Assembly: GCA_049840935.1 (NCBI GenBank)
Contig: JASGJA010000014.1
Location: forward strand, 304 to 64,303
Direction of reading: 5' to 3'
Source of the DNA: Mesorhizobium sp.
GTDB taxonomy: Bacteria; Pseudomonadota; Alphaproteobacteria; Rhizobiales; Rhizobiaceae
Length of the DNA stretch: 64,000 bases
Positions 1 to 64,000 of this stretch are shown here, piece by piece. The translations under genes were made by a program, and so were the position numbers. Numbering within the stretch: position 1 is the stretch's first letter; each line of letters starts with the position of its first letter. Under the pieces are notes generated by a model, which saw only the letters and a list, made by a program, of their open reading frames with translations, was not told the origin of the DNA and did no database searches.

Positions 1-156
1 ATGATCCGCGCAATCGCGCACCGCACGGCCATTCTGGATGCTGGACGCATTGCGGAAATTGGCCCCACGCAGCACATCATTTCCGCCCCGCAATCGCAGA
101 TTGGCCAGCAACTTCTTGCCGCCGCTCCGCGTTTGCTCGACAGGAGCAATGCATGA
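1..156 (+). CDS. C-terminal fragment of an ABC transporter ATP-binding protein (partial, starts outside window)
   Basis: Frame 1 is open from base 1 to TGA at 154-156 (…RTAILDAGRIAEIGPTQHIISAPQSQIGQQLLAAAP…), typical of the C-terminal tail of peptide/oligopeptide-type ABC ATPases. Its stop overlaps the next ATG (ATGA). Confidence 0.45.
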   Translation: MIRAIAHRTAILDAGRIAEIGPTQHIISAPQSQIGQQLLAAAPRLLDRSNA

Positions 157-653
157 ACGACCAGACATCCAGAATTGAGCGCCTGCGCACGGAACTCGAA
201 GCGGCTTTTCGCAATCGCGGCGACCTCTACCGTCTGATGTACGAAACACTCAGCAACGAACTTGGCGCAGACAAAGCCGAACAACTATTAGCTATTTCAA
301 TTGAAGAGCGTGGTCGGGAGGTCGCCCGCGCTGCTTTTTCCAGCTTTGGGCCTGACGATGCTCGAGCCATTGGCGAAGCATTTCTCAAAGTCAGCCCAGA
401 CGATGGCCAGATGTATCCGGCAAACGTGACGCGCTTTGACGAAGGCATTGAATTCAAGGTTCGGCGTTGCCCGCTGAAAGACGCGTGGGTTGAGGCTGGG
501 CTCGACGAAGAACGCGTCTCGACACTCTGCCGCATTGCCAGTGCTTTTGATCGCGGACTTTTCGAGCAAACCGGCATACGCTTTGAAAACTGGACCTGGA
601 AGCCGGGCGACGGACCCGGCTGTTGCCGAATCCGCCTCACAAATCAAACCTAG
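153..653 (+). CDS. Hypothetical protein, possibly L-2-amino-thiazoline-4-carboxylate hydrolase-like family
   Basis: 166-aa ORF translationally coupled to the upstream ABC gene. Cys-containing C-terminus (RRCPL…LCRIAS…GCCRIRL). The family assignment is from memory only. Confidence 0.5.
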   Translation: MNDQTSRIERLRTELEAAFRNRGDLYRLMYETLSNELGADKAEQLLAISIEERGREVARAAFSSFGPDDARAIGEAFLKVSPDDGQMYPANVTRFDEGIEFKVRRCPLKDAWVEAGLDEERVSTLCRIASAFDRGLFEQTGIRFENWTWKPGDGPGCCRIRLTNQT

Positions 654-1552
654 GCTTTTGCCCTGCTGAGATTGGCAATTGCAACGCCGCCCATTGCCAT
701 CACGCCGCCGATAATTCCAAGCGTCGTCGGCACTTCACCGAGCCATGCGAAGCCAAGCGCGGTCGAAACCGGCGGAATGCAGTAGAGGTAGTTGCTGGCA
801 CGGCTCGCAGGTAGACGAGACAGCGCAACCGCCCAGCTCGCATAGGCAACGAGGCTCGGAATGAACCCAAGATACAGCGCCGCACCAAGAGCCTGGGAGC
901 TTGCAACCTGCGCTTCTGCAATCGCGTTCGGCAGGAACGGCGACAGCACAGCCGCGCCGAGTATCATATTCCACGCCGCAATCGTCAGCGGCTGATGGTT
1001 CTTGAACAGCGGTTTCTGCACAATCGTCGAAGTCGCTGCACACAGTGCGCCGCCGAGAATAAGCAGCGCACCCCGATCAATGCTCATGCCGCCACCCTCG
1101 CCCAGTGCGATCAGCCCAATCCCGCCAAACGAAACAAACGTCCCGACCCATGCCAACGCTGGAAACCGCTCGCCCAGCAGCACCATGGCCATAGCCGCCG
1201 TGATGATCGGACTGACATTGATTATGAAACTCGCCGCGCCAGCGGATACAGTCATTTCGCCCATATTCAGCAATACGGTGTAGCCGCCCACGAAGAACAC
1301 GCCGCCATAGAGGAAGCGCCACATCTCCGCTCGCGACGGCAAAGCCGGCCGCACGATCAATAGATAAATCGCAGCCGGAACTGCCGCGATTACAAACCGC
1401 AGCGCGCCCAACTCTCCCGGCCCAAATCCATGCAGCCCGGCCCGAATTGCAGGAAAGGCCGACGCCCAGGCCAAAATCGTGATGCCGACTGCAGCGACCG
1501 TTACCAATCCGCCCATCGCGGCGTTCCTTTCAATGCAAACTGAGGTGCTCAT
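650..1552 (-). CDS. EamA/DMT-family permease
   Basis: Polytopic hydrophobic protein with a duplicated EamA-like pattern (ILAWASAFPAIR…, IPSLVAYASWAVALSRLPASRAS). Start moved to the internal ATG at 1552, which is preceded by GAAGGAG. Confidence 0.85.
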   Translation of the reverse strand: MSTSVCIERNAAMGGLVTVAAVGITILAWASAFPAIRAGLHGFGPGELGALRFVIAAVPAAIYLLIVRPALPSRAEMWRFLYGGVFFVGGYTVLLNMGEMTVSAGAASFIINVSPIITAAMAMVLLGERFPALAWVGTFVSFGGIGLIALGEGGGMSIDRGALLILGGALCAATSTIVQKPLFKNHQPLTIAAWNMILGAAVLSPFLPNAIAEAQVASSQALGAALYLGFIPSLVAYASWAVALSRLPASRASNYLYCIPPVSTALGFAWLGEVPTTLGIIGGVMAMGGVAIANLSRAKA

Positions 1553-1632
1553 TTCCGTGCTCCTTCTGTTGCTGATGAATGAACCTTGCGAGATACATTG
1601 ACAAACGAATGAATCGAGCATGAGCTGTGAGC

Positions 1633-2562
1633 ATGGATCACAGCTCAAAGAGTTTACCTCCACTCGAATCTCTGCGCGCTTTCGAGGCTGCCGCGCGTCT
1701 CGGCTCCTTTTCGTCCGCCGCTGAACAGCTTCATTTGACGCACGGTGCGGTCAGCAGACAGGTGTCGAAGCTGGAACAATGGCTCGGTTTCAAGGTTTTC
1801 GAGCGAAAGGCGCGCGGCGTCCAACTTACCCTTGAAGGCAATCGCCTCTTTATTCGCACCTCGGAAGCCTTTGCTCTTATCGCAGACAACACTGACCGCT
1901 GGAGCGAGCCGCGCGGCTCGATGGTCGTGCGCTTGGCGACCATTCCCTCCGTCGCTGGGCTTTGGCTCATCCCCCGAATGTACACACTGGAAGCGGGTCC
2001 GCCCGTGCTTCGCATCATTCTCAATGTCGATATTCACCAGAATGATCTGGCCGAGGACGCCATAGACCTCTCGGTTCGTTGCGGACGCGGCGGCATAGCG
2101 GGGCGCGTTTCCGTCAAACTGTTCGAGGAAAAGTGCTTCCCCATCGCCTCGCCCGAACTCGCCCGTAAGATCGGCGCGGATGGCAACGTAAAAAGACTGC
2201 TCGACTACCCTTTGATCCACGATTCCGACGCGTCTCCGTGGCGCGCATGGCTCGGCGCACACGGACTGGACTACGTGCCGCGCGCGCAGGACCGCCGCTT
2301 TGAGGACTATAATCTTGTGCTGGACGCAGCAGCCAACGGACTGGGCATCGCCCTCGCCCGACCGCCCCTTGCGCTTGCCCAAATCGAATCGGGTCGGCTC
2401 GCCTGCGTCGACAGCCGTTCCGTCGCAAATCAGGTATCCTACTGGATGGATAGGCCCATTGGCCCCGTTCGCCCTGCAGCCGAGATGTTGGCGCAGCGTA
2501 TCGCTAGTGCCGCAGAGCTAGACGAAACGAAACTACGGGCTTTCCTTCGCGATCCGATTTGA
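1633..2562 (+). CDS. LysR-family transcriptional regulator (GcvA-like)
   Basis: N-terminal HTH LPPLESLRAFEAAARLGSFSSAAEQLHLTHGAVSRQVSKLEQWLG plus a LysR substrate-binding domain. Divergent from the EamA gene. Confidence 0.85.
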   Translation: MDHSSKSLPPLESLRAFEAAARLGSFSSAAEQLHLTHGAVSRQVSKLEQWLGFKVFERKARGVQLTLEGNRLFIRTSEAFALIADNTDRWSEPRGSMVVRLATIPSVAGLWLIPRMYTLEAGPPVLRIILNVDIHQNDLAEDAIDLSVRCGRGGIAGRVSVKLFEEKCFPIASPELARKIGADGNVKRLLDYPLIHDSDASPWRAWLGAHGLDYVPRAQDRRFEDYNLVLDAAANGLGIALARPPLALAQIESGRLACVDSRSVANQVSYWMDRPIGPVRPAAEMLAQRIASAAELDETKLRAFLRDPI

Positions 2563-2600
2563 ATGCCTTGCGTCACAAAAATTAGGTGATACCCAGAGGC

Positions 2601-3626
2601 ATGGCGCAGAAAAAGGCTCATGAGGTTGACGGGTGGTTGTCCCGACCCGACACTTCGAAATCGATCATCCTATTTTATGGCCCCGATCATGGGCTGGTTT
2701 CCGAGCGCGCAAGTCGTTTCGTAAAGCAAACCGGTCTGCCCCTCGATGATCCTTTCACCGTAGTGCGTCTCGATGCGACCGAGGCCGACGAAGGCGGCAA
2801 GCTATCCTCCGAAGCGAACACCGTTTCCATGTTTGCCGAGAAGCGCCTTCTCTGGGTCCGCAACGCTCAGGCGCAAAAGGGCTTGGCCGACGAGATCAAG
2901 GCGCTTTGTACAACGCCACCCGAAGCCACCATTATCGTTGTTGAGGCAGGCGACTTGAAAAAGGGCGCGGCACTGCGCTCCACTGTCGAAACGTCCGATA
3001 GGGCAATCGCTCTACCCTGCTACGCAGATGCCGAGCGCGACATTGACGCTCTGATCGATGAAATGCTGGGCTTGCCCATTTCGATGGAAGCGCGCACCGC
3101 GCTGCGCCGCAATCTTGGTGGCGACCGGCTTGCAACGCGCGCTGAACTCGAAAAGCTCGCTTTGTTTGCGCGCGGCAAAGATCGAATTGAGCTTACCGAC
3201 ATACAGGAACTTACCGGGGATGTGGCGGAGCTATCATTGGATGACGCCGTGGACGCGATCCTCGACGGCAAACTCGAAACATTCGACCGGCTTTTCCAGC
3301 GCTACGCTCGCTCAGGTTCGCCTGTATTTTTGCTCGCAAACGCCATGATGCGCCAGTTGCAGACGCTTCGCGTTTTGCGTGCTGAACTTGATTTGGGCAG
3401 GCGTAGCGCTTCCGAAATTGTAGCTGGAGCCCGTCCGCCTATCTTTTTCAGCAGAAAACGGACGATCGAAAACGCCGTGCGTAAATGGGCGTTGCCATCA
3501 ATCGACCGCGCTTTGGAGCGCCTTCAATACGCGGTTCTAGAAACGCGCCGCAGGCCCGACCTTGCGCTGGCAATCGTCAATCGAGCCATGACCGCGCTGA
3601 CCGCAGAAGCTGCTCGCGGTCGATAA
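2601..3626 (+). CDS. holA: DNA polymerase III subunit delta
   Basis: …ILFYGPDHGLVSERA…SMFAEKRLLWVRNA… is the typical HolA N-domain. ATG at 2601 follows AGAGG. Confidence 0.8.
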   Translation: MAQKKAHEVDGWLSRPDTSKSIILFYGPDHGLVSERASRFVKQTGLPLDDPFTVVRLDATEADEGGKLSSEANTVSMFAEKRLLWVRNAQAQKGLADEIKALCTTPPEATIIVVEAGDLKKGAALRSTVETSDRAIALPCYADAERDIDALIDEMLGLPISMEARTALRRNLGGDRLATRAELEKLALFARGKDRIELTDIQELTGDVAELSLDDAVDAILDGKLETFDRLFQRYARSGSPVFLLANAMMRQLQTLRVLRAELDLGRRSASEIVAGARPPIFFSRKRTIENAVRKWALPSIDRALERLQYAVLETRRRPDLALAIVNRAMTALTAEAARGR

Positions 3627-3660
3627 TTATCCGGCTAATTTTATTAAATTTGCCGGCAAT

Positions 3661-4548
3661 TCAATGTTGTAAACGCCTGCAAAGCGCATCCAATTGATCC
3701 AAGGTTTTATAATGGATGCGGACTTCTCCGCCGCCACCCTTTTCCCTGTGATTGATCGAGACATTCAGCCCGGAAACGTCTGAAAGCAGCTTTTCAAGCG
3801 CACGCGTGTCCGGGTCTTTTTCGACGGGAATCCTCTGCTTGGCAACGGCAGCCTCATTGCGCTCCGATGCAGGCATTTGCGCCAACGCCTCAGCCTGTCG
3901 AACCGAAAGCCCTTCCTCGACAATACGCTTCGCCAGCCAGGCAGGATCTTCAGCCGTCACCAGCGTTCGCGCATGGCCTGCCGAAAGCACGCCATCCACC
4001 AGCATGTCACGAATAACATTCGGCAGCTTCAGCAGCCGCAAAGTGTTCGCCACATGGCTGCGGCTCTTGCCAATCACCTGGCCTAGATCCGCCTGCGTAT
4101 ATCCATGTTCATCGATAAGCTGCTGATAGCCAGCCGCCTCTTCCACCGGATTTAGGTCCGCGCGCTGCACGTTTTCGATAATCGCGAGTTCCAGCGCAGT
4201 ACGGTCGTTCACCTCGCGCACGATAACCGGGATCGTCACTAGACCCGCACGCTGAGACGCACGCCAGCGGCGTTCACCAGCGATGATCTCGAACCGATCC
4301 GTGCCTTGAACAGGGCGCACAACCACCGGCTGGACAACACCATGTTCCCGTATCGACTGAGCAAGATCGACGAGATCATCTTCGCCAAATGAGCGACGCG
4401 GATTTCGCGGATTTGGGGAAACCAGTTCGATAGGCACCGTACCGTCTGCCCGCACAGCCTGAGTAGCGGGAGCCGCAGGCTTATCCATTTCGCCGATAAG
4501 CGCTGCCAAGCCGCGCCCAAGGCGCTTTTTTGTCGGATCTTCATTCAT
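3661..4548 (-). CDS. parB: Chromosome partitioning protein ParB
   Basis: ParB box motifs GLAALIG, IVSPNPRNPRR, IIAGERRWRA and an HTH region (YTQADLGQVIGKSRSHVANTLRLLKL). Adjacent to parA. Confidence 0.95.
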   Translation of the reverse strand: MNEDPTKKRLGRGLAALIGEMDKPAAPATQAVRADGTVPIELVSPNPRNPRRSFGEDDLVDLAQSIREHGVVQPVVVRPVQGTDRFEIIAGERRWRASQRAGLVTIPVIVREVNDRTALELAIIENVQRADLNPVEEAAGYQQLIDEHGYTQADLGQVIGKSRSHVANTLRLLKLPNVIRDMLVDGVLSAGHARTLVTAEDPAWLAKRIVEEGLSVRQAEALAQMPASERNEAAVAKQRIPVEKDPDTRALEKLLSDVSGLNVSINHREKGGGGEVRIHYKTLDQLDALCRRLQH

Positions 4549-4565
4549 AGTCAGAATTTCCTGTC

Positions 4566-5363
4566 TTACGCGGCCTTCAAGCGCCGTTCACGGCGAATGA
4601 CTTCGGATGCAAGCTGCAAATAAGCCTGACTTCCGGTTGATTTCAGATCATACAAAATTGCTGGTTTTCCGTGCGACGGCGCCTCGGAGACTCGAACATT
4701 GCGAGGAATTACGGTTTGATAGACCGTATCGCCCATATTCGCCCGAACATCCTCAACCACTTGATTCGCAAGGTTATTTCGACCGTCAAACATCGTCATA
4801 ACGATGCCCTGTATGGTTAGCGCTGGGTTAATGGACCCTCGAACTTGATCGACTGTCTGCAAAAGCTGGCTCAAACCCTCAAGCGCGAAGAACTCGCACT
4901 GCAAAGGCACCAAAACCGAATCCGCAGCTGCCATCGAGTTTAGAGTGAGCAAATTCAGCGACGGCGGGCAGTCGATCAATATATAACTATATGTATTCGG
5001 TGATTGATTTCTCAGCGCATTTCGCAACCGCAATACCCTATCCGGCGCGGCGGCAATTTCCATCTCAAGGCCGAGCAAGTCTAGCGTTGAAGGCACGATT
5101 GACAGCCCCGGCACCGCCGTTTCCACTACTGCGTCTTCCAGCGACGAATCGCCGGTCAAAACATCGTATGACGACCGCTCGCGATCCCGCCGATCAACAC
5201 CAAGCCCAGTGCTGGCGTTACCCTGCGGATCAATATCAACGATCAAAACCCGCTCACCGATAGCGGCGAGAGCCGTTGCAAGGTTGATGGCGGTCGTGGT
5301 CTTGCCGACCCCGCCTTTCTGGTTTGCAACAGTGATTATTCTAGTGCCGCCACTCATTTTCAT
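4566..5363 (-). CDS. parA: Chromosome partitioning ATPase ParA
   Basis: Deviant Walker A (VANQKGGVGKTTTAINLA) and a ParA/Soj-like body. Operon with parB. Confidence 0.95.
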   Translation of the reverse strand: MKMSGGTRIITVANQKGGVGKTTTAINLATALAAIGERVLIVDIDPQGNASTGLGVDRRDRERSSYDVLTGDSSLEDAVVETAVPGLSIVPSTLDLLGLEMEIAAAPDRVLRLRNALRNQSPNTYSYILIDCPPSLNLLTLNSMAAADSVLVPLQCEFFALEGLSQLLQTVDQVRGSINPALTIQGIVMTMFDGRNNLANQVVEDVRANMGDTVYQTVIPRNVRVSEAPSHGKPAILYDLKSTGSQAYLQLASEVIRRERRLKAA

Positions 5364-6004
5364 CTTCCGGCATCAATACGTGCCACGTTGGAAACCTCAA
5401 GGATAACGCTTTCCGCATCAATCCGACTGGGGTGTTTTATCAAATCAAACCGCCACTTGGCAGAGGTTTCTTCGATTTCTCGTTCATAATCCCGGCCTTT
5501 GTGAAAAAGACCCTTTGCACCCGAAGCAAACCACGGCTCTGAAAGCGCAAAAAGTACATCCAAAGAAGCCAGGGCACGCGCGGTGATCACCTGCGGAGCA
5601 GGGGACTCGGAAACCACCACTTCTATGCGCTCCGGCGCGATTTTCGCGGGCAAACGCAGCATTCCCGTGACATTTTGGAGAAATGCCGTCTTTTTTCGAT
5701 TACTTTCGACCATGCGAATCGCGCCACTTGGCCGTTCTTTTAGCAGTATACCGAGAACCAGGCCCGGAAACCCGCCCCCGGAGCCGAGGTCCGCAATCGA
5801 ATCAGCATTATTCAGCAGGGGCCATAATTGCGCGCTATCGAGTATATGCCGCGTCCAAGACTCTGATACCGTGGAAGGTGATACGAGATTTATGCGAGCA
5901 TTCCACCGATGGAGCATTCCATCGAGTTCTACCAGTGAATCGAATGTTTCACGTGAAACGTCTCCGGCCACGGCACGCAGTTGTTCAAATTTTGAAAGGC
6001 TCAA
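5360..6004 (-). CDS. rsmG: 16S rRNA (guanine527-N7)-methyltransferase RsmG (GidB)
   Basis: SAM motif [15 protein letters not shown]. Conserved position between mnmG and parA. Overlapping stop/start codons on both sides. Confidence 0.9.
5945..5960. promoter_or_regulatory. parS centromere-like ParB-binding site
   Basis: TGTTTCACGTGAAACG matches the parS consensus TGTTNCACGTGAAACA at 15/16 positions. Lies inside rsmG. Confidence 0.85.
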
Positions 6005-7878
6005 GCGGCACCCCGAACGGCGTCTTTTTCGTGCTGCCTAATGCGCATCAATAGAATTGCAAGCGCAGCAGGAGTCATTCCATCGATACGCTTGGCTTCG
6101 CCAATAGTCGCCGGCAGCCTATGCACCAGCTTCTGCTGCAGTTCCCGCGATAACCCTGGCAAATCAACGAAACTCATATCGGCGGGAATTGCGCGTTCCT
6201 CTTCTTTGCGAAGCTCAACAACATCTGCCGCCTGCCTACCTAGATATACCGCATAGCGCGCTTCGGTCTTGATCGCCTCGATTGCGCGCGCAGAAAATTC
6301 CCGAATCTCCGGCCAAGCGGTCGCGAGTTGCGCCTCGTCTACCTCTGGATAAGACAGCAACTGGAATGCGCTACGGCGTGCACCGTCGAGATTTACAACG
6401 ATCCCAATTCCGCGCGCTTCATTGGGCGAAAGCGAAACAGCATTCAAAAACGCACGCGTTTCGGCTTTCTCCGCCTCCAGTGTTTCAAACGCCTTCTGCC
6501 GCTGCAGCGACGCAATTCCCAACTCAATCGCCATAGGCGTCAAACGTTCATCGGCATTATCCGCCCGCAGCGAAAGCCTAAATTCCGCGCGTGACGTAAA
6601 CATACGGTACGGTTCGCTGATCCCACGCGACGTAAGATCGTCCAGCATAACTCCAATATAGGAATCAGTGCGACTAAACCGCACTCCGTTTTGACCGCCA
6701 GCTTTTCGAGCCGCATTCAGGCCAGCCACAAGTCCTTGCGCCGCCGCCTCTTCATATCCTGTCGTGCCATTGATCTGACCGGCGAGAAACAAACCTTCGA
6801 TCCGCCGCGTCTCAAGCGTGGCCCACAATTCTCGCGGATCGACATGATCATACTCAATCGCATAGCCCGGCTGCAGCACACGAGCCTTCTCAAGTCCCGG
6901 AATTGTCTTGAGAAATTCGCGCTGAACCTCTTCCGGCAGGGAGGTCGAGATACCGTTCGGATAGACCGTATCGTCGTCTAAACCTTCGGGTTCCAAAAAT
7001 ATCTGATGGCCGTCACGGTCGCCGAACTTGACGATCTTATCCTCAACCGACGGACAATAGCGCGGGCCAACACCTTCAATTGAACCAGAGTACATCGCGG
7101 AACGATGAAGATTTTCTCGGATAATCCGGTGCGTTTCCGGTTGGGTACGAGTGACACCGCAATCAATCTGCGGATTCGTGATCGCATCCGTCAGCAGTGA
7201 AAACGGCTGCAACTCGTCATCAGCCGACTGCTTATCCAAGCTCGTCCAGTCAATAGTCTTTCCGTCAAGCCGGGCAGGGGTTCCGGTTTTCAACCGGCCT
7301 AAAGCAAATCCAAATCTGGTCAGCGTATCCGACAAACCCATTGATGGCTTCTCGTTCATGCGTCCAGCCGGTATCTTTCGTTCGCCGATATGTATGAGGC
7401 CACGCAGAAAGGTACCAGTCGTTAACACCACCGCGCCGCACGCAATTCGGCCCACGCTCGTTATAATTGCGGAAACAAGCCCGTCTTGTATCTCCAGGTC
7501 CAGCGCTTCGCCGGCCACGACGTCCAAATTAATCTGCTCTGAAATTGCAGCCTGCATAGCCAGACGATAAAGCTTTCTGTCCGCCTGCGTACGAGGTCCG
7601 CGCACCGCAGGTCCCTTGCGGCGATTGAGCATTCGGAACTGAATGCCTCCGGCATCGGCCACCCGGCCCATCAGGCCATCAAGTGCATCGATCTCCCGAA
7701 CCAGATGTCCCTTGCCAAGGCCGCCGATTGCCGGGTTGCATGACATTGCACCGATCGTCGCAGGATCCAGGGTAAGCAAAATTGTACGTGCACCGGCACG
7801 CGCGGAAGCGCTCGCGGCTTCGCAGCCCGCGTGTCCACCACCCACGACAACCACATCACATGCTATAGAATTGCTCAT
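6001..7878 (-). CDS. mnmG: tRNA uridine 5-carboxymethylaminomethyl modification enzyme MnmG (GidA)
   Basis: FAD motif [15 protein letters not shown] and full-length GidA-like sequence. Start set at ATG 7878, because the upstream 18 codons of the ORF are read-through of a parS site. Confidence 0.95.
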
Positions 7879-7914
7879 TGCTGGCCGCTTACATACTGAC
7901 TCTGGGGAGTCAAG

Positions 7915-7930
7915 TGTTTCACGTGAAACC
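7915..7930. promoter_or_regulatory. parS centromere-like ParB-binding site
   Basis: TGTTTCACGTGAAACC, 15/16 to the parS consensus. Lies in the mnmG-mnmE intergenic region. Confidence 0.85.
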
Positions 7931-7950
7931 AACCGGTTTTTCAGGCGCGG

Positions 7951-7966
7951 TGTTTCACGTGAATCA
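7951..7966. promoter_or_regulatory. parS centromere-like ParB-binding site
   Basis: TGTTTCACGTGAATCA, 15/16 to the parS consensus. Sits 36 bp from the previous site and overlaps the mnmE stop codon. Confidence 0.8.
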
Positions 7967-9262
7967 TTTACCGATGCAGAAGCGCGAGAATATCACATCC
8001 AGAATATCTTCAACATCCACTTGGCCTGTGATCCTTCCAAGTTGATCGCTCGCCATTCTTAGTGCTTCTGCTTGAAGTTCCGTTTGCCCGTCAAATCCGG
8101 AAATTGCGTCTTCGATATGGACAATCGCCCAGTTTAGATACTCTACGTGCCTGATTTGAGCAGGAAGAATATCTCCACTATGTCCTGCTGCTGCGCAAGC
8201 ACGCCGTTCGATCTCATCAATAAGCGACGCAATACCCTCGCCCGTCCGAGCAGAAATATGCATGCCGCCCACGTCAGTCGTGTCAACAAGATCGCTTTTC
8301 GATCCGACAACCAGCACGCCGTCCATCGCAACCATCTCATCTGGTTGCGTGAGATCGCGCAACTGTAGGACCAAATCGGCTTCGCTCGCACGCTTCCGTG
8401 CGCGTTCAATTCCGATTGCTTCTACCTTTCCTGCCTCATCGCGCAATCCCGCTGTGTCGGTAACACGCACCTTAACGCCACCAAGATCCAGCGACACTTC
8501 GATCAGATCTCGCGTCGTACCGGGTTCATCCGAGACTATAGCGACCTCGCGCCTCGCAAGCGCATTAAGCAAACTTGATTTTCCTGCATTGGGCGGGCCG
8601 ATAATCACAACATCAAAGCCCTCTCGGAGAATTTCCGCCCGTTTAAATCCTGAAACATGTTCAGACATCTCGACGGATAGCTCCTCAAGATCAGCACTTA
8701 TCGCATCAGACACTGATCCCGGTACGTCCTCCTGATCGGAAAAATCGAGCTCGGCTTCCAACATAGCCCGAGCATGGGTTAAACGCGTGCGCCACCCTGA
8801 GTAAAGCGCGCGTTGCGCGCCTGTGCTGCTAACCATTGCAAAGCGCCGCTGTGCCTCGGTTTCGGCCTCTATGAGATCAGCAAGGCCTTCCGCCTCAGTC
8901 AAATCCATCTTACCGTTCAAAAATGCGCGCTTGGCAAACTCACCTTGCTCGGCGAATCTCAGTCCGGGCATTTCAGCCAATTCCTTAAGCATCCTCGCAA
9001 CAACCGCACGGCTTCCATGCAGGTTAAGCTCAGCTATATCCTCCCCGGTAAAGCTGGCCGGTCCCGCGAAGTAAACCGCCAAACCACGGTCGATTACAGA
9101 GCCATCGACCGCTTTCAGAGCGCAGACATTTGCTACTCTCGGTTGTGGCACGCCACCGGTCAGAGCCAATAGCGCATCACGAACTTGCGGACCTGAAATC
9201 CGTATCAGCGCGACGCCCGCCGGAAGAGGGCCGCTCGATAGTGCGAATATGGTATCGGTCAT
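7964..9262 (-). CDS. mnmE: tRNA modification GTPase MnmE (TrmE)
   Basis: G-domain [14 protein letters not shown]…DTAG… and the C-terminal FCIGK motif. Confidence 0.95.
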
Positions 9263-9298
9263 TGCGGCATCAACTTGCGGGCTTTAGGCTGCATCGTC

Positions 9299-11338
9299 AT
9301 GAAAAACTCGAATGATTCACAAGCTCGAAATCTGCTTTCGGAGGAAACCAGTCCGTACCTATTGCAGCACGCCGCAAATCCTGTCCACTGGAGACCTTGG
9401 GGAGCGGCGGCCCTCGCAGAAGCCAGCGCCCGCGATTGCCCGATCCTGTTGTCCGTTGGATATGCCGCCTGTCATTGGTGTCATGTAATGGCGCACGAAT
9501 CTTTCGAAGATAGCACGACGGCCAGCCTTATGAATTCTCTTTACGTAAACGTAAAGGTGGATCGCGAGGAACGCCCGGACATCGACCAGATCTACATGGC
9601 GGCGCTAGCATCCATGGGAGAACAGGGTGGCTGGCCGCTCACAATGTTCCTCGCACCCGATGGCAAACCATTCTGGGGCGGCACCTATTTTCCGAAAATC
9701 CAGCACTACGGTCGTCCGAGTTTCATACAGGTCCTGCATTCAATCGATCACGCCTGGAAAACAAAACGCGTTGATATCGATCGCAGCGCTCAAACATTAT
9801 CGGCACATATCGAGCACCGACTGGCGCGAACAGATACCCCGCGCGCCAACGCGCCCGGCGTATTAACGCAACTCGCCGGTGCCATTTTGCCATTGATGGA
9901 CAATGAAAAGGGTGGTTTGCGCGGCGCTCCAAAGTTTCCCAATGCACCTTTCCTCACAATATTGTGGTGTCACTGGCTTATGACGGGGGAAACTGCGTAT
10001 CGCGATGCGGTCGTGTTCAGTCTGCGCAAGATGCTGATGGGTGGAATTTACGATCATATCGGGGGAGGCCTCGCACGCTATTCGACAGATGCTGAGTGGA
10101 TGGTCCCGCATTTCGAGAAGATGCTGTACGACAACGCACTTCTCCTGCGCCTCGCTAATTGGGCATATGCCGAAACGGGCGAAGAATTATTTCGGAAGCG
10201 AATCGAACAGACGATTGAATGGCTCATCCGTGAAATGAGAACATCGCAGGGTTTTGCATCTAGCCTCGACGCCGATAGCGATGGTCAGGAAGGAATATTC
10301 TACACTTGGACCAAGCCTCAGCTTGCAAAGGCACTGCCGGAAAAACTTGATCTGGTTGACCGCTTTTTCTCCCTCGGCACAGTGGCTCATTGGGAGGGCG
10401 CCCCGGTCATTTTTCAAACCGAGAACCAAGTTGCTGCAGCTCTGGTTGATCCAATAACGGTTGATGAAATCCGAGCTGATTTACTAACCTATCGGGAAGC
10501 AAACCGTACAAGACCGGGTCGTGATGACAAGGTGCTTACAGATTGGAACGGACTGCTTATTCAAAGCCTCGCAGAATCTGGCCGTTCGCTAAATCGTCCG
10601 GATTGGATAGATCTCGCCTCTGAAACTTTCGCAAAGATTTTGGACAATACTGACGGGCAAGGTCGCTTGGCGCATTCGGTTCGTGGCGACAAGCGGCTCT
10701 ATCCGGCCTTTTCCAGCGATTATGCTGCGATGATAAATGCCGCCGTTTCTCTTTACGAGGCAACCGGCATCAGCTCTTACTTGCAGCAAGCGGAAACTTT
10801 GAAAACCACCCTCGATCAATGGCATCGGGATGAGGCGGGTACTGGTTATTATCTCACTGCATCAGACGCCACCGACGTAATCTTGCGCCCGCGTGGAGAT
10901 GTAGATGAGGCAATTCCTTCGGCCAACGGCCAGATCATCGAGGCTATTGCGCGCCTCGCATCCGCCAGTGACAATTTCAAACTGGCTGAACACGCCATCA
11001 TCGTTGCCGACCATGCCCTCACGCGCATTCAAGGTCAGCAATATGGTCAGGCTGGCATTATAGCAGCCGCGTCAATCGCTAGAAATCCGACCAAGCTTGT
11101 CATCATCTCTTTGAGCGATGCTACGCTCATTACGGTAGCGAATCGAAATCCGAACCCATATCGAGTTGACCTGCTCCCTAAGACAGGCCAGGGCACGAAT
11201 GAGCCGCAACTTACCGAGGGCATTTTCGTTTCTACACAAACACCGGGAGCATGGCTGTGCTTTAACCAGACCTGCCTTCCGGTGATAACCGACCCAGACG
11301 AGTTGGAACGCGCACTCAGGCGCAGTCCGAACACGTAA
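9299..11338 (+). CDS. Thioredoxin-domain protein, YyaL/DUF255 family (N-acylglucosamine 2-epimerase-like fold)
   Basis: SPYLLQHAANPVHWRPWG…SVGYAACHWCHVMAHESF is the hallmark DUF255 N-terminus, followed by a long alpha/alpha-toroid-like region. Confidence 0.85.
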   Translation: MKNSNDSQARNLLSEETSPYLLQHAANPVHWRPWGAAALAEASARDCPILLSVGYAACHWCHVMAHESFEDSTTASLMNSLYVNVKVDREERPDIDQIYMAALASMGEQGGWPLTMFLAPDGKPFWGGTYFPKIQHYGRPSFIQVLHSIDHAWKTKRVDIDRSAQTLSAHIEHRLARTDTPRANAPGVLTQLAGAILPLMDNEKGGLRGAPKFPNAPFLTILWCHWLMTGETAYRDAVVFSLRKMLMGGIYDHIGGGLARYSTDAEWMVPHFEKMLYDNALLLRLANWAYAETGEELFRKRIEQTIEWLIREMRTSQGFASSLDADSDGQEGIFYTWTKPQLAKALPEKLDLVDRFFSLGTVAHWEGAPVIFQTENQVAAALVDPITVDEIRADLLTYREANRTRPGRDDKVLTDWNGLLIQSLAESGRSLNRPDWIDLASETFAKILDNTDGQGRLAHSVRGDKRLYPAFSSDYAAMINAAVSLYEATGISSYLQQAETLKTTLDQWHRDEAGTGYYLTASDATDVILRPRGDVDEAIPSANGQIIEAIARLASASDNFKLAEHAIIVADHALTRIQGQQYGQAGIIAAASIARNPTKLVIISLSDATLITVANRNPNPYRVDLLPKTGQGTNEPQLTEGIFVSTQTPGAWLCFNQTCLPVITDPDELERALRRSPNT

Positions 11339-11351
11339 TTCCAGGCTGAAC

Positions 11352-12617
11352 TTAGGTATTCATCGAATCGAAGAAATCGGCATTCGTCTTCGTCTGCTTG
11401 AGCTTGTCGATAAGGAATTCGATAGCGTCCGTGGTTCCCATCGGCGCGAGAATACGGCGCAGAACAAATATCTTTTGCAAATCCTGCTTGGGCACCAGCA
11501 GATCTTCCTTGCGCGTACCGGACTTGAGAATGTCCATCGCCGGATAGATGCGCTTGTCGGCGACCTTGCGGTCGAGCACAATTTCAGAGTTGCCCGTACC
11601 CTTGAACTCTTCGAAGATGACTTCGTCCATACGGCTACCTGTATCGATCAGCGCCGTCGCGATGATGGTCAGAGATCCACCTTCTTCGATGTTACGCGCC
11701 GCGCCGAAGAAACGTTTCGGCCTTTGCAGAGCATTGGCGTCCACACCGCCGGTCAACACCTTACCCGATGACGGAACAACAGTATTGTAGGCGCGCCCCA
11801 GACGCGTGATGGAATCCAGCAGGATCACCACATCGCGGCCATGCTCGACAAGACGCTTGGCCTTCTCGATCACCATTTCCGCAACCTGAACGTGGCGTGC
11901 GGCAGGTTCGTCGAAAGTCGAGGAAACAACCTCGCCCTTCACCGAGCGCTGCATGTCAGTGACTTCCTCCGGTCGTTCATCTATCAGCAGAACGATGAGA
12001 TAGCATTCCGGATGATTGGTCGTAATTGAGTGAGCAATGTTCTGCAGCAGAACGGTCTTACCCGTGCGCGGCTGCGCCACGATAAGCGCGCGCTGCCCTT
12101 TACCTAGCGGCGCAACCAGATCAATCACGCGTGGTGAAATATCTTTTCCGGTCGGAACAGCCATTTCCATCTTGAGGCGTTCGGTCGGATAGAGCGGCGT
12201 CAGATTGTCGAAATGGATCTTGTGACGGATTTTCTCCGGGTCATCGAAGTTGATCGTATTGACCTTGAGAAGCGCAAAATAGCGTTCGCCTTCTTTGGGA
12301 CTGCGAATTGGACCTTCCACCGTGTCGCCGGTCTTCAGCGAGAACCGGCGGATCTGGGAAGGAGAAATATAAATGTCATCCGGACCGGGCAGATAATTGG
12401 CGTTTGCAGAGCGGAGGAAGCCGAAGCCATCCTGCAACACTTCGACAACGCCATCACCGATGATCTCGATGTCCTGCGCGGCAAGCTTTTTGAGAATCGC
12501 GAACATCAGCTCCTGCTTGCGCATCACGCTGGCGTTCTCAACCTCAAGCGATTCCGCGAAGGCGATCAGATCGGTCGGCTTCTTGTTCTTGAATTCTTGG
12601 AGTTTCATTTCCTGCAT
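11352..12617 (-). CDS. rho: Transcription termination factor Rho
   Basis: Full-length Rho: an N-terminal RNA-binding domain and a RecA-like core with Walker A ([13 protein letters not shown]). Confidence 0.97.
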
Positions 12618-12782
12618 TAATTTAGACTCTGGGTATGTAAAGGAAGAGAGATGCCGGCGGGTGCTAAGAATGCCGAACGCGACCGATCTTCAAGAATCGA
12701 AACGTCGCAACACGGGAAGGAAGAATTTCTTCTTACGCCTGCTCGAAACAAAGAGCAAGGGCCGCACATAGGCGGCAATGCA

Positions 12783-13316
12783 TCAAAATGGCTTCACGAT
12801 AACGAGAATAACGATAATGGCCATCAGAATTGCAGGCACTTCATTAACGATGCGCCAATGCCGGGCCGATTTCGTATTTTCATCATTAGCAAAGCGCCGG
12901 ACTGCAGCAGATAGGTAGCCATGCACGCCCGATAAAACAAGCACCGCGGCAATCTTTGCATGCAGCCAGCCGCCCATGAAGCCAAATCCCTTCCAGGCAA
13001 GCCACAGGCCAAACATCCACGAAGCGATCATTGCCGGGTTGATGATACCGCGCATCAGGCGCCGCTCCATCACCTTGAACGTCTCCGATTGAACTGAGCC
13101 CTTTGGGGAATCGACGTGATAGACGAACAGGCGTGGTAGATAGAGCATCCCCGCCATCCACGAGATCACCGCCATAACGTGAATTGCTTTCGCCCAATTA
13201 TAGAAACCGTCTCCCGCAACCAGAAAGAGTAGGGCAGTTCCGATAACGAGCACAGCAATAGCGATCACCATTCTCTTGTAGGCGATCCTGGGTGTCATTG
13301 TGGATTGATCGCTCAT
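12783..13316 (-). CDS. hemJ: Protoporphyrinogen IX oxidase HemJ (CopD-like membrane protein)
   Basis: 177-aa protein with 4-5 TM segments ([25 protein letters not shown]). Start overlaps the hemE stop. Confidence 0.75.
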
Positions 13317-14350
13317 CGTGGCCAGCTCCTCACTTGTTTGAGCATCGCTTCGACATGAGAAATAGGTGTCTCCGGCGTAATGCCATGACCGAGGTTGAAT
13401 ACCAACGGTCCACCACCAAGATTCTGCAAAACGGCATCCACGCCTTTTTCCAACGCCTCACCACCAGCCACCAGTCGCATCGGGTCGAGATTGCCCTGAA
13501 CCGCGCCAACCTTTTGCAGATCCCGCGCCTGCGAGAGGGGAACGGTCCAGTCGAGACCAAGCGCGGTCGCGCCTGTGGCCTCTCGATAGTTGGAGTACCG
13601 GTTGCCAGCACCGCGCGGAAACGCAATGATTGGCACTTCGGGATAGACCTCTGCCACACGCCGCACGATCTCCGCCACCGGCTGCACGCATAGCTGCTCA
13701 AAGCTTTCCTGATCCAGAACGCCTGCCCATGAATCGAATATCTGGATTACATCAGCTCCTGCCTCGATCTGGCGAATGAGATATTCGGCGGATTGTTTTG
13801 CCAGCACATCGAGCAGCGCTTTCATTTCATTCGGATGGCAATAGGCGAACTTGCGCGCGGGTGCCTGATCGCTCGTTCCATGTCCTGCAATCATATATGT
13901 TGCAACCGTCCACGGCGCACCGCAGAAGCCGATCAGCGTCGTCTCCGCAGGCAGTTCCGAGCGTAGCCGTCGCACCGTTTCATAGACCGGCGAAAGATTC
14001 ACGTGAAACGTATCTGTTTCGATCGTGGCGATCTCTGAAGCTTGAATTGGCGTCATCAGCGGTCCGCGACCTTCCTCAAAGCGCAGATCGCGTCCCAAAG
14101 CATGGGGCACCACGAGAATGTCAGAGAACAGGATAGAAGCGTCAAAGCCAAAGCGACGTATTGGCTGAAGCGTCACCTCAACCGCAAGATCGGGATTGTA
14201 GCAAAGGTCGAGGAAGCTTCCTGCCTTTGTGCGTGTCTCTCGATATTCAGGCAGATAGCGTCCTGCCTGACGCATCATCCAGATAGGCGGAGTGCCTTCC
14301 ACCTTACCCTTCAATACCTGAACAACACGTCGTTCGACGGAAGGATTCAT
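13313..14350 (-). CDS. hemE: Uroporphyrinogen decarboxylase
   Basis: [15 protein letters not shown], the URO-D signature, and full length. Confidence 0.95.
13995..14010. promoter_or_regulatory. Degenerate parS-like palindrome
   Basis: AGATTCACGTGAAACG, 13/16 to the parS consensus. Lies inside hemE, about 350 bp from the proposed oriC. Confidence 0.35.
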
Positions 14351-14373
14351 GAATAATCAATCTTTATAGAAAA

Positions 14374-14405
14374 GAGTCTTTTGATTCTTAGACTCTGTTG
14401 GAATC
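14374..14405. promoter_or_regulatory. Cluster of GANTC (CcrM-type methylation) sites
   Basis: GAGTC 14374, GATTC 14383, GACTC 14391 and GAATC 14401 give four sites in 32 bp. Further sites lie at 14344, 14551 and 14607. Confidence 0.6.
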
Positions 14406-14578
14406 GGGAATGAGCCATTTTTCACAAAGGCTCGCCCGAGAGCCAGATTGCATAGTGTCGCGGAATTTTTGAACGCTGCCTGTTAATTCCGTGAACCATT
14501 TTGATTTCGGGAATAAAAGTAAACACTTACTTAATTTCAAAATCAGGGCAGATTCGCCGCATTCGCCGACGGCCAAAT

Positions 14579-14708
14579 TCATCCACGCATTCCTCCACAA
14601 GCCGGGGAGTCCGAATTTGCTGGTGTGAATTGTGGACAAGTAGCGTTCTGATACAGTCGCTCTGAACCGGGCCGGGCTTCTCTACAGCCTTGTCCACACT
14701 TACCCACA
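14579..14708. promoter_or_regulatory. DnaA-box-like 9-mer cluster
   Basis: TCATCCACG (14579-14587), TCCTCCACA (14591-14599), TGTGGACAA = reverse complement of TTGTCCACA (14631-14639), TTGTCCACA (14690-14698) and TTACCCACA (14700-14708). Each has 1-2 mismatches to TTATCCACA. Confidence 0.55.
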
Positions 14709-14724
14709 GGGCTGGGAATAGCGT

Positions 14725-15546
14725 GTGAACAGATCGCAGAATTTTTTCCATCTTCACCTGATTTCAGACGCGACAGGGGAGACCTTGCTTGCTGCCGGTC
14801 GCGCTGCCTCCGCGCAATATAAGGAGGCCCGGGCCATTGAGCACATCTACCCGCTCATCCGAACGGAAAAGCAGCTCACCAAGGTATTCGAAGACATTGA
14901 GGATGAGCCGGGCATCGTCCTATACACGGTTGTCGATCAGGCACTCAGCCGCCGCATCGATGAGCATTGCGCAGGAATGGGCTTGCCCTGCGTTTCTGTA
15001 TTGGAGCCGGTGCTGGCTGTGTTTCAGACCTTTCTAGGCGCGCCAGCTGGTCGTCGGGTAGGGGCGCAGCACGCACTCGATGCTGATTATTTCAAACGCA
15101 TCGATGCTCTCAATTTCACAATGGAGCATGATGACGGCCAGCTTCAGCATGATCTGGACGATGCCGACATCGTGTTGATCGGCATTTCGCGAACGTCGAA
15201 AACACCGACGAGCATCTATCTCGCCAATCGCGGCATCAAGACGGCCAACATCCCGATTGTGCTTGGCGTACCACTGCCGCAAAGCTTGTTCGATACGAAG
15301 AACCCGTTGATCGTTGGGCTGATCGCCACCGTTGAACGCATATCCCACGTGCGCCAGAACCGGCTACTCGGCTCAACATCCGGCTTCGATCCAAACGCCT
15401 ATGCCGACCGCTCGCATATTTCCGAGGAACTTGCTTATGCCCGTCAGCTTTGTACCCGGCATGGCTGGCCGATGATCGATGTCAGCCGCAGGTCCATTGA
15501 AGAGACAGCCGCGGCCATCGTTGCCTTGCGGCGAAAGAATAGATAG
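14725..15546 (+). CDS. DUF299 bifunctional kinase/pyrophosphorylase (PEP synthase / pyruvate-phosphate dikinase regulatory protein family)
   Basis: GTG start. [15 protein letters not shown]-terminus and P-loop-like [15 protein letters not shown]. Confidence 0.85.
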
Positions 15547-15555
15547 GTCACGCGC

Positions 15556-16155
15556 ATGGCAGAAAAATTGATCCTCGCATCCGGCAGTCCTTACCGGAAA
15601 GCGCTTCTCGAAAATGCAGGCATCGACATCGAAGCAGTCCCTGCACACGTCGACGAGCGCGCCGTTGAGGCAACGCTGGAAGGTTCCGGCCTCACGCCGG
15701 ATGACGTCGCTCTCGTGCTGGCCGAAGCCAAGGCTGATGAGGTGAGCGGACGCAAGCGCGGCGCGCTGGTGCTCGGCTGCGACCAGACATTGTCGCTCGG
15801 CGAAGATGTGCTGCACAAGCCTGCTGATATGCAAGCCGCGCGCCGCCAGTTGCTCCGCATGTCCGGTAAGACACATAGCCTGAATAGCGGGCTGGTTCTC
15901 ATGCGTGATGGCGAGGCACTTTGGCGACACGTCTCCGTCGCGAACCTTGCCATGCGCGAATTGTCACCCACCTTTGTCGGGCGATACCTCGCGGCGGTCG
16001 GTGACAAAGCGCTTACCAGCGTCGGCGCCTATCAGATCGAGGGCAGGGGCATACAGCTTTTCGAGAAAATCGACGGCGACTATTTCACCATTGTCGGGCT
16101 TCCGCTCTTGCCGCTGCTCGCAGAACTTCGTCGCATGGGCGCTATAGATGGCTGA
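15556..16155 (+). CDS. maf: Maf-like nucleoside triphosphate pyrophosphatase
   Basis: [14 protein letters not shown]…GCDQTL…GAYQIEG motifs. Confidence 0.9.
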
Positions 16156-16987
16156 GAATATTCGCCGCGCATTTGTTTGCGGCCATCCCATTGCGCATTC
16201 ACGCTCGCCGATCATCCACAATTACTGGCTGGAACAGCACGGTCTTGCCGGCAGCTATGAGGCCGTCGATATCGCCCCCACCGATTTCGATGCCTTCGCC
16301 AATAGCCTCAGTCAGCGTGGCTTTGTCGGCGGCAATGTCACGATCCCGCACAAGGAAGCGGCGTATCGCTTGGTTGTTCATCGCGAAGCTGCCGCCGAGC
16401 AGATCGGCGCGGTCAATACGCTTTGGCTGAAAGACGGCCAGCTATGCGGCACGAACACCGACGCTTACGGTTTCGCCGCAAACCTCGATGCCTTCGCCCC
16501 CGGCTGGAGCAATGTCAGTGTCGCCGTTGTTCTGGGCGCTGGTGGTGCCGCCCGCGCGATCATCCACGCATTGCAGCAGCGCGGCATACCGGACATCCGC
16601 ATCCTGAACCGTACGACGGCGCGCGCCCGTGAACTCGCCGACACGTTCGGCACGAACGTATCCGCGTATGATCTCTACGGTGTTGACGAACTCGTCTCCG
16701 ACGCTGGTTTGGTGGTCAACACGACCGCGCTTGGCATGGACGGCGATTCCGGCCTTCCAGCCAATCCTGAATACATGCCGGATGCAGCGCTTGTGACTGA
16801 CATTGTCTACTTACCTCTCGAAACGCCATTTCTTGCCGCTGCCCGCCAACGCGGTTTGCGAACTGTGGACGGGCTCGGCATGTTGCTGCATCAGGCGGTA
16901 CCCGGCTTCGAGCGTTGGTTCGGCGTGCGCCCCGCGGTCAGCGACGAACTGCGCCAGCGCGTACTCGCCAGCATGGACGCGCATTGA
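16148..16987 (+). CDS. aroE: Shikimate dehydrogenase
   Basis: [14 protein letters not shown]…NVTIPHK…GAGGAARA motifs. Confidence 0.9.
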
Positions 16988-17574
16988 TGATCGTCCTCGG
17001 CCTCACCGGTTCCATCGGCATGGGCAAGTCAACCACTGCGAAAATGTTCGCCGAGGCTGGCGTCCCTGTTCATGATTCCGACGAAGCGGTGCATCGTCTT
17101 TATCGCGGCAAGGCCACGTCTCTCATTGAAGAAGCCTTCCCCGGCTCGACTCACAATGGCGTGGTTGACCGCAACCTGCTTGGCCAAAAAGTTCTTGGTA
17201 ATCCCGAAGCGCTCAAGCGGCTTGAGGCTATCGTTCATCCGCTTGTGCGGGCTGATGCCGATGCGTTTCTTGAGCATCACCGAAAAGCGGGGGCACCCAT
17301 CGCGGTTCTGGATATTCCGCTTCTGTTTGAAACAGGCGGGCGCAACCGTGTGGACAAGGTCGTGGTCGTCACGGCCTCGCCCGAAATTCAGCGCCAGCGC
17401 GTTCTTGATCGTCCCGGCATGACCGAGGAGAAGTTCCGCGCCATTCTCGCCAAGCAAATGCCCGACACCGAAAAACGCACCCGCGCTGATTTCATCGTTG
17501 ACACGGGCGAGGGCATGGATGCCGCCAGATCAGCCGTCGCAGCGATAATTGATAAGTTGTCCCGCCCCGAATAG
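16987..17574 (+). CDS. coaE: Dephospho-CoA kinase
   Basis: [17 protein letters not shown]-loop. ATG overlaps the aroE TGA (TGATG). The upstream part of the listed ORF is overlap with aroE. Confidence 0.9.
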
Positions 17575-17620
17575 GCGAAATTTCCCTGTCGGGGATTCCC
17601 ACGAAAATCCAAACAGACTA

Positions 17621-17636
17621 CGATTCACGTGAAACA
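17621..17636. promoter_or_regulatory. parS-like palindrome
   Basis: CGATTCACGTGAAACA, 14/16 to the parS consensus. Lies in the coaE-dnaQ intergenic region. Confidence 0.5.
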
Positions 17637-17648
17637 AGTAGCGACTTC

Positions 17649-18374
17649 ATGCGTGAAATAATATTCGATACGGAAACCACTGGCCTCGATTTCAAGCTCG
17701 ACAGAGTGATCGAGATCGGCGCGATTGAGCTGGTGAATCGCTTTCCCACCGGTCGCGTTTTTCACGAGTACATCCACCCGGAAAACCGGGACATTCATCC
17801 AGACGCGTTGGCCGTCCACGGCATTTCGATGGAGTCGCTTGTCGGCAAGCCGATCTTTTCCGGCATCGCTGACCGCTTCATGGAATTCATCGACGGTGCA
17901 AAGCTGGTCGCCCACAACGCCACCTTCGATATGAACTTCATCAATGCCGAGTTCGAACGCTTGGGCGTTGCGGCTGTGGATGCTTCACTTGTGGTCGACA
18001 CACTCGTGCTCGCTCGCCGCAAACATCCAATGGGGCCGAATTCGCTCGACGCTCTATGCCGCAGATACAGCATCGACAACAGCCGCCGCACCAAGCACGG
18101 CGCGTTGCTCGACTCCGAACTACTGGCTGAGGTCTATGTTGAGCTGATAGGCGGCAAGCAGGCTGCCATGCTTCTGGATTCGCCGCTTGGCGGAATGGCT
18201 GGGCGGGGTTCGTCGCGAGACGCGCCTATTGTCATTCGTGCGCGACCCGTTGCGCTACCTTCTCGCCTAAGCCCAGAAGAGAACGAGGCCCACAACCGTC
18301 TGGTCGCGAGCCTCGGAGAAAATTCGATCTGGTCGAAATTTGCTGCCGGACCCGAAGCCCCGGCAGACGAATAA
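17649..18374 (+). CDS. dnaQ: DNA polymerase III subunit epsilon (3'-5' exonuclease)
   Basis: ExoI IIFDTETTGL, ExoII LVAHNATFDMNF and ExoIII HGALLDSELLAEVY. Confidence 0.92.
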   Translation: MREIIFDTETTGLDFKLDRVIEIGAIELVNRFPTGRVFHEYIHPENRDIHPDALAVHGISMESLVGKPIFSGIADRFMEFIDGAKLVAHNATFDMNFINAEFERLGVAAVDASLVVDTLVLARRKHPMGPNSLDALCRRYSIDNSRRTKHGALLDSELLAEVYVELIGGKQAAMLLDSPLGGMAGRGSSRDAPIVIRARPVALPSRLSPEENEAHNRLVASLGENSIWSKFAAGPEAPADE

Positions 18375-18914
18375 TCAGTTTGTTGCCTGCACCTGAGCGC
18401 GAGCTTGATCCTCAGCAATTCGCTGTTGGAACATTTGCACGAAATCGATCGGGTCGAGCATCAGCGGCGGGAAGCCACCATTGCGCGTCGCGTCGGCAAT
18501 AATCTGGCGAGCGAACGGGAACAGCAGGCGCGGGCACTCGATGAAGAGGATCGGCAGCATATGTTCCTGCGGGAAGTTCTCGACATGGAATACGCCGCCA
18601 TACAGCAGCTCCACGTTGAACAGCACGTCGCTATCGAGCTGAGCCTTTGCGTTCAGCGAAAGCACAACGTCGAACTCGGTATCGGAGAGCGGGTTGGCGT
18701 TGACGTTCACGCCAATACTAATGTTAGGGGCCTTCTCACGCGTGCGCAGCGACTTCGGCGCGCCGGGGCTTTCGAAGGAAAGATCCTTTAGATACTGCGC
18801 CAGAACGTTTAGAACCGGCGGCTTTCCATTGCCGATTGGAGCAGTTCCTGCCGGCCCAGCATCGGCCTTCTCAGTCGCCGGGCTTTTTTCTTTGGTCTTC
18901 TTTTCAGCAGCCAT
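18375..18914 (-). CDS. secB: Protein-export chaperone SecB
   Basis: [14 protein letters not shown]…[33 protein letters not shown]. Confidence 0.92.
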
Positions 18915-18996
18915 ATGCTACCCATCCTCGCTCAATATGGCCCTTGGGCCTCAAAAAGTTGTGGTGAGCTACCACGCGGGCCAGATGGACACAAGA

Positions 18997-19524
18997 TTAT
19001 ACGTCTGGCCGGTCAATTCGCCGCCAAGGGGAGTCTGGGTCTGGGTCCGACTTGTAATCGTCTTCGTCCAGATCGATTGTTTTCCCACCACGTCGTCCCC
19101 CGCCGAAATTGCGCGTCACGACGACGGATGAAAAATCCACATTGCGACTCAGATATTTCCAGGCGAGATCGCGTATTGGCGGAATAAATAAAGCCAATCC
19201 GATTATGTCACTGACAAATCCCGGCACCAGAAGCAGAACGCCAGCCAGCAAAATCATCACGCCGTGTGCCATCTCACGACCAGGATTTCGCCCGGCTTCC
19301 ATTTCGGTTCTAATGCGTGTCAGTACGCCAAATCCCTGAAAGCGCATCAAAGCAGCGCCAAGGACGCTCATTGCGATCACCAGTGCGATGGTCGCCAATA
19401 CGCCGACCTGCCTGCCGACGATCACAAAGCCCGCAATTTCGAGCAGGGGCCACAGAAGAAGGAATATCGCTGGAAATTTCACGCGCAAAGCCTCAAAAAT
19501 TAGAACAATCAGGCTCGCGATCAC
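18997..19524 (-). CDS. fxsA: FxsA family membrane protein
   Basis: LLWPLLEIAGFVIVGRQVGVL…LLLVPGFVSDIIGLALFIPPIR. The true start may be the internal GTG near 19482. Confidence 0.8.
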   Translation of the reverse strand: MIASLIVLIFEALRVKFPAIFLLLWPLLEIAGFVIVGRQVGVLATIALVIAMSVLGAALMRFQGFGVLTRIRTEMEAGRNPGREMAHGVMILLAGVLLLVPGFVSDIIGLALFIPPIRDLAWKYLSRNVDFSSVVVTRNFGGGRRGGKTIDLDEDDYKSDPDPDSPWRRIDRPDV

Positions 19525-19652
19525 TCTTAAGGCGAGCCACTTCGTCTACATAGAGACAATATTGCTTGATTTGAATGATGTGATCATGCGTTCTATATGC
19601 GATAGGAATTCGCGCATTTGCGCGCACTGACCTTAACGAGGAAAATTGTAGC

Positions 19653-20357
19653 GTGGAATTCCTGGACTTTGGCACGATTATATTCATGGTCGCCGCGGTA
19701 GTAATCTTCTACCAGCTGCGCAGTGTGCTGGGTCGCCGCACAGGAAGTGAGCGCCCGCCTTTCGATCCGTATTCACGTCCGACCAGCAATGGTGCACCCG
19801 ATCCGGCAAAACCGGAAAACGTTGTTTCGCTGCCTCGCAAGCGCAGCCCCGGAGAACCTGAAATTGCCTATCTGGCAATTGATTCGGTGGCGAAGCCTGG
19901 AACGGATCTGAACAAGGGCCTGCGCGCCATCCGCGATGCCGATCCGGCTTTCGATCCCAAGGCTTTCCTTGAAGGCGCGAAAATGGCCTATGAGATGATT
20001 GTCTCGGCTTTCGCCGCCGGCGACAGAAAGACCCTCAAAAATCTTCTTTCCAAGGAAGTCTTTGACGGCTTCGTTGCGGCAATAAATGAGCGCGAAAGCA
20101 AATCGGAGCAGATTCAGTCGTCCTTCGTCGGCATAGACAAGGCCGATTACGTTTCTGCTGAATTGAAGGGCACGGAAGCCCATGTCACATTGAGATTGGT
20201 CAGCGAGTTGATTTCCGCCACGCGTGACAAAACCGGCGCGGTGATCAATGGCGATCCTGAAACCGTGGCAGAAGTTAAAGATGTCTGGACTTTCGCGCGC
20301 GACACCCGCTCCAAGGATCCGAACTGGAAGCTGGTCGCTACCGAAGAGGAAGAGTAA
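19653..20357 (+). CDS. Tim44-like domain protein
   Basis: N-terminal TM segment, then a C-terminal Tim44-like fold (FLEGAKMAYEMIVSAFAAGD…DVWTFARD…DPNWKLVAT). GTG start. Confidence 0.8.
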   Translation: MEFLDFGTIIFMVAAVVIFYQLRSVLGRRTGSERPPFDPYSRPTSNGAPDPAKPENVVSLPRKRSPGEPEIAYLAIDSVAKPGTDLNKGLRAIRDADPAFDPKAFLEGAKMAYEMIVSAFAAGDRKTLKNLLSKEVFDGFVAAINERESKSEQIQSSFVGIDKADYVSAELKGTEAHVTLRLVSELISATRDKTGAVINGDPETVAEVKDVWTFARDTRSKDPNWKLVATEEEE

Positions 20358-20374
20358 TTCCGGGGCAAGCGCCA

Positions 20375-21481
20375 ATGCCTTGTCCTGCAGGTTTTCTCCC
20401 TTTCACCTTTGAAGACATTCCCAATTGGCGGCTCGATGATGCATCGGCCGCCTTTCTGGCTTTTCGGCGGTCAGCAGAACATGCCTCCCGCAAACCCTAC
20501 AAAACCGGTGCGCTCGGCATAGCGTTTGATGCCTTTCGCCCGGCCTATGATGAGGCATTGCGCAATCCCGCTTTGGATAGCGCGCTATCGCGTTCGTTCT
20601 TTGAACGCCATTTCGTCCCGGCTCTGGTGCTTTCCGAAAACGGCGAACCCACGGGTCTGGTCACTGGCTTTTACGAGCCGGAGGTCGAGGCCTCACCAAT
20701 CCGTACCGGACATTTCAAAGTGCCGCTGTTGTCGCGTCCTCCCGATCTTGTCGACGTAGACGATTTAAATCGTCCTTCCGGTATGGACAGCTATCTGGCT
20801 TTTGCACGGAAAATTGGTGCTGACCTCGTCGAATATTACGACCGCCCCGCCATCGACCAAGGTGCGCTTTCCGGCCAAGGGCTCGAAATCGCCTGGCTGG
20901 CCGATCCTGTTGATGCCTATTTCGTGCATGTGCAGGGCGCGGCGCGTTTGCTCATGCCGGGCGGTGAAGTTCGGCGCGTTACCTATGCTGCGAAATCTGG
21001 CCAACGCTTTACAGGTGCCGGCAAGGTTCTGGTTGAGCTTGGGGAAATTCCGCTGGCGGATGTAACCATGCAATCCATCCGGGCATGGTTTAAAATCAAT
21101 CCGCATCGCGTGAACGAAATTCTCTGGCGCAACCGATCCTATATTTTCTTCCGAGATGCTCCTGTCGATAATCCGGAACTCGGTCCCGTCGCTGCCGCCA
21201 AGGTTCCTTTGACGCCGGGGCGGTCCGTCGCGGTGGATCGTCTCCTGCATACGTTCGGAACGCCCTTCTTCATCGAAGCCCCAAGCCTCACCGCCTTTGA
21301 CGGCAAGCCTTTCGCGCGCTTGATGATTGCGCAGGATACCGGCTCCGCCATCGTGGGGCCTGCACGTGGCGATCTGTTTGCCGGCTCCGGTTTTGCCGCC
21401 GGAGAGATTGCTGGCGTCGTGCGAAATCAGGCAAAATTCTACGCCTTGCTGCCGCGCTCACTGGTCGGAGGCTCGCAATGA
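20375..21481 (+). CDS. mltA: Membrane-bound lytic murein transglycosylase A
   Basis: MltA and 3D domain motifs (TGFYEPE…, VHVQGAARL, DTGSAIVGPARGDLF). Confidence 0.85.
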   Translation: MPCPAGFLPFTFEDIPNWRLDDASAAFLAFRRSAEHASRKPYKTGALGIAFDAFRPAYDEALRNPALDSALSRSFFERHFVPALVLSENGEPTGLVTGFYEPEVEASPIRTGHFKVPLLSRPPDLVDVDDLNRPSGMDSYLAFARKIGADLVEYYDRPAIDQGALSGQGLEIAWLADPVDAYFVHVQGAARLLMPGGEVRRVTYAAKSGQRFTGAGKVLVELGEIPLADVTMQSIRAWFKINPHRVNEILWRNRSYIFFRDAPVDNPELGPVAAAKVPLTPGRSVAVDRLLHTFGTPFFIEAPSLTAFDGKPFARLMIAQDTGSAIVGPARGDLFAGSGFAAGEIAGVVRNQAKFYALLPRSLVGGSQ

Positions 21482-22035
21482 GCCGAAACCGCTCCAAAGA
21501 CCTTACCGAGGAAGATCGGATTCTTTGGGATTTGGTGGCGCGATCCGTAACGCCCGCAACCACGCCGAAACGCTCGCCAAAGTCGGAATTAGCTCAGGAA
21601 GCACTGGAAAAGAAGCCAGCCGCACCTCCAAAACCGGAGCGCGCCAAGCCGGTCAATCTGCCGAGCTATCAGGCACCTTCCGTCGCTCCGCATACACCTC
21701 GCGGTCATATGGATGCGCAGACCATCGACAAGCTCGCGCGAGGTCGTTTGGCGCTTGAGGCGCGTGTTGATCTTCATGGAATGCGACAAGACGAAGCCTA
21801 TGGCCTGTTGCTCTCATTCGTGGCCCGCGCCCATGACCGTGGTGTCCGCTATGTGCTTGTCATCACCGGAAAAGGCTCGTCTTCGGGTGGCGACGGTGTA
21901 TTGAAACGATCCGTTCCGGGCTGGCTGTCGACCGCTCCGTTCCGGCAATATGTTTCGGCCCATGAAGGTGCTGCTCGTGGCCACGGCGGAACGGGTGCGC
22001 TTTATGTTCGGCTCAAGAGGGTGCGTGCCCCATGA
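21478..22035 (+). CDS. Smr/MutS2-type small nuclease-domain protein
   Basis: C-terminal Smr domain (RVDLHGMRQDEAYGLLLSFV…VLVITGKG). Overlaps the mltA stop. Confidence 0.8.
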   Translation: MSRNRSKDLTEEDRILWDLVARSVTPATTPKRSPKSELAQEALEKKPAAPPKPERAKPVNLPSYQAPSVAPHTPRGHMDAQTIDKLARGRLALEARVDLHGMRQDEAYGLLLSFVARAHDRGVRYVLVITGKGSSSGGDGVLKRSVPGWLSTAPFRQYVSAHEGAARGHGGTGALYVRLKRVRAP

Positions 22036-22406
22036 CCCCGTTCGGCGTTCGATTGCGCGAACTTCGCGAAAAGAAAGGCGTCTCACAAAAAGAGATGGCT
22101 GCGGCCATTGGCGTTTCCGCCGCCTATCTCTCCGCGCTCGAGCATGGCCGGCGTGGAACGCCAAGCTGGCCGATGCTTCAAAAGATTCTCGGATACTTCA
22201 ATGTGATCTGGGATGAGGCGGAAGAATTGAGTCGTCTCGCCAACGCATCCGACCCTCGCGTGATCGTCGATACGTCCGGTCTATCACCTCAAGCTACGGA
22301 GTTTGCGAACCTCGTCGCGGAGCGGATTCGGGTACTTGATACGGCGAAACTGACCGACTTTATCGCGCAACTTCGGAATTATACGGCCGTAAAAACCGAA
22401 AAATGA
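22032..22406 (+). CDS. XRE-family helix-turn-helix transcriptional regulator
   Basis: LRELREKKGVSQKEMAAAIGVSAAYLSALEHGRRG. Overlaps the smr stop. Confidence 0.75.
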   Translation: MTPFGVRLRELREKKGVSQKEMAAAIGVSAAYLSALEHGRRGTPSWPMLQKILGYFNVIWDEAEELSRLANASDPRVIVDTSGLSPQATEFANLVAERIRVLDTAKLTDFIAQLRNYTAVKTEK

Positions 22407-22437
22407 CCGATTTTGCGCTAGGAAATGGCATCTATTC

Positions 22438-23400
22438 TCAGAAAAGTGAGCGCAATTCGGGCAATTTCTCGTTCACAAGCCACCCATAGTAGTTCTCTTC
22501 GGGCAATTTTTCGGGCTCACCAGCCGCCTTGCGCTTCTCATTTTCGTTACGCAAAGCCGCCGCCCTCGCCTCAGGATTTCCGAGATTATAGAGCGTAGCC
22601 GTTATCCCCGGATTCTGCGAAATGTCGAAGTCCGCAATCGAGCGATATGCATCGATTGATTTCTTCAAGGTCGCCGCCACGTAAGGTATTGATTTATCTG
22701 GGTCCATGATCGTTTCATAGACCCCATTCGGGTCTGCAGCATCGAGCTTTGGAAAGCCGGAAACGCGGCTTACAAGATCACTCATTTGAAGCGCGGTAAG
22801 CGGGTTTAACTGGCCAAGCCCAAATGTCTGTCCAGCGTAAAATGGCTGGAAGAACACAGCGCTGAACCTGTTGTTGGGATAGCTTCGCCCATCGACAGTC
22901 TGCCCGCGAAACGCGCGATTCCAAACCTGCTCTCGGCAAGTCCAAAGTGAATAACTATCTGATTTGTTTGCACAAGTTGAAAACTGCGGACGTTGGACGA
23001 AGTCGTCTACGTCCTCGCCCTTGTATGCAAATTCGAGGCTGTTACTGAGATATGCGATTGCCTTGACATAGTAGGTCTGAAGTCGGTCATAGGCATCGAC
23101 ATTGTAAGTGTGCTCGCCAACGATTGCTCCGACTATATGCATCGGGTCGATACCATAGGCCGCCGCCGCTTGCTTGATCTTGGACCGCAGCTTGGCGTCA
23201 TTGGCTAAGAGGTTGTAAACCTTCTGATATTTCCCCTCGAAACTGCCTTTTGAAGCCTTGGTGCGCTTGATTGAAGCGCCCGGAACCGCTGGCTGTTCCT
23301 CGTTGCGATTGCCCGGCGGCACCACCGTCAATGCATATGCCAATGGCGCTTGCGCGAGTGTAAAGGCCGCAAGCAGCCCTGCAAGAAGGGTTCGTTTCAT
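22438..23400 (-). CDS. Secreted hypothetical protein (DUF1402-like, Rhizobiales-restricted family by recollection)
   Basis: Clear signal peptide (MKRTLLAGLLAAFTLAQAPLAYA). About 300 aa with no recognisable catalytic motif. Confidence 0.5.
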   Translation of the reverse strand: MKRTLLAGLLAAFTLAQAPLAYALTVVPPGNRNEEQPAVPGASIKRTKASKGSFEGKYQKVYNLLANDAKLRSKIKQAAAAYGIDPMHIVGAIVGEHTYNVDAYDRLQTYYVKAIAYLSNSLEFAYKGEDVDDFVQRPQFSTCANKSDSYSLWTCREQVWNRAFRGQTVDGRSYPNNRFSAVFFQPFYAGQTFGLGQLNPLTALQMSDLVSRVSGFPKLDAADPNGVYETIMDPDKSIPYVAATLKKSIDAYRSIADFDISQNPGITATLYNLGNPEARAAALRNENEKRKAAGEPEKLPEENYYGWLVNEKLPELRSLF

Positions 23401-23487
23401 AGGTTGTAAGTGCTCCGGAAGCCCGGAACCTAACCGGGAAGGCGGCGAAAGTCACCTCTCGCCACCCATAATGATTTTGGGTCGATT

Positions 23488-24795
23488 CTAGAGAATAAAC
23501 CGCGAGAGATCGGTATTCTTTGCAAGCGAGCCGACATGCTTGTTCACGTAATCCGCGTCGATGGTCACGCTCGTTCCCGAGCGGTCCGGCGCATCATACG
23601 AAATGTCATCCAGCACCCGTTCCATCACCGTTTGCAAACGCCGTGCGCCGATGTTTTCGACGGATGCGTTAAGGTCAACGGCAATGCCAGCGAGGGAGTC
23701 GATGGCATCTTCTGTAAAGTCGAGCGTAACGCCCTCCGTCTGCATCAAAGCGATGTATTGCTTGATGAGGCTGGCCTCGGTTTCGGTCAGAATCCGCCGG
23801 AAATCGTCCTTTTCCAGCGCGCGCAGCTCAACCCGGATGGGCAAGCGACCCTGCAATTCGGGCAGCAGGTCCGATGGTTTCGAAACATGGAATGCACCCG
23901 ATGCAATGAACAAAATGTGGTCGGTTTTCACCGGGCCATACTTGGTCGCAACGGTGGTTCCTTCGACCAGTGGCAGCAGGTCGCGCTGAACGCCTTCACG
24001 CGACGGACCACCCGAAATATCGCTGCGCGCCGCGATCTTGTCTATCTCATCGAGAAATACGATGCCGTCATTTTCCGCAGAAATCAGTGCCTGACGGATA
24101 ACCTCGTCCTGATCCAGTAACTTGTCCGACTCGTCATTTATCAGCACGTCGTAGGATTGCTTGACGGTCGTCTTGATGGTTTTGGATCGCTTGCCGCCCA
24201 TAGCCTTCTGCATCATGTCGGACAGGTTGATCATGCCCACGCCGCCCGGCATTCCTGGAACTTCAAATCCGGGCATACCGCCGGTGCCGGTATCGGCAAT
24301 CTCGACTTCGATTTCCTTGTCGTCCAGTTCGCCGTCGCGCAATTTCTTGCGGAAGGAATCGCGGGTCGCCGGGCTGGCAGTCTTGCCGACCAGCGCTTCC
24401 AGAACGCGTTCCTCGGCATTGATATGCGCGCGCGCCTTCACATCCTCGCGCATTTTTTCGCGCACGAGGCCGATGGAGATTTCCACCAGATCGCGAACGA
24501 TCTGTTCGACATCGCGGCCCACATAACCGACCTCGGTGAACTTCGTGGCCTCGACTTTGACAAACGGTGCGCCCGCCAACTTGGCGAGACGGCGAGAAAT
24601 CTCGGTCTTGCCGACGCCGGTCGGCCCGATCATCAGAATGTTTTTCGGCATGACCTCTTCGCGCATCTGGCCTTCAAGTTGCTGACGCCGCCAGCGATTG
24701 CGCAACGCAATTGCGACGGCGCGCTTCGCGTCTTTTTGGCCGATGATGAAGCGGTCGAGTTCCGAAACAATTTCGCGGGGAGAAAAACTGCTCAT
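23488..24795 (-). CDS. hslU: ATP-dependent protease ATPase subunit HslU
   Basis: [16 protein letters not shown]…[10 protein letters not shown]…, a full-length AAA+ HslU. Confidence 0.97.
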
Positions 24796-24849
24796 GGTAT
24801 CCTCAATGAATTCAATGCTCCCGGTCGAGAGCGTGATTGCTATGTGCCT

Positions 24850-25359
24850 TCAGTCCGCGGGCGCATCCAGCGCCATCAACACGGCCTCGCCGTAGATCGT
24901 CGCGATGCGATAAAGCTCGCGAAACCCTGCTTTTTCGTAGGCGCGAATGGCCCGCGCATTGTCCGGATGCGGGTCAATAATGACGCGCGGACAACCTTCT
25001 TCGAAAAGCTGCTCAGCAAACTGGCTGACGATTGCTGAGCCGTGGCCCATGCCGATCAGTTCAGGTTCGCCGATGGAAATATCGAGGCCAAGCGTTCCGA
25101 AGGGCTGATCCTGATAAGGATGGCCTTCTTCAAGATGCGGATCGTAGCATTGCAGATAGGCAATGGGCTTGCCTTTCAACTCCACGATCAATGGCTCGGT
25201 TTCGACCGAATCCATTGCCTCGCGGATTTCCTCGATCGCTTCATCCGCATCGTCCCACCATTCCGCATTATGGGGCTGTGAGAGCCAATCGTGCAGAAGC
25301 GGCAAGTCGTCTGCCTCGACGTCGCGAAAGACGTAGGTCTGCTTTGCGTTATTCGGCAT
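24850..25359 (-). CDS. GNAT-family N-acetyltransferase (aminoglycoside-6'/siderophore-type Acetyltransf_8-like)
   Basis: Starts [26 protein letters not shown]…; contains GMGHGSAIV…[13 protein letters not shown]. The start overlaps the hslV stop by 11 nt. Confidence 0.8.
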
Positions 25360-25897
25360 CGAGCGTCTCGACCACGATGTTGTGGTTCGTATAGACGCAG
25401 ATGTCCGCCGCGATCTGCATCGCCTTGCGCGCAATTGCTTCGGCGTCCGTGTCCGTATCCATCAGCGCGCGTGCTGCGGAGAGCGCATAATTTCCGCCCG
25501 ACCCGATGGCCATAACGCCATGTTCAGGCTCCAGCACATCGCCTGTGCCGGTGAGCGCCAAGGTGACGCTTTTGTCTGCCACCAGCATCATGGCTTCCAG
25601 CCGCCGCAAATAGCGGTCAGTGCGCCAGTCTTTGGCAAGCTCGACGCAGGCGCGCGTTAGCTGATCGGGATATTGTTCAAGCTTGGCTTCAAGGCGCTCA
25701 AGCAGCGTGAAGGCGTCAGCGGTTGCACCGGCAAAACCGGCGATAACATTACCCTTGCCGAGGCGGCGCACCTTGCGGGCGTTGCCCTTCATGATGGTCT
25801 GGCCGAGGCTAACCTGCCCATCGCCAGCGATCACGACCTTATTACCCTTGCGCACGGTCACGATTGTCGTGGCGTGCATACTCTGTTCGTTCGACAT
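25349..25897 (-). CDS. hslV: ATP-dependent protease subunit HslV
   Basis: TTIVTVRKG…GDGQVS…[11 protein letters not shown], an N-terminal Thr protease. Confidence 0.97.
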
Positions 25898-26001
25898 ACG
25901 CTTCTCCGATGGCGCGCGGCCCTGAAAAGCAGCCGCGCGGTACGAGTTGATGCAGCGTTATGTAGGCTGCGGCGGCGCGAATGCAAACCGCCAATCGAGG
26001 A

Positions 26002-26949
26002 TCACCCCAAAGGCTTCAGATTGGCCTCGATTTCCTTGCGGCGAGGCTCCAGAAATGGAGGCAACGCAAGGCTTTCGCCAAGGCTCGCCAGTGGTTCGTC
26101 TACCGCAAAGCCCGGCCCATCGGTGGCGATTTCGAACAGATTGCCGCCCGGTTCACGAAAATAGAGCGAGCGGAAATAATAGCGTTCGACCTCGCCGGAG
26201 TTGGGAATGCGCAGCTCCTTCAGCCGGTTTGCCCATTCATTGATGGCTTTTACGTCGGGCGTGCGGAACGCAACATGATGAACTCCGCCAGCACCCTGTC
26301 GAGCGACTGGGAGGTCTGGCTGAACGGCTACATGAAGCTCCGATGCTGGGCCTTCGCCGCCCATTTTGTAGACGTGCACGACGCCGCTGCCGTCGGGCGA
26401 TGGGTACTCCCGTACCTGTTTCATGCCGAGGACATGGGTAAGCACGAGGTCGGTAGCGTGTTTGTCCGGCACGGAAATGGTCACAGGGCCAAGACCCTTG
26501 ATCTGGTTCAGGGCTGGAACGTCGGTGCCAGACCACGGATGCGTCGGTGCGCCCGCGCCATCGTCAACCAAACGAAAACGCTGACCTTCCGGGTCCTCGA
26601 AGTTCAAGGCGGCACGGCCATCGATCTCCGAAACGTCAGACGTCTTGACGCCTGCCGCCGAGAGCCGATCCCGCCAATAGTTCAACGTCTGCTGTCCTGC
26701 TACGCGCAAACCGGTCAGGCTGATGGAGTGCGTACCGCGCTTTTCGCGACCCACGGGCCAATCGAAGAAAGTGATGTCGGTACCCGGTGTGGCGACCGCA
26801 TCGGCATAAAAGAGATGGTATGCGCTCGTATCGTCCTGATTCACGGTTTTCTTCACAAGGCGCAGGCCCAGTGTTTCTGTATAAAAGCGCTTGTTGCCGG
26901 GTGCATCCGCAGTAATTGCGGTGAGGTGATGGAGGCCTTCGAGTTGCAT
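26002..26949 (-). CDS. VOC-family ring-cleaving dioxygenase / glyoxalase-like protein
   Basis: MQLEGLHHLTAITADAPGNKRFYTETLGLRLVKKTVNQDD… with a duplicated VOC module (…GVHHVAFR…). ATG at 26949 follows AGGAGA. Confidence 0.8.
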   Translation of the reverse strand: MQLEGLHHLTAITADAPGNKRFYTETLGLRLVKKTVNQDDTSAYHLFYADAVATPGTDITFFDWPVGREKRGTHSISLTGLRVAGQQTLNYWRDRLSAAGVKTSDVSEIDGRAALNFEDPEGQRFRLVDDGAGAPTHPWSGTDVPALNQIKGLGPVTISVPDKHATDLVLTHVLGMKQVREYPSPDGSGVVHVYKMGGEGPASELHVAVQPDLPVARQGAGGVHHVAFRTPDVKAINEWANRLKELRIPNSGEVERYYFRSLYFREPGGNLFEIATDGPGFAVDEPLASLGESLALPPFLEPRRKEIEANLKPLG

Positions 26950-27259
26950 GGGGCGTTCTCCTGCTAAATTGCTTTTAACGCATATTGGCCCATCGGACCC
27001 CGAGTAAAAGCGGCCTTTGGGAAACAGTTTGTCGCGCAATAGCGAACGGCACATGAGTTATTTGATTCTCTCCGCCCTCAGAATCTACTGCTAATGGCGT
27101 AGAACTTCGCGATCTATGACGTAGAACAGACTACGCCTTACGCTGTGGGATTATTCGTACTCCTATCCACCAATGAGGCCACGCCCCGTCTGATTTGCCA
27201 TCGTTTGTCTGGCCTGCCTTTGCGTCATTGTGCAGTCTGGCAAAGGTAAGGGGCGGACT

Positions 27260-30200
27260 ATGCAGAAGATTGGCAAGCGCCAACTCATCAACAAACGTGC
27301 GGCCGAAAAAGGCGACAAGGCGGATAAGGTTTTCCGTTATGCCGGGCAGCAGGGCGATGTAACGCAGCAAGACGGTGTTCAAGCCGGCATCTGGACTGTG
27401 GCGCAAACGACAACTTCACAGGCAGAGGCGAAAACCACTGTTGTAACGACGTCGGGTCAACAGGCCGTTCGAACCTTCACGGTAGATGCCGCGACCTTCA
27501 ATACTGTAGAGAGCCCCTCTGCCACGACCGAGAGTTCATCATCCAGTGATTCGGGTGGTTCCTCTACGCTGGATCTCGGCAGTGCCTTCAGCGCATTGTC
27601 CTCAACTGATACGTCAACGGCAGACACTTTTTCGACCTCTGCCAGTGCAACGATTACCGCACGCACCACTTCGGTGAACACCCTTTCATCGACAAGTACT
27701 ACGTCGAGCACCCCCGGCGTGACCGCGCTTGCGGCTACAGGGCCGAACAAGATCGTTCTGGAAAACCAGAAGCAGGGAAATCCCCAAAGCGAATGGGGCA
27801 TCACCGGTGACGGCGACCCAAGCATTCAGGGATTTGCGACCCAGATCAGCACGAATGTCGGCGGAACGGTCGATTTCAAGATCGCCACGGATTCGACAGA
27901 CTACCGTATCGAGATTTATCGTCTCGGCTATTATGGTGGTGATGGCGCACGTAAGGTTGCGACGATCGATAAGAACTTGACCACCGCACAGGTTCAGCCG
28001 CACCCGATCGTCGATTACACAACAGGCTTGATCGATTGCTCTAACTGGTCTGTATCCGCAAGCTGGCAGATCCCCGAAGATGCGACCTCCGGTGTGTATA
28101 TCGCCAAGCTCGTTCGCGAAGACGGTACCGGAGGTGCAAGCCAGATTCCATTTATCGTTCGCGACGACGCTTCAACGAGCGATATCGTTTTCCAAACCTC
28201 GGATACGACTTGGCAGGCTTATAATGCTTGGGGCGGCGCGAGCCTCTATACTGGCGACATTCCTGTTGATCCCAATGATATGATTGGCTGGGTACCGCCA
28301 AACTGCCATTGCTCGCTCTACGCGATCGGTAAGGCGACAGCGGTTAGCTACAATCGCCCGTTCATTACACAGACCAGCCCCGTGGGCGGAACGTGGGATT
28401 ATATTTTTGGGCCTGAGTTTGCTGCAATCCAGTGGCTTGAGCAAAATGGGTATGATGTCTCGTACATCTCTGGCGTCAATTCCACCCGCAATGGCGCTCA
28501 GTTGCTAAATCACGATGCGTTCTTGTCTGTGGGCCACGATGAATATTGGTCGGCTGAACAGCGCGCGAACGTCGAGAACGCGCGCGATTCTGGTGTGAAC
28601 CTTGCGTTCTGGAGCGGCAACGAGGTGTATTGGAAGGTCCGTTGGGAAACGGATGCCTCCGGTAACGCCTATCGTACGATGGTTTGCTATAAGGAAACCT
28701 GGGGGCTTGGAGACGATCCGAGTGGCGTTTCGACCGGTACCTGGCGCGACCCGCGTTATGCCGATCCAGGTCAGGAGCCTGAAAACTCACTTACTGGACA
28801 GTTGTTCACGGTCGATAGCTATCGGTCGGACACGATTACGATCCCTTATGAGATGTCCAATTTCCGGTTCTGGCGCGATACGTCGGTTGCTGATCTTCAG
28901 CCTGGGCAGACATATTCTCTTGTCCAAAATCTGCTGGGCTATGAGTGGGATTCCGATGTTGAGAACGGCTACCGCCCCGCGGGCATGATCAATATGTCCC
29001 TGTCGACCGTTTCGGTCAATTCGTACCTGCGCGATTACGGTACGCAGATTGGGACCAATACCGTTCAGCACAGCCTTACCATGTATCGTGCCGAAAGCGG
29101 TGCGCTGGTGTTCGGTGCGGGCACCGTTTTCTGGAGCTGGGGCCTAAACGACGACCACGCTGGCGTTCCGACGCCGACCGATCCGAATGTGCAGCAGGCA
29201 ATGGTCAATATGTTTGCGGATATGGGCATCCAGCCCATGACGCTTCAAGCCAGCCTTACCCTTGCGACGCAAAGCACTGATTTCATCAAGCCGACCTCCA
29301 CAATTACCTCGCCGATCATTGGCGCAAGCTTTGTTGAGGGACAGAAAGTTACGATTACGGGCACTGCATCCGACACAGGTGGCGGCATAGTTGCGGGCGT
29401 TGAAGTTTCGCTCGACGGCGGCCATAGCTGGTGGAAAGCGACTGGGCGTGAAAACTGGACCTACAACTGGGTTGTGCAGGCCAGTGGCAACTACACGATC
29501 ATGTCGCGTGCCGCGGACGACAGCCTCAATCTCGAAACGCCTTCTGCTGGCAAGACAGTTACAGTAACGCTTCCAACCACATCAAGCCTATGGACACTTG
29601 CGGCAACGCCTCAGCAAGAAACCGTGCTTGACAAGGATAGCGTCGAACTTGGTGTGAAGTTCAAATCAAGCACGAGTGGTGAAGTCACCGGTATTCGTTT
29701 CTTCAAGGGCTTCTACAATATTGGCGAGCACACGGTCAGCCTATGGACCGCTGATGGGCAGTTGCTTGCGCGTGGTGTTTCGACGGGTGAGTCGCTTGAC
29801 GGCTGGCAGCAGGTAACGTTCAGCTCGCCGGTAACTATTGCTGCAAACACCAGCTATATCGCTTCATACCATACCAATGGTTATTATTCGGCGAGCAATG
29901 GGACTTTCACGAGCGGTTATTCCAACGGTCCGCTTTCCGTTGAAGCGAACGGTGCGGTATATGTGTATGGAAATTCACCAACGTTCCCAACCCTTTCACC
30001 GTTCGCTCAGTTTACTGGCGACAATTACTGGGTTGACGTTGTGTTCAAGCCGAACACGACGAATACTGCGCCGGTAGCGAACAACGATAGCGGCTATAGC
30101 ACTACACAAGGCAATGCGCTGACGCTTGCGTTTGCTGCACTTACCGCGAACGACACTGATGCAAATGGCGATGCACTCAGCATTACCGGCGTATCGGATG

Positions 30201-32710
30201 CAGTAAACGGCACCGTTGCAATCAATGCGCAAAATGGCACCGTCGTCTTTACACCGACGGCTGGTTACACCGGCGCTGCGAGCTTCAAGTATACGATCTC
30301 TGACGGGCGCGGCGGTACGTCCACGGCGACAGTCAGCCTTGCAGTGAATGCTGTTCCAACAGGCGTTTCGTTGTTTGCGCCGGGAACCTCGCCAACGGGT
30401 TCGGCTTACAGCGACTCAAGCGTCGAGCTCGGCATGCGCTTCGTGACTTCTGCTTCGGGCACCATCTCCGGCATGAAGTTCTACAAGGCTGCCGGCGAGA
30501 CCGGTACGCATACCGGGTCAATTTGGAAAGCGGATGGCACTCTGCTTGGTACGCTTACCTTTACGAACGAAACTGCGAGCGGCTGGCAAACGGCGGCGTT
30601 CTCAAGCGCGATCAATATCGTCGCGGGCGAACAATATATCGTTTCGTACCATTCAAATGGACGCTATTACGGTACGAGCAATTATTTCACGACCGCAGTG
30701 ACCAACGGTCCGCTGACCGCGCCTGCTTCGGCTGGCGGAGCAGCAAACGGCGTATATGCTTACGGGGGCACAAGCAGCTTCCCGAACCAGACCTATCAGG
30801 CGGCTAATTACTGGGTTGACGTGTTGTTCAATCAGTCAGCGGCAGCGAATACGCCGCCGGTGGCCACGAACGATACCGGCTATACCACCACCTACAACAC
30901 GGCGTTCTCCGTGGGTGCCGCCGCTCTGCTTGCGAACGATACGGATGCGGATGGCGATGTACTTTCCATCACCGGTGTCGATCAGCCGGTAAATGGTACC
31001 GTCTCGTACAACACCACGACGAAGACCGTGACCTTCACGCCAACGACTGGCTATAGCGGTGCCGCAAGCTTCCGCTACACCGTGTCGGATGGAAAGGGCG
31101 GCACAGCGACAGCGACGGTCAGCCTTACAGTCAATACGCCGGTCAACACCGCTCCAACGGCTACCAACGACGGCGGTTATACGACAACCACGAATACGGC
31201 GTTGACGCTTGCGGCGAGTACGCTGCTGGCCAATGACAATGACCCGGATGGGGACGTGCTGTCGATCACCGGTGCCGATCAGGCGGTAAACGGCACTGTT
31301 GCTTATAACACGACGACAAAGGCCGTGACCTTCACGCCGACGACTGGCTACACCGGAGCTGCGAGCTTCCGCTACACCATCTCTGATGGTCGCGGCGGCA
31401 CATCTTCCGCAACGGTGAGCTTCTCCGTTGCAGCACCTGCGCAGACGGTCAGCCTGCTGAATAATGGCACGCCTTCGCAGCCTTCTGTGAACGATCCTTC
31501 CGGGGTTGAGCTTGGAATGCGCTTCACGGTTTCGGCCGCAGGCACCATCACCGGGATCAAGTACTATAAGGGTGTCAACGATACCGGCACACATACCGGT
31601 TCGCTGTGGACGTCCGGCGGAACGCTGCTGACCACGGGCACCTTCACCAACGAGACCACCAGCGGATGGCAGACACTGACTTTCTCGCAGCCGGTTAGCG
31701 TGGCGGCGGGCACTACGTTGGTTGTCAGCTATCACTCGAATGGGAACTATGCAGTCACGCCGAACTACTTCACGTCGACCATTACCAATGGGCCGTTGAG
31801 CGCGACGGGCGGAAACAATGGTGTCTATGCCTATGGCAATAGCAGCCTGTTCCCGACAAACACGTATCAGGCGTCGAACTATTGGGTTGACGTAACGTTC
31901 CAGAACGCAGCCGGAAATGCTGCGCCGGTTGCGAACAACGATACGGGTTTCTCAACCAGCTTCAACACGGCGAAGGTTATACAGGCGAGCCAGTTGCTGG
32001 CGAATGATACCGACTCCAATGGCGATACGCTCAACATTACGGGCGTATCAAATCCGGTAAACGGAACAGTCGCCTATAACAGCACGACGAAGGCGGTGAC
32101 GTTCACTCCGACTGCCGGCTATTCCGGTTCGGCGAGCTTCAGCTATTCGATCTCGGACGGCAATGGCGGAACGTCTTCGGCGAGCGTAAGCCTGACGGTA
32201 AATCCAAACACTGTGGCGCCGACGCAGAGTGTCTTCGCTTCATCTTACACACCGACGATGACTAATGTGGTCGATGGTCCGGTGCAGTTGGGCATGAAGT
32301 TCCAGACCGACGCCGCTGGATGGATCACGGGCTTCAGCTTCTATAAGGGATCGTCGGAGACGGGAACGCACACTGCCAACCTTTGGACGGCATCCGGCAC
32401 CCTGCTGGGCAGCGCGACCTTCACAAACGAGACTGCGAGCGGCTGGCAATATGTTGAGCTTGCACAGCAGGTGGCTGTGACGGCGGACACGACGTACGTC
32501 GTTTCTTACAATGCCAACAGCGCATATTCCGCAACGCCGAACTACTTCTCGACGGATCGCGAGAGCCAGAATCTCACCGCGCTTTCTTCGGCTGTATCCG
32601 GCGGCAATGGTGTGTATACTTACGGCACGGGAGCTTTGTTCCCGACGAGCACGTATAACAGCACCAGCTACAATGTGGACGTAGCATTCCGTCCGCAACT
32701 GGCGGCGTAA
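27260..32710 (+). CDS. Giant (1816 aa) modular, probably extracellular protein: S/T-rich N-terminus, N,N-dimethylformamidase-beta-like domain, Ig-like module, four DUF4082-like and four cadherin-like modules
   Basis: Single uninterrupted ORF; ATG at 27260 follows AAGGGG. DMFase-beta-like motifs: YRLGYYGGDGARK, TWQAYNAWGGASLY, GHDEYWS, FWSGNEVYWKVRWE. Cadherin-like modules follow the pattern APVANNDxGYxT…LLANDTDxDGDxLSITGV…NGTV…VTFTPTxGYxGxASFxYTxSDGxGGT. DUF4082-like modules follow the pattern VELGMRF…TGTHTGSxW…FTNETxSGWQ…VSYHSNG…NGVYAYG…NYWVDVxF. No Sec signal peptide and no GGxGxD RTX repeats were seen. Confidence 0.85.
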   Translation: MQKIGKRQLINKRAAEKGDKADKVFRYAGQQGDVTQQDGVQAGIWTVAQTTTSQAEAKTTVVTTSGQQAVRTFTVDAATFNTVESPSATTESSSSSDSGGSSTLDLGSAFSALSSTDTSTADTFSTSASATITARTTSVNTLSSTSTTSSTPGVTALAATGPNKIVLENQKQGNPQSEWGITGDGDPSIQGFATQISTNVGGTVDFKIATDSTDYRIEIYRLGYYGGDGARKVATIDKNLTTAQVQPHPIVDYTTGLIDCSNWSVSASWQIPEDATSGVYIAKLVREDGTGGASQIPFIVRDDASTSDIVFQTSDTTWQAYNAWGGASLYTGDIPVDPNDMIGWVPPNCHCSLYAIGKATAVSYNRPFITQTSPVGGTWDYIFGPEFAAIQWLEQNGYDVSYISGVNSTRNGAQLLNHDAFLSVGHDEYWSAEQRANVENARDSGVNLAFWSGNEVYWKVRWETDASGNAYRTMVCYKETWGLGDDPSGVSTGTWRDPRYADPGQEPENSLTGQLFTVDSYRSDTITIPYEMSNFRFWRDTSVADLQPGQTYSLVQNLLGYEWDSDVENGYRPAGMINMSLSTVSVNSYLRDYGTQIGTNTVQHSLTMYRAESGALVFGAGTVFWSWGLNDDHAGVPTPTDPNVQQAMVNMFADMGIQPMTLQASLTLATQSTDFIKPTSTITSPIIGASFVEGQKVTITGTASDTGGGIVAGVEVSLDGGHSWWKATGRENWTYNWVVQASGNYTIMSRAADDSLNLETPSAGKTVTVTLPTTSSLWTLAATPQQETVLDKDSVELGVKFKSSTSGEVTGIRFFKGFYNIGEHTVSLWTADGQLLARGVSTGESLDGWQQVTFSSPVTIAANTSYIASYHTNGYYSASNGTFTSGYSNGPLSVEANGAVYVYGNSPTFPTLSPFAQFTGDNYWVDVVFKPNTTNTAPVANNDSGYSTTQGNALTLAFAALTANDTDANGDALSITGVSDAVNGTVAINAQNGTVVFTPTAGYTGAASFKYTISDGRGGTSTATVSLAVNAVPTGVSLFAPGTSPTGSAYSDSSVELGMRFVTSASGTISGMKFYKAAGETGTHTGSIWKADGTLLGTLTFTNETASGWQTAAFSSAINIVAGEQYIVSYHSNGRYYGTSNYFTTAVTNGPLTAPASAGGAANGVYAYGGTSSFPNQTYQAANYWVDVLFNQSAAANTPPVATNDTGYTTTYNTAFSVGAAALLANDTDADGDVLSITGVDQPVNGTVSYNTTTKTVTFTPTTGYSGAASFRYTVSDGKGGTATATVSLTVNTPVNTAPTATNDGGYTTTTNTALTLAASTLLANDNDPDGDVLSITGADQAVNGTVAYNTTTKAVTFTPTTGYTGAASFRYTISDGRGGTSSATVSFSVAAPAQTVSLLNNGTPSQPSVNDPSGVELGMRFTVSAAGTITGIKYYKGVNDTGTHTGSLWTSGGTLLTTGTFTNETTSGWQTLTFSQPVSVAAGTTLVVSYHSNGNYAVTPNYFTSTITNGPLSATGGNNGVYAYGNSSLFPTNTYQASNYWVDVTFQNAAGNAAPVANNDTGFSTSFNTAKVIQASQLLANDTDSNGDTLNITGVSNPVNGTVAYNSTTKAVTFTPTAGYSGSASFSYSISDGNGGTSSASVSLTVNPNTVAPTQSVFASSYTPTMTNVVDGPVQLGMKFQTDAAGWITGFSFYKGSSETGTHTANLWTASGTLLGSATFTNETASGWQYVELAQQVAVTADTTYVVSYNANSAYSATPNYFSTDRESQNLTALSSAVSGGNGVYTYGTGALFPTSTYNSTSYNVDVAFRPQLAA
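29584..32707 (+). repeat. Intragenic modular repeats (coding)
   Basis: DUF4082-like units lie at about 29584-30054, 30350-30835, 31434-31903 and 32204-32707. Cadherin-like units lie at about 30058-30349, 30848-31135, 31139-31433 and 31913-32203. Units are diverged at the DNA level but share long conserved peptide strings. Confidence 0.8.
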
Positions 32711-32722
32711 GCGGAGTAAACA

Positions 32723-33946
32723 ATGGAAGACCATCGGGCGGATGGGTTGCTTCCAGTGACGGTATTGGCCGGCTTCCTCGGAGCCGGCAAGACGACACTG
32801 CTCAACCATGTTTTGCGCAATGCGGACGAGCGCCGCATTGCGGTAATCGTCAACGACATGAGCGAAGTTAACATCGACGCGGATCTCATTCGTGATGCCG
32901 ATGTAACCCGTACAGACGAGACGATGGTTGAGCTTTCCAACGGCTGCATTTGCTGCACGCTGCGGGAAGACCTCCTCGTCGAAGTTCGCCGGTTGGCTGA
33001 GGCGGGGAAATTCGATTACATCCTGATCGAAGGTACAGGCATAGCCGAGCCGCTGCCGATCGCGGCATCTTTCTCTTTCAAGGATGAAGAGGGCCGCTCG
33101 CTGCGCGATGTGTCGCGGTTGGACACAATGGTGTCCGTTGTCGATGCGGTAAATCTTTTGAAAGACTTCAGCAGCCAGGATTTGTTGAGTGATCGTGGAG
33201 AGGTTCGCGACAATGACGACGAGCGTAGCCTGATCGACCTTCTGGTGGATCAGATCGAGTTCGCGGATGTCGTCGTTGTCAACAAGGCGAGCGAAGTAAG
33301 TGTCGATGAACTGGCCGAGATACGCCGTATCGTTAAATCGCTAAATATCGACGCAAAGCTGATCGAAACCGACTTCGGCAAGGTCGATCTGGGTGAGATC
33401 ATGGATACCGGCCTGTTCAGCGAAGCGAAGGCTGCGGCGCATCCGCTATGGCACAAAGAGCTTTACAGTCCCGCCGAGCACATTCCGGAAACGGAAGAAT
33501 ACGGCATATCGAGTTTTGTCTATCGAGCTAGACGCCCCTTCGATCCCGAAAAATTTTATGCATTTACGCAACGCAAGTGGGACGGACTACTGCGCGCCAA
33601 GGGGCATTTCTGGCTGGCGACCCGCAAGGACTGGATAGGTCTCTATTCGGTGGCGGGTACACAGACAAAAGTAGATCAGAGGGGCTATTGGTGGGTCGCC
33701 GTTCCACGAACGTACTGGCCGCGCCAGCCGCAATTTCAGGCTATGTTGCAACGTTATTGGACGGCGACATGGGGCGACCGCCGGCAGGAACTGGTTTTCA
33801 TCGGTGTTAACCTACCGAAGGAAGAAATTTCAGCCGCGCTTGACGCATGTCTCTCCGGAAGCGAAACGGGAATTGACGCAAGGGAAGCGGCCGGGATGCG
33901 CGACCCCTTCCCAGAATGGGTTCGGCATAATCACGCCGCAGCCTAG
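32723..33946 (+). CDS. CobW/G3E-family metallochaperone GTPase (ZigA/YeiR-like)
   Basis: P-loop GFLGAGKTTLLNH, metal-binding CxCC motif (GCICCTLRED) and a CobW C-terminal domain. Starts 12 nt after the giant ORF stop, preceded by GGAG. Confidence 0.9.
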   Translation: MEDHRADGLLPVTVLAGFLGAGKTTLLNHVLRNADERRIAVIVNDMSEVNIDADLIRDADVTRTDETMVELSNGCICCTLREDLLVEVRRLAEAGKFDYILIEGTGIAEPLPIAASFSFKDEEGRSLRDVSRLDTMVSVVDAVNLLKDFSSQDLLSDRGEVRDNDDERSLIDLLVDQIEFADVVVVNKASEVSVDELAEIRRIVKSLNIDAKLIETDFGKVDLGEIMDTGLFSEAKAAAHPLWHKELYSPAEHIPETEEYGISSFVYRARRPFDPEKFYAFTQRKWDGLLRAKGHFWLATRKDWIGLYSVAGTQTKVDQRGYWWVAVPRTYWPRQPQFQAMLQRYWTATWGDRRQELVFIGVNLPKEEISAALDACLSGSETGIDAREAAGMRDPFPEWVRHNHAAA

Positions 33947-33969
33947 AGAGCAACAATGCGGAGAGTGAG

Positions 33970-34299
33970 ATGGCGGACGAACTCTATTCTGATGGAATTG
34001 GCGAAATCACGGTAACTGGAACGATCGTGCGGATCGATCTCGTGAGCCTTTCGCCTACCGAGCGTGATTTAAAAGGCAACCCAAAGCCGGTTTTCAGACA
34101 GCGCATCATTATGCCGATCGACGCTTTTGCGAATTCGGTCGACGTTATGGACAAGGCGCTGGCCGGTCTGGTGGATGCGGGTGCGGTGCGCCGTGCGCCA
34201 GAGGTAACGCCGCTTCCGGGTGCTGCGACGGCTCCTGTCGAGCAGCCGCGCACCAAGAAGGCGACGCCGCCGGAAAACAGCTCTCCGAATTTTAACTGA
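33970..34299 (+). CDS. Hypothetical 109-aa protein (no family recognised)
   Basis: ORF with a GGAGAG Shine-Dalgarno sequence. Beta-rich N-terminal half (GEITVTGTIVRIDLVSLSP) and a Pro/Ala-rich tail. Sits between the cobW-like gene and the T1SS ABC gene. Confidence 0.55.
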   Translation: MADELYSDGIGEITVTGTIVRIDLVSLSPTERDLKGNPKPVFRQRIIMPIDAFANSVDVMDKALAGLVDAGAVRRAPEVTPLPGAATAPVEQPRTKKATPPENSSPNFN

Positions 34300-34329
34300 T
34301 CGCGCGGAACCAGGGGGGCCTGACGTCCG

Positions 34330-36477
34330 ATGTCGATGGAGCAGCACACAAACATTCAGTGCCTTGCCCTGGTGGCGAGGCATCTTGGCGTAGATGTTTC
34401 AGCCGACCGGCTGGCGCATGATTATTCGGTCGGCGAGCAGCCGATTTCGACGCAGAAGCTTCTGCGTATGGCGAAGGACAAGGGCATGCGTGCCCGCGCC
34501 GTTCGCATGAAATTCGATGCGTTCGGCAAGTTGCGGGAAGCGTTTCCCGTTCTTGCTGAGCTTTCCAACGGAAATTGGGTGGTCGTCGCGAATGTCGTGA
34601 CCATGCCTGATGGCGAGCAGCGCGTCGGGGTTATCGACCCGCTCGCGGCGCGGCCCGAAGCATTGATGCTCAGCCGCGATCAGTTCGAGAAAAGCTGGAG
34701 CGGCAACGTCGTTTTGCTTAAGCGCGTTTTCAAATTGCGCGACAGTGAGCAGCCATTCGGTATTCGCTGGTTCATTCCGGAAATCATCAAGCAGCGCAGC
34801 CTGTTTCGTGACGTCGCGATTGCCGCCCTCGTGCTTTATGCATTGGGCCTCGTCACGCCGATCTTCTTCCAACTCGTGATCGACAAGGTTCTGGCGCACC
34901 AGAGCTATGCCACGCTGACGGTTTTGAGCATTGGCATCGTCATTGCGCTGATGTTTGAGGCGACTTTTACCTTCTTGCGGCGATATTTGTTGCTCTATGC
35001 GACTAACAAGATCGACGTGCGCGTGTCCACGCGAACATTCTCTCATTTGCTGAACCTGCCGATTGCGCTGTTCGAGCACGCCCCTGCGGGCTTGTTGATC
35101 AAGCACATGCAACAGGCCGGGCGCATTCGTGAGTTTTTGACCGGGCGACTGTTCCTCGGATTGCTCGATGCCATGTCACTCATCGTGTTCGTGCCGGTTT
35201 TGCTGCTCTACAGCGTCAAGCTAACCATGGTGGTGCTTGGGTTTACAGCGCTGGTTGGCCTGACGGTATTCATGCTGATCGGTCCTTTCCAGCGCAGGCT
35301 TCAAAAGCTCTATCAAGCTGAAGGCGAACGGCAGGCTTTGCTGGTCGAAACTGTGCATGGCATGCGCGCGGTCAAGTCGCTTGCGCTTGAACCGCGCCAG
35401 CGCCGCGTCTGGGATGACCAGTCGGCGGAAGTGATTTCCGAGCGCTATCACGTCGAAAAAATCTCGGCACTTGCGCAATCGCTGACCGGCTTGCTGGAAA
35501 AGCTGATGGGCGTCGCCATCATCGTGATCGGTGCGCTGGATGCGTTTTCCGGTGCGATGACGGTGGGTACGCTGGTTGCGTTCAACATGCTGGCGAACCG
35601 CGTTTCCGGTCCGCTGGTGCAGATCGTGACCATGGTGCACGAGTATCAGGAAGTTTCGCTCTCCGTTCGGATGCTGGGAGAGGTTATGAACCAGCGCCCG
35701 GAACGTTTTGGTATGGGCAGCGGCCTGCGTCCCGAAATCAAGGGCGAGATTGAGTTCAGCGGCGTTTCGTTCCATTACGGGCCGGATCGTGCGCCTGCAC
35801 TTGATGAGGTTTCCTTCAAGATCGAGCCGGGCACTGTGTTCGGTCTGGTTGGCAAAAGCGGCTCAGGTAAGACGACAATCACCCGCATGATACAGGGCCT
35901 GTATCCTGTTCAACAGGGACTGTTGAAGATCGATGGCGCCGACTGCCGCGAGATCGATCTGGTGCATCTGCGCAAGAGCATTGGCGTTGTGTTGCAGGAC
36001 AGCTTCCTGTTCAAGGGAACTGTGCGCGACAACATATCCATCGCGAAGCCCGACGCTACTATGGATGAAATTGCAGCTGCTGCGCGACTGGCGGGCGCTG
36101 AAGAGTTTATCGAGCGCTTGCCACGCGGTCTGGAAACGGACCTCGAAGAAAACGCATCCAACCTGTCTGGTGGGCAGAAGCAGCGGCTGGCTATCGCGCG
36201 CGCTTTGATCACCGATCCGAAGCTGCTGATTTTCGATGAAGCGACAAGCGCGCTTGATCCCGACAGCGAGGCAATCATCCGGCAGAATCTGCGCCGGATT
36301 GCCGAAGGCCGTACAGTCATTATCGTTTCCCACCGCCTGTCCACGCTCACCGATGCCGACGCCATTCTCGTGATGGAACGCGGCAAGGTGTCTGATGTCG
36401 GTCGTCATGAAGAGCTTGTGTCTCGTTGCATGACCTATCGCCATCTGTGGAACCAGCAGATGAAGCAGGTGGCATGA
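34330..36477 (+). CDS. Type I secretion system ABC transporter (permease/ATPase) with N-terminal C39-like domain
   Basis: About 130-aa N-terminal C39-like domain, a six-TM exporter domain, Walker A GKSGSGKTT, signature LSGGQKQR and Walker B LLIFDEATSALD. This is the HlyB/CvaB architecture. Confidence 0.9.
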   Translation: MSMEQHTNIQCLALVARHLGVDVSADRLAHDYSVGEQPISTQKLLRMAKDKGMRARAVRMKFDAFGKLREAFPVLAELSNGNWVVVANVVTMPDGEQRVGVIDPLAARPEALMLSRDQFEKSWSGNVVLLKRVFKLRDSEQPFGIRWFIPEIIKQRSLFRDVAIAALVLYALGLVTPIFFQLVIDKVLAHQSYATLTVLSIGIVIALMFEATFTFLRRYLLLYATNKIDVRVSTRTFSHLLNLPIALFEHAPAGLLIKHMQQAGRIREFLTGRLFLGLLDAMSLIVFVPVLLLYSVKLTMVVLGFTALVGLTVFMLIGPFQRRLQKLYQAEGERQALLVETVHGMRAVKSLALEPRQRRVWDDQSAEVISERYHVEKISALAQSLTGLLEKLMGVAIIVIGALDAFSGAMTVGTLVAFNMLANRVSGPLVQIVTMVHEYQEVSLSVRMLGEVMNQRPERFGMGSGLRPEIKGEIEFSGVSFHYGPDRAPALDEVSFKIEPGTVFGLVGKSGSGKTTITRMIQGLYPVQQGLLKIDGADCREIDLVHLRKSIGVVLQDSFLFKGTVRDNISIAKPDATMDEIAAAARLAGAEEFIERLPRGLETDLEENASNLSGGQKQRLAIARALITDPKLLIFDEATSALDPDSEAIIRQNLRRIAEGRTVIIVSHRLSTLTDADAILVMERGKVSDVGRHEELVSRCMTYRHLWNQQMKQVA

Positions 36478-37937
36478 TGGATATGACCCAACACAAGGAA
36501 GCTTTGCCGGAAGGCGTTGAAGCTGACGCCAGCCCGGTCGAGCAAAAGCCGACGGTGGTTGTGCAACCTTTGCCTGCGGCACCGAAAGCGGGCAAAAAAG
36601 TCATCTCGGAATTTCAGCCGGATGCAATCGAGCTTGAGGAACGGGTGCCGCCGCGGGTTGCGCGGATCACGCTTTACACGATAACTGCGCTAATCATTGC
36701 AGGGGTTACGTGGGCCTCCCTTGCTTCGATTGATGAGGTTGTCGTGGCTCGCGGTAAGCTGGTCACGACCAAGCCGACAATCGTGGTGCAGCCAATTGAA
36801 ACATCCATCGTGCGCAGCATCGATGTGCAGCCGGGCGATGTCGTGAAGGCGGGCCAGACGCTTGCGACGCTGGACGCAACTTTCAGTCAGGCTGATGTTG
36901 ATCGTCGCCGCACGGAATACGCCGCGCTGGACGCACAGGTGAAGCGCATGGAGGCCGAACTTCAGGGCCGCGACTATGCCGCCGAGGCAGGCAGCACACC
37001 GGACGAGATGTTGCAGGTGCAGGTCTTTATGCAGCGCAAGGCGTTCCACGATGCGCAGATGCAGAATTTCGATCAGCAGATTGCGGGGCAGCAGGCGGCA
37101 ATTGAATCCAGCACCGACCAGCAGACCATTCTGGCCGAGCGCCAGCAGACGCTGACGCAGATCGAGCTTGCGCGCGAAAAACTGGCCAAGCAGGAAACCG
37201 GTTCGTTGATGAATATGCTGACCTCGCGTGACGCACGTCTCGCGGTGGATGCGAGCTATGCGCAGGCAGTCGGCACGCAGGCGACGGCAACCCACGCCGT
37301 GGCCAAGTTGCAGGCAGACAAGCAGGCTTTCATTGAGGACTTTCGTCGGGTGACAATGGAAACGCTGGCCGACAAACGTAGCCAGCGGGACTCAACCGGC
37401 GAAGAGTTAAAGAAGATGGAGTTGCGCCGCGATATGGTGAAGCTGACCGCGCCGTCCGATGCGGTCGTGCTTGATCTTGCGCAGCGGTCCATCGGCTCAG
37501 TTGTGCGTGAAGCTGAACCTGTTCTGACGTTGGTGCCGCTGAATGTGCCGCTTGAAGCGGAAGTAACTGTCAATGCCAGTGACATAGGCCGAGTGGCTTC
37601 TCATGCGGAAGCGCGGATCAAGTTTGACGCCTTTCCGTTCCAGAAATTCGGGACGGCCGAAGGGTCCGTTCGCACAATCAGTCACGATGCCTATTCTCAC
37701 GATAGCTCTTCCAACAGCGCCGCAGCAGGCGGTGGCGACGGTGAAAACGCAGGGGCACCATATTACAAGGCGCGCATCAGGCTCGATAAAACCGACCTGA
37801 GAACGCCTATCGAAGATGTGCGGCTGCTACCGGGTATGGCAGTGACGGCGGAATTGAAGGTGGGCCAGCGGAAGGTAATTTCCTACTTCCTCTATCCGAT
37901 CCTGAAGGGACTGGATACGGCGATCCGGGAACCCTAA
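36474..37937 (+). CDS. HlyD-family type I secretion periplasmic adaptor (membrane fusion protein)
   Basis: Start ATG overlaps the ABC stop (ATGA). N-terminal TM segment (ITLYTITALIIAGVTWASLA), a long Q/A-rich coiled coil and a C-terminal beta-barrel (…LLPGMAVTAELKVGQRKVISYFLYPI). Confidence 0.9.
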   Translation: MMDMTQHKEALPEGVEADASPVEQKPTVVVQPLPAAPKAGKKVISEFQPDAIELEERVPPRVARITLYTITALIIAGVTWASLASIDEVVVARGKLVTTKPTIVVQPIETSIVRSIDVQPGDVVKAGQTLATLDATFSQADVDRRRTEYAALDAQVKRMEAELQGRDYAAEAGSTPDEMLQVQVFMQRKAFHDAQMQNFDQQIAGQQAAIESSTDQQTILAERQQTLTQIELAREKLAKQETGSLMNMLTSRDARLAVDASYAQAVGTQATATHAVAKLQADKQAFIEDFRRVTMETLADKRSQRDSTGEELKKMELRRDMVKLTAPSDAVVLDLAQRSIGSVVREAEPVLTLVPLNVPLEAEVTVNASDIGRVASHAEARIKFDAFPFQKFGTAEGSVRTISHDAYSHDSSSNSAAAGGGDGENAGAPYYKARIRLDKTDLRTPIEDVRLLPGMAVTAELKVGQRKVISYFLYPILKGLDTAIREP

Positions 37938-38040
37938 TCGAACGGCCTACATCTTTCGGTTAGCGGCGGCGGCCATTTTGGCTTCTGTACAGAATTGACC
38001 CGCCGCGCTTTTCTCATAGAAAATTTTGGAGCGCGTAGCA

Positions 38041-38753
38041 TGCAGTCCGGTAACAAGCCTGTTCGTGTGGTGAAAGCCGTGCACGGTGCGGCGGTTCAAG
38101 CCGAAGACCCGGCCTATGAAGTTGGATTGTCAGAGGCGTTGAAGGCGGATTACAGCCGCGACGGTCTGGTCGAGCTTTACGGTCGATTTGCGCAGGGCGA
38201 CGGCAAGCTCGATACGCTGATGCGCCGGGCAATTGTGCGTGCGCTTTCGGTGCGTTGCGGACATGGGCTCAAGATTGGCGCGGGTGCGTGGTTCAAGCAT
38301 GCCGAGACGTTCACGATCGGTAACGGCCTGTTCGTAGGTGCTGGCGCGCAGATACAGGGCCGGTTTGACGGCAGCTTCGTGATTGGCGACAATTGCTGGA
38401 TCGGACCGCAGGCATTCCTCGATGCGCGCGATCTGGTGTTCGGCGACTATGTGGGCTGGGGGCCGGGCGCGAAAATTCTGGGCTCCGCACATAGCGCCAT
38501 GCCGGTCGATGTGCCGATCATCAAAACGGATCTGGAAATTCGGCCCGTGCGCATTGGCGACTGGGCAGATATCGGGACCAACGCGACCATTCTGCCGGGG
38601 GTAACGGTGGGCAAGGGCGCGATCATCGGCGCGGGCGCTGTCGTCGTGGAAGACGTGCCGGATTTTGCGATTGTTGCCGGTGTGCCAGCGCGGGTGCTTC
38701 GCATTCGCTCCAATGATGATGATGTCGAAGGTCGTTCGATTCGTCACGCCTGA
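38041..38753 (+). CDS. Left-handed beta-helix (hexapeptide-repeat) acyl/acetyltransferase
   Basis: Repeated [LIV]-G-x4 hexapeptides (IGDNCWIGPQAFL…VGWGPGAKILG…IGDWADIGTNATILPGVTVGKGAIIGAGAVV). ATG at 38041 follows TGGAG. Confidence 0.8.
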
Positions 38754-38814
38754 CACGCTTCCATACTGCGCTGAAACGGTCTAGAAGCCCGCTTGGACAA
38801 GCGAGGACCATGCA

Positions 38815-39414
38815 ATGGCTGGACGCAGCGCCGAAGTGAGCCGCACGACCAAGGAAACGGACATCGCCGTTTCCCTGCATGTCGATGGAACGGGCAAGGC
38901 TGACATCTCCACAGGGGTCGGTTTTTTCGATCATATGCTGGACCAGCTTTCGCGCCATTCGCTGATCGATATGACGATCAAGGCGAAGGGCGATCTGCAC
39001 ATTGACGATCACCACACCGTTGAGGACACCGGCATTGCGATAGGGCAGGCGCTCTCCAAGGCATTGGGCGAGCGGCGCGGCATTATGCGCTACGCTTCGC
39101 TGGACCTTGCCATGGACGAAACGCTGACGCGCGCGGCGGTGGATGTGTCGGGCAGGCCGTTTCTGGTCTGGGACGTGAATTTCTCTGCGCCGAAGATTGG
39201 GACGTTCGACACCGAACTGGTGCGCGAGTTCTTTAACGCGCTGGCGCAACATGCGGGCATTACCCTGCATGTGAAAAATCACTATGGCGCGAACAATCAC
39301 CACATCGCGGAAACCTGCTTCAAGGCGGTGGCGCGCGTGTTGCGTGCAGCGCTGGAAAGCGACCCGCGCCAGCCTAACGCGGTGCCCTCGACCAAGGGCA
39401 GCCTGAAAGGCTGA
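38815..39414 (+). CDS. hisB: Imidazoleglycerol-phosphate dehydratase
   Basis: RTTKETDI…[12 protein letters not shown]…[12 protein letters not shown]…NNHHIAE motifs. Confidence 0.95.
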
Positions 39415-39417
39415 ACG

Positions 39418-39789
39418 ATGGCAAGTTTCGTGATTATGGAGCCGCCTGCGGGCAGCAAAGCCGACACCGTTTTGGTGAAGGATGGCTTTGCCCTTTTCGG
39501 TTTTCTCGTGCCACCGCTATGGCTGGCATGGCATCGGCTGTGGCTGGAGGCGATTACGGTCGGCCTGCTGCTGGTCCTGCTCGACTGGCTCGCGCGTGGC
39601 GGCGGCTATGGTGTGTTCGCAGCGATGCTGTCGTTCGCGCTTTGCGCGCTGGTGGGGCTGGAAGGCGCGCGATTGCGGGTCGCGTCGCTGGAGCGGAAAG
39701 GCTGGCATCAGGCTGCCTATATAGACGCAAGGAACAGCGAAGAGGCCGAAGCGCGTTTTGCCTTTGCTCGATTTGGAGTGGCTGCGTGA
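39418..39789 (+). CDS. DUF2628-like small membrane protein
   Basis: 123 aa with two or three hydrophobic segments. Wedged between hisB and hisH, and its stop overlaps the hisH ATG. Confidence 0.6.
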
Positions 39790-40466
39790 TGCGCGTCGCG
39801 ATCATTGATTACGGTTCAGGCAATCTGCGTTCTGCGACCAAGGCGTTCGAGCGCGCATCTCGTGAGTCGGGCATCGACGCCGAAATCATACTGACGAGCG
39901 ACGCGGAAGCGGTGCGCCATGCGGATCGTATCGTGCTGCCGGGCGTTGGTGCTTATGCAGATTGCCTCGCTGGACTGCTTTCGGTTCCGGGTATGATGGA
40001 AGCTGTTGACGAAGTTGCGGTGCAGCGTGCGCGTCCGTTTCTTGGCATATGTGTCGGCATGCAACTCATGTCCGAGCGTGGTCTTGAGAAGAAAATCAGC
40101 AAGGGCTTTGGCTGGATCGCAGGTGACGTGAAAGAGATCGAACCAAACGATCAGTCGCTGAAAATTCCGCAGATCGGCTGGAATACGATAGCGCTCAAGC
40201 GAGAGCACCCGCTGTTTGAGGGAATCCCCACCGGACCGGACGGCCTACACGCCTATTTTGTGCACTCCTATCACCTCGACGCGAAGAGAGCGGAGCAGGT
40301 TTTGGCGACAACCGACTATGGCGGACCGGTCACGGCTGCCGTGGTCGAAGGCAACCGCGCGGGCACACAATTCCACCCTGAAAAGAGCCAGACGCTAGGT
40401 CTGGCGCTCATCGCCAATTTTCTGAGGTGGCGGCCCCAACAAACCCGCCTCTGCATGCCCGAGTAG
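39789..40466 (+). CDS. hisH: Imidazole glycerol phosphate synthase, glutamine amidotransferase subunit
   Basis: [15 protein letters not shown]…LPGVGAY…GICVGMQL…QFHPEKS. The upstream part of the listed ORF is an artefactual extension. Confidence 0.93.
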
Positions 40467-40653
40467 CCCACTCGTCAGCGACCGCCAAAACCACCTCATT
40501 GGCATCAACGAAAGGCGCCAAACTATCTCCTATTTGGGCAGCATCTAAGTCCGTGTTTATCAGCCATGTGCTATCAAGTGATCCTATCCGTTAGCCAACC
40601 AAAAGCCAACCTCATAACCAATCATCCACACTCTCTCTCAGAATACTCGTTCC

Positions 40654-41418
40654 ATGATCCTTTTTCCCGCTATCGACCTGAAAGACGGTCAGTGCGTGCG
40701 CCTCAAGCTCGGCGATATGGATCAGGCGACTGTCTATAATGCCGACCCGGCTGCGCAAGCGAGGGCGTTTGAAGATCAGGGATTTGAATGGCTGCATGTG
40801 GTGGACCTGAACGGCGCTTTCGTAGGCGAAAGCGTCAATGGCGCTGCTGTTGAGGCAATTCTGAAGGCGACGACGAATCCAGTGCAGCTTGGCGGCGGCA
40901 TTCGCACGCTGGAACATATCGAGAGTTGGTTGGACAAGGGTCTGACACGCGTGATCCTTGGAACGGTCGCGGTGCGCGACCCGGCACTCGTCAAGCAGGC
41001 ATGCAAACGCTTTCCGGGAAAGATTGCTGTCGGGATCGATGCCAAAGGCGGCAAGGTTGCGGTGGAGGGATGGGCAGAAGCCTCGTCGCTCGGCGTGATC
41101 GAACTTGGTGAGCGTTTCGAGGGAGCGGGCGTTGCCGCGATTATCTACACCGACATTGATCGAGATGGCGTACTGACCGGCATTAATTGGGAATCCACGA
41201 TTGCGCTGGCGGAAGCGGTAAGCATTCCGGTGATCGCATCTGGTGGGCTGGCGTCGATTGCAGATATTGTGCGCATGACCATGCCTGACGCGCAGAAGCT
41301 GGAAGGAGCGATTTCCGGGCGCGCGCTCTATGATGGGCGCATTGATCCGGCGGAAGCGCTTGGCATTTTGCGTGGGACGCTCAAGGCGGAGCCTGCGTTG
41401 TTCGAGGAAACGAGATGA
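40654..41418 (+). CDS. hisA: 1-(5-phosphoribosyl)-5-[(5-phosphoribosylamino)methylideneamino]imidazole-4-carboxamide isomerase
   Basis: [17 protein letters not shown]…LHVVDLNGA…GGGIR…. Confidence 0.95.
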
Positions 41419-42209
41419 CCCTGAAAGCACGCGTCATTCCCTGCCTCGACGTTAAGGATGGGCGGGTGGTCAAAGGCGTCAATTTCGTCGATCTGGTCGA
41501 CGCGGGCGATCCGGTAGAGGCTGCGAAGGCCTATGATGCGGCGGGCGCGGATGAACTGTGCTTCCTCGACATCACTGCTTCTTCCGACAATCGCGAAACC
41601 ATTTTCGATGTAGTTGCCCGCACGGCGGAGCAATGCTTCATGCCGCTGACAGTTGGCGGCGGTGTTCGTCAGGTGGCGGACATTCGCAAGCTCCTGTTGG
41701 CAGGGGCAGACAAGGTTTCGATCAATACGGCGGCGGTAAAAAACCCGGAGTTCGTAGCCGAGGCGGCAGACAAATTCGGCAATCAGTGCATTGTCGTCGC
41801 CATCGATGCGAAGAAGGTTTCGCAGGCAAGCGAGACCGACCGTTGGGAAATTTTCACCCATGGCGGACGGCAGGCGACTGGCATTGATGCGATTGAGTTC
41901 GCGCGCAAGGTGGTCGATCTGGGGGCAGGCGAAATCTTGCTGACGTCAATGGATCGTGACGGCACCAAGGCCGGTTATGACATTGCACTGACGCGCGCGA
42001 TTGCGGATGCGGTGCGCGCTCCTGTGATCGCATCCGGTGGTGTCGGAACGCTTGACCATATGGTTGCGGGCATTCGCGATGGACACGCAACCGCGGTGCT
42101 TGCGGCCTCGATTTTCCACTTTGGAACCTATTCTATAGGTGAGGCGAAGGCGTTTATGGCAAAGGCCGGTTTGCCGATGCGGCTGGACTCAGACGCCGCG
42201 TCGTCATAA
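41415..42209 (+). CDS. hisF: Imidazole glycerol phosphate synthase cyclase subunit
   Basis: [19 protein letters not shown]…[11 protein letters not shown]…[15 protein letters not shown]. Confidence 0.96.
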
Positions 42210-42218
42210 ACGGCGAAA

Positions 42219-42539
42219 ATGAGCACTTTTTCGCTGCAAGACCTTGAGAAGATTATCGCTGAACGCGGGCGTTCGGGCGATACGGATTCTTGGACAGCAA
42301 AACTTTTCGCGAAGGGGATCGACAAAGCCGCACAGAAGCTTGGCGAAGAGGCGGTCGAGACGGTGATTTCCGCCGTGAAGGGGGATCGGCAAGGGGTGGT
42401 CGCTGAAAGTGCAGACCTGATCTATCACTGGTTGGTGGTGCTGGCGCTTGCTGGTGTGCCACTATCTGATGTCATCAGCGAACTGGAGCGGCGCACCGCG
42501 CAATCCGGTGTTGCTGAAAAGGCTTCGCGCGGCGGATAG
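42219..42539 (+). CDS. hisE: Phosphoribosyl-ATP pyrophosphatase
   Basis: [24 protein letters not shown]…[13 protein letters not shown]. Confidence 0.9.
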
Positions 42540-42561
42540 CGTGCGGCGTCTGGGAGGGGAC

Positions 42562-43521
42562 ATGGACCAGCTTGTACCGGGCGAGAAATACTCGCCCTAC
42601 CGCTTTTTCTCTGCCGAGAAATGGTCGCAGTTTCGCGCTGATACGCCTTTGACGCTTGGTCTGGAAGAGATCAAACGGTTGCGTTCGCTGAACGATCCGG
42701 TCGATCTGGAAGAGGTCAAGCGCATCTATCTTTCCATGTCGCGCCTGCTTTCGGCACATGTCGAAGCAAGCCAGTTGCTGTTCGAGCAGCGCCGCGATTT
42801 TCTCAACGTGCCGGATGCGGAGAAGACGCCGTTCATTATCGGCATTGCCGGATCGGTTGCGGTGGGAAAATCGACCACCGCGCGCGTGTTGAAGGAGTTG
42901 CTGGCGCGCTGGCCGTCCAGCCCGAAGGTCGATCTCGTGACCACGGACGGCTTTCTGCTGCCGAACGAAGTTCTGCGCGAGCGCAACATGATGGATCGCA
43001 AGGGCTTTCCCGACAGCTATGATGTGGGCGCGTTGTTGCGGTTTCTCTCGGCCATAAAGTCGGGCAAGGCAGATGTTCCAGCGCCCGTCTATTCGCATCT
43101 GATCTATGACGTCTTGCCGGGTGAGTTCGTGACGATCGACCGGCCTGACATTCTGATTTTCGAGGGCATTAATGTGCTCCAGCCGGGCAAGCTCTCACCG
43201 GATGGGAAGTTCGTGCCGTTCCTTTCGGACTTCTTCGACTTCGCAATTTATATCGATGCGGACGAAGACCTGATCCACGAATGGTACATCCGGCGCTTCA
43301 TGCGGCTGCGTGAAACTGCGTTCCGCGATCCGCAGTCATTCTTCCATCGCTATTCGCAACTGTCGGAAGATGCTGCGCGCGCGATTGCGGAAGGGCTTTG
43401 GGAGAACATCAACCTGAAAAACCTGCGCGAGAATATTCTGCCGACACGTCCTCGCGCCGACCTGATCCTGCGCAAAGGCGAGGATCATCTGGTCAAGGAA
43501 GTCGCGCTGCGGAAGCTCTAG
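42562..43521 (+). CDS. coaA: Type I pantothenate kinase
   Basis: [11 protein letters not shown]…[19 protein letters not shown]…YSHLIYD. Start set at the [13 protein letters not shown]. Confidence 0.92.
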
Positions 43522-44918
43522 CCGTTCCAGACGCCTTCGCGGCGCAGATCGTCCATCGTGCGACAGATGCCCTCGCGCAGAATCGAAACCATGTCATCAA
43601 TCTGCGGTTCGGTGATGATGAGCGGCGGTGACATAACGCACATGTTGATGAGCGGGCGAACCAGCAATCCAAGCTCATGGCAATGCGCATCAATGCGCGC
43701 GCCGACCGCTTTGTCCAATTGCAGCGGATTGCGGCTTTCCCGGTCGGCAACACACTCTACGCAGGCCATCAGGCCAAGGCCGCGCACCTCACCGACGAGT
43801 GGTAATTCCTCAAGCTTCTTGAGTTGCGACTGGAAGTAGGGCGCAACCTTGCGCGTATGAGCCAGCACACTCTCTTCCAGCAGGTCGAGATTTTTCAACG
43901 CGACAGCGCAGCCGATAGGATGACTGGAATAGGTCAGGCCGTGACCGAACATGGCGTCTGGATGATTGGAGCGACGCAAATCTTCCATCAGTCGAGCCGA
44001 GACGACCATGCCGCCAAGCGGGAAATAGCCCGATGTAATGCCCTTGGCGAAGGTGATGATATCCGGCTCGATGCCGAACACGTCTTTCGATGCAAAAACA
44101 TGGCCGAGCCTGCCGAAAGCTGTGACTACCTCATCTGAAACGTAGAGAATATCGTTTGCGCGGCAAATTTCGCGAATGCGTTTCAGATAATTGCCGGGCG
44201 GGACGATAACGCCACCGGATGCCTGCACCGGCTCGCCGACAAATGCGCCTATACGCTCCGCACCGACACGTCCAATGGTTTCTTCAAACTCCGTTACGAG
44301 AAACTGCTCGAACGCTTCGACGGACATGCCAGCAGGGCGGCGGAACGGGTCCGGTGCGCTGAGCTTGATGACCAGTTCTTTCGCGCCGTCCATCCAATCG
44401 AGATCGCGCGGGCGGCCATTGAGGGAGGCCGAAAGATAGGTCGAGCCATGATAGGCACCACCGCGCGAAAGGATCAGCTTCTTTTCAGGGCGGCCGCGCA
44501 CATTGTTGTAGAACTGCATAAAGCGCAGCGCGCTCTCCACCGCAGAAGACCCACCGGTAGTGAAAAAAACATGGTCGAGATCGCCCGGCGCATGGGCCGC
44601 GATGCGCTCCGCCAGAACGGCTGATGCCTCGTTCATCGTGTACCACGGCGTGTTGTAGGACAGCGCCATCGCTTGGTCGTACATGACCTGAGCCAGCTCC
44701 GCGCGGCGATGGCCGACATTCGTGCACCACATGCCCGCGGGGCCGTCGATGAGGCGCTTGCCATCGCCATCGGTGATGTAAATGCCGTCACCCTCTCCTA
44801 TCAGGGTTCGTGCTTCCGCACCGATAGAGCCCGCGACAGGCCACGGCTGTATGAGATGGCGCTCGGCCAGCGTTACCGTGTCGGCGTCGTCGATTTGTCT
44901 CAATGCGGCCATGGACAT
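43518..44918 (-). CDS. Class III (omega) aminotransferase, SpuC/putrescine-pyruvate type
   Basis: …[14 protein letters not shown]…[16 protein letters not shown]…[15 protein letters not shown] (PLP lysine context). ATG at 44918 follows GGAGAG. Confidence 0.88.
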
Positions 44919-45117
44919 CTCTCCAGATCCCCGCCAAGTCCGCTTTTCGCAAGCATTCTTGACAGTCGTTTTGAATAAGCGTTCAATCAATATCGCAGAG
45001 GTTGATTTCAATTTCAATCTCTGGATACGATCAGCACATAGCGGCGCTGCGTCGCGAGTGAGGTGGCTTCAAAATGAGAATCGCGCTCGTGCCCGAGATA
45101 AAGCCCGGAACGCTGCA

Positions 45118-46035
45118 ATGACGATTGCTGCGGAAGGGAAGCCGGATGATTCGGCGCAACAGGCTGGAAGACCTGCCCTTCTGCAATCCGAGGCCGCTCA
45201 AGGCATTGCGCTGATAAGCCCGACATTTCTTTACGCACTGGCAATGCTGGCGGTGCCGATACTGGTGACGTTCGCCCATAGTTTCTGGACGCAGAACTAC
45301 ATGGTGATCGACCGCACCTTCACGCTGGAGAATTATCGAATTGCGCTCACCGAACCGATCTATCGCGACCTGCTGTGGAGGTCGCTGTTCATTTCGCTGA
45401 TGGTCAGCTTTGTGACGGTCGTGCTGGCGTACCCGATTGCCTATTTCATCTCGTTTCATGGCGGTCGCCACAAGGGGCTGTGGCTGTTCCTCATCACCAT
45501 TCCATTCTGGACGAGCTATCTGCTGCGCGTGATGTCGTGGAAGGTGATTCTCGGATTCAACGGTGTGCTTAATTCGGGCCTGCTGGCGCTCGGCATTATC
45601 AGCGAGCCATCCACCGCCTTTCTGTACAATACGAATGCGGTGATCATCACACTTACGCACGCTTGGGCCGCGTTCGCGATTCTGCCGATTTTCGTTTCAC
45701 TGGAAAAGGTGGACCGCACGTTGATCGAGGCTGCGACCGATCTGGGCGACGGTGCTGTGCGTAGATTTTTGCGGGTGACGTTGCCGCTCTCCATGCCCGG
45801 CGTCATTTCCGCGCTGATGATCGTGATGATCCCAACGGTAGGCGACTACGTGACGCCGCGACTCGTTGGCGGAAAAGACGGGGTGATGATCGCCAACGCC
45901 ATTCAGGCGCAGTTTGGCAAGGCGGCGAACTGGCCTCTCGGCGCGGCGCTATCAGTAACGTCGATGGTGGTCGTGACCGCAATGGCGGGCGCGACAGTGT
46001 TCATACTGAAATGGGCAGCGAGGCAGGCCCGATGA
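45118..46035 (+). CDS. ABC transporter permease (PotB/spermidine-putrescine type)
   Basis: Six-TM MetI-like permease with an EAA loop (IEAATDLGDGAVRRFLRVTLP). Start set at ATG 45118, because the longer ORF overlaps the divergent aminotransferase. Confidence 0.85.
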   Translation: MTIAAEGKPDDSAQQAGRPALLQSEAAQGIALISPTFLYALAMLAVPILVTFAHSFWTQNYMVIDRTFTLENYRIALTEPIYRDLLWRSLFISLMVSFVTVVLAYPIAYFISFHGGRHKGLWLFLITIPFWTSYLLRVMSWKVILGFNGVLNSGLLALGIISEPSTAFLYNTNAVIITLTHAWAAFAILPIFVSLEKVDRTLIEAATDLGDGAVRRFLRVTLPLSMPGVISALMIVMIPTVGDYVTPRLVGGKDGVMIANAIQAQFGKAANWPLGAALSVTSMVVVTAMAGATVFILKWAARQAR

Positions 46036-46853
46036 GCATTGTGCGCAGACTGCTTTCGAACTGGCTGCCGGTCTATGCCGTGCTCTATGTGGCGTTCCTT
46101 TATCTCCCAATCCTGCTGCTGCCGATATTCTCGGTCAACCAGTCGGCGGTGCCGAAATTCCCACTGACCGGCTATACGCTGAAATGGTATGAAGGCCTGC
46201 CGAACACGCCGGAACTGTTGTCCTCGGCGTGGAACAGCCTGATCGTCGGGTTGTCCGCGTCAATCGTGAGCACGATCCTCGGCATCTGCGCGGCGCGTGC
46301 GATAACGCGCTATCGGTTTCGCGCACAGAGGGTAGCGAGCGGGTTGATCATGGCACCGCTGGTTCTGCCAGAAATTATCGTCGCGGTCTCAATGCTGCTT
46401 GTTCTGCTGCAACTCGGCATCGGCCTCTCGCTTTTCACGGTCGTTCTCGGCCACATTCTTATCTGCATTCCCTATTCGGTGACGGTGTTGATTTCCGGCT
46501 TCGAGGGGTTCGACCGGAGCCTTGAGGAAGCATCTGCCGATCTTGGCGAAAGCGCGTGGGGCACCTTCCGACGCGTGACACTGCCCATGGTCGCGCCCGC
46601 AATTATTTCTAGCTTGCTGGTCTCGTTCACCATCTCGCTGGACGAGTTCATTCTGGCGTTCTTCCTGTCCGGAACGGAGCCGACGCTGCCCGTCTACATC
46701 TGGGGTCAGTTGCGGTTTGCCGCCAAACTGCCGAGCGTGTTGGCGCTGGGCACGCTGCTTTTGCTGGCTTCGTTCCTGATGCTGTCTATCGCTGAAATCA
46801 TGCGCCGCCGTGCCGCGCGCCGCGCGCAGAATGAGGGAGGTGTCTATGCCTGA
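46032..46853 (+). CDS. ABC transporter permease (PotC type)
   Basis: EAA loop EEASADLGESAWGTFRRVTLP. ATGA overlap with the preceding permease. Confidence 0.85.
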   Translation: MSIVRRLLSNWLPVYAVLYVAFLYLPILLLPIFSVNQSAVPKFPLTGYTLKWYEGLPNTPELLSSAWNSLIVGLSASIVSTILGICAARAITRYRFRAQRVASGLIMAPLVLPEIIVAVSMLLVLLQLGIGLSLFTVVLGHILICIPYSVTVLISGFEGFDRSLEEASADLGESAWGTFRRVTLPMVAPAIISSLLVSFTISLDEFILAFFLSGTEPTLPVYIWGQLRFAAKLPSVLALGTLLLLASFLMLSIAEIMRRRAARRAQNEGGVYA

Positions 46854-47934
46854 GACGCCGATGATTCACATCGACCATGTGACGCGGGCTTATGGTGCGT
46901 TCAAGGCGCTCGACGACGCTTCGCTGACGATCCGCAAAGGCGAATTCTTTTCACTGCTCGGACCATCGGGCTGCGGCAAGACCACCTTGCTGCGCATGAT
47001 CGGCGGTTTCGACAATCCTACATCGGGCACGATCTATCTCGACGGTCAGGCCATGAACGGCATTCCGGCCAATCGCCGCCCGACCAATATGGTGTTCCAG
47101 AGTTATGCAATTTTTCCGCATCTGAACGTGGCGCAAAATGTTGCGTATGGCCTGAAGCGCTTGCGATTGGACGCAGCCGAAGAAAAGCGGCGCGTGGAAG
47201 AAGCGCTTGGTCAGGTATCGATGGCGCATCTTGGAAAGCGCGGCGCCACGGAATTGTCAGGCGGGCAACGTCAGCGCGTGGCGCTCGCACGCGCGCTGGT
47301 GATGCGGCCCAAGGTTTTGCTGCTGGACGAACCGCTGTCAGCGCTCGACAAGAAGCTGCGTGAACAGATGCAGGTGGAGCTGCGCAAGCTTCAACAAGCC
47401 GTAGGCATCACCTTTATTCTCGTGACGCATGACCAGTATGAAGCGCTGGCAATGTCGGACCGCATCGCGGTGATGTTCAGCGGAAACATCGCGCAGGTTG
47501 CGGCACCGAAGGATATTTACCAGCGGCCAGTGAATCGTCAGGTGGCGGATTTCGTCGGCGGCATGAATTTTGTTGCGGCGGAAATCGTGGGTGAGGATAG
47601 CGGAACAATCACAGTTCAAACGGCAAGCTTCGGGCGGGTGAAAACAGAGAAGCCCGCGCAGTTTGTTGCGAAGGGCAAGGCGACGACGCTCGGCATTCGC
47701 CCTGAACGCCTGCGCGTGCTGTGGGACAATGCCACCGACAAGCACGAAATTGCGGGCAAGGTCGTTGATCGGCACTATTTCGGGGAAATTACGCACCTGA
47801 TCGTGCAAGTGCCAGGAATGGAGCAACCGCTATCCGTCTCGGAGACGAACAATTTCGGGGCAGACGATATTCCGGTCGGCGCACCAATTCGCCTCGCCTA
47901 CGATCCCGACGCGCTGGTGGCTTTGGCGGATTGA
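46846..47934 (+). CDS. ABC transporter ATP-binding protein (PotA type)
   Basis: Walker A GPSGCGKTT, LSGGQRQRVALARAL, LLLDEPLSALD and a C-terminal TOBE-like domain. GGGAGG Shine-Dalgarno sequence. Confidence 0.9.
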   Translation: MPETPMIHIDHVTRAYGAFKALDDASLTIRKGEFFSLLGPSGCGKTTLLRMIGGFDNPTSGTIYLDGQAMNGIPANRRPTNMVFQSYAIFPHLNVAQNVAYGLKRLRLDAAEEKRRVEEALGQVSMAHLGKRGATELSGGQRQRVALARALVMRPKVLLLDEPLSALDKKLREQMQVELRKLQQAVGITFILVTHDQYEALAMSDRIAVMFSGNIAQVAAPKDIYQRPVNRQVADFVGGMNFVAAEIVGEDSGTITVQTASFGRVKTEKPAQFVAKGKATTLGIRPERLRVLWDNATDKHEIAGKVVDRHYFGEITHLIVQVPGMEQPLSVSETNNFGADDIPVGAPIRLAYDPDALVALAD

Positions 47935-47948
47935 GACTATCCCTCGTT

Positions 47949-48075
47949 CCTTCTCCCCGTTTACGGGGAGAAGGTGGCCCCAAGGGCCGGATGAGGGGCC
48001 ATGAAATATTTTCTTAGGATTCGCGCCGCCCCTCACTTGCCTGCCCGCCTCTCCCCGTGAACGGGGAGAGGCGGG
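47949..48075. repeat. GC-rich palindromic intergenic repeat (two inverted units, REP/MITE-like family)
   Basis: Unit 1 (47949-47998): CCTTCTCCCCGTTTACGGGGAGAAGGTGGCCCCAAGGGCCGGATGAGGGG. Unit 2 (48029-48075): CCCCTCACTTGCCTGCCCGCCTCTCCCCGTGAACGGGGAGAGGCGGG. Same family as the element at 59494-59647. Each unit carries its own hairpin. Confidence 0.65.
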
Positions 48076-48115
48076 CGGTGGCAACGATATCGTAAACCTG
48101 AAGCGCAGGCTTCCC

Positions 48116-49198
48116 TCAATACCCTGCTTTGATCTTCTCGAATTCTTCGATCATCTTCTGACGCAGTTCGGTCGGCAAAGGCGATTGAAAGAGCGTCTTA
48201 TCGAGGAATTTGTCGACATCGCCATAGCCCTGACCGGCAACGACCTTCGGGTCGATCTCGCTCATGGCCTTGGCGTTGGCATGGCCGTAACCCCAATCGG
48301 TCAACAGGTAGGTGGCGACCTCCGGCGTGTTGATCGCGTTGAGATAGTCGTAGGCCTTATCAACGCTGCCGGTGCCGCCCTTGATGCGCACGTATCCGCA
48401 GACCCAGGTCGAAAGCCCTTCTTTTGTATCGCGTGTAGATTTGATCGGAGCGCCTGCAAGCGCGGATTGCACGGCAGCATCATTCCATGCCCATGCAAGG
48501 TCGACTTCGCCGCCGCTCATCGCCTGAACGATTTCGGTCGTGTCGGTCCAGTAGAGGCGGACGTTCTTATGCACCTGACGCAAGAAGTCCGACGCTTCCT
48601 TGAACTGCTCGTCGGTCATCTTGGTCCAGTCTTTCAGGCCAATAGCGAGCGAAGCCAGAGCATAGGCGTCATCCACATTGTCGCCAATGGAAACACGGTC
48701 CTTGAACTTGGGATCAGCCAGCGAGCGCAGCGATTGGATATCCGCCGCGTCAACCTTTTCGGTATTGTAGGTGAGCAGCGAATTGCCCCATTCCCAAGGC
48801 AGGAACCACGCTTTCCCGTCAGCGGTGGAAACAAGATCTTTCATGCCCATGATCTGCGGGTTCATGTCGCCCCACGCGGTAATCTTTGACGTGTCGAGAG
48901 GTTCTAGCAGGCCAGCGTCACGCCATTTTGCCACGCTCTGCGAGCATGGGTGAGCGAGGTCAGTCTTAAAACCGGAGCGCAGCTTCTGGAAGGCTTCTTC
49001 TTCGTCGCCGAAAAAGGTGAAGGTGGGCGAGTCGCCGTGCTTGGCGACATAGGCTGGATGGAACTCCGGCACCTCGTAACCGGACCAGTCGAAAATGGTC
49101 AGCTCGCCATCGTCTGCTGCAACGATACCCGCCAATGAGAAGGAAAACAGCCCGGCGGTGGCCAAACCAAGCGCTGTTCGTCTCAACAATCTCGTCAT
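48116..49198 (-). CDS. ABC transporter periplasmic substrate-binding protein (PotD/PotF-like)
   Basis: Signal peptide (MTRLLRRTALGLATAGLFSFSLAG) and a type II solute-binding-protein body (LTIFDWSGYE…). Confidence 0.85.
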   Translation of the reverse strand: MTRLLRRTALGLATAGLFSFSLAGIVAADDGELTIFDWSGYEVPEFHPAYVAKHGDSPTFTFFGDEEEAFQKLRSGFKTDLAHPCSQSVAKWRDAGLLEPLDTSKITAWGDMNPQIMGMKDLVSTADGKAWFLPWEWGNSLLTYNTEKVDAADIQSLRSLADPKFKDRVSIGDNVDDAYALASLAIGLKDWTKMTDEQFKEASDFLRQVHKNVRLYWTDTTEIVQAMSGGEVDLAWAWNDAAVQSALAGAPIKSTRDTKEGLSTWVCGYVRIKGGTGSVDKAYDYLNAINTPEVATYLLTDWGYGHANAKAMSEIDPKVVAGQGYGDVDKFLDKTLFQSPLPTELRQKMIEEFEKIKAGY

Positions 49199-49209
49199 GC
49201 CCTGTTCCC

Positions 49210-49971
49210 TTATGTTTCTTGTGCGGTTTCCCGTGGCCGGTCGTAATGTCTAGGAAAGGCCACAGCCAAAAATTCATAGGCGCATTGAAGCGCGCTCTGA
49301 CGGGTGACGTTTTCGGTTCCCATCATCAGCCGCAGCCACAAGCCCTCAAGTGAAGAGCAGAGAGCGAGTGAGATGGCTTCCGGGTCGAAATCATAGCCCG
49401 CTTCTTCGCGAAGTTTGCTGCAAAGTTCGGAGAAAATACGCTGGTATCTTTCATCTCGCGCACCGCATAGCGCCTGATAGGTAGGGCGCGATTTTGCCTC
49501 GCCCCAGAAGGCGCACCATGCGGCCAGCTTGCGCCGTGTGCAGATTGCGCGGTCGAAATCCGCAGCGACCAACGCACGAAGCTGGTCGGCGGGCACATCG
49601 CCAGCTTTCTCCAGACTTGCTCGCCAATGGGCTGCATATTCATCCGACATATATTGCAGCGTCGCGATGAGCAGCTTTTCCTTGCTCTCAAAATGAAAGT
49701 TTACAATGCCGCGCGACAGGCCCGCGCCATCTGCAACATCGGCCATCGTGGTTTCCGCATAGCCGCGCTTGGCAAGCGAATCGATGGTTGCTTCGATGAG
49801 TTGCTGGCGGCGCACATCTTTGGTCGCAGTGCGCGGCTTGGCCTTCTCGCTCTGAATGCTCTTGCCTGATGACAATCTGACCATCTTGTCCATGCCCGAC
49901 TCATTGATGCCGCGCGCCATGCGCTGCTGGCGCAGTTGAGACGAGGGAGGGTCAGCCATGTCAAGTGCCAT
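49210..49971 (-). CDS. TetR/AcrR-family transcriptional regulator
   Basis: HTH RRQQLIEATIDSLAKRGYAETTMADVADGAGLSRGIVNFHF. The exact start is uncertain because several in-frame ATGs exist. Confidence 0.85.
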   Translation of the reverse strand: MALDMADPPSSQLRQQRMARGINESGMDKMVRLSSGKSIQSEKAKPRTATKDVRRQQLIEATIDSLAKRGYAETTMADVADGAGLSRGIVNFHFESKEKLLIATLQYMSDEYAAHWRASLEKAGDVPADQLRALVAADFDRAICTRRKLAAWCAFWGEAKSRPTYQALCGARDERYQRIFSELCSKLREEAGYDFDPEAISLALCSSLEGLWLRLMMGTENVTRQSALQCAYEFLAVAFPRHYDRPRETAQET

Positions 49972-50059
49972 TGTACGGCTCCGGATGGCTCAGTCGCGAA
50001 TACAGCGCGTCTGAATGGTTTGAGCCTACTCTCAACTACGGCAAACGCAAGTCAATTTG

Positions 50060-50075
50060 TTGAACGTACATTCAA
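50060..50075. promoter_or_regulatory. Candidate TetR operator (imperfect palindrome)
   Basis: TTGAACGTACATTCAA is 14/16 self-complementary. It lies in the divergent intergenic region between the TetR gene and the flavoprotein operon. Confidence 0.3.
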
Positions 50076-50136
50076 TGGGTATAGACAAGAGCGGCTTCGG
50101 CGTGGCAGATTTGCTGCAACGGGAGATGCCTCGGTT

Positions 50137-51756
50137 ATGAAAAGCTGGGACGTAATCGTCATTGGCGGCGGCCATAATGGGCTGGTCAATGCCTGCTATT
50201 TGCAACGCTCTGGGCTGGATGTGCTGGTGCTGGAGCAAAAGGACTGGGTGGGCGGCGCGGCGACCAGCAGGTCGCTTACGCCGGGATTCGTCTATTCGAA
50301 TTGTTCCTATGTGTGTTCGCTGTTTCGACCGGAGATCATGCGCGATCTCGAATTGCCGCGCTTTGGGCTGCAAGTGATCCCATATGAAGGCGGCGCGGTT
50401 TTCACGCAGGACGGCGATTATCTCGCCAATTACCGCGACCATCACGCACATCGCCGCGAGTTTGCGCGGTTTTCGCCGCGCGATGCAGAAGCTTATGAGC
50501 GCTATGCGCGCGATGTGACGCGCCAGTGCCGGTTCATTCAGCCGTTGTTGATGCGCACTGCGCCTGATCCAACCAGTTTCAAGCCGCGCGACATTGGCGA
50601 GTTGATTTATCTGGGCCGGAAGTTTTCCGGCATGTCGGCCGAGGAGATGGCGCTGACGCTTCGGTTCTGGACCATGTCGATCTCGGACTTCCTCGACGAA
50701 TATTTCGAGACGGATGTGATAAAGGCGAACTTTGCGCTCTCCGGCATTATAGGGACCGCGCTTGGCCCGATGTCGCCGGGAACGGCCTATGTACTGCTGC
50801 ACCACTATATGGGTGAGGTTGATGGCTCGGTTGGCGCATGGGGTTATGCGCGCGGCGGTATGGGTGCCGTTACGCAAGCCCTTGCGGCATCGTTTCAGGC
50901 GTCGGGCGGGACGATCCGAACGGGCGCGCAGGTCGAACAGATTCTGGTCAAGAATGGACATGCGCAAGGCGTGGTGCTGGCCGGCGGCGAAGAAGTACTG
51001 GGCAAGCTGATCGTCTCGAACGCAGACGTGAAGCGCACATTCCTCAAGCTCGTGGAGCCGAAGGAACTGCCCGACATTTTTCTGCGGCGAGTGAAGAACT
51101 TCAAGATTCGCGGCTCTTCCGGCAAGGTGAATATCGCGCTCGATTCCATGCCGGAGTTTCCGGCGCTGCCGGACGACTCGCCTTGCTATCGCGGTGATCT
51201 GCATTTCACCGATTCGGTGGAGCGCATGGAGCGCGCCTATGATGACTGGAAGGAGGGGCGCTGGTCTGCCGATCCATTCATCGACATGGTGATTCCGACG
51301 ACGCTCGACCCAACGATGGCTTCGCCGGGTAAGCACTTCATGAGTTGCTTCGTGCAATATGCGCCGCCAAAGGTCGAAGGTCGCGAATGGACCGACGCGG
51401 ATCGCGACGGATTTGCGGAAAGCGTCATTTCTCAGATCGCCGATTATTCGCCGGGCTTTCGCGAGCGCATCGTGCACATGGAAGTGCGCACGCCACGCGA
51501 GATCGAGGCGGAAACCGGTCTGACAGAAGGCAATATTTTCCAGGGCGAACTGACCTTCGACCAGTTGCTGTTTAACAGGCCGGTGCCCGGTTATGCGCAA
51601 TATCGCTCGCCGGTGGGCGGGTTGTATATGTGCGGCTCATCCACGCATCCAGGCGGCGGTGTGATGGGCGCTCCGGGTCGCAATGCGGCGGTGGAAATTT
51701 TGCGCGACCTGAAGCGCGGCGCAAATCTTGTGAGTGCAGCCCATGACGTCATTTGA
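50137..51756 (+). CDS. NAD(P)/FAD-dependent oxidoreductase, phytoene-desaturase (CrtI)-like
   Basis: MKSWDVIVIGGGHNGLVNACYL dinucleotide fold and C-terminal GLYMCGSSTHPGGGVMGAPG. Confidence 0.8.
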   Translation: MKSWDVIVIGGGHNGLVNACYLQRSGLDVLVLEQKDWVGGAATSRSLTPGFVYSNCSYVCSLFRPEIMRDLELPRFGLQVIPYEGGAVFTQDGDYLANYRDHHAHRREFARFSPRDAEAYERYARDVTRQCRFIQPLLMRTAPDPTSFKPRDIGELIYLGRKFSGMSAEEMALTLRFWTMSISDFLDEYFETDVIKANFALSGIIGTALGPMSPGTAYVLLHHYMGEVDGSVGAWGYARGGMGAVTQALAASFQASGGTIRTGAQVEQILVKNGHAQGVVLAGGEEVLGKLIVSNADVKRTFLKLVEPKELPDIFLRRVKNFKIRGSSGKVNIALDSMPEFPALPDDSPCYRGDLHFTDSVERMERAYDDWKEGRWSADPFIDMVIPTTLDPTMASPGKHFMSCFVQYAPPKVEGREWTDADRDGFAESVISQIADYSPGFRERIVHMEVRTPREIEAETGLTEGNIFQGELTFDQLLFNRPVPGYAQYRSPVGGLYMCGSSTHPGGGVMGAPGRNAAVEILRDLKRGANLVSAAHDVI

Positions 51757-53302
51757 TGCAATCGTCGTGGGCGGTGGTCACAACGGGATTGTGGCCGCAA
51801 CTGTGCTGGCAAAAGCTGGCCGTCGCGTTGTGCTGCTGGAAGCAGATGAGCAACTCGGCGGTCCAGCACGAACGGAGGAGTTTGCGCCGGGTTTTCGCGT
51901 ATCCTTGGCGCATATTTTGAATCGGCTCCACCCTGAGGTGGTGAAGGCGTTGGACCTTGAAGCGAATGGCCTCACTTTCGATACTACGGATATGCCAAGC
52001 ATTGCGCTTTCCGCAAATGGCGAGCCGCTGGTTTTGACGGGTGCCTACGGCGAGGGGCTTTCTGGCGCGCAACCGAGTGAAGTACAGGCGTGGTCGGAAT
52101 TGCGGGCGCAACTCATTCGCTATGCGGGGATATTGAAGCCGATGCTGGCACGCCGTCCGCCAGACCTTTCCGGCATGACGCTTGGCGAAACATCCGCACT
52201 CGGCATGGTTGGGCTGTCGCTGCGGCGGCTCGGCAAGGAAGATATGCGCGATTTCCTGCGCATGTTCCTGATGAATGTTGCCGACGTAGCTGACGATTGC
52301 CTGACTGATGACAGGCTCAAGGGATTGCTGGCTTTTGACGCGGTGATGGGCAGCCATCTTGGGCCGCGCTCTCCAACTTCGCTGCTTGGATTGTACTATC
52401 GGCTTGCTGGCGAGGTCGCGGGAAAGGCCGGTGCACAGACCATGCCGCGGGGCGGCATGGGAGCGGTTATCAACGCAATGGCGAGCGCTGCGAACAAGGC
52501 AGGCGTTCAGGTTCGCACCAATGCACCGGTCGCCCGCATCAACGTTCAAGATGGGCGGGTGGCAGGTGTGGTGTTGACGAGCGGCGAAGAATTTTCTGCG
52601 CCAATCGTGCTGGCCGCTACTAATCCTTCAACAGCTTTGATGGAGCTTACTGGACCGCGGAATTTTGACACGGGTTTTGTGCGTAAGGTGGCGAACATTC
52701 GCATGAATGGTTCGGTTGCCAAGCTGCATCTGGCGTTGAATGGCTTGCCGAAGTTCAACGGCGTTTCCGAACAGGATTTGCGAGGCAGGTTGGTACTCGC
52801 GCCTTCCACAAACCATGTGGAACGCGCATTTAATCCGTCAAAATACGGCGGGTTTTCAGCCGAGCCGGTGATGGAAATCGTGATGCCGAGCATCGCTGAT
52901 GCCTCGCTTGCCCCAGCGGGCGGATGCGTGCTTTCGGCCAACATCATGTTTGCGCCCTACGCGTTGAAAGAAGGCTGGACGAAAGGCAAGGCGAAACTGC
53001 TCAAGGCCGTGATGGCACAACTGGAAAGCGTCGCACCCGGCATCGGCAAGCTGGTGCGGCACGCGGAATTGCTGACGCCGCTGGATATTGAGCAGCGCTA
53101 CCGAATGCCGGGAGGACATTGGCATCACGGAGAACTGCAGGCCGATCAGATGCTGATGTCACGCCCTGTTTCGGGCTGGTCGGGCTATGACACGCCGGTC
53201 GAGGGGCTTTACCTCGCAAGTGCGGGCTCGCATCCGGGCGGTGGCATATCGGGCGTACCGGGTTTGAATGCCGCGCGCCGCGTGCTGGCGAGAAAGGGCT
53301 GA
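51743..53302 (+). CDS. NAD(P)/FAD-dependent oxidoreductase, CrtI-like (paralogue of preceding gene)
   Basis: MTSFDAIVVGGGHNGIVAATVL and GLYLASAGSHPGGGISGVPG. Overlaps the previous gene by 14 nt. Confidence 0.8.
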   Translation: MTSFDAIVVGGGHNGIVAATVLAKAGRRVVLLEADEQLGGPARTEEFAPGFRVSLAHILNRLHPEVVKALDLEANGLTFDTTDMPSIALSANGEPLVLTGAYGEGLSGAQPSEVQAWSELRAQLIRYAGILKPMLARRPPDLSGMTLGETSALGMVGLSLRRLGKEDMRDFLRMFLMNVADVADDCLTDDRLKGLLAFDAVMGSHLGPRSPTSLLGLYYRLAGEVAGKAGAQTMPRGGMGAVINAMASAANKAGVQVRTNAPVARINVQDGRVAGVVLTSGEEFSAPIVLAATNPSTALMELTGPRNFDTGFVRKVANIRMNGSVAKLHLALNGLPKFNGVSEQDLRGRLVLAPSTNHVERAFNPSKYGGFSAEPVMEIVMPSIADASLAPAGGCVLSANIMFAPYALKEGWTKGKAKLLKAVMAQLESVAPGIGKLVRHAELLTPLDIEQRYRMPGGHWHHGELQADQMLMSRPVSGWSGYDTPVEGLYLASAGSHPGGGISGVPGLNAARRVLARKG

Positions 53303-53305
53303 GCG

Positions 53306-54538
53306 ATGGTTGCTGTTGCCAAGACAAAATCGCGAAAAGTTCTTGATGCTCAGGCGCATTTCCGCACGTTGCGTTTGCCATCGCCGTTTCAGCCACGGCT
53401 TGAAGCGCTGGCTGCTCAACAGGATTGGTACGACTGGGCGGGTTATAAAGCCCCGCATGCTTTATGGGATGACGAACTGGAATATTTCGCGATCCGCAGT
53501 CAGGCGGCATTGTTCGATATTTCGCCGATGGTGAAATACCGCATCGAAGGGCCGGATGCGGAAGCGGTTCTCAACCGCGTAACGCTGCGTGACGTGACGA
53601 AGCTCAAGCCGGGTCGCGTGCACTATACGGCATGGTGCGACGACGAAGGCTATGTGCTCGATGATGGGACGCTGTTTCGGTTGTCGCCGGATCGGTTTCG
53701 CCTATGCTGTCAGGAAAGGCATCTGCCTTGGCTACTGGACAGCGCCATCGGGTACGATGTGAGTGTTGTCGAAGAAACGCAGGAAGTTGCCGGGCTTGCG
53801 CTACAAGGGCCGACATCTTTCGCGGTTTTGCGCGATTGCGGGTTCAAGGGCGTCGAGAAGCTGAAAATTTTCGATCTGGCGGAGTTCCCACATGAAAAGG
53901 GATTCGTCACGATTTCGAGGACGGGCTTCACGGGCGATTTAGGCTATGAGCTTTTTGTGCCGATCAAACAGGCGTTGAGCCTTTGGGATCGACTGATCGA
54001 AGGCGGCAGACTGCATGGCATCCGACCAATGGGATACACGGCGCTGAATCGCGCGCGCATTGAGGCGGGGCTGATCGTCGCCAACGCGGATTTCGTGACG
54101 GGCGATAGCGCTATTCGGACGGACCGGCTGCGCATGCCCGATGAAATCGGGCTGGGCTTTATGATCGATCCGGCAAAAGGCCATTTCAACGGTCGCCATG
54201 CAATTCTCGCCGCGCGGAAAAATAAAACGCTCAAGCATGTTCTGGTTGGGCTGGAGATAGAGGGCAATATTCCGGCTGAACACGCCATCGTCTATCATCG
54301 CGGCAAGCGCGAGGTCGGGTTGGTTAGTGCTGCAATCTGGTCGCCAACGGCAAAGCGCAATATCGCGATTGCAAGCCTGCAGCGTCCCTATGGCGATACT
54401 GTCGTTGATGATCTTTGGGTCGAAATCTACGCCATGCGCGAGCTTCAATATCACAAGCTGATGAAGCGCGCGAAGGTAGTGCCGCGACCGTTCATCAAGC
54501 TCGACCGCCGCACGGCAAATCCGCCGGGTGAGAGATGA
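53306..54538 (+). CDS. Aminomethyltransferase-family (GcvT-like) folate-binding protein
   Basis: …FDISPMVKYRIEGPDAEAVLN…YTAWCDDEGYVLDDGT…RTGFTGDLGYELF…, the GcvT fold signature. Confidence 0.85.
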   Translation: MVAVAKTKSRKVLDAQAHFRTLRLPSPFQPRLEALAAQQDWYDWAGYKAPHALWDDELEYFAIRSQAALFDISPMVKYRIEGPDAEAVLNRVTLRDVTKLKPGRVHYTAWCDDEGYVLDDGTLFRLSPDRFRLCCQERHLPWLLDSAIGYDVSVVEETQEVAGLALQGPTSFAVLRDCGFKGVEKLKIFDLAEFPHEKGFVTISRTGFTGDLGYELFVPIKQALSLWDRLIEGGRLHGIRPMGYTALNRARIEAGLIVANADFVTGDSAIRTDRLRMPDEIGLGFMIDPAKGHFNGRHAILAARKNKTLKHVLVGLEIEGNIPAEHAIVYHRGKREVGLVSAAIWSPTAKRNIAIASLQRPYGDTVVDDLWVEIYAMRELQYHKLMKRAKVVPRPFIKLDRRTANPPGER

Positions 54539-54795
54539 TCGACGCCGCCGAAGAAGCGGAGAACTGGCGGCTGATTCTGTCGCCACTCGGCGAGGAGTGG
54601 TCGGGCCGCGCGCGCTACGCGGCGGCGATGTATTTCTACAAGCGCGGCGATATGAACGCCGAAACGCTGGAGGTCTACCGCGTTTCTTCGCGCCTGGACA
54701 ATCAAGACCCGCTTTCGATTATTCGCGAGCGTGGCATAGGCGAGCCTTGGCTTGCAAAGCTTGAAGCCATTGCGGCATCCCGCAGCCATCCTTAA
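54535..54795 (+). CDS. Hypothetical 86-aa protein
   Basis: ATGA-coupled to the GcvT-like gene. No family recognised. Confidence 0.45.
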   Translation: MIDAAEEAENWRLILSPLGEEWSGRARYAAAMYFYKRGDMNAETLEVYRVSSRLDNQDPLSIIRERGIGEPWLAKLEAIAASRSHP

Positions 54796-54911
54796 ATGAA
54801 GCGCGTAAACGCACGCATTCGTGAGGCTTGATTCGCGAACGACGCGAGAGGGTCAAAGTTCGGCCCAACTGGCAGCGTAGCCGCTGACAATCAGGAATTG
54901 GAATTGCCGCA

Positions 54912-55574
54912 ATGACAGTGAATACATCGAAGCAGATCTTTACCCGCAGAGCAGCGCTGGGCTTGGTGCTCGCAGGCGCGTTCGCGGTATCGAATGCTGC
55001 GCTGGTCGTGGATGCGCAGGCGCAGGCCAATGAAGCCGTGCAGCAGATAGCGGATCACTTTGCCTCGATTCGGACGATGCGCGGCGATTTCGTGCAGTTC
55101 GGTCCACGCGGGGAACAGACCGGTGGCAAATTTTTTATCCAGCGGCCCGGTAAAATCCGCTTCAACTACGACGCACCGTCGAACTATCGCGTGATTGCGG
55201 ACGGAAAATCCGTCGTTATCGAAAACATGAAGCTGCGGACTTCGGATCTATATCCACTGTCCAAGACGCCGCTGAAACTATTGCTGGACGACAGGATCGA
55301 CCTTTCGGGCGGTAAGGTAAAAAGTGTGAAGCAGGAAGACGATCTGACCACGATCCAGCTTGCGGACAAATCTGTGTTCGGCAACTCGACCATCACGATG
55401 AAGTTCAATCCGCAGACCAGCGAACTACTGGAGTGGACCATCACCGATGCCAAGGGCAAAGACACAACGGTGATGATCTCCAACGTTCAGAACGGTGTGC
55501 AGATCGATCCATCGATCTTCGAGATCAACTATCAGCGCAACCGCGAAATCAACCAGAAGAAAGGTCAGCGCTAA
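54912..55574 (+). CDS. LolA-like outer-membrane lipoprotein carrier protein
   Basis: Signal peptide, then FVQFGPRGEQTGGKFFIQRPGKIRFNYDAP, a LolA-like pattern. Confidence 0.75.
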   Translation: MTVNTSKQIFTRRAALGLVLAGAFAVSNAALVVDAQAQANEAVQQIADHFASIRTMRGDFVQFGPRGEQTGGKFFIQRPGKIRFNYDAPSNYRVIADGKSVVIENMKLRTSDLYPLSKTPLKLLLDDRIDLSGGKVKSVKQEDDLTTIQLADKSVFGNSTITMKFNPQTSELLEWTITDAKGKDTTVMISNVQNGVQIDPSIFEINYQRNREINQKKGQR

Positions 55575-55638
55575 GCGCTTGTCTTTCACCGATCTGGCTG
55601 GCAGTTAAGCGCGTCGACAGCGCGCGCTTGGGCACATC

Positions 55639-56442
55639 ATGACTTTCACACTCGCAACCTGGAATATCAATTCGGTCCGCTTGCGGATGCCATTGGTCGA
55701 GCGGTTTCTACGCTCCTATCAGCCGGATGTGCTGTGCCTGCAGGAAACGAAATGCCCGGACGATCTTTTTCCATTCGAGCCGTTACGCGCTGCGGGGTAC
55801 GAGCACATCGCGATTCACGGCCAGAAAGGCTATCACGGCGTCGCGACAATTTCTCGCCGCCCGCTGGAGATCGTGGAAAAGCGCCGCTTCTGCGAAATCG
55901 ACGATACGAGGCACCTTTCAGTGAAGCTCAATGCGGCGGGCAAAACGGTGCTGCTGCACAATTTCTACGTTCCGGCGGGAGGCGACGAGCCAGATCCGGA
56001 AATCAATCCCAAGTTCAAGCATAAGCTTGGCTTTATCGATGAGATGAACCGTGTGCGCGCCGGGTTCGATGGCGAATCCGCGTCGATTCTGGTGGGCGAT
56101 CTGAACATTGCGCCGCTGGAGCACGATGTGTGGTCACACAAGCAATTGCTCAATGTGGTAAGTCATACGCCCATCGAAACGACTGGGCTGGAAGCGATGC
56201 GGACCGGCGGCGGCTGGGCCGATCTTATGCGTCACAATGTGCCCTACGATCAGAAGCTCTATACTTGGTGGAGCTATCGTGCGCAGGACTGGGCAGCATC
56301 AGACCGTGGCCGCAGGTTGGACCACATCTGGTCCTCGCCCAATATGATCGGAAATCTGGCCGAAATTGAAATCCTGCGCGAAGCGCGCGGATGGGACCGC
56401 CCGTCTGACCATGTGCCGGTGATTATGCGGCTGACCGATTGA
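55639..56442 (+). CDS. xthA: Exodeoxyribonuclease III
   Basis: ATWNINSVRLR…VLCLQETK…GDLNIAP…RLDHIW…SDHVPV. Confidence 0.92.
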   Translation: MTFTLATWNINSVRLRMPLVERFLRSYQPDVLCLQETKCPDDLFPFEPLRAAGYEHIAIHGQKGYHGVATISRRPLEIVEKRRFCEIDDTRHLSVKLNAAGKTVLLHNFYVPAGGDEPDPEINPKFKHKLGFIDEMNRVRAGFDGESASILVGDLNIAPLEHDVWSHKQLLNVVSHTPIETTGLEAMRTGGGWADLMRHNVPYDQKLYTWWSYRAQDWAASDRGRRLDHIWSSPNMIGNLAEIEILREARGWDRPSDHVPVIMRLTD

Positions 56443-56446
56443 GGCG

Positions 56447-56902
56447 TTATTCGCCCAGTTTTGACGAGAGCGCTTCGAGTCGCTCGACCATTGCCTGAAA
56501 TTCCCGCGCAAGGCGGCGGTGTATCAGTTCGGGCAGCTCCGGATATTCTTCAAGAATGCGACGGAAGCTTTTCCGGTCAATTGCCATGACGCGTGACTCG
56601 ACCGATGCCATCGCGCTCGACAAGCGGCGGGTTGGCGCAATGACAGCAAGTTCGCCAAGCACCGTTCCGGGGCCCGCATCGGCCAGCTTGATCTTTTCGG
56701 TTTCTCGTTCGCGATAGATCTCAATGCGGCCGGACATGACCACATAAGCGCAAAGAGCCGGCTCACCCTCGATGTAAAGCGTTTCGCCGGCGCGCAGCGA
56801 CATCTTCTCTGCCCCGAAAGCGAGCAGACGCAAGTGTTCCTCAGCGAGGCTCTCGAAAAGAGCGACGCCGGACAGCAAACGGATGTCGTCATCCAGCGCC
56901 AT
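56447..56902 (-). CDS. Stand-alone cyclic-nucleotide-binding domain protein
   Basis: cNMP-binding beta-barrel pattern (…GETLYIEGEPALCAYVVMSGRIEIYR…GTVLGELAVI…R). No DNA-binding domain. Confidence 0.8.
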   Translation of the reverse strand: MALDDDIRLLSGVALFESLAEEHLRLLAFGAEKMSLRAGETLYIEGEPALCAYVVMSGRIEIYRERETEKIKLADAGPGTVLGELAVIAPTRRLSSAMASVESRVMAIDRKSFRRILEEYPELPELIHRRLAREFQAMVERLEALSSKLGE

Positions 56903-57061
56903 ATCGTCCCCGGCTAAGGCGCGACGGACGGATTTATTTCAAATACCCGCGATCACGCACTAAACCACTGATTCTGAGCGCAATCTTCTCACCGAAGCTT
57001 TAACGGCGCGGTGAAAGGCTGCCTCCCTCGCTGAACCGTAGCAGCACCCACCCCGTGCCCG

Positions 57062-57745
57062 CTACGGCATCAGCCTGTAACCACCGCTTTCTGTCACAAG
57101 AATCTCGGCTTTGGAAGGATCGCGCTCAATCTTCTGACGAAGACGATATACGTGCGTTTCAAGTGTGTGTGTCGTGACGCCGGAATTATAGCCCCAAACC
57201 TCTTCCAGTAGCGTGTCGCGCTTAACCACCGCTTTACCGGCGCGGTACAGGTAGCGGATGATCGAGGCTTCCTTTTCCGTAAGCCGGATTTTCGAGCCGC
57301 GCGGGTCAATCATAAGCTTTTGGCTGGGTTTGAAAGTGTATGGGCCGACCGTGAACGTCGCGTCTTCGCTCTGCTCATGCTGGCGAAGCTGCGCGCGGAT
57401 GCGGGCAAGCAGCACGGCAAAGCGGAAAGGCTTCGTGACATAATCGTTTGCGCCAGCCTCTAGGCCGAGAATCGTGTCCGAGTCCGTATCATGCCCGGTG
57501 AGCATGATGATCGGGGCCTTGAAACCGCTCTTGCGCAGCACCTTGACGGCCTCGCGGCCATCCATGTCAGGCAGGCCCACATCCATAATGAGGAGGTCCA
57601 CCAATCCAGCCCGCACCGATGCGACGCCTTTGGCGGCGGTTGGTTCGTCAAGAATCTTGAACTCTTCATAGAGCGATAGCTGTTCAACCAGCGTGCTGCG
57701 CAGGTCGTCATCATCGTCTACGATCAGGATGGTGCGTGAAGCCAT
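57062..57745 (-). CDS. OmpR/winged-helix response regulator (CenR-like by recollection)
   Basis: Receiver domain (ILIVDDDDDL…DLLIMDVGLPDMDG…TKPF) and a winged helix (LTEKEASIIRYLYRAG…VWGYNSGVTTHTLETHVYRLRQKIE). Confidence 0.85.
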   Translation of the reverse strand: MASRTILIVDDDDDLRSTLVEQLSLYEEFKILDEPTAAKGVASVRAGLVDLLIMDVGLPDMDGREAVKVLRKSGFKAPIIMLTGHDTDSDTILGLEAGANDYVTKPFRFAVLLARIRAQLRQHEQSEDATFTVGPYTFKPSQKLMIDPRGSKIRLTEKEASIIRYLYRAGKAVVKRDTLLEEVWGYNSGVTTHTLETHVYRLRQKIERDPSKAEILVTESGGYRLMP

Positions 57746-57821
57746 TCTTCATTCCGTTGTTGTGACCGGCTATCCGTTGTGCTGTCTGTGAAGCGCGACG
57801 AACGGCACGGTGATTTGAAAC

Positions 57822-58400
57822 GTGGCAAGATCATACCTGAAAATCGGCAGACGCAAGGCGATAACGACAAATTCATGTACGGGAGTGGGGCGAATTACGG
57901 TTCGCGCGCGTCCCGGCGTTCCCACGCAGGGCCTGATGAACGTTTCTGGTACAGTTTTTCCCTGTGCTTTGGGGCGTGGTGGGATCAAAATGCTGAAGCA
58001 CGAGAGCGATGGCGGCACGCCGCTGGCGAGTATGCGGTTGTTGCGCGGCTATATAAGGGATGGCCGGTTTCCATATCGGTCAGCCCTACCGCTGGAGCGC
58101 ATTTCGCCTACGCTCGGCTGGTGTGAAGTGCCGGACGACCGGAATTACAATCGCCCGGTGCGAATGCCCTATGCGGCGAGCCATGAGCGGATGCTGCGCG
58201 ACGACGATCTTTACGATGGCTGCATTGTGCTGGACTGGAATATCCGCCCGCGCGTGCGCGGCAAGGGCAGTGCGATTTTCTTTCACCTCGCACGACCGGG
58301 CTTCCAGCCAACGGCGGGATGCGTGGCGGTATCGAAGCCGGTTATGCGCAGGTTGCTGCCGCTATTGTCCAAACGAACGGTGCTGGTGGTGAAGCGCTAG
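57822..58400 (+). CDS. L,D-transpeptidase (YkuD) family protein
   Basis: …FPCALGRGGI…GSAIFFHLARPGFQPTAGCVAV, the catalytic His…Cys motif. Start uncertain. Confidence 0.8.
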   Translation: MARSYLKIGRRKAITTNSCTGVGRITVRARPGVPTQGLMNVSGTVFPCALGRGGIKMLKHESDGGTPLASMRLLRGYIRDGRFPYRSALPLERISPTLGWCEVPDDRNYNRPVRMPYAASHERMLRDDDLYDGCIVLDWNIRPRVRGKGSAIFFHLARPGFQPTAGCVAVSKPVMRRLLPLLSKRTVLVVKR

Positions 58401-58819
58401 ACGCCCAAGCCGCCAATCACGCCGCCAAGAATCAGTGCGACGCCAAGCCAGTGACCGGCATCGATCAATGTCAATGCCCACGGCTTGCCTTGGTAACGAT
58501 GCGAAATGGCTGTGCTGGTGAGTAAAAAGCCGAACCATACGATACCTGCGGAAATCAGGCCGTTCTTGAGCGTGACTTGTCCCGGCCCTAGATGGCCGAT
58601 CAGACCCGCCATGATCCATGCCATAACCAGTTCAGCAATGAAGGTGAAAATGAAGGTGCCTGTCGCGGGCTTTGGGCGGTCGGCGGAGATACCGGCGGCG
58701 CGCTTCCACGGCTCTGCGAGTGCGGAATAGTACACCGCGCCGAAGGCAAAGGCCGCTGCTGCGGCGATGAGGATCGCGAGATAGTTGGTGCCTGCAAAAA
58801 CCATTCTGAACTCCGTCAT
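58397..58819 (-). CDS. DUF1761-like small membrane protein
   Basis: 140 aa with four hydrophobic segments. Family assignment from memory. Confidence 0.55.
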   Translation of the reverse strand: MTEFRMVFAGTNYLAILIAAAAAFAFGAVYYSALAEPWKRAAGISADRPKPATGTFIFTFIAELVMAWIMAGLIGHLGPGQVTLKNGLISAGIVWFGFLLTSTAISHRYQGKPWALTLIDAGHWLGVALILGGVIGGLGV

Positions 58820-58843
58820 TGCGATTTGGGTGCTATCGCGACT

Positions 58844-59485
58844 TCAAATAAAGCGCCAAACAGTTGTCTTCTTCACGTCAGCGTCTTCGAGTGCTCGCGT
58901 GACAGGTACCTCGTAAACAGCACGCTTTTCGAGACGATCTTTGGGAAGATAGGAACGACCGGGATCGCCGACGTAGATATTCGCTCCACGGCTGGCCAAG
59001 CTGGTGAACCAGCCGACCAGACGGTCAGCGAACGGCTTTTCGTAGAATACGTCGCCAGCCAGCACAACATCCCAACCGCCATCGCTTCCAACCAAGTCTT
59101 CGCCAGTGAAGGAAATATCGACGGCATTGGCGGTTGAGTTCAGCGCAACAGCAGCTGCGCAGAAGGGATCAATGTCGGCGGCTAATACAGAGGCAGCGCC
59201 GGATTTGTAGGCCGCGATCGCAACCAGTCCGGAACCCGTGGCGAAATCGAGAACGCGCTTGCCCGCGACGAGGTGCGGATTATCCAGCACATGGCGCGCC
59301 AGTCCCTGCCCACCGGCCCACGCAAAAGCCCAAAACGGTGGCGGCAAACCGATAGCCGCCAGTTCTTCCTCGGTCTTTTGCCAAAGCGCATGTGCTTCGT
59401 CCGCAAGATGCAACTGAATTTCCGGCACATGCGGTGGTGCGAGCAGCGCTGTATTTTCAAGGATAAAATTTCGCGGAGATCGCAA
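58844..59485 (-). CDS. Class I SAM-dependent methyltransferase (PrmA/small-MTase-like)
   Basis: SAM motif I (GKRVLDFATGSGLVAIAA), then ADIDP. Confidence 0.75.
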   Translation of the reverse strand: MRSPRNFILENTALLAPPHVPEIQLHLADEAHALWQKTEEELAAIGLPPPFWAFAWAGGQGLARHVLDNPHLVAGKRVLDFATGSGLVAIAAYKSGAASVLAADIDPFCAAAVALNSTANAVDISFTGEDLVGSDGGWDVVLAGDVFYEKPFADRLVGWFTSLASRGANIYVGDPGRSYLPKDRLEKRAVYEVPVTRALEDADVKKTTVWRFI

Positions 59486-59493
59486 GGATTAAA

Positions 59494-59647
59494 CCCCTCA
59501 TCCGCCTGCCGGCACCTTCTCCCTCAAGGGGAGAAGGGGGAAATTGTCAGCGCCTAATTCAATCGCAAGCCTTTGGGCGCTTGTGAGGCTTTGATGACAT
59601 CGTCCTTCTCCCCTTGAGGGAGAAGGTGCCGGCAGGCGGATGAGGGG
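59494..59647. repeat. Palindromic intergenic element with perfect 44-bp inverted arms (MITE/REP-like)
   Basis: Left arm 59494-59537 is CCCCTCATCCGCCTGCCGGCACCTTCTCCCTCAAGGGGAGAAGG. Right arm 59604-59647 is its exact reverse complement. The spacer is 66 bp. Confidence 0.9.
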
Positions 59648-59672
59648 TATGGCAAACAATTCTGTATGTCTT

Positions 59673-60098
59673 TCAAGGCGCGGGATCGACCCCGCCCATG
59701 CGGCAGACTTCCTTCCACTCATCCGGCGTGACTGGCTGTACGGAGAGGCGTGAATTGTTGACCAGAACCATCTTTGAAAGCTTCGGATTGGCTTTGATTT
59801 GTTCCAGCGTTGGCGGGTTCGGAACATCACGCACGGCGCGCACGTCAACACACTCCCATGTGGGATTGTCCGCGGTGGAATCGGGATGTGCGAGCGCGCA
59901 AACTTCAACGATGCCCGCAGCGCAGAGCCCGATGTTCGAATGGTAGAAGAAACCGAGATCGCCAACCTTCATGTTCCGCATATTGTTGCGGGCCTGATAA
60001 TTGCGGACGCCGTCCCATTCCTGACCCTTTGCGCCCTTCGCCTTCAGGTCATCGAAGGAGAAGACGTCAGGTTCGGACTTGAAGAGCCAGTAGTTCAT
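59673..60098 (-). CDS. EVE (PUA-like) domain protein
   Basis: MNYWLFKSEPDVFSFDDL…WDGVRNYQARNNMR.MKVGDLGFFYHS. Confidence 0.8.
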   Translation of the reverse strand: MNYWLFKSEPDVFSFDDLKAKGAKGQEWDGVRNYQARNNMRNMKVGDLGFFYHSNIGLCAAGIVEVCALAHPDSTADNPTWECVDVRAVRDVPNPPTLEQIKANPKLSKMVLVNNSRLSVQPVTPDEWKEVCRMGGVDPAP

Positions 60099-60106
60099 GG
60101 CTGCCC

Positions 60107-60403
60107 TCACGCATTTGCGGGATTGTTGAATACCCAGTTCCACGCTTTGATCTGAACGCTCTCAAACAAGCCAGCCTTTGCGTATGGATCATCTGCGGCG
60201 ATCTTTTCGGCTGCGGCGAGGTCTGCGGCCTCGACAACCACGAGACTGCCAGTAGGCTTGCCGTCTTCGCCGAGAAAAGGCCCGGCGAATTTGAGCGTTC
60301 CCGCGGCGTTGAGCGCGTTGAGATATTCGACATGAGCGGGTCGCGTATCCATGCGCACCTGAAGGTGGTCGGGCTTATCCTTGCAGAGAAATGCAAACAG
60401 CAT
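60107..60403 (-). CDS. YciI-family protein
   Basis: 98 aa; MLFAFLCKDKPD…RPAHVEYL…AGPF… is the YciI pattern. Confidence 0.85.
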   Translation of the reverse strand: MLFAFLCKDKPDHLQVRMDTRPAHVEYLNALNAAGTLKFAGPFLGEDGKPTGSLVVVEAADLAAAEKIAADDPYAKAGLFESVQIKAWNWVFNNPANA

Positions 60404-60411
60404 GATGGCTC

Positions 60412-61397
60412 CTATTCGCTTTCGGTCTTGAGGGGGCGGTTCATTAATTGCTGAACCGCTTCTTGAATGGTGATTGTTCGGTCGAGAATTTGGGCGACAG
60501 CGCTGATGATCGGGGCTTCGACGCCGTGATCGGCAGCGACCTTAGCCGCAATGCCTCGCCGTCGCAACGCCTTCGGCCAAGGGCAAGTTTTCGAGCGATT
60601 CGCCACGACCAAGAGCAAGGCCATAGGCGAAATTGCGCGATTGGACAGTGGAGCATGTCAGCATCAGGTCGCCGAGGCCGGACAAGCCCCATCAATGTTT
60701 CCGGCCGTGCGCCAAATGCGGCCGCAATGCGGCGCAGCTCGACAAAGCCGCGCGTCACCATTGCGGCCTGTGCGCTCGCGCCGAGATTGGCACCTGTGAC
60801 TGCACCCGCCGCAATCGCGAAGACGTTCTTGAGCGCGCCGCCAATCTCGACGCCGGTCAGGTCGTCGCTCGAATAGCAGCGGAATGTTTCGGACGAAAAG
60901 CGCACGGCCATAAGTGCCGCCAGCGATTCATCCTCTCCAGCAACTACGACGGCAGTGGGAAGTCCGCGTGCGACGTCGGTCGCGAAGCTAGGACCGGAGA
61001 GCGCGGCCAGCGGATTTCCTTGCAAATGTTCGCGAGCCACGTCCGACAACAGCAGGCCGGTGCTGCGCTCAATGCCCTTGGCGCAAAGCACGACTGGCAC
61101 ATGCGGCGGAATGCGAAAAGCAACGCCATCCAGTGTGTCGCGCAAGGATTGCGCAGGCACGACAATCAGCACGCAGTCGGCGCCATCGAGAGCGAGCGCG
61201 GAATCGGTCGTGCCGACAATGTCGGCAGGTAAGCGGATGCCGGGAAGGTAGCGTGGGTTTTCACCGTGCGAGACGGCTTTGGCGGTTTCGGCGTCGCGTG
61301 CCCAGAGCGTGACCTGCTGATTTGCGCGGCGCAGCGCTGCGGCAAGGGCTGTGCCCCATGCGCCGCCGCCAAGCACCGTTATGCGCCACGGATTCAT
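60412..61397 (-). pseudogene. gpsA: NAD(P)H-dependent glycerol-3-phosphate dehydrogenase, interrupted by two +1 frameshifts (pseudogene or sequence errors)
   Basis: The N-terminal two-thirds (ITVLGGGAWGTALA…GALKNV…ETLMGL) is in one frame. The conserved continuation [27 protein letters not shown]…EGVATA is in a second frame. The C-terminus [20 protein letters not shown]…MNRPLKTE is in a third frame (ORF 60412-60624). Confidence 0.75.
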
Positions 61398-62482
61398 GCC
61401 TTGGCTCCCCTGCGGCCAGACCCGACAACGGGGGCCGATACTGTATCAAGAGGCCAGCGCGAACGCGGCGCGAATGCCATCGGGTTTTCAGGTTCCAATC
61501 CGGCTTGCAAGCGCTCGATACCAGCCCATGCGATCATTGCCGCATTATCGGTGCAAAGAACGGTGGGTGGTGCGATGAATTGGAATCCATACTCGGCACA
61601 GAGCGCATCGAGCGTTGCGCGCACACGCTTGTTAGCAGCGACACCGCCAGCCACGATAAGCGCGGGAATTGCGCAATCAGGAAACTCATGCCGAAAGCGC
61701 GCGAGTGTTCGGCCAACGCGCTCATGTAACGTGTCGGCGATGGCTTCCTGGAAGGAGGCGCAAATATCGGCGACGTCCTGATCCGTGAGCGGAGCGATTG
61801 CCGTCGCAGCTTGTCGGACAGCAGTCTTGAGACCGGAGAAGGAAAAGTCCGGTTGATGCGATCCCTTCATCGGGCGCGGAAAGGGGAAGCGTGAAGGATT
61901 ACCGCTGGCAGCGGCGCGCTCGACGCTTGGACCGCCTGGATGTGGCAGGCCGAGAATCTTGGCCGTCTTGTCGAACGCTTCGCCCAGCGCATCGTCGATT
62001 GTGGTCGCCCAACGTTGATATTCGCCAACGCCGCGCACTAGAACGATCTGCGTGTGCCCGCCCGAAACGAGCAGCAGCAAATAAGGAAAGGCAACGCCAT
62101 CTGTGAGGCGCGCGGTAAGCGCATGACCTTCAAGATGATTCACTGCTAGCAAAGGCTTGCCCATTGCGGCGGCGATTGCCTTGGCCGTCATGAGGCCGAC
62201 GATCAGACCGCCGACCAGCCCCGGCCCGGCAGTAGCTGCGACGGCATCGATGTCGGCAAGGGTGACGCCAGCTTCATCCAGCGCGGCTTGAACAATGCCA
62301 TCCAGCGCCTCGACATGGGCGCGCGCGGCGATTTCCGGCACGACGCCGCCGAAAGCTGCGTGCTCTTCGATCTGGCTGAACACGACATTCGACAGAATGC
62401 GGCCATGCGCAGGCGAATCCGACGCCACGACGCTCGCCGCCGTTTCATCGCAACTCGTTTCTATGCCAAGCACGCGGAGCAA
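61394..62482 (-). CDS. tsaD: tRNA N6-adenosine threonylcarbamoyltransferase
   Basis: [16 protein letters not shown]…[10 protein letters not shown]…SGGHTQ…. Confidence 0.95.
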
Positions 62483-62571
62483 TTGGAGCTACCTGCCTCA
62501 TTGCGGGGTTTGGATTAAAGCTCTAAATCCGCTGCGAGTTATCACGGACCACAAGGCCGAAACAACAGACA

Positions 62572-63501
62572 ATGGATACCAAGCTTCTCAGGATCGGCAC
62601 GCGCGGCAGTCCGCTGGCATTGGCGCAAGCGAGTGAAACGCGCGCGCGGCTGATGGCAGCGCATGGCTTGCCGGAGGAGGCGTTTGCCATCGAGGTGATT
62701 TCCACCAGCGGCGACCGCATTCAGGATCGCCCGCTTTCCGAGGCTGGCGGCAAAGGGTTGTTCACCAAGGAAATCGAGGAAGCACTGCTGGATGGTCGCA
62801 TCGACATCGCCGTGCATTCGTCAAAGGACATGCCGACAATGTTGCCCAATAGGCTGGAGCTTTCCGCCCTTCTGCCGCGCGAAGATGTGCGGGACGTGTT
62901 CGTCGGGCGCGCAGCACAGCGAATCGCTGATTTGCCACAGGGCGCGACGGTTGGGTCATCTTCGTTGCGGCGGCAGGCGTTGATTCGGCGGATGCGGCCA
63001 GACCTCAACGTCATTATCTTTCGCGGCAATGTACAGACGCGTTTGCGCAAGCTGGAAGAAGGTGTCGCCGACGGCACGATGCTGGCGCTGGCGGGGTTGA
63101 AACGTCTCGGCATGGATCACGTCGCGACAGAGATTATGGCGGAAATGGAGTTTCCGCCAGCTCCGGGGCAAGGCGCAATTTGCATCGAAAGCCGCGTTGG
63201 TGACGATCGGGCAAAGGCTATGGTCGCAGCAATTCATGACCGCGATACAGGTCTGGCGCTGGCGTGCGAGCGCGCATTTTTGGCTGCACTGGATGGCTCT
63301 TGCCGCACGCCGATTGCGGGACATGCGCGGATCGACGGTGATGCGCTGCATTTTAGCGGGCTGATCCTGACGCCGGATGGCCAACGCAGCCACGCTATTG
63401 CGCGGGTTGGACATGCGGATGAAGCCGCAACAATCGGTCGAGAAGCCGGAGAAGCGATTCGCGCAGAAGCAGGTACTAGCTTCTTTGAGAGCTGGGCCTG
63501 A
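62572..63501 (+). CDS. hemC: Hydroxymethylbilane synthase (porphobilinogen deaminase)
   Basis: [14 protein letters not shown]…[11 protein letters not shown]…AVHSSKDMP…RGNVQTRL…DGSCRTPI. Confidence 0.95.
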
Positions 63502-63502
63502 T

Positions 63503-64000
63503 ATGAAGCGGGTTCTGGTCACAAGGCCTGAGCCCGGCGCTTCGGCGACCGCCAATCGACTTCGTGCGATGGGGTTTGAGTCCGTGGTGCTCCCGCTGTC
63601 GCGAATCGTGGCGCTGCCGGTGGTGGATGATCTGCCGGATTGCGAGGCCATTGCGGTGACGAGCGTCAACGCGCTGCGCCATGCACCACGCGAGTTTATA
63701 GAGAAGTTGTCTGGAAAGCCGTGCTTTGCGGTTGGTGAGCGTACAGGCGATGCCGCGCGAGTGGCGGGCTTTGCCAATGTAGTGCAGACGGCTGGCGATG
63801 CCGAATCCTTGGCAAAGGTGATTATCGCCGCAAACGTGAAAGGCGTGATCGCCTATCTGGCGGGGCGCGTTCGGTTGCTGGATTTTGAGACAGCTCTTGA
63901 AAAGGCCGGTGTTCGCGTCATTCCCATAGAGGTTTATGACACCGAACCGGTCGAGCCTACCGCACCGGAAATCGAGGCGCTACGAACGGGGCGACCGATC
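63503..64000 (+). CDS. hemD: Uroporphyrinogen-III synthase (partial, runs off window end)
   Basis: Open frame from ATG 63503 to the window end (MKRVLVTRPEPGASATANRLRAMGFESVVLPLSRI…). Directly follows hemC. Absent from the ORF track because no stop codon lies in the window. Confidence 0.7.
   Translation, partial: MKRVLVTRPEPGASATANRLRAMGFESVVLPLSRIVALPVVDDLPDCEAIAVTSVNALRHAPREFIEKLSGKPCFAVGERTGDAARVAGFANVVQTAGDAESLAKVIIAANVKGVIAYLAGRVRLLDFETALEKAGVRVIPIEVYDTEPVEPTAPEIEALRTGRPI

Follow-up and report, generated by a model that had tools for sequence, protein, structure and literature searches.

Type I secretion systems (T1SSs) are usually taught as an ABC transporter, an adaptor and TolC, plus a cargo. 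The described locus closest to the one reported here is pRL90159-pRL90165 of Rhizobium leguminosarum (johnstonii) 3841, which Krehenbrink & Downie (2008; PMC2275737) named bltDE. These authors classed bltDE as a bacteriocin/lantibiotic-type exporter and proposed, from sequence only, that pRL90159 and pRL90161 are its substrates; their paper makes no mention of CobW genes or of a small gene (PMC2275737). A further T1SS of Rhizobium, PrsDE, exports non-RTX cargo that carries cadherin-like calcium-binding domains and whose target is the exopolysaccharide of the producing cell itself (PMC9298526, PMC5061743).

Here we analyse a cassette of this kind in a 64-kb stretch of Mesorhizobium sp. DNA, referred to below as the window. 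To our knowledge, the cassette has never been explained functionally since it was named in 2008, and the "bacteriocin exporter" label of that year was repeated in a 2024 review.

Results

Locus and gene order

Six co-directional ORFs occupy positions 27260-38753 of the plus strand between hslV/VOC and hisB (Table 1). The hslV side consists of DUF1402, hslU, GNAT, hslV and a VOC/glyoxalase protein, and the hisB side of hisB, DUF2628, hisH, hisA and hisF. The intergenic gaps measure, in order, 12, 23 and 30 nt, followed by an ATGA overlap and a gap of 102 nt. An earlier note on this DNA had described the same six genes, spacing and flanks, and the ORF coordinates bear this out. Searches of Pfam, which it had suggested as a check, and of NCBIfam upheld its domain calls for every product but that of the small ORF, for which Pfam has no family. 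The longest ORF of the giant opens at GTG 27230, as against the ATG at 27260 used here.

Table 1. Features of the cassette and its downstream neighbour (window coordinates).
Feature	Position	Strand	Remark or basis
Cassette upstream region	27055..27259	+	ribosome-binding stretch GGGGCGG-N4-ATG
Giant protein gene	27260-32710	+	ATG start, 1816 aa
Ser/Thr-rich N-terminal region, aa 1-166	27260..27757	+	non-conserved (four-orthologue alignment, composition)
Dimethylformamidase-large-subunit-like catalytic domain (predicted), aa 167-631	27758..29152	+	DMFA2_C, AF2, Foldseek
Big_7 Ig-like domain, aa 678-747	29291..29500	+	follows the catalytic domain family-wide
Four DUF4082 beta-sandwich modules alternating with four cadherin-like/tandem-95 modules	29597..32689	+	Pfam/NCBIfam
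C-terminal tail RPQLAA, candidate secretion signal	32690..32707	+	conserved C-termini
CobW gene	32723-33946	+	407 aa
Small ORF	33970-34299	+	109 aa
ABC transporter gene	34330-36477	+	715 aa
HlyD gene	36474-37937	+	487 aa; start overlaps the stop codon of the ABC gene (ATGA)
Hexapeptide-repeat acetyltransferase gene	38040-38753	+	237 aa; neighbour, outside the cassette

Linkage was assessed in 80 genomes, each the representative of a species and each containing the small gene. ABC and HlyD genes lie downstream of it in all 80, a CobW gene lies upstream in 79, and a giant with a DMFA2_C domain precedes CobW in 72; seven loci have CobW, the small gene, ABC and HlyD without an adjacent giant. The co-occurrence proposed as a check by the earlier note thus speaks against chance adjacency, and recurrence across the 80 genomes agrees with its view of an accessory gene set amid housekeeping genes and shows that set to be conserved. 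In Aquamicrobium, Sinorhizobium and Paradevosia, the five genes keep their order in unrelated surroundings, and their products share 58-76% identity with the window proteins (58-71% for the giants). The cassette is frequently plasmid-borne and patchily distributed, and several loci are flanked by polysaccharide genes. Judged from these genomes, it is common to many soil and root bacteria. It is also carried by the model rhizobia R. leguminosarum 3841, R. etli CIAT 652 and R. phaseoli, so its genetics should be easy.

The export module also stands alone in other genomes. Azospirillum lipoferum p6 has the small gene, ABC and HlyD with neither of the other two; on a metagenome contig, the same three genes adjoin a serralysin-RTX gene; and in Methylovirgula, they lie beside a gene for a 3459-aa DUF4082/cadherin giant that has no DMFA2_C, again with no CobW. 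The Methylovirgula locus also encodes a toxin-activating acyltransferase.

Upstream of the giant gene, at about 27192-27209, lies a weak copy, GATTTGCCATCGTTTGTC, of a motif that precedes this gene in many other genera (upstream regions of 20 loci compared); the conserved motif in those genera is not an AT-rich palindrome. An Rfam search of the cassette upstream region returned no match. No Zur box was found in the whole 64-kb window at up to 3 mismatches from AATGTTATNNTATAACATT, a consensus of the enterobacterial type only.

The giant protein

The giant is a 190-kDa protein with a pI of 4.4 and four Cys residues. Pfam and NCBIfam models recognise in it DMFA2_C (E 5e-100), four copies of DUF4082 (E 2e-180), Big_7 and four cadherin-like/Big_9/tandem-95 modules. 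Across genera, the N-terminal region varies in sequence, is of low complexity and usually spans 160-340 aa, reaching about 1080 aa at most. Each of the four cadherin-like modules contains an NDxDxxGD calcium-type motif, one of them matches the RTX protein structure 36gk, and diverged internal DNA repeats (D1-D3) lie within the module array.

An AF2 model of the catalytic domain (pLDDT 82, pTM 0.86) finds its best Foldseek matches in the acylase 8i5a/8huy and in the dimethylformamidase (DMFase) 6lvb, with E values of 4e-16 to 1e-14 and TM scores of about 0.45-0.51. DMFase has a 2-Tyr-1-carboxylate iron site formed by Y399, Y440 and E521, and an essential His, H519 (PMC7686228). In a residue-level HMM alignment to 6lvb, Y330, H426 and E428 of the giant fall on Y440, H519 and E521, and all three occupy invariant columns. 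The third DMFase ligand, Y399, lies outside the aligned stretch; the invariant Y321 (QAYN) of the giant is no more than a candidate for its counterpart. Going by the model and these residues, the head resembles a functional enzyme and is predicted to be an amidohydrolase. The DMFA2_C/Big_7/DUF4082 family, with over 6000 members from different phyla, is often encountered in polysaccharide loci; some members lie inside glycosyltransferase clusters, as in Chroococcidiopsis and Methylopila, and the head of the giant is about 55% identical to Sec-exported proteins in cyanobacterial polysaccharide clusters. We know of no natural substrate for this family.

Inspection of the giant sequence revealed neither a GGxGxD motif nor an N-terminal hydrophobic signal, in keeping with the earlier claim that it lacks both canonical RTX repeats and a Sec signal peptide. 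Sec or Tat signals accompany the homologous catalytic domains of cyanobacteria and other organisms, whereas the giant bears none; RTX repeats are present in relatives with the same catalytic domain (P0121, P0178). The C-terminus is near-invariant. Of 113 C-termini recovered, 108 end in LAA, LVA, LVG, LAG or LAS, nearly all within F[RK]PQL(A/V)(A/G), and among these are the two Rhizobium paralogues as well as the giant of Methylovirgula that has no DMFA2_C. The five differing tails come from giants, Sec-type or leaderless, that do not adjoin a T1SS; among the 113, only giants with a link to this T1SS have the PQLAA tail. Within the 64-kb window, the giant is the only ORF with an RPQLAA-type ending. 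On this comparison, the neighbouring T1SS very probably has the giant as its cargo, in line with the export route that had been proposed, and we would expect the giant to be actually secreted.

The exporter and the small protein

The ABC protein comprises Peptidase_C39, ABC_membrane and ABC_tran domains (Pfam). It scores 674 bits over its full length on the HlyB-type model TIGR01846, just below the trusted score (cut-off 725.55), versus 351 bits on the bacteriocin-type model. In its C39-like domain, the catalytic Cys is replaced by Thr7 (aligned to Tyr9 of HlyB) and the His by Val (aligned to ComA); Thr is kept in place of the Cys in eight relatives, all that were checked. Without its catalytic Cys and His the domain should therefore cleave no leader, and no double-glycine leader (GG/GA) was found at the N-terminus of either the giant or the small protein. 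By profile score and alignment, the ABC protein is an HlyB-type T1SS transporter with an inactive C39-like domain. Its partner HlyD, encoded by the adjoining gene, scores 311 bits on TIGR01843 against a cut-off of 209. Ten ORFs of 357-687 aa elsewhere in the window were checked for a TolC-like product and none had one; this is not disqualifying, because a TolC-like outer-membrane factor is usually encoded elsewhere.

In the small protein, a folded domain of three strands plus one helix (aa 9-69) is followed by a disordered linker that varies, and the C-terminus is an invariant N-x-SPNFN. The protein is acidic and has neither Cys nor a signal peptide. Although previously called an orphan ORF, it has 884 word-indexed homologues, and 510 clusters were counted at 50% identity. 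In all loci examined, its gene immediately precedes the ABC gene, whether or not the giant and CobW are present, and so the description of a two-component inner-membrane apparatus gives way to a T1SS subtype with an invariable third gene. Across families, the N-domain is 62-69% identical, on par with the transporter parts; the C-termini fall into two motif classes, SPNFx and [KR]PFP, at the end of linkers of very variable length. Because neither structure nor sequence search returned a relative of known function, its role can be put forward as pure inference: it may be an adaptor or chaperone that docks to the transporter through its tail.

The CobW GTPase

The CobW protein has cobW and CobW_C domains (Pfam), a P-loop, GFLGAGKT, at residue 17 and a CICC metal motif at residue 75. 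Its best NCBIfam match is ZigA, with 560.2 bits, which is below the equivalog cut-off of 600. It shares 52% identity with a PGAP-annotated ZigA and 58-59% with paralogues from azt/Zur zinc loci, where they lie beside aztABCD and a Fur-family regulator. RefSeq labels its orthologues only "GTP-binding protein". By these scores and identities it is a ZigA-clade COG0523 GTPase, and in a quick neighbour-joining (NJ) tree of 10 sequences the six sampled cassette CobWs form a clade of their own.

Comparison between genomes shows CobW to be paired with the giant. On pRL9 and in 28 Rhizobium loci, the order giant-CobW-giant-CobW indicates that the pair was duplicated as a unit, and on a Paracoccaceae plasmid, CobW precedes and overlaps a leaderless DMFA2_C/cadherin/DUF4082 gene in an EPS operon with no T1SS nearby. 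Where the cargo has no DMFA2_C, as at the Azospirillum p6, Methylovirgula and metagenome contig loci, there is no CobW. CobW is absent from the vicinity of some leaderless DMFA2_C proteins. Since T1SS cargo crosses membranes unfolded, it is a paradox that a secreted domain should have a metallochaperone in the cytoplasm.

Discussion

Two coupled modules, in our view, explain the cassette somewhat better than not, and we propose them with restrained confidence. The export module (33970-37937) would be an HlyB/HlyD-type T1SS with a dead C39-like domain, together with the small cytoplasmic protein, and the cargo module (27260-33946) would consist of the leaderless, acidic, Cys-poor 190-kDa giant and its own ZigA-clade CobW. 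The giant, recognised by the near-invariant F[RK]PQLAA sequence at its C-terminus, would be exported unfolded with that end leading, and outside the cell it would fold on calcium through its cadherin-like modules. The surface protein would then present a dimethylformamidase-like, mononuclear-metal amidohydrolase head on a glycan-binding-like stalk of DUF4082 and cadherin modules. Its likeliest target may be the cell's own exopolysaccharide or capsule, from which it could, for example, remove N-acyl groups. Before export, the cytoplasmic CobW would act on the metal site of the head, either supplying metal or excluding it until export. The grounds for this proposal are comparisons of sequences, which show the linkage of the genes, the inactivation of the C39 domain, the conservation of active-site residues, the tail of the cargo and the pairing of the giant with CobW; the function of CobW and the polysaccharide substrate we infer. 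In the one experiment on record, mutation of bltD in R. leguminosarum 3841 left the protein profile of the supernatant unchanged (PMC2275737, data not shown there), which fits a lack of expression in the laboratory or a cell-bound product, yet gives no support. Also weighing against the proposal are the missing RTX repeats, the lack of a TolC-like product among the 10 ORFs checked, the paradox of a cytoplasmic metallochaperone, the leaderless DMFA2_C proteins with no neighbouring CobW and the seven of 80 loci that have no giant beside the other genes.

A more ambitious reading, tentative and on present evidence doubtful, is that the cassette represents an unrecognised T1SS class, with the small cytoplasmic protein as an obligatory third component that docks by an SPNF or PFP peptide, an invariant [RK]PQLAA address on its cargo, and, for cargo with a dimethylformamidase-like head, a dedicated ZigA-derived GTPase that would control the metalation of the head and therefore its folding before export. 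If true, this last feature would for the first time connect a G3E metallochaperone with a route of protein export.

Other explanations bear on different parts of the locus. A bacteriocin-type exporter, as proposed in 2008 (PMC2275737), would secrete the giants through the BltDE-like ABC/HlyD pair as bacteriocin-like toxins against competing rhizobia. Medium bacteriocins of rhizobia are indeed large T1SS-exported proteins, the ABC protein does have a C39-family N-domain, the cassette is often on plasmids and patchily distributed, and a toxin-activating acyltransferase is encoded at the Methylovirgula locus. However, the catalytic Cys/His are missing from C39 in every member checked, there is neither a double-glycine leader nor an evident immunity gene, and the head has its Sec-exported, 55%-identical counterparts in cyanobacterial polysaccharide clusters, all of which makes a toxin exporter improbable. 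Because the C39 domain is degenerate, the bacteriocin-type classification of bltDE is contradicted, and the "bacteriocin exporter" label is probably wrong. Slightly less improbable, but still not a likely account, is a zinc-limitation module, in which a ZigA-type CobW under Zur control would serve a giant that scavenges metal outside the cell or is itself a zinc enzyme needing help when zinc is scarce. The score of CobW on the ZigA model, its identity to annotated ZigA and its paralogues beside aztABCD all suit such a module. Against it, the window holds no Zur-box-like site within the enterobacterial consensus limits given above, in other genera the conserved motif before the giant gene does not form an AT-rich palindrome, CobW is duplicated alongside the giant and not zinc genes, and the six sampled cassette CobWs cluster apart in the 10-sequence NJ tree.

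The small protein might also be, alone or with the giant, a secreted product whose SPNF C-terminus is a secretion signal and not a docking peptide. An acidic, Cys-free protein that lacks a signal peptide, ends in a disordered region whose very last residues are invariant, and is always encoded beside the ABC gene could be a cargo; but its N-domain is as conserved as the transporter parts, two motif classes after variable linkers fit tethering adaptors better than known T1SS signals, and obvious large cargo genes are present in the loci, so we consider this unlikely. The extent of the unit is a separate matter. The earlier note had taken all six genes as one operon, and their common orientation, the same arrangement in the two closest genomes (L009, L020) and the sugar-acetyltransferase-like NCBIfam matches (generic and sub-threshold only) of the acetyltransferase, a Pfam Hexapep protein, which would suit a polysaccharide theme, could be cited for a single functional operon. 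The acetyltransferase, however, adjoins the cassette in no clade but that of the window and is absent at 78 of the 80 loci, and a promoter-like site at 37995-38024 lies within the 102-nt gap before it. The six-gene reading is thereby largely refuted and would have to be called most improbable; by genome comparison, the cassette is a unit of five genes, with the acetyltransferase excluded.

For the T1SS field, the unannotated fourth gene, linked to ABC and HlyD in every locus examined and represented by at least 510 clusters, is a candidate adaptor or chaperone. The giant-CobW pairing raises the question of what a cytoplasmic zinc-type GTPase does for an unfolded cargo that crosses two membranes. 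A secreted polysaccharide-modifying amidase, in turn, would matter for the biology of biofilms and root attachment.

Several known systems resemble parts of the cassette. LapA-type adhesins with LapBCE likewise combine a giant protein of Ig/cadherin-like repeats with an ABC transporter carrying a C39-like domain; the giant of the window, however, is without RTX, its non-conserved disordered N-terminus is followed by an enzyme domain and not a retention module, and no LapG or LapD genes are found in the locus. With ZigA and other COG0523 proteins, CobW shares the P-loop, CxCC and CobW_C, and its closest non-cassette relatives lie in zinc-uptake loci, yet the cassette protein is tied genetically to one predicted exported client and not to zinc homeostasis genes. 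The head of the giant has the fold of DMFase (6lvb) and N-acetyl-(R)-beta-phenylalanine acylase (8huy/8i5a) at an identity of only 12-16%; those enzymes are cytoplasmic, and DMFase has a small subunit, whereas here the domain heads a 190-kDa modular protein predicted to be exported.

Like HlyB/HlyD/TolC, the locus has an ABC protein with inactive C39-like, transmembrane and nucleotide-binding domains, an HlyD-family adaptor whose gene overlaps the ABC gene, and a cargo gene directly upstream whose product is acidic, leaderless and probably bears a C-terminal signal. It differs in having no RTX nonapeptides, no acyltransferase and no TolC gene nearby, and in the extra small gene between cargo and ABC, plus the CobW GTPase. 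The bltDE locus shares the layout giant, CobW, (giant, CobW), small, ABC, HlyD at 63-78% identity, and differs from the window in its two giant-CobW pairs and its location on plasmid pRL9. The earlier statement that no characterised system has this composition still holds, but the locus itself is not new, bltDE having been described in 2008 by sequence only. PrsDE has a PrtD/AprD-type ABC protein without a C39-like domain, scattered genes for much smaller cargo, and neither CobW nor a small accessory gene. Nonetheless, with Rap, a cadherin-like lectin, and the glycanases PlyA/PlyB as its cargo, it offers the best functional analogy for the cassette.

Gene content and setting of the cassette

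ORF listing, translation and profile searches matched the six-gene description in the earlier note nearly to the base (see the table). These genes are flanked by DUF1402, hslU, GNAT, hslV and VOC-family genes on one side and by hisB, DUF2628, hisH, hisA and hisF on the other. Because rho, mnmG (gidA), mnmE (trmE) and a gene for a DUF255 thioredoxin-like protein are found 15-20 kb upstream (window 6001-12617), the cassette occupies a core chromosomal region here, whereas in Rhizobium and Sinorhizobium it usually resides on a plasmid or chromid. GC content gave no clear island signal (0.54-0.60 inside the cluster versus 0.53-0.61 around it), and no convincing direct or inverted repeats flank the cassette as insertion marks.

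Genes of the cassette and the adjoining acetyltransferase gene, in window coordinates
Product	Position	Strand	Identified by
Giant protein (DMFA2_C/Big_7/DUF4082/cadherin), 1816 aa	27260-32710 (ATG start)	+	ORF listing, translation, profile search
CobW/COG0523 GTPase, 407 aa	32723-33946	+	ORF listing, translation, profile search
Small protein, 109 aa, no family match	33970-34299	+	ORF listing, translation, profile search
ABC exporter, 715 aa, N-terminal C39-family domain	34330-36477	+	ORF listing, profile search
HlyD-family adaptor, 487 aa, ATGA overlap with ABC gene	36474-37937	+	ORF listing, profile search
Hexapeptide-repeat acetyltransferase, 237 aa, 102 nt after HlyD gene	38040-38753	+	ORF listing, profile search

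The GNAT acetyltransferase gene between hslU and hslV (24850-25434, minus strand) has a longest ORF that overlaps that of hslV. A 299-aa antisense ORF (30836-31735, minus strand) lies within the repeat-encoding part of the giant gene. Like several other ORFs in the cluster, which measure 90-240 aa and occur on both strands, it resembles a by-product of G+C-rich coding sequence. Tandem Repeats Finder called nothing in the giant gene, because its modules are too diverged.

The conserved unit comprises five genes

The small protein, which the earlier note had regarded as an orphan, gave 884 homologues in a word-indexed search, and an exhaustive profile search returned 510 clusters (50% identity). 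Over its full length it is 100% identical to an annotated protein of a Mesorhizobium sp. metagenome-assembled genome; the nearest isolate in a one-genome-per-species scan was Mesorhizobium denitrificans LA-28. Taking one genome per species, we assembled 80 loci and ran the window proteins against them by tblastn. The ABC and HlyD genes followed the small gene in all 80, CobW preceded it in 79, and a DMFA2_C giant stood upstream of CobW in 72. The order giant-CobW-small-ABC-HlyD was identical in Aquamicrobium, Sinorhizobium garamanticum and Paradevosia shaoguanensis, which belong to different families; there the surroundings are unrelated, the acetyltransferase is absent, and all five proteins share 58-76% identity with those of the window. 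A conserved accessory gene set, as the earlier note had proposed, is thus borne out well beyond this genome, with five genes instead of six: the acetyltransferase, together with the hslV/hisB flanks, occurred in only 2 of the 80 loci (L009 and L020, both from the window's own clade), and a promoter-like site of its own precedes it. The acetyltransferase is a neighbour of the cassette, not a member.

In seven or eight species the giant was not adjacent to CobW-small-ABC-HlyD (loci L014, L023, L027, L029, L038, L065 and L070), and L070 lacked CobW as well. Its place was taken by unrelated genes, several of them for polysaccharide enzymes (a WecG-type transferase, UDP-glucose dehydrogenase and a GT4 enzyme). 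Masked sequence was rejected as the cause of the seven giant-less loci, as they contain real unrelated genes and no runs of N. R. giardinii carries a DMFA2_C protein elsewhere in its genome (P0136).

The region before the giant gene was compared across genera. A GGGGCGG ribosome-binding stretch before its ATG was common to all sequences compared, which supports 27260 as the start. By exact k-mer count we also identified a shared motif upstream of the gene in many genera, ACCGATTGGTGTCGTTC and, about 20 nt further on, AGCTGGCAAGAT, located some 100-130 nt before the start codon (L003, L012, L021, L024, L035, L040 and others). It recurs across genera with differing surrounding genes, does not resemble a Zur box, and may represent a promoter or a site for a regulator; the window holds only a weak copy, at 27192-27209. 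No Zur-box-like site was found in the whole window with a consensus of the enterobacterial type. Rfam returned no match at E<=1 over 25800-39500, and intrinsic terminators inside the cassette did not exceed chance expectation.

The small protein accompanies the exporter

Three loci without a DMFA2_C protein show that the small protein is tied to the exporter and not to the giant. On plasmid p6 of Azospirillum lipoferum, a homologue precedes an ABC/HlyD pair by 3 nt, without giant or CobW, within a region of polysaccharide/LPS genes. On a Methylovirgula plasmid, another lies between a 3459-aa DUF4082/cadherin protein lacking DMFA2_C and an ABC/HlyD pair; CobW is absent and a toxin-activating acyltransferase is encoded upstream. 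A third, distant homologue, from a metagenome contig, overlaps the start codon of the ABC gene; the neighbouring gene, divergently oriented, encodes a serralysin-like protease that carries RTX repeats. Proteases of this kind are textbook substrates of type I secretion systems (T1SS).

In an AlphaFold2 model of the small protein, residues 9-69 form three strands and a helix (pLDDT 84-92), beyond which the tail is disordered. In the alignment the N-domain is highly conserved, the linker varies in length and sequence, and the C-terminal N-x-S-P-N-F-N is invariant; the wider family (proteins P0241-P0390) falls into two C-terminus classes, SPNF(x) or [KR]-x-PFP, after about 20-60 variable residues. 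The layout is reminiscent of SSB or SspB tails. The protein matched no Pfam or NCBIfam family and no PDB sequence even at E<=10, and Foldseek yielded nothing significant (the best hits, PUR-alpha/PC4-like nucleic-acid-binding folds at E 0.29, were treated as noise). Since a folded domain joined by a flexible linker to a conserved peptide at the terminus has the look of a tethering adaptor, we infer that the small protein may be a cytoplasmic adaptor or chaperone docking on the transporter. Its own secretion is the alternative reading.

The giant as probable cargo

The giant has no signal peptide, a pI of 4.4, and no GGxGxD repeats. Its four cysteines all lie within the catalytic DMFA2_C head (residues 167-631), and its cadherin-like modules contain four NDxDxxGD calcium-type motifs. 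The first 166 residues are Ser/Thr-rich and unconserved. This unconserved region reaches 830-1080 aa in some Mesorhizobium-like genomes (L011, L026 and L088). A metagenome relative (L008, 7170-14498) has DUF4347 and RTX repeats in its place, on a contig apparently broken by frameshifts into four ORFs.

Homologous catalytic domains from cyanobacteria and other phyla, at about 55% identity, carry clear Sec signal peptides and in one case a twin-arginine signal; therefore, the cytoplasm is not where the enzyme works. We recovered 113 C-termini across all loci, and 108 of them end in F[RK]PQLAA or a one-residue variant, including those of both Rhizobium paralogues and of the headless Methylovirgula giant. 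The other five, from Sec-type or leaderless giants not beside a T1SS, end differently, and no ORF of the 64-kb window other than the giant has a PQLAA ending. The tail tracks the exporter, as expected of a secretion signal. Together with the missing leader and the RTX repeats present in two relatives sharing the same head, this makes the giant probably the cargo of the adjacent T1SS, the export route that the earlier note had favoured. No TolC-like protein was present among the 10 ORFs of 357-687 aa scanned outside the cluster. On the Methylovirgula sp. 4M-Z18 plasmid (L091, 263-11991), the lysine acyltransferase gene and a 230-aa gene of unknown function precede the PQLAA-tailed giant. This acyltransferase is of the RTX-toxin-activating type, and the locus suggests that part of the cargo exported by this T1SS subtype undergoes acylation.

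A DMFase-type head and its possible target

The AlphaFold2 model of giant residues 161-787 (pLDDT 82, pTM 0.86) matched N-acetyl-(R)-beta-phenylalanine acylase and the large subunit of N,N-dimethylformamidase (DMFase) at E 4e-16 to 1e-14, with no other structural match over the catalytic part. DMFase binds Fe(III) via Y399, Y440 and E521, and also requires H519 (PMC7686228). A conserved-core profile aligned Y440, H519 and E521 with giant Y330, H426 and E428, all invariant across 26 diverse family members; Y399 falls outside the aligned stretch, and the invariant Y321 of a QAYN motif is its candidate equivalent. The head is predicted to be an active metallo-amidohydrolase. Family members lie within glycosyltransferase clusters in Chroococcidiopsis and Methylopila, and in several rhizobia the cassette, or what remains of it, is flanked by polysaccharide genes. 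By analogy with these settings and with the Rap/Ply precedent in Rhizobium, we infer that the target may be extracellular polysaccharide.

CobW as partner of the giant

In the R. leguminosarum/etli/phaseoli group, giant and CobW are duplicated in tandem (L089; upstream parts of L036-L087). On plasmid pRL9 the order is giant-CobW-giant-CobW-small-ABC-HlyD (L089, R. johnstonii 3841, 1-10927), and 28 of the 80 loci, nearly all from Rhizobium, contain a second CobW gene farther upstream, itself preceded by another giant ending in PQLAA. The upstream giants end in VVFRPQLAA and the downstream ones in VAF[RK]PQLAA.

The pairing has exceptions: two leaderless DMFA2_C family members have no CobW nearby, and in seven loci CobW-small-ABC-HlyD stands beside unrelated genes at the expected place of the giant. 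A reading in which CobW belongs to the T1SS and not to the giant was rejected on two lines of evidence. CobW is absent from the three T1SS loci that lack DMFA2_C (Azospirillum, Methylovirgula and the metagenome contig). Conversely, on plasmid pLA6_003 of Paracoccaceae bacterium La 6 (L099, 5962-11354), a 55%-identical ZigA-like CobW overlaps the start of a DMFA2_C gene within an exopolysaccharide operon, whose other genes include gmd, fcl and those for glycosyltransferases and a Wzz-like protein. The adjacent 6 kb contain no T1SS. The DMFA2_C/cadherin/3xDUF4082 protein of this pair is leaderless, has 1379 aa, and ends in DPYDTLL rather than PQLAA.

The cassette CobW contains a P-loop and a CxCC motif and shares 52% identity with proteins named ZigA by NCBI. 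Outside the cassette, its closest relatives (58-59%) are encoded next to the zinc-uptake genes aztABCD and a regulator of the Fur family. When 10 sequences were placed in a quick neighbour-joining tree, six sampled cassette CobWs formed a clade and the Paracoccaceae CobW grouped with a Rhodobacterales zinc-locus paralogue, a weak hint that the latter was recruited separately. Judged from these comparisons, the cassette CobW appears to be a zinc-type G3E GTPase captured by a DMFA2_C enzyme. T1SS cargo crosses unfolded. As the giant's partner, CobW may load metal into the head or, alternatively, may keep metal out and so leave the head export-competent.

Relation to described systems

The earlier note knew of no characterised system of this composition. 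The locus is already described, though uncharacterised. In R. leguminosarum (now R. johnstonii) 3841, the ABC/HlyD pair pRL90164/65 on pRL9 was named bltDE by Krehenbrink and Downie in 2008 (PMC2275737). Upstream, pRL90159 and pRL90161 encode proteins of 179 and 184 kDa without RTX repeats and with a repeated 140-residue motif, which BltDE was suggested to export as bacteriocin-like proteins; the supernatant protein profile of a bltD mutant was unchanged (data not shown there; PMC2275737). A 2024 review repeated the suggestion, and we found no further mention of these genes, nor any discussion of the cassette CobW genes or the small gene, in the literature library searched. The pRL9 genes carry only the annotations "DUF4082 domain-containing protein", "GTP-binding protein", "hypothetical protein", "peptidase domain-containing ABC transporter" and "HlyD family" adaptor.

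To this description our analysis adds a putative two-module structure, with an export module and a cargo module; the small protein as a third gene that is a likely hallmark of the T1SS subtype; the pairing of giant and CobW, with apparent zinc-chaperone ancestry; a seemingly conserved DMFase-type active site in the giant; PQLAA as a candidate cargo tail; and a C39 domain that is apparently dead and thereby speaks against a bacteriocin exporter. The ABC protein scored 674 bits on the HlyB-type model versus 351 on the bacteriocin-type model. In alignments to the HlyB and ComA structures, its C39 catalytic Cys position is Thr7, aligned with HlyB Tyr9, and its catalytic His position is Val; the Thr was kept in all eight relatives checked, distant ones included. 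The C39-like domain is therefore non-proteolytic, and a leader-cleaving bacteriocin exporter was rejected on account of these replacements. RTX exporters likewise possess a non-proteolytic C39-like domain, a feature that the ABC protein of the cassette shares with them.
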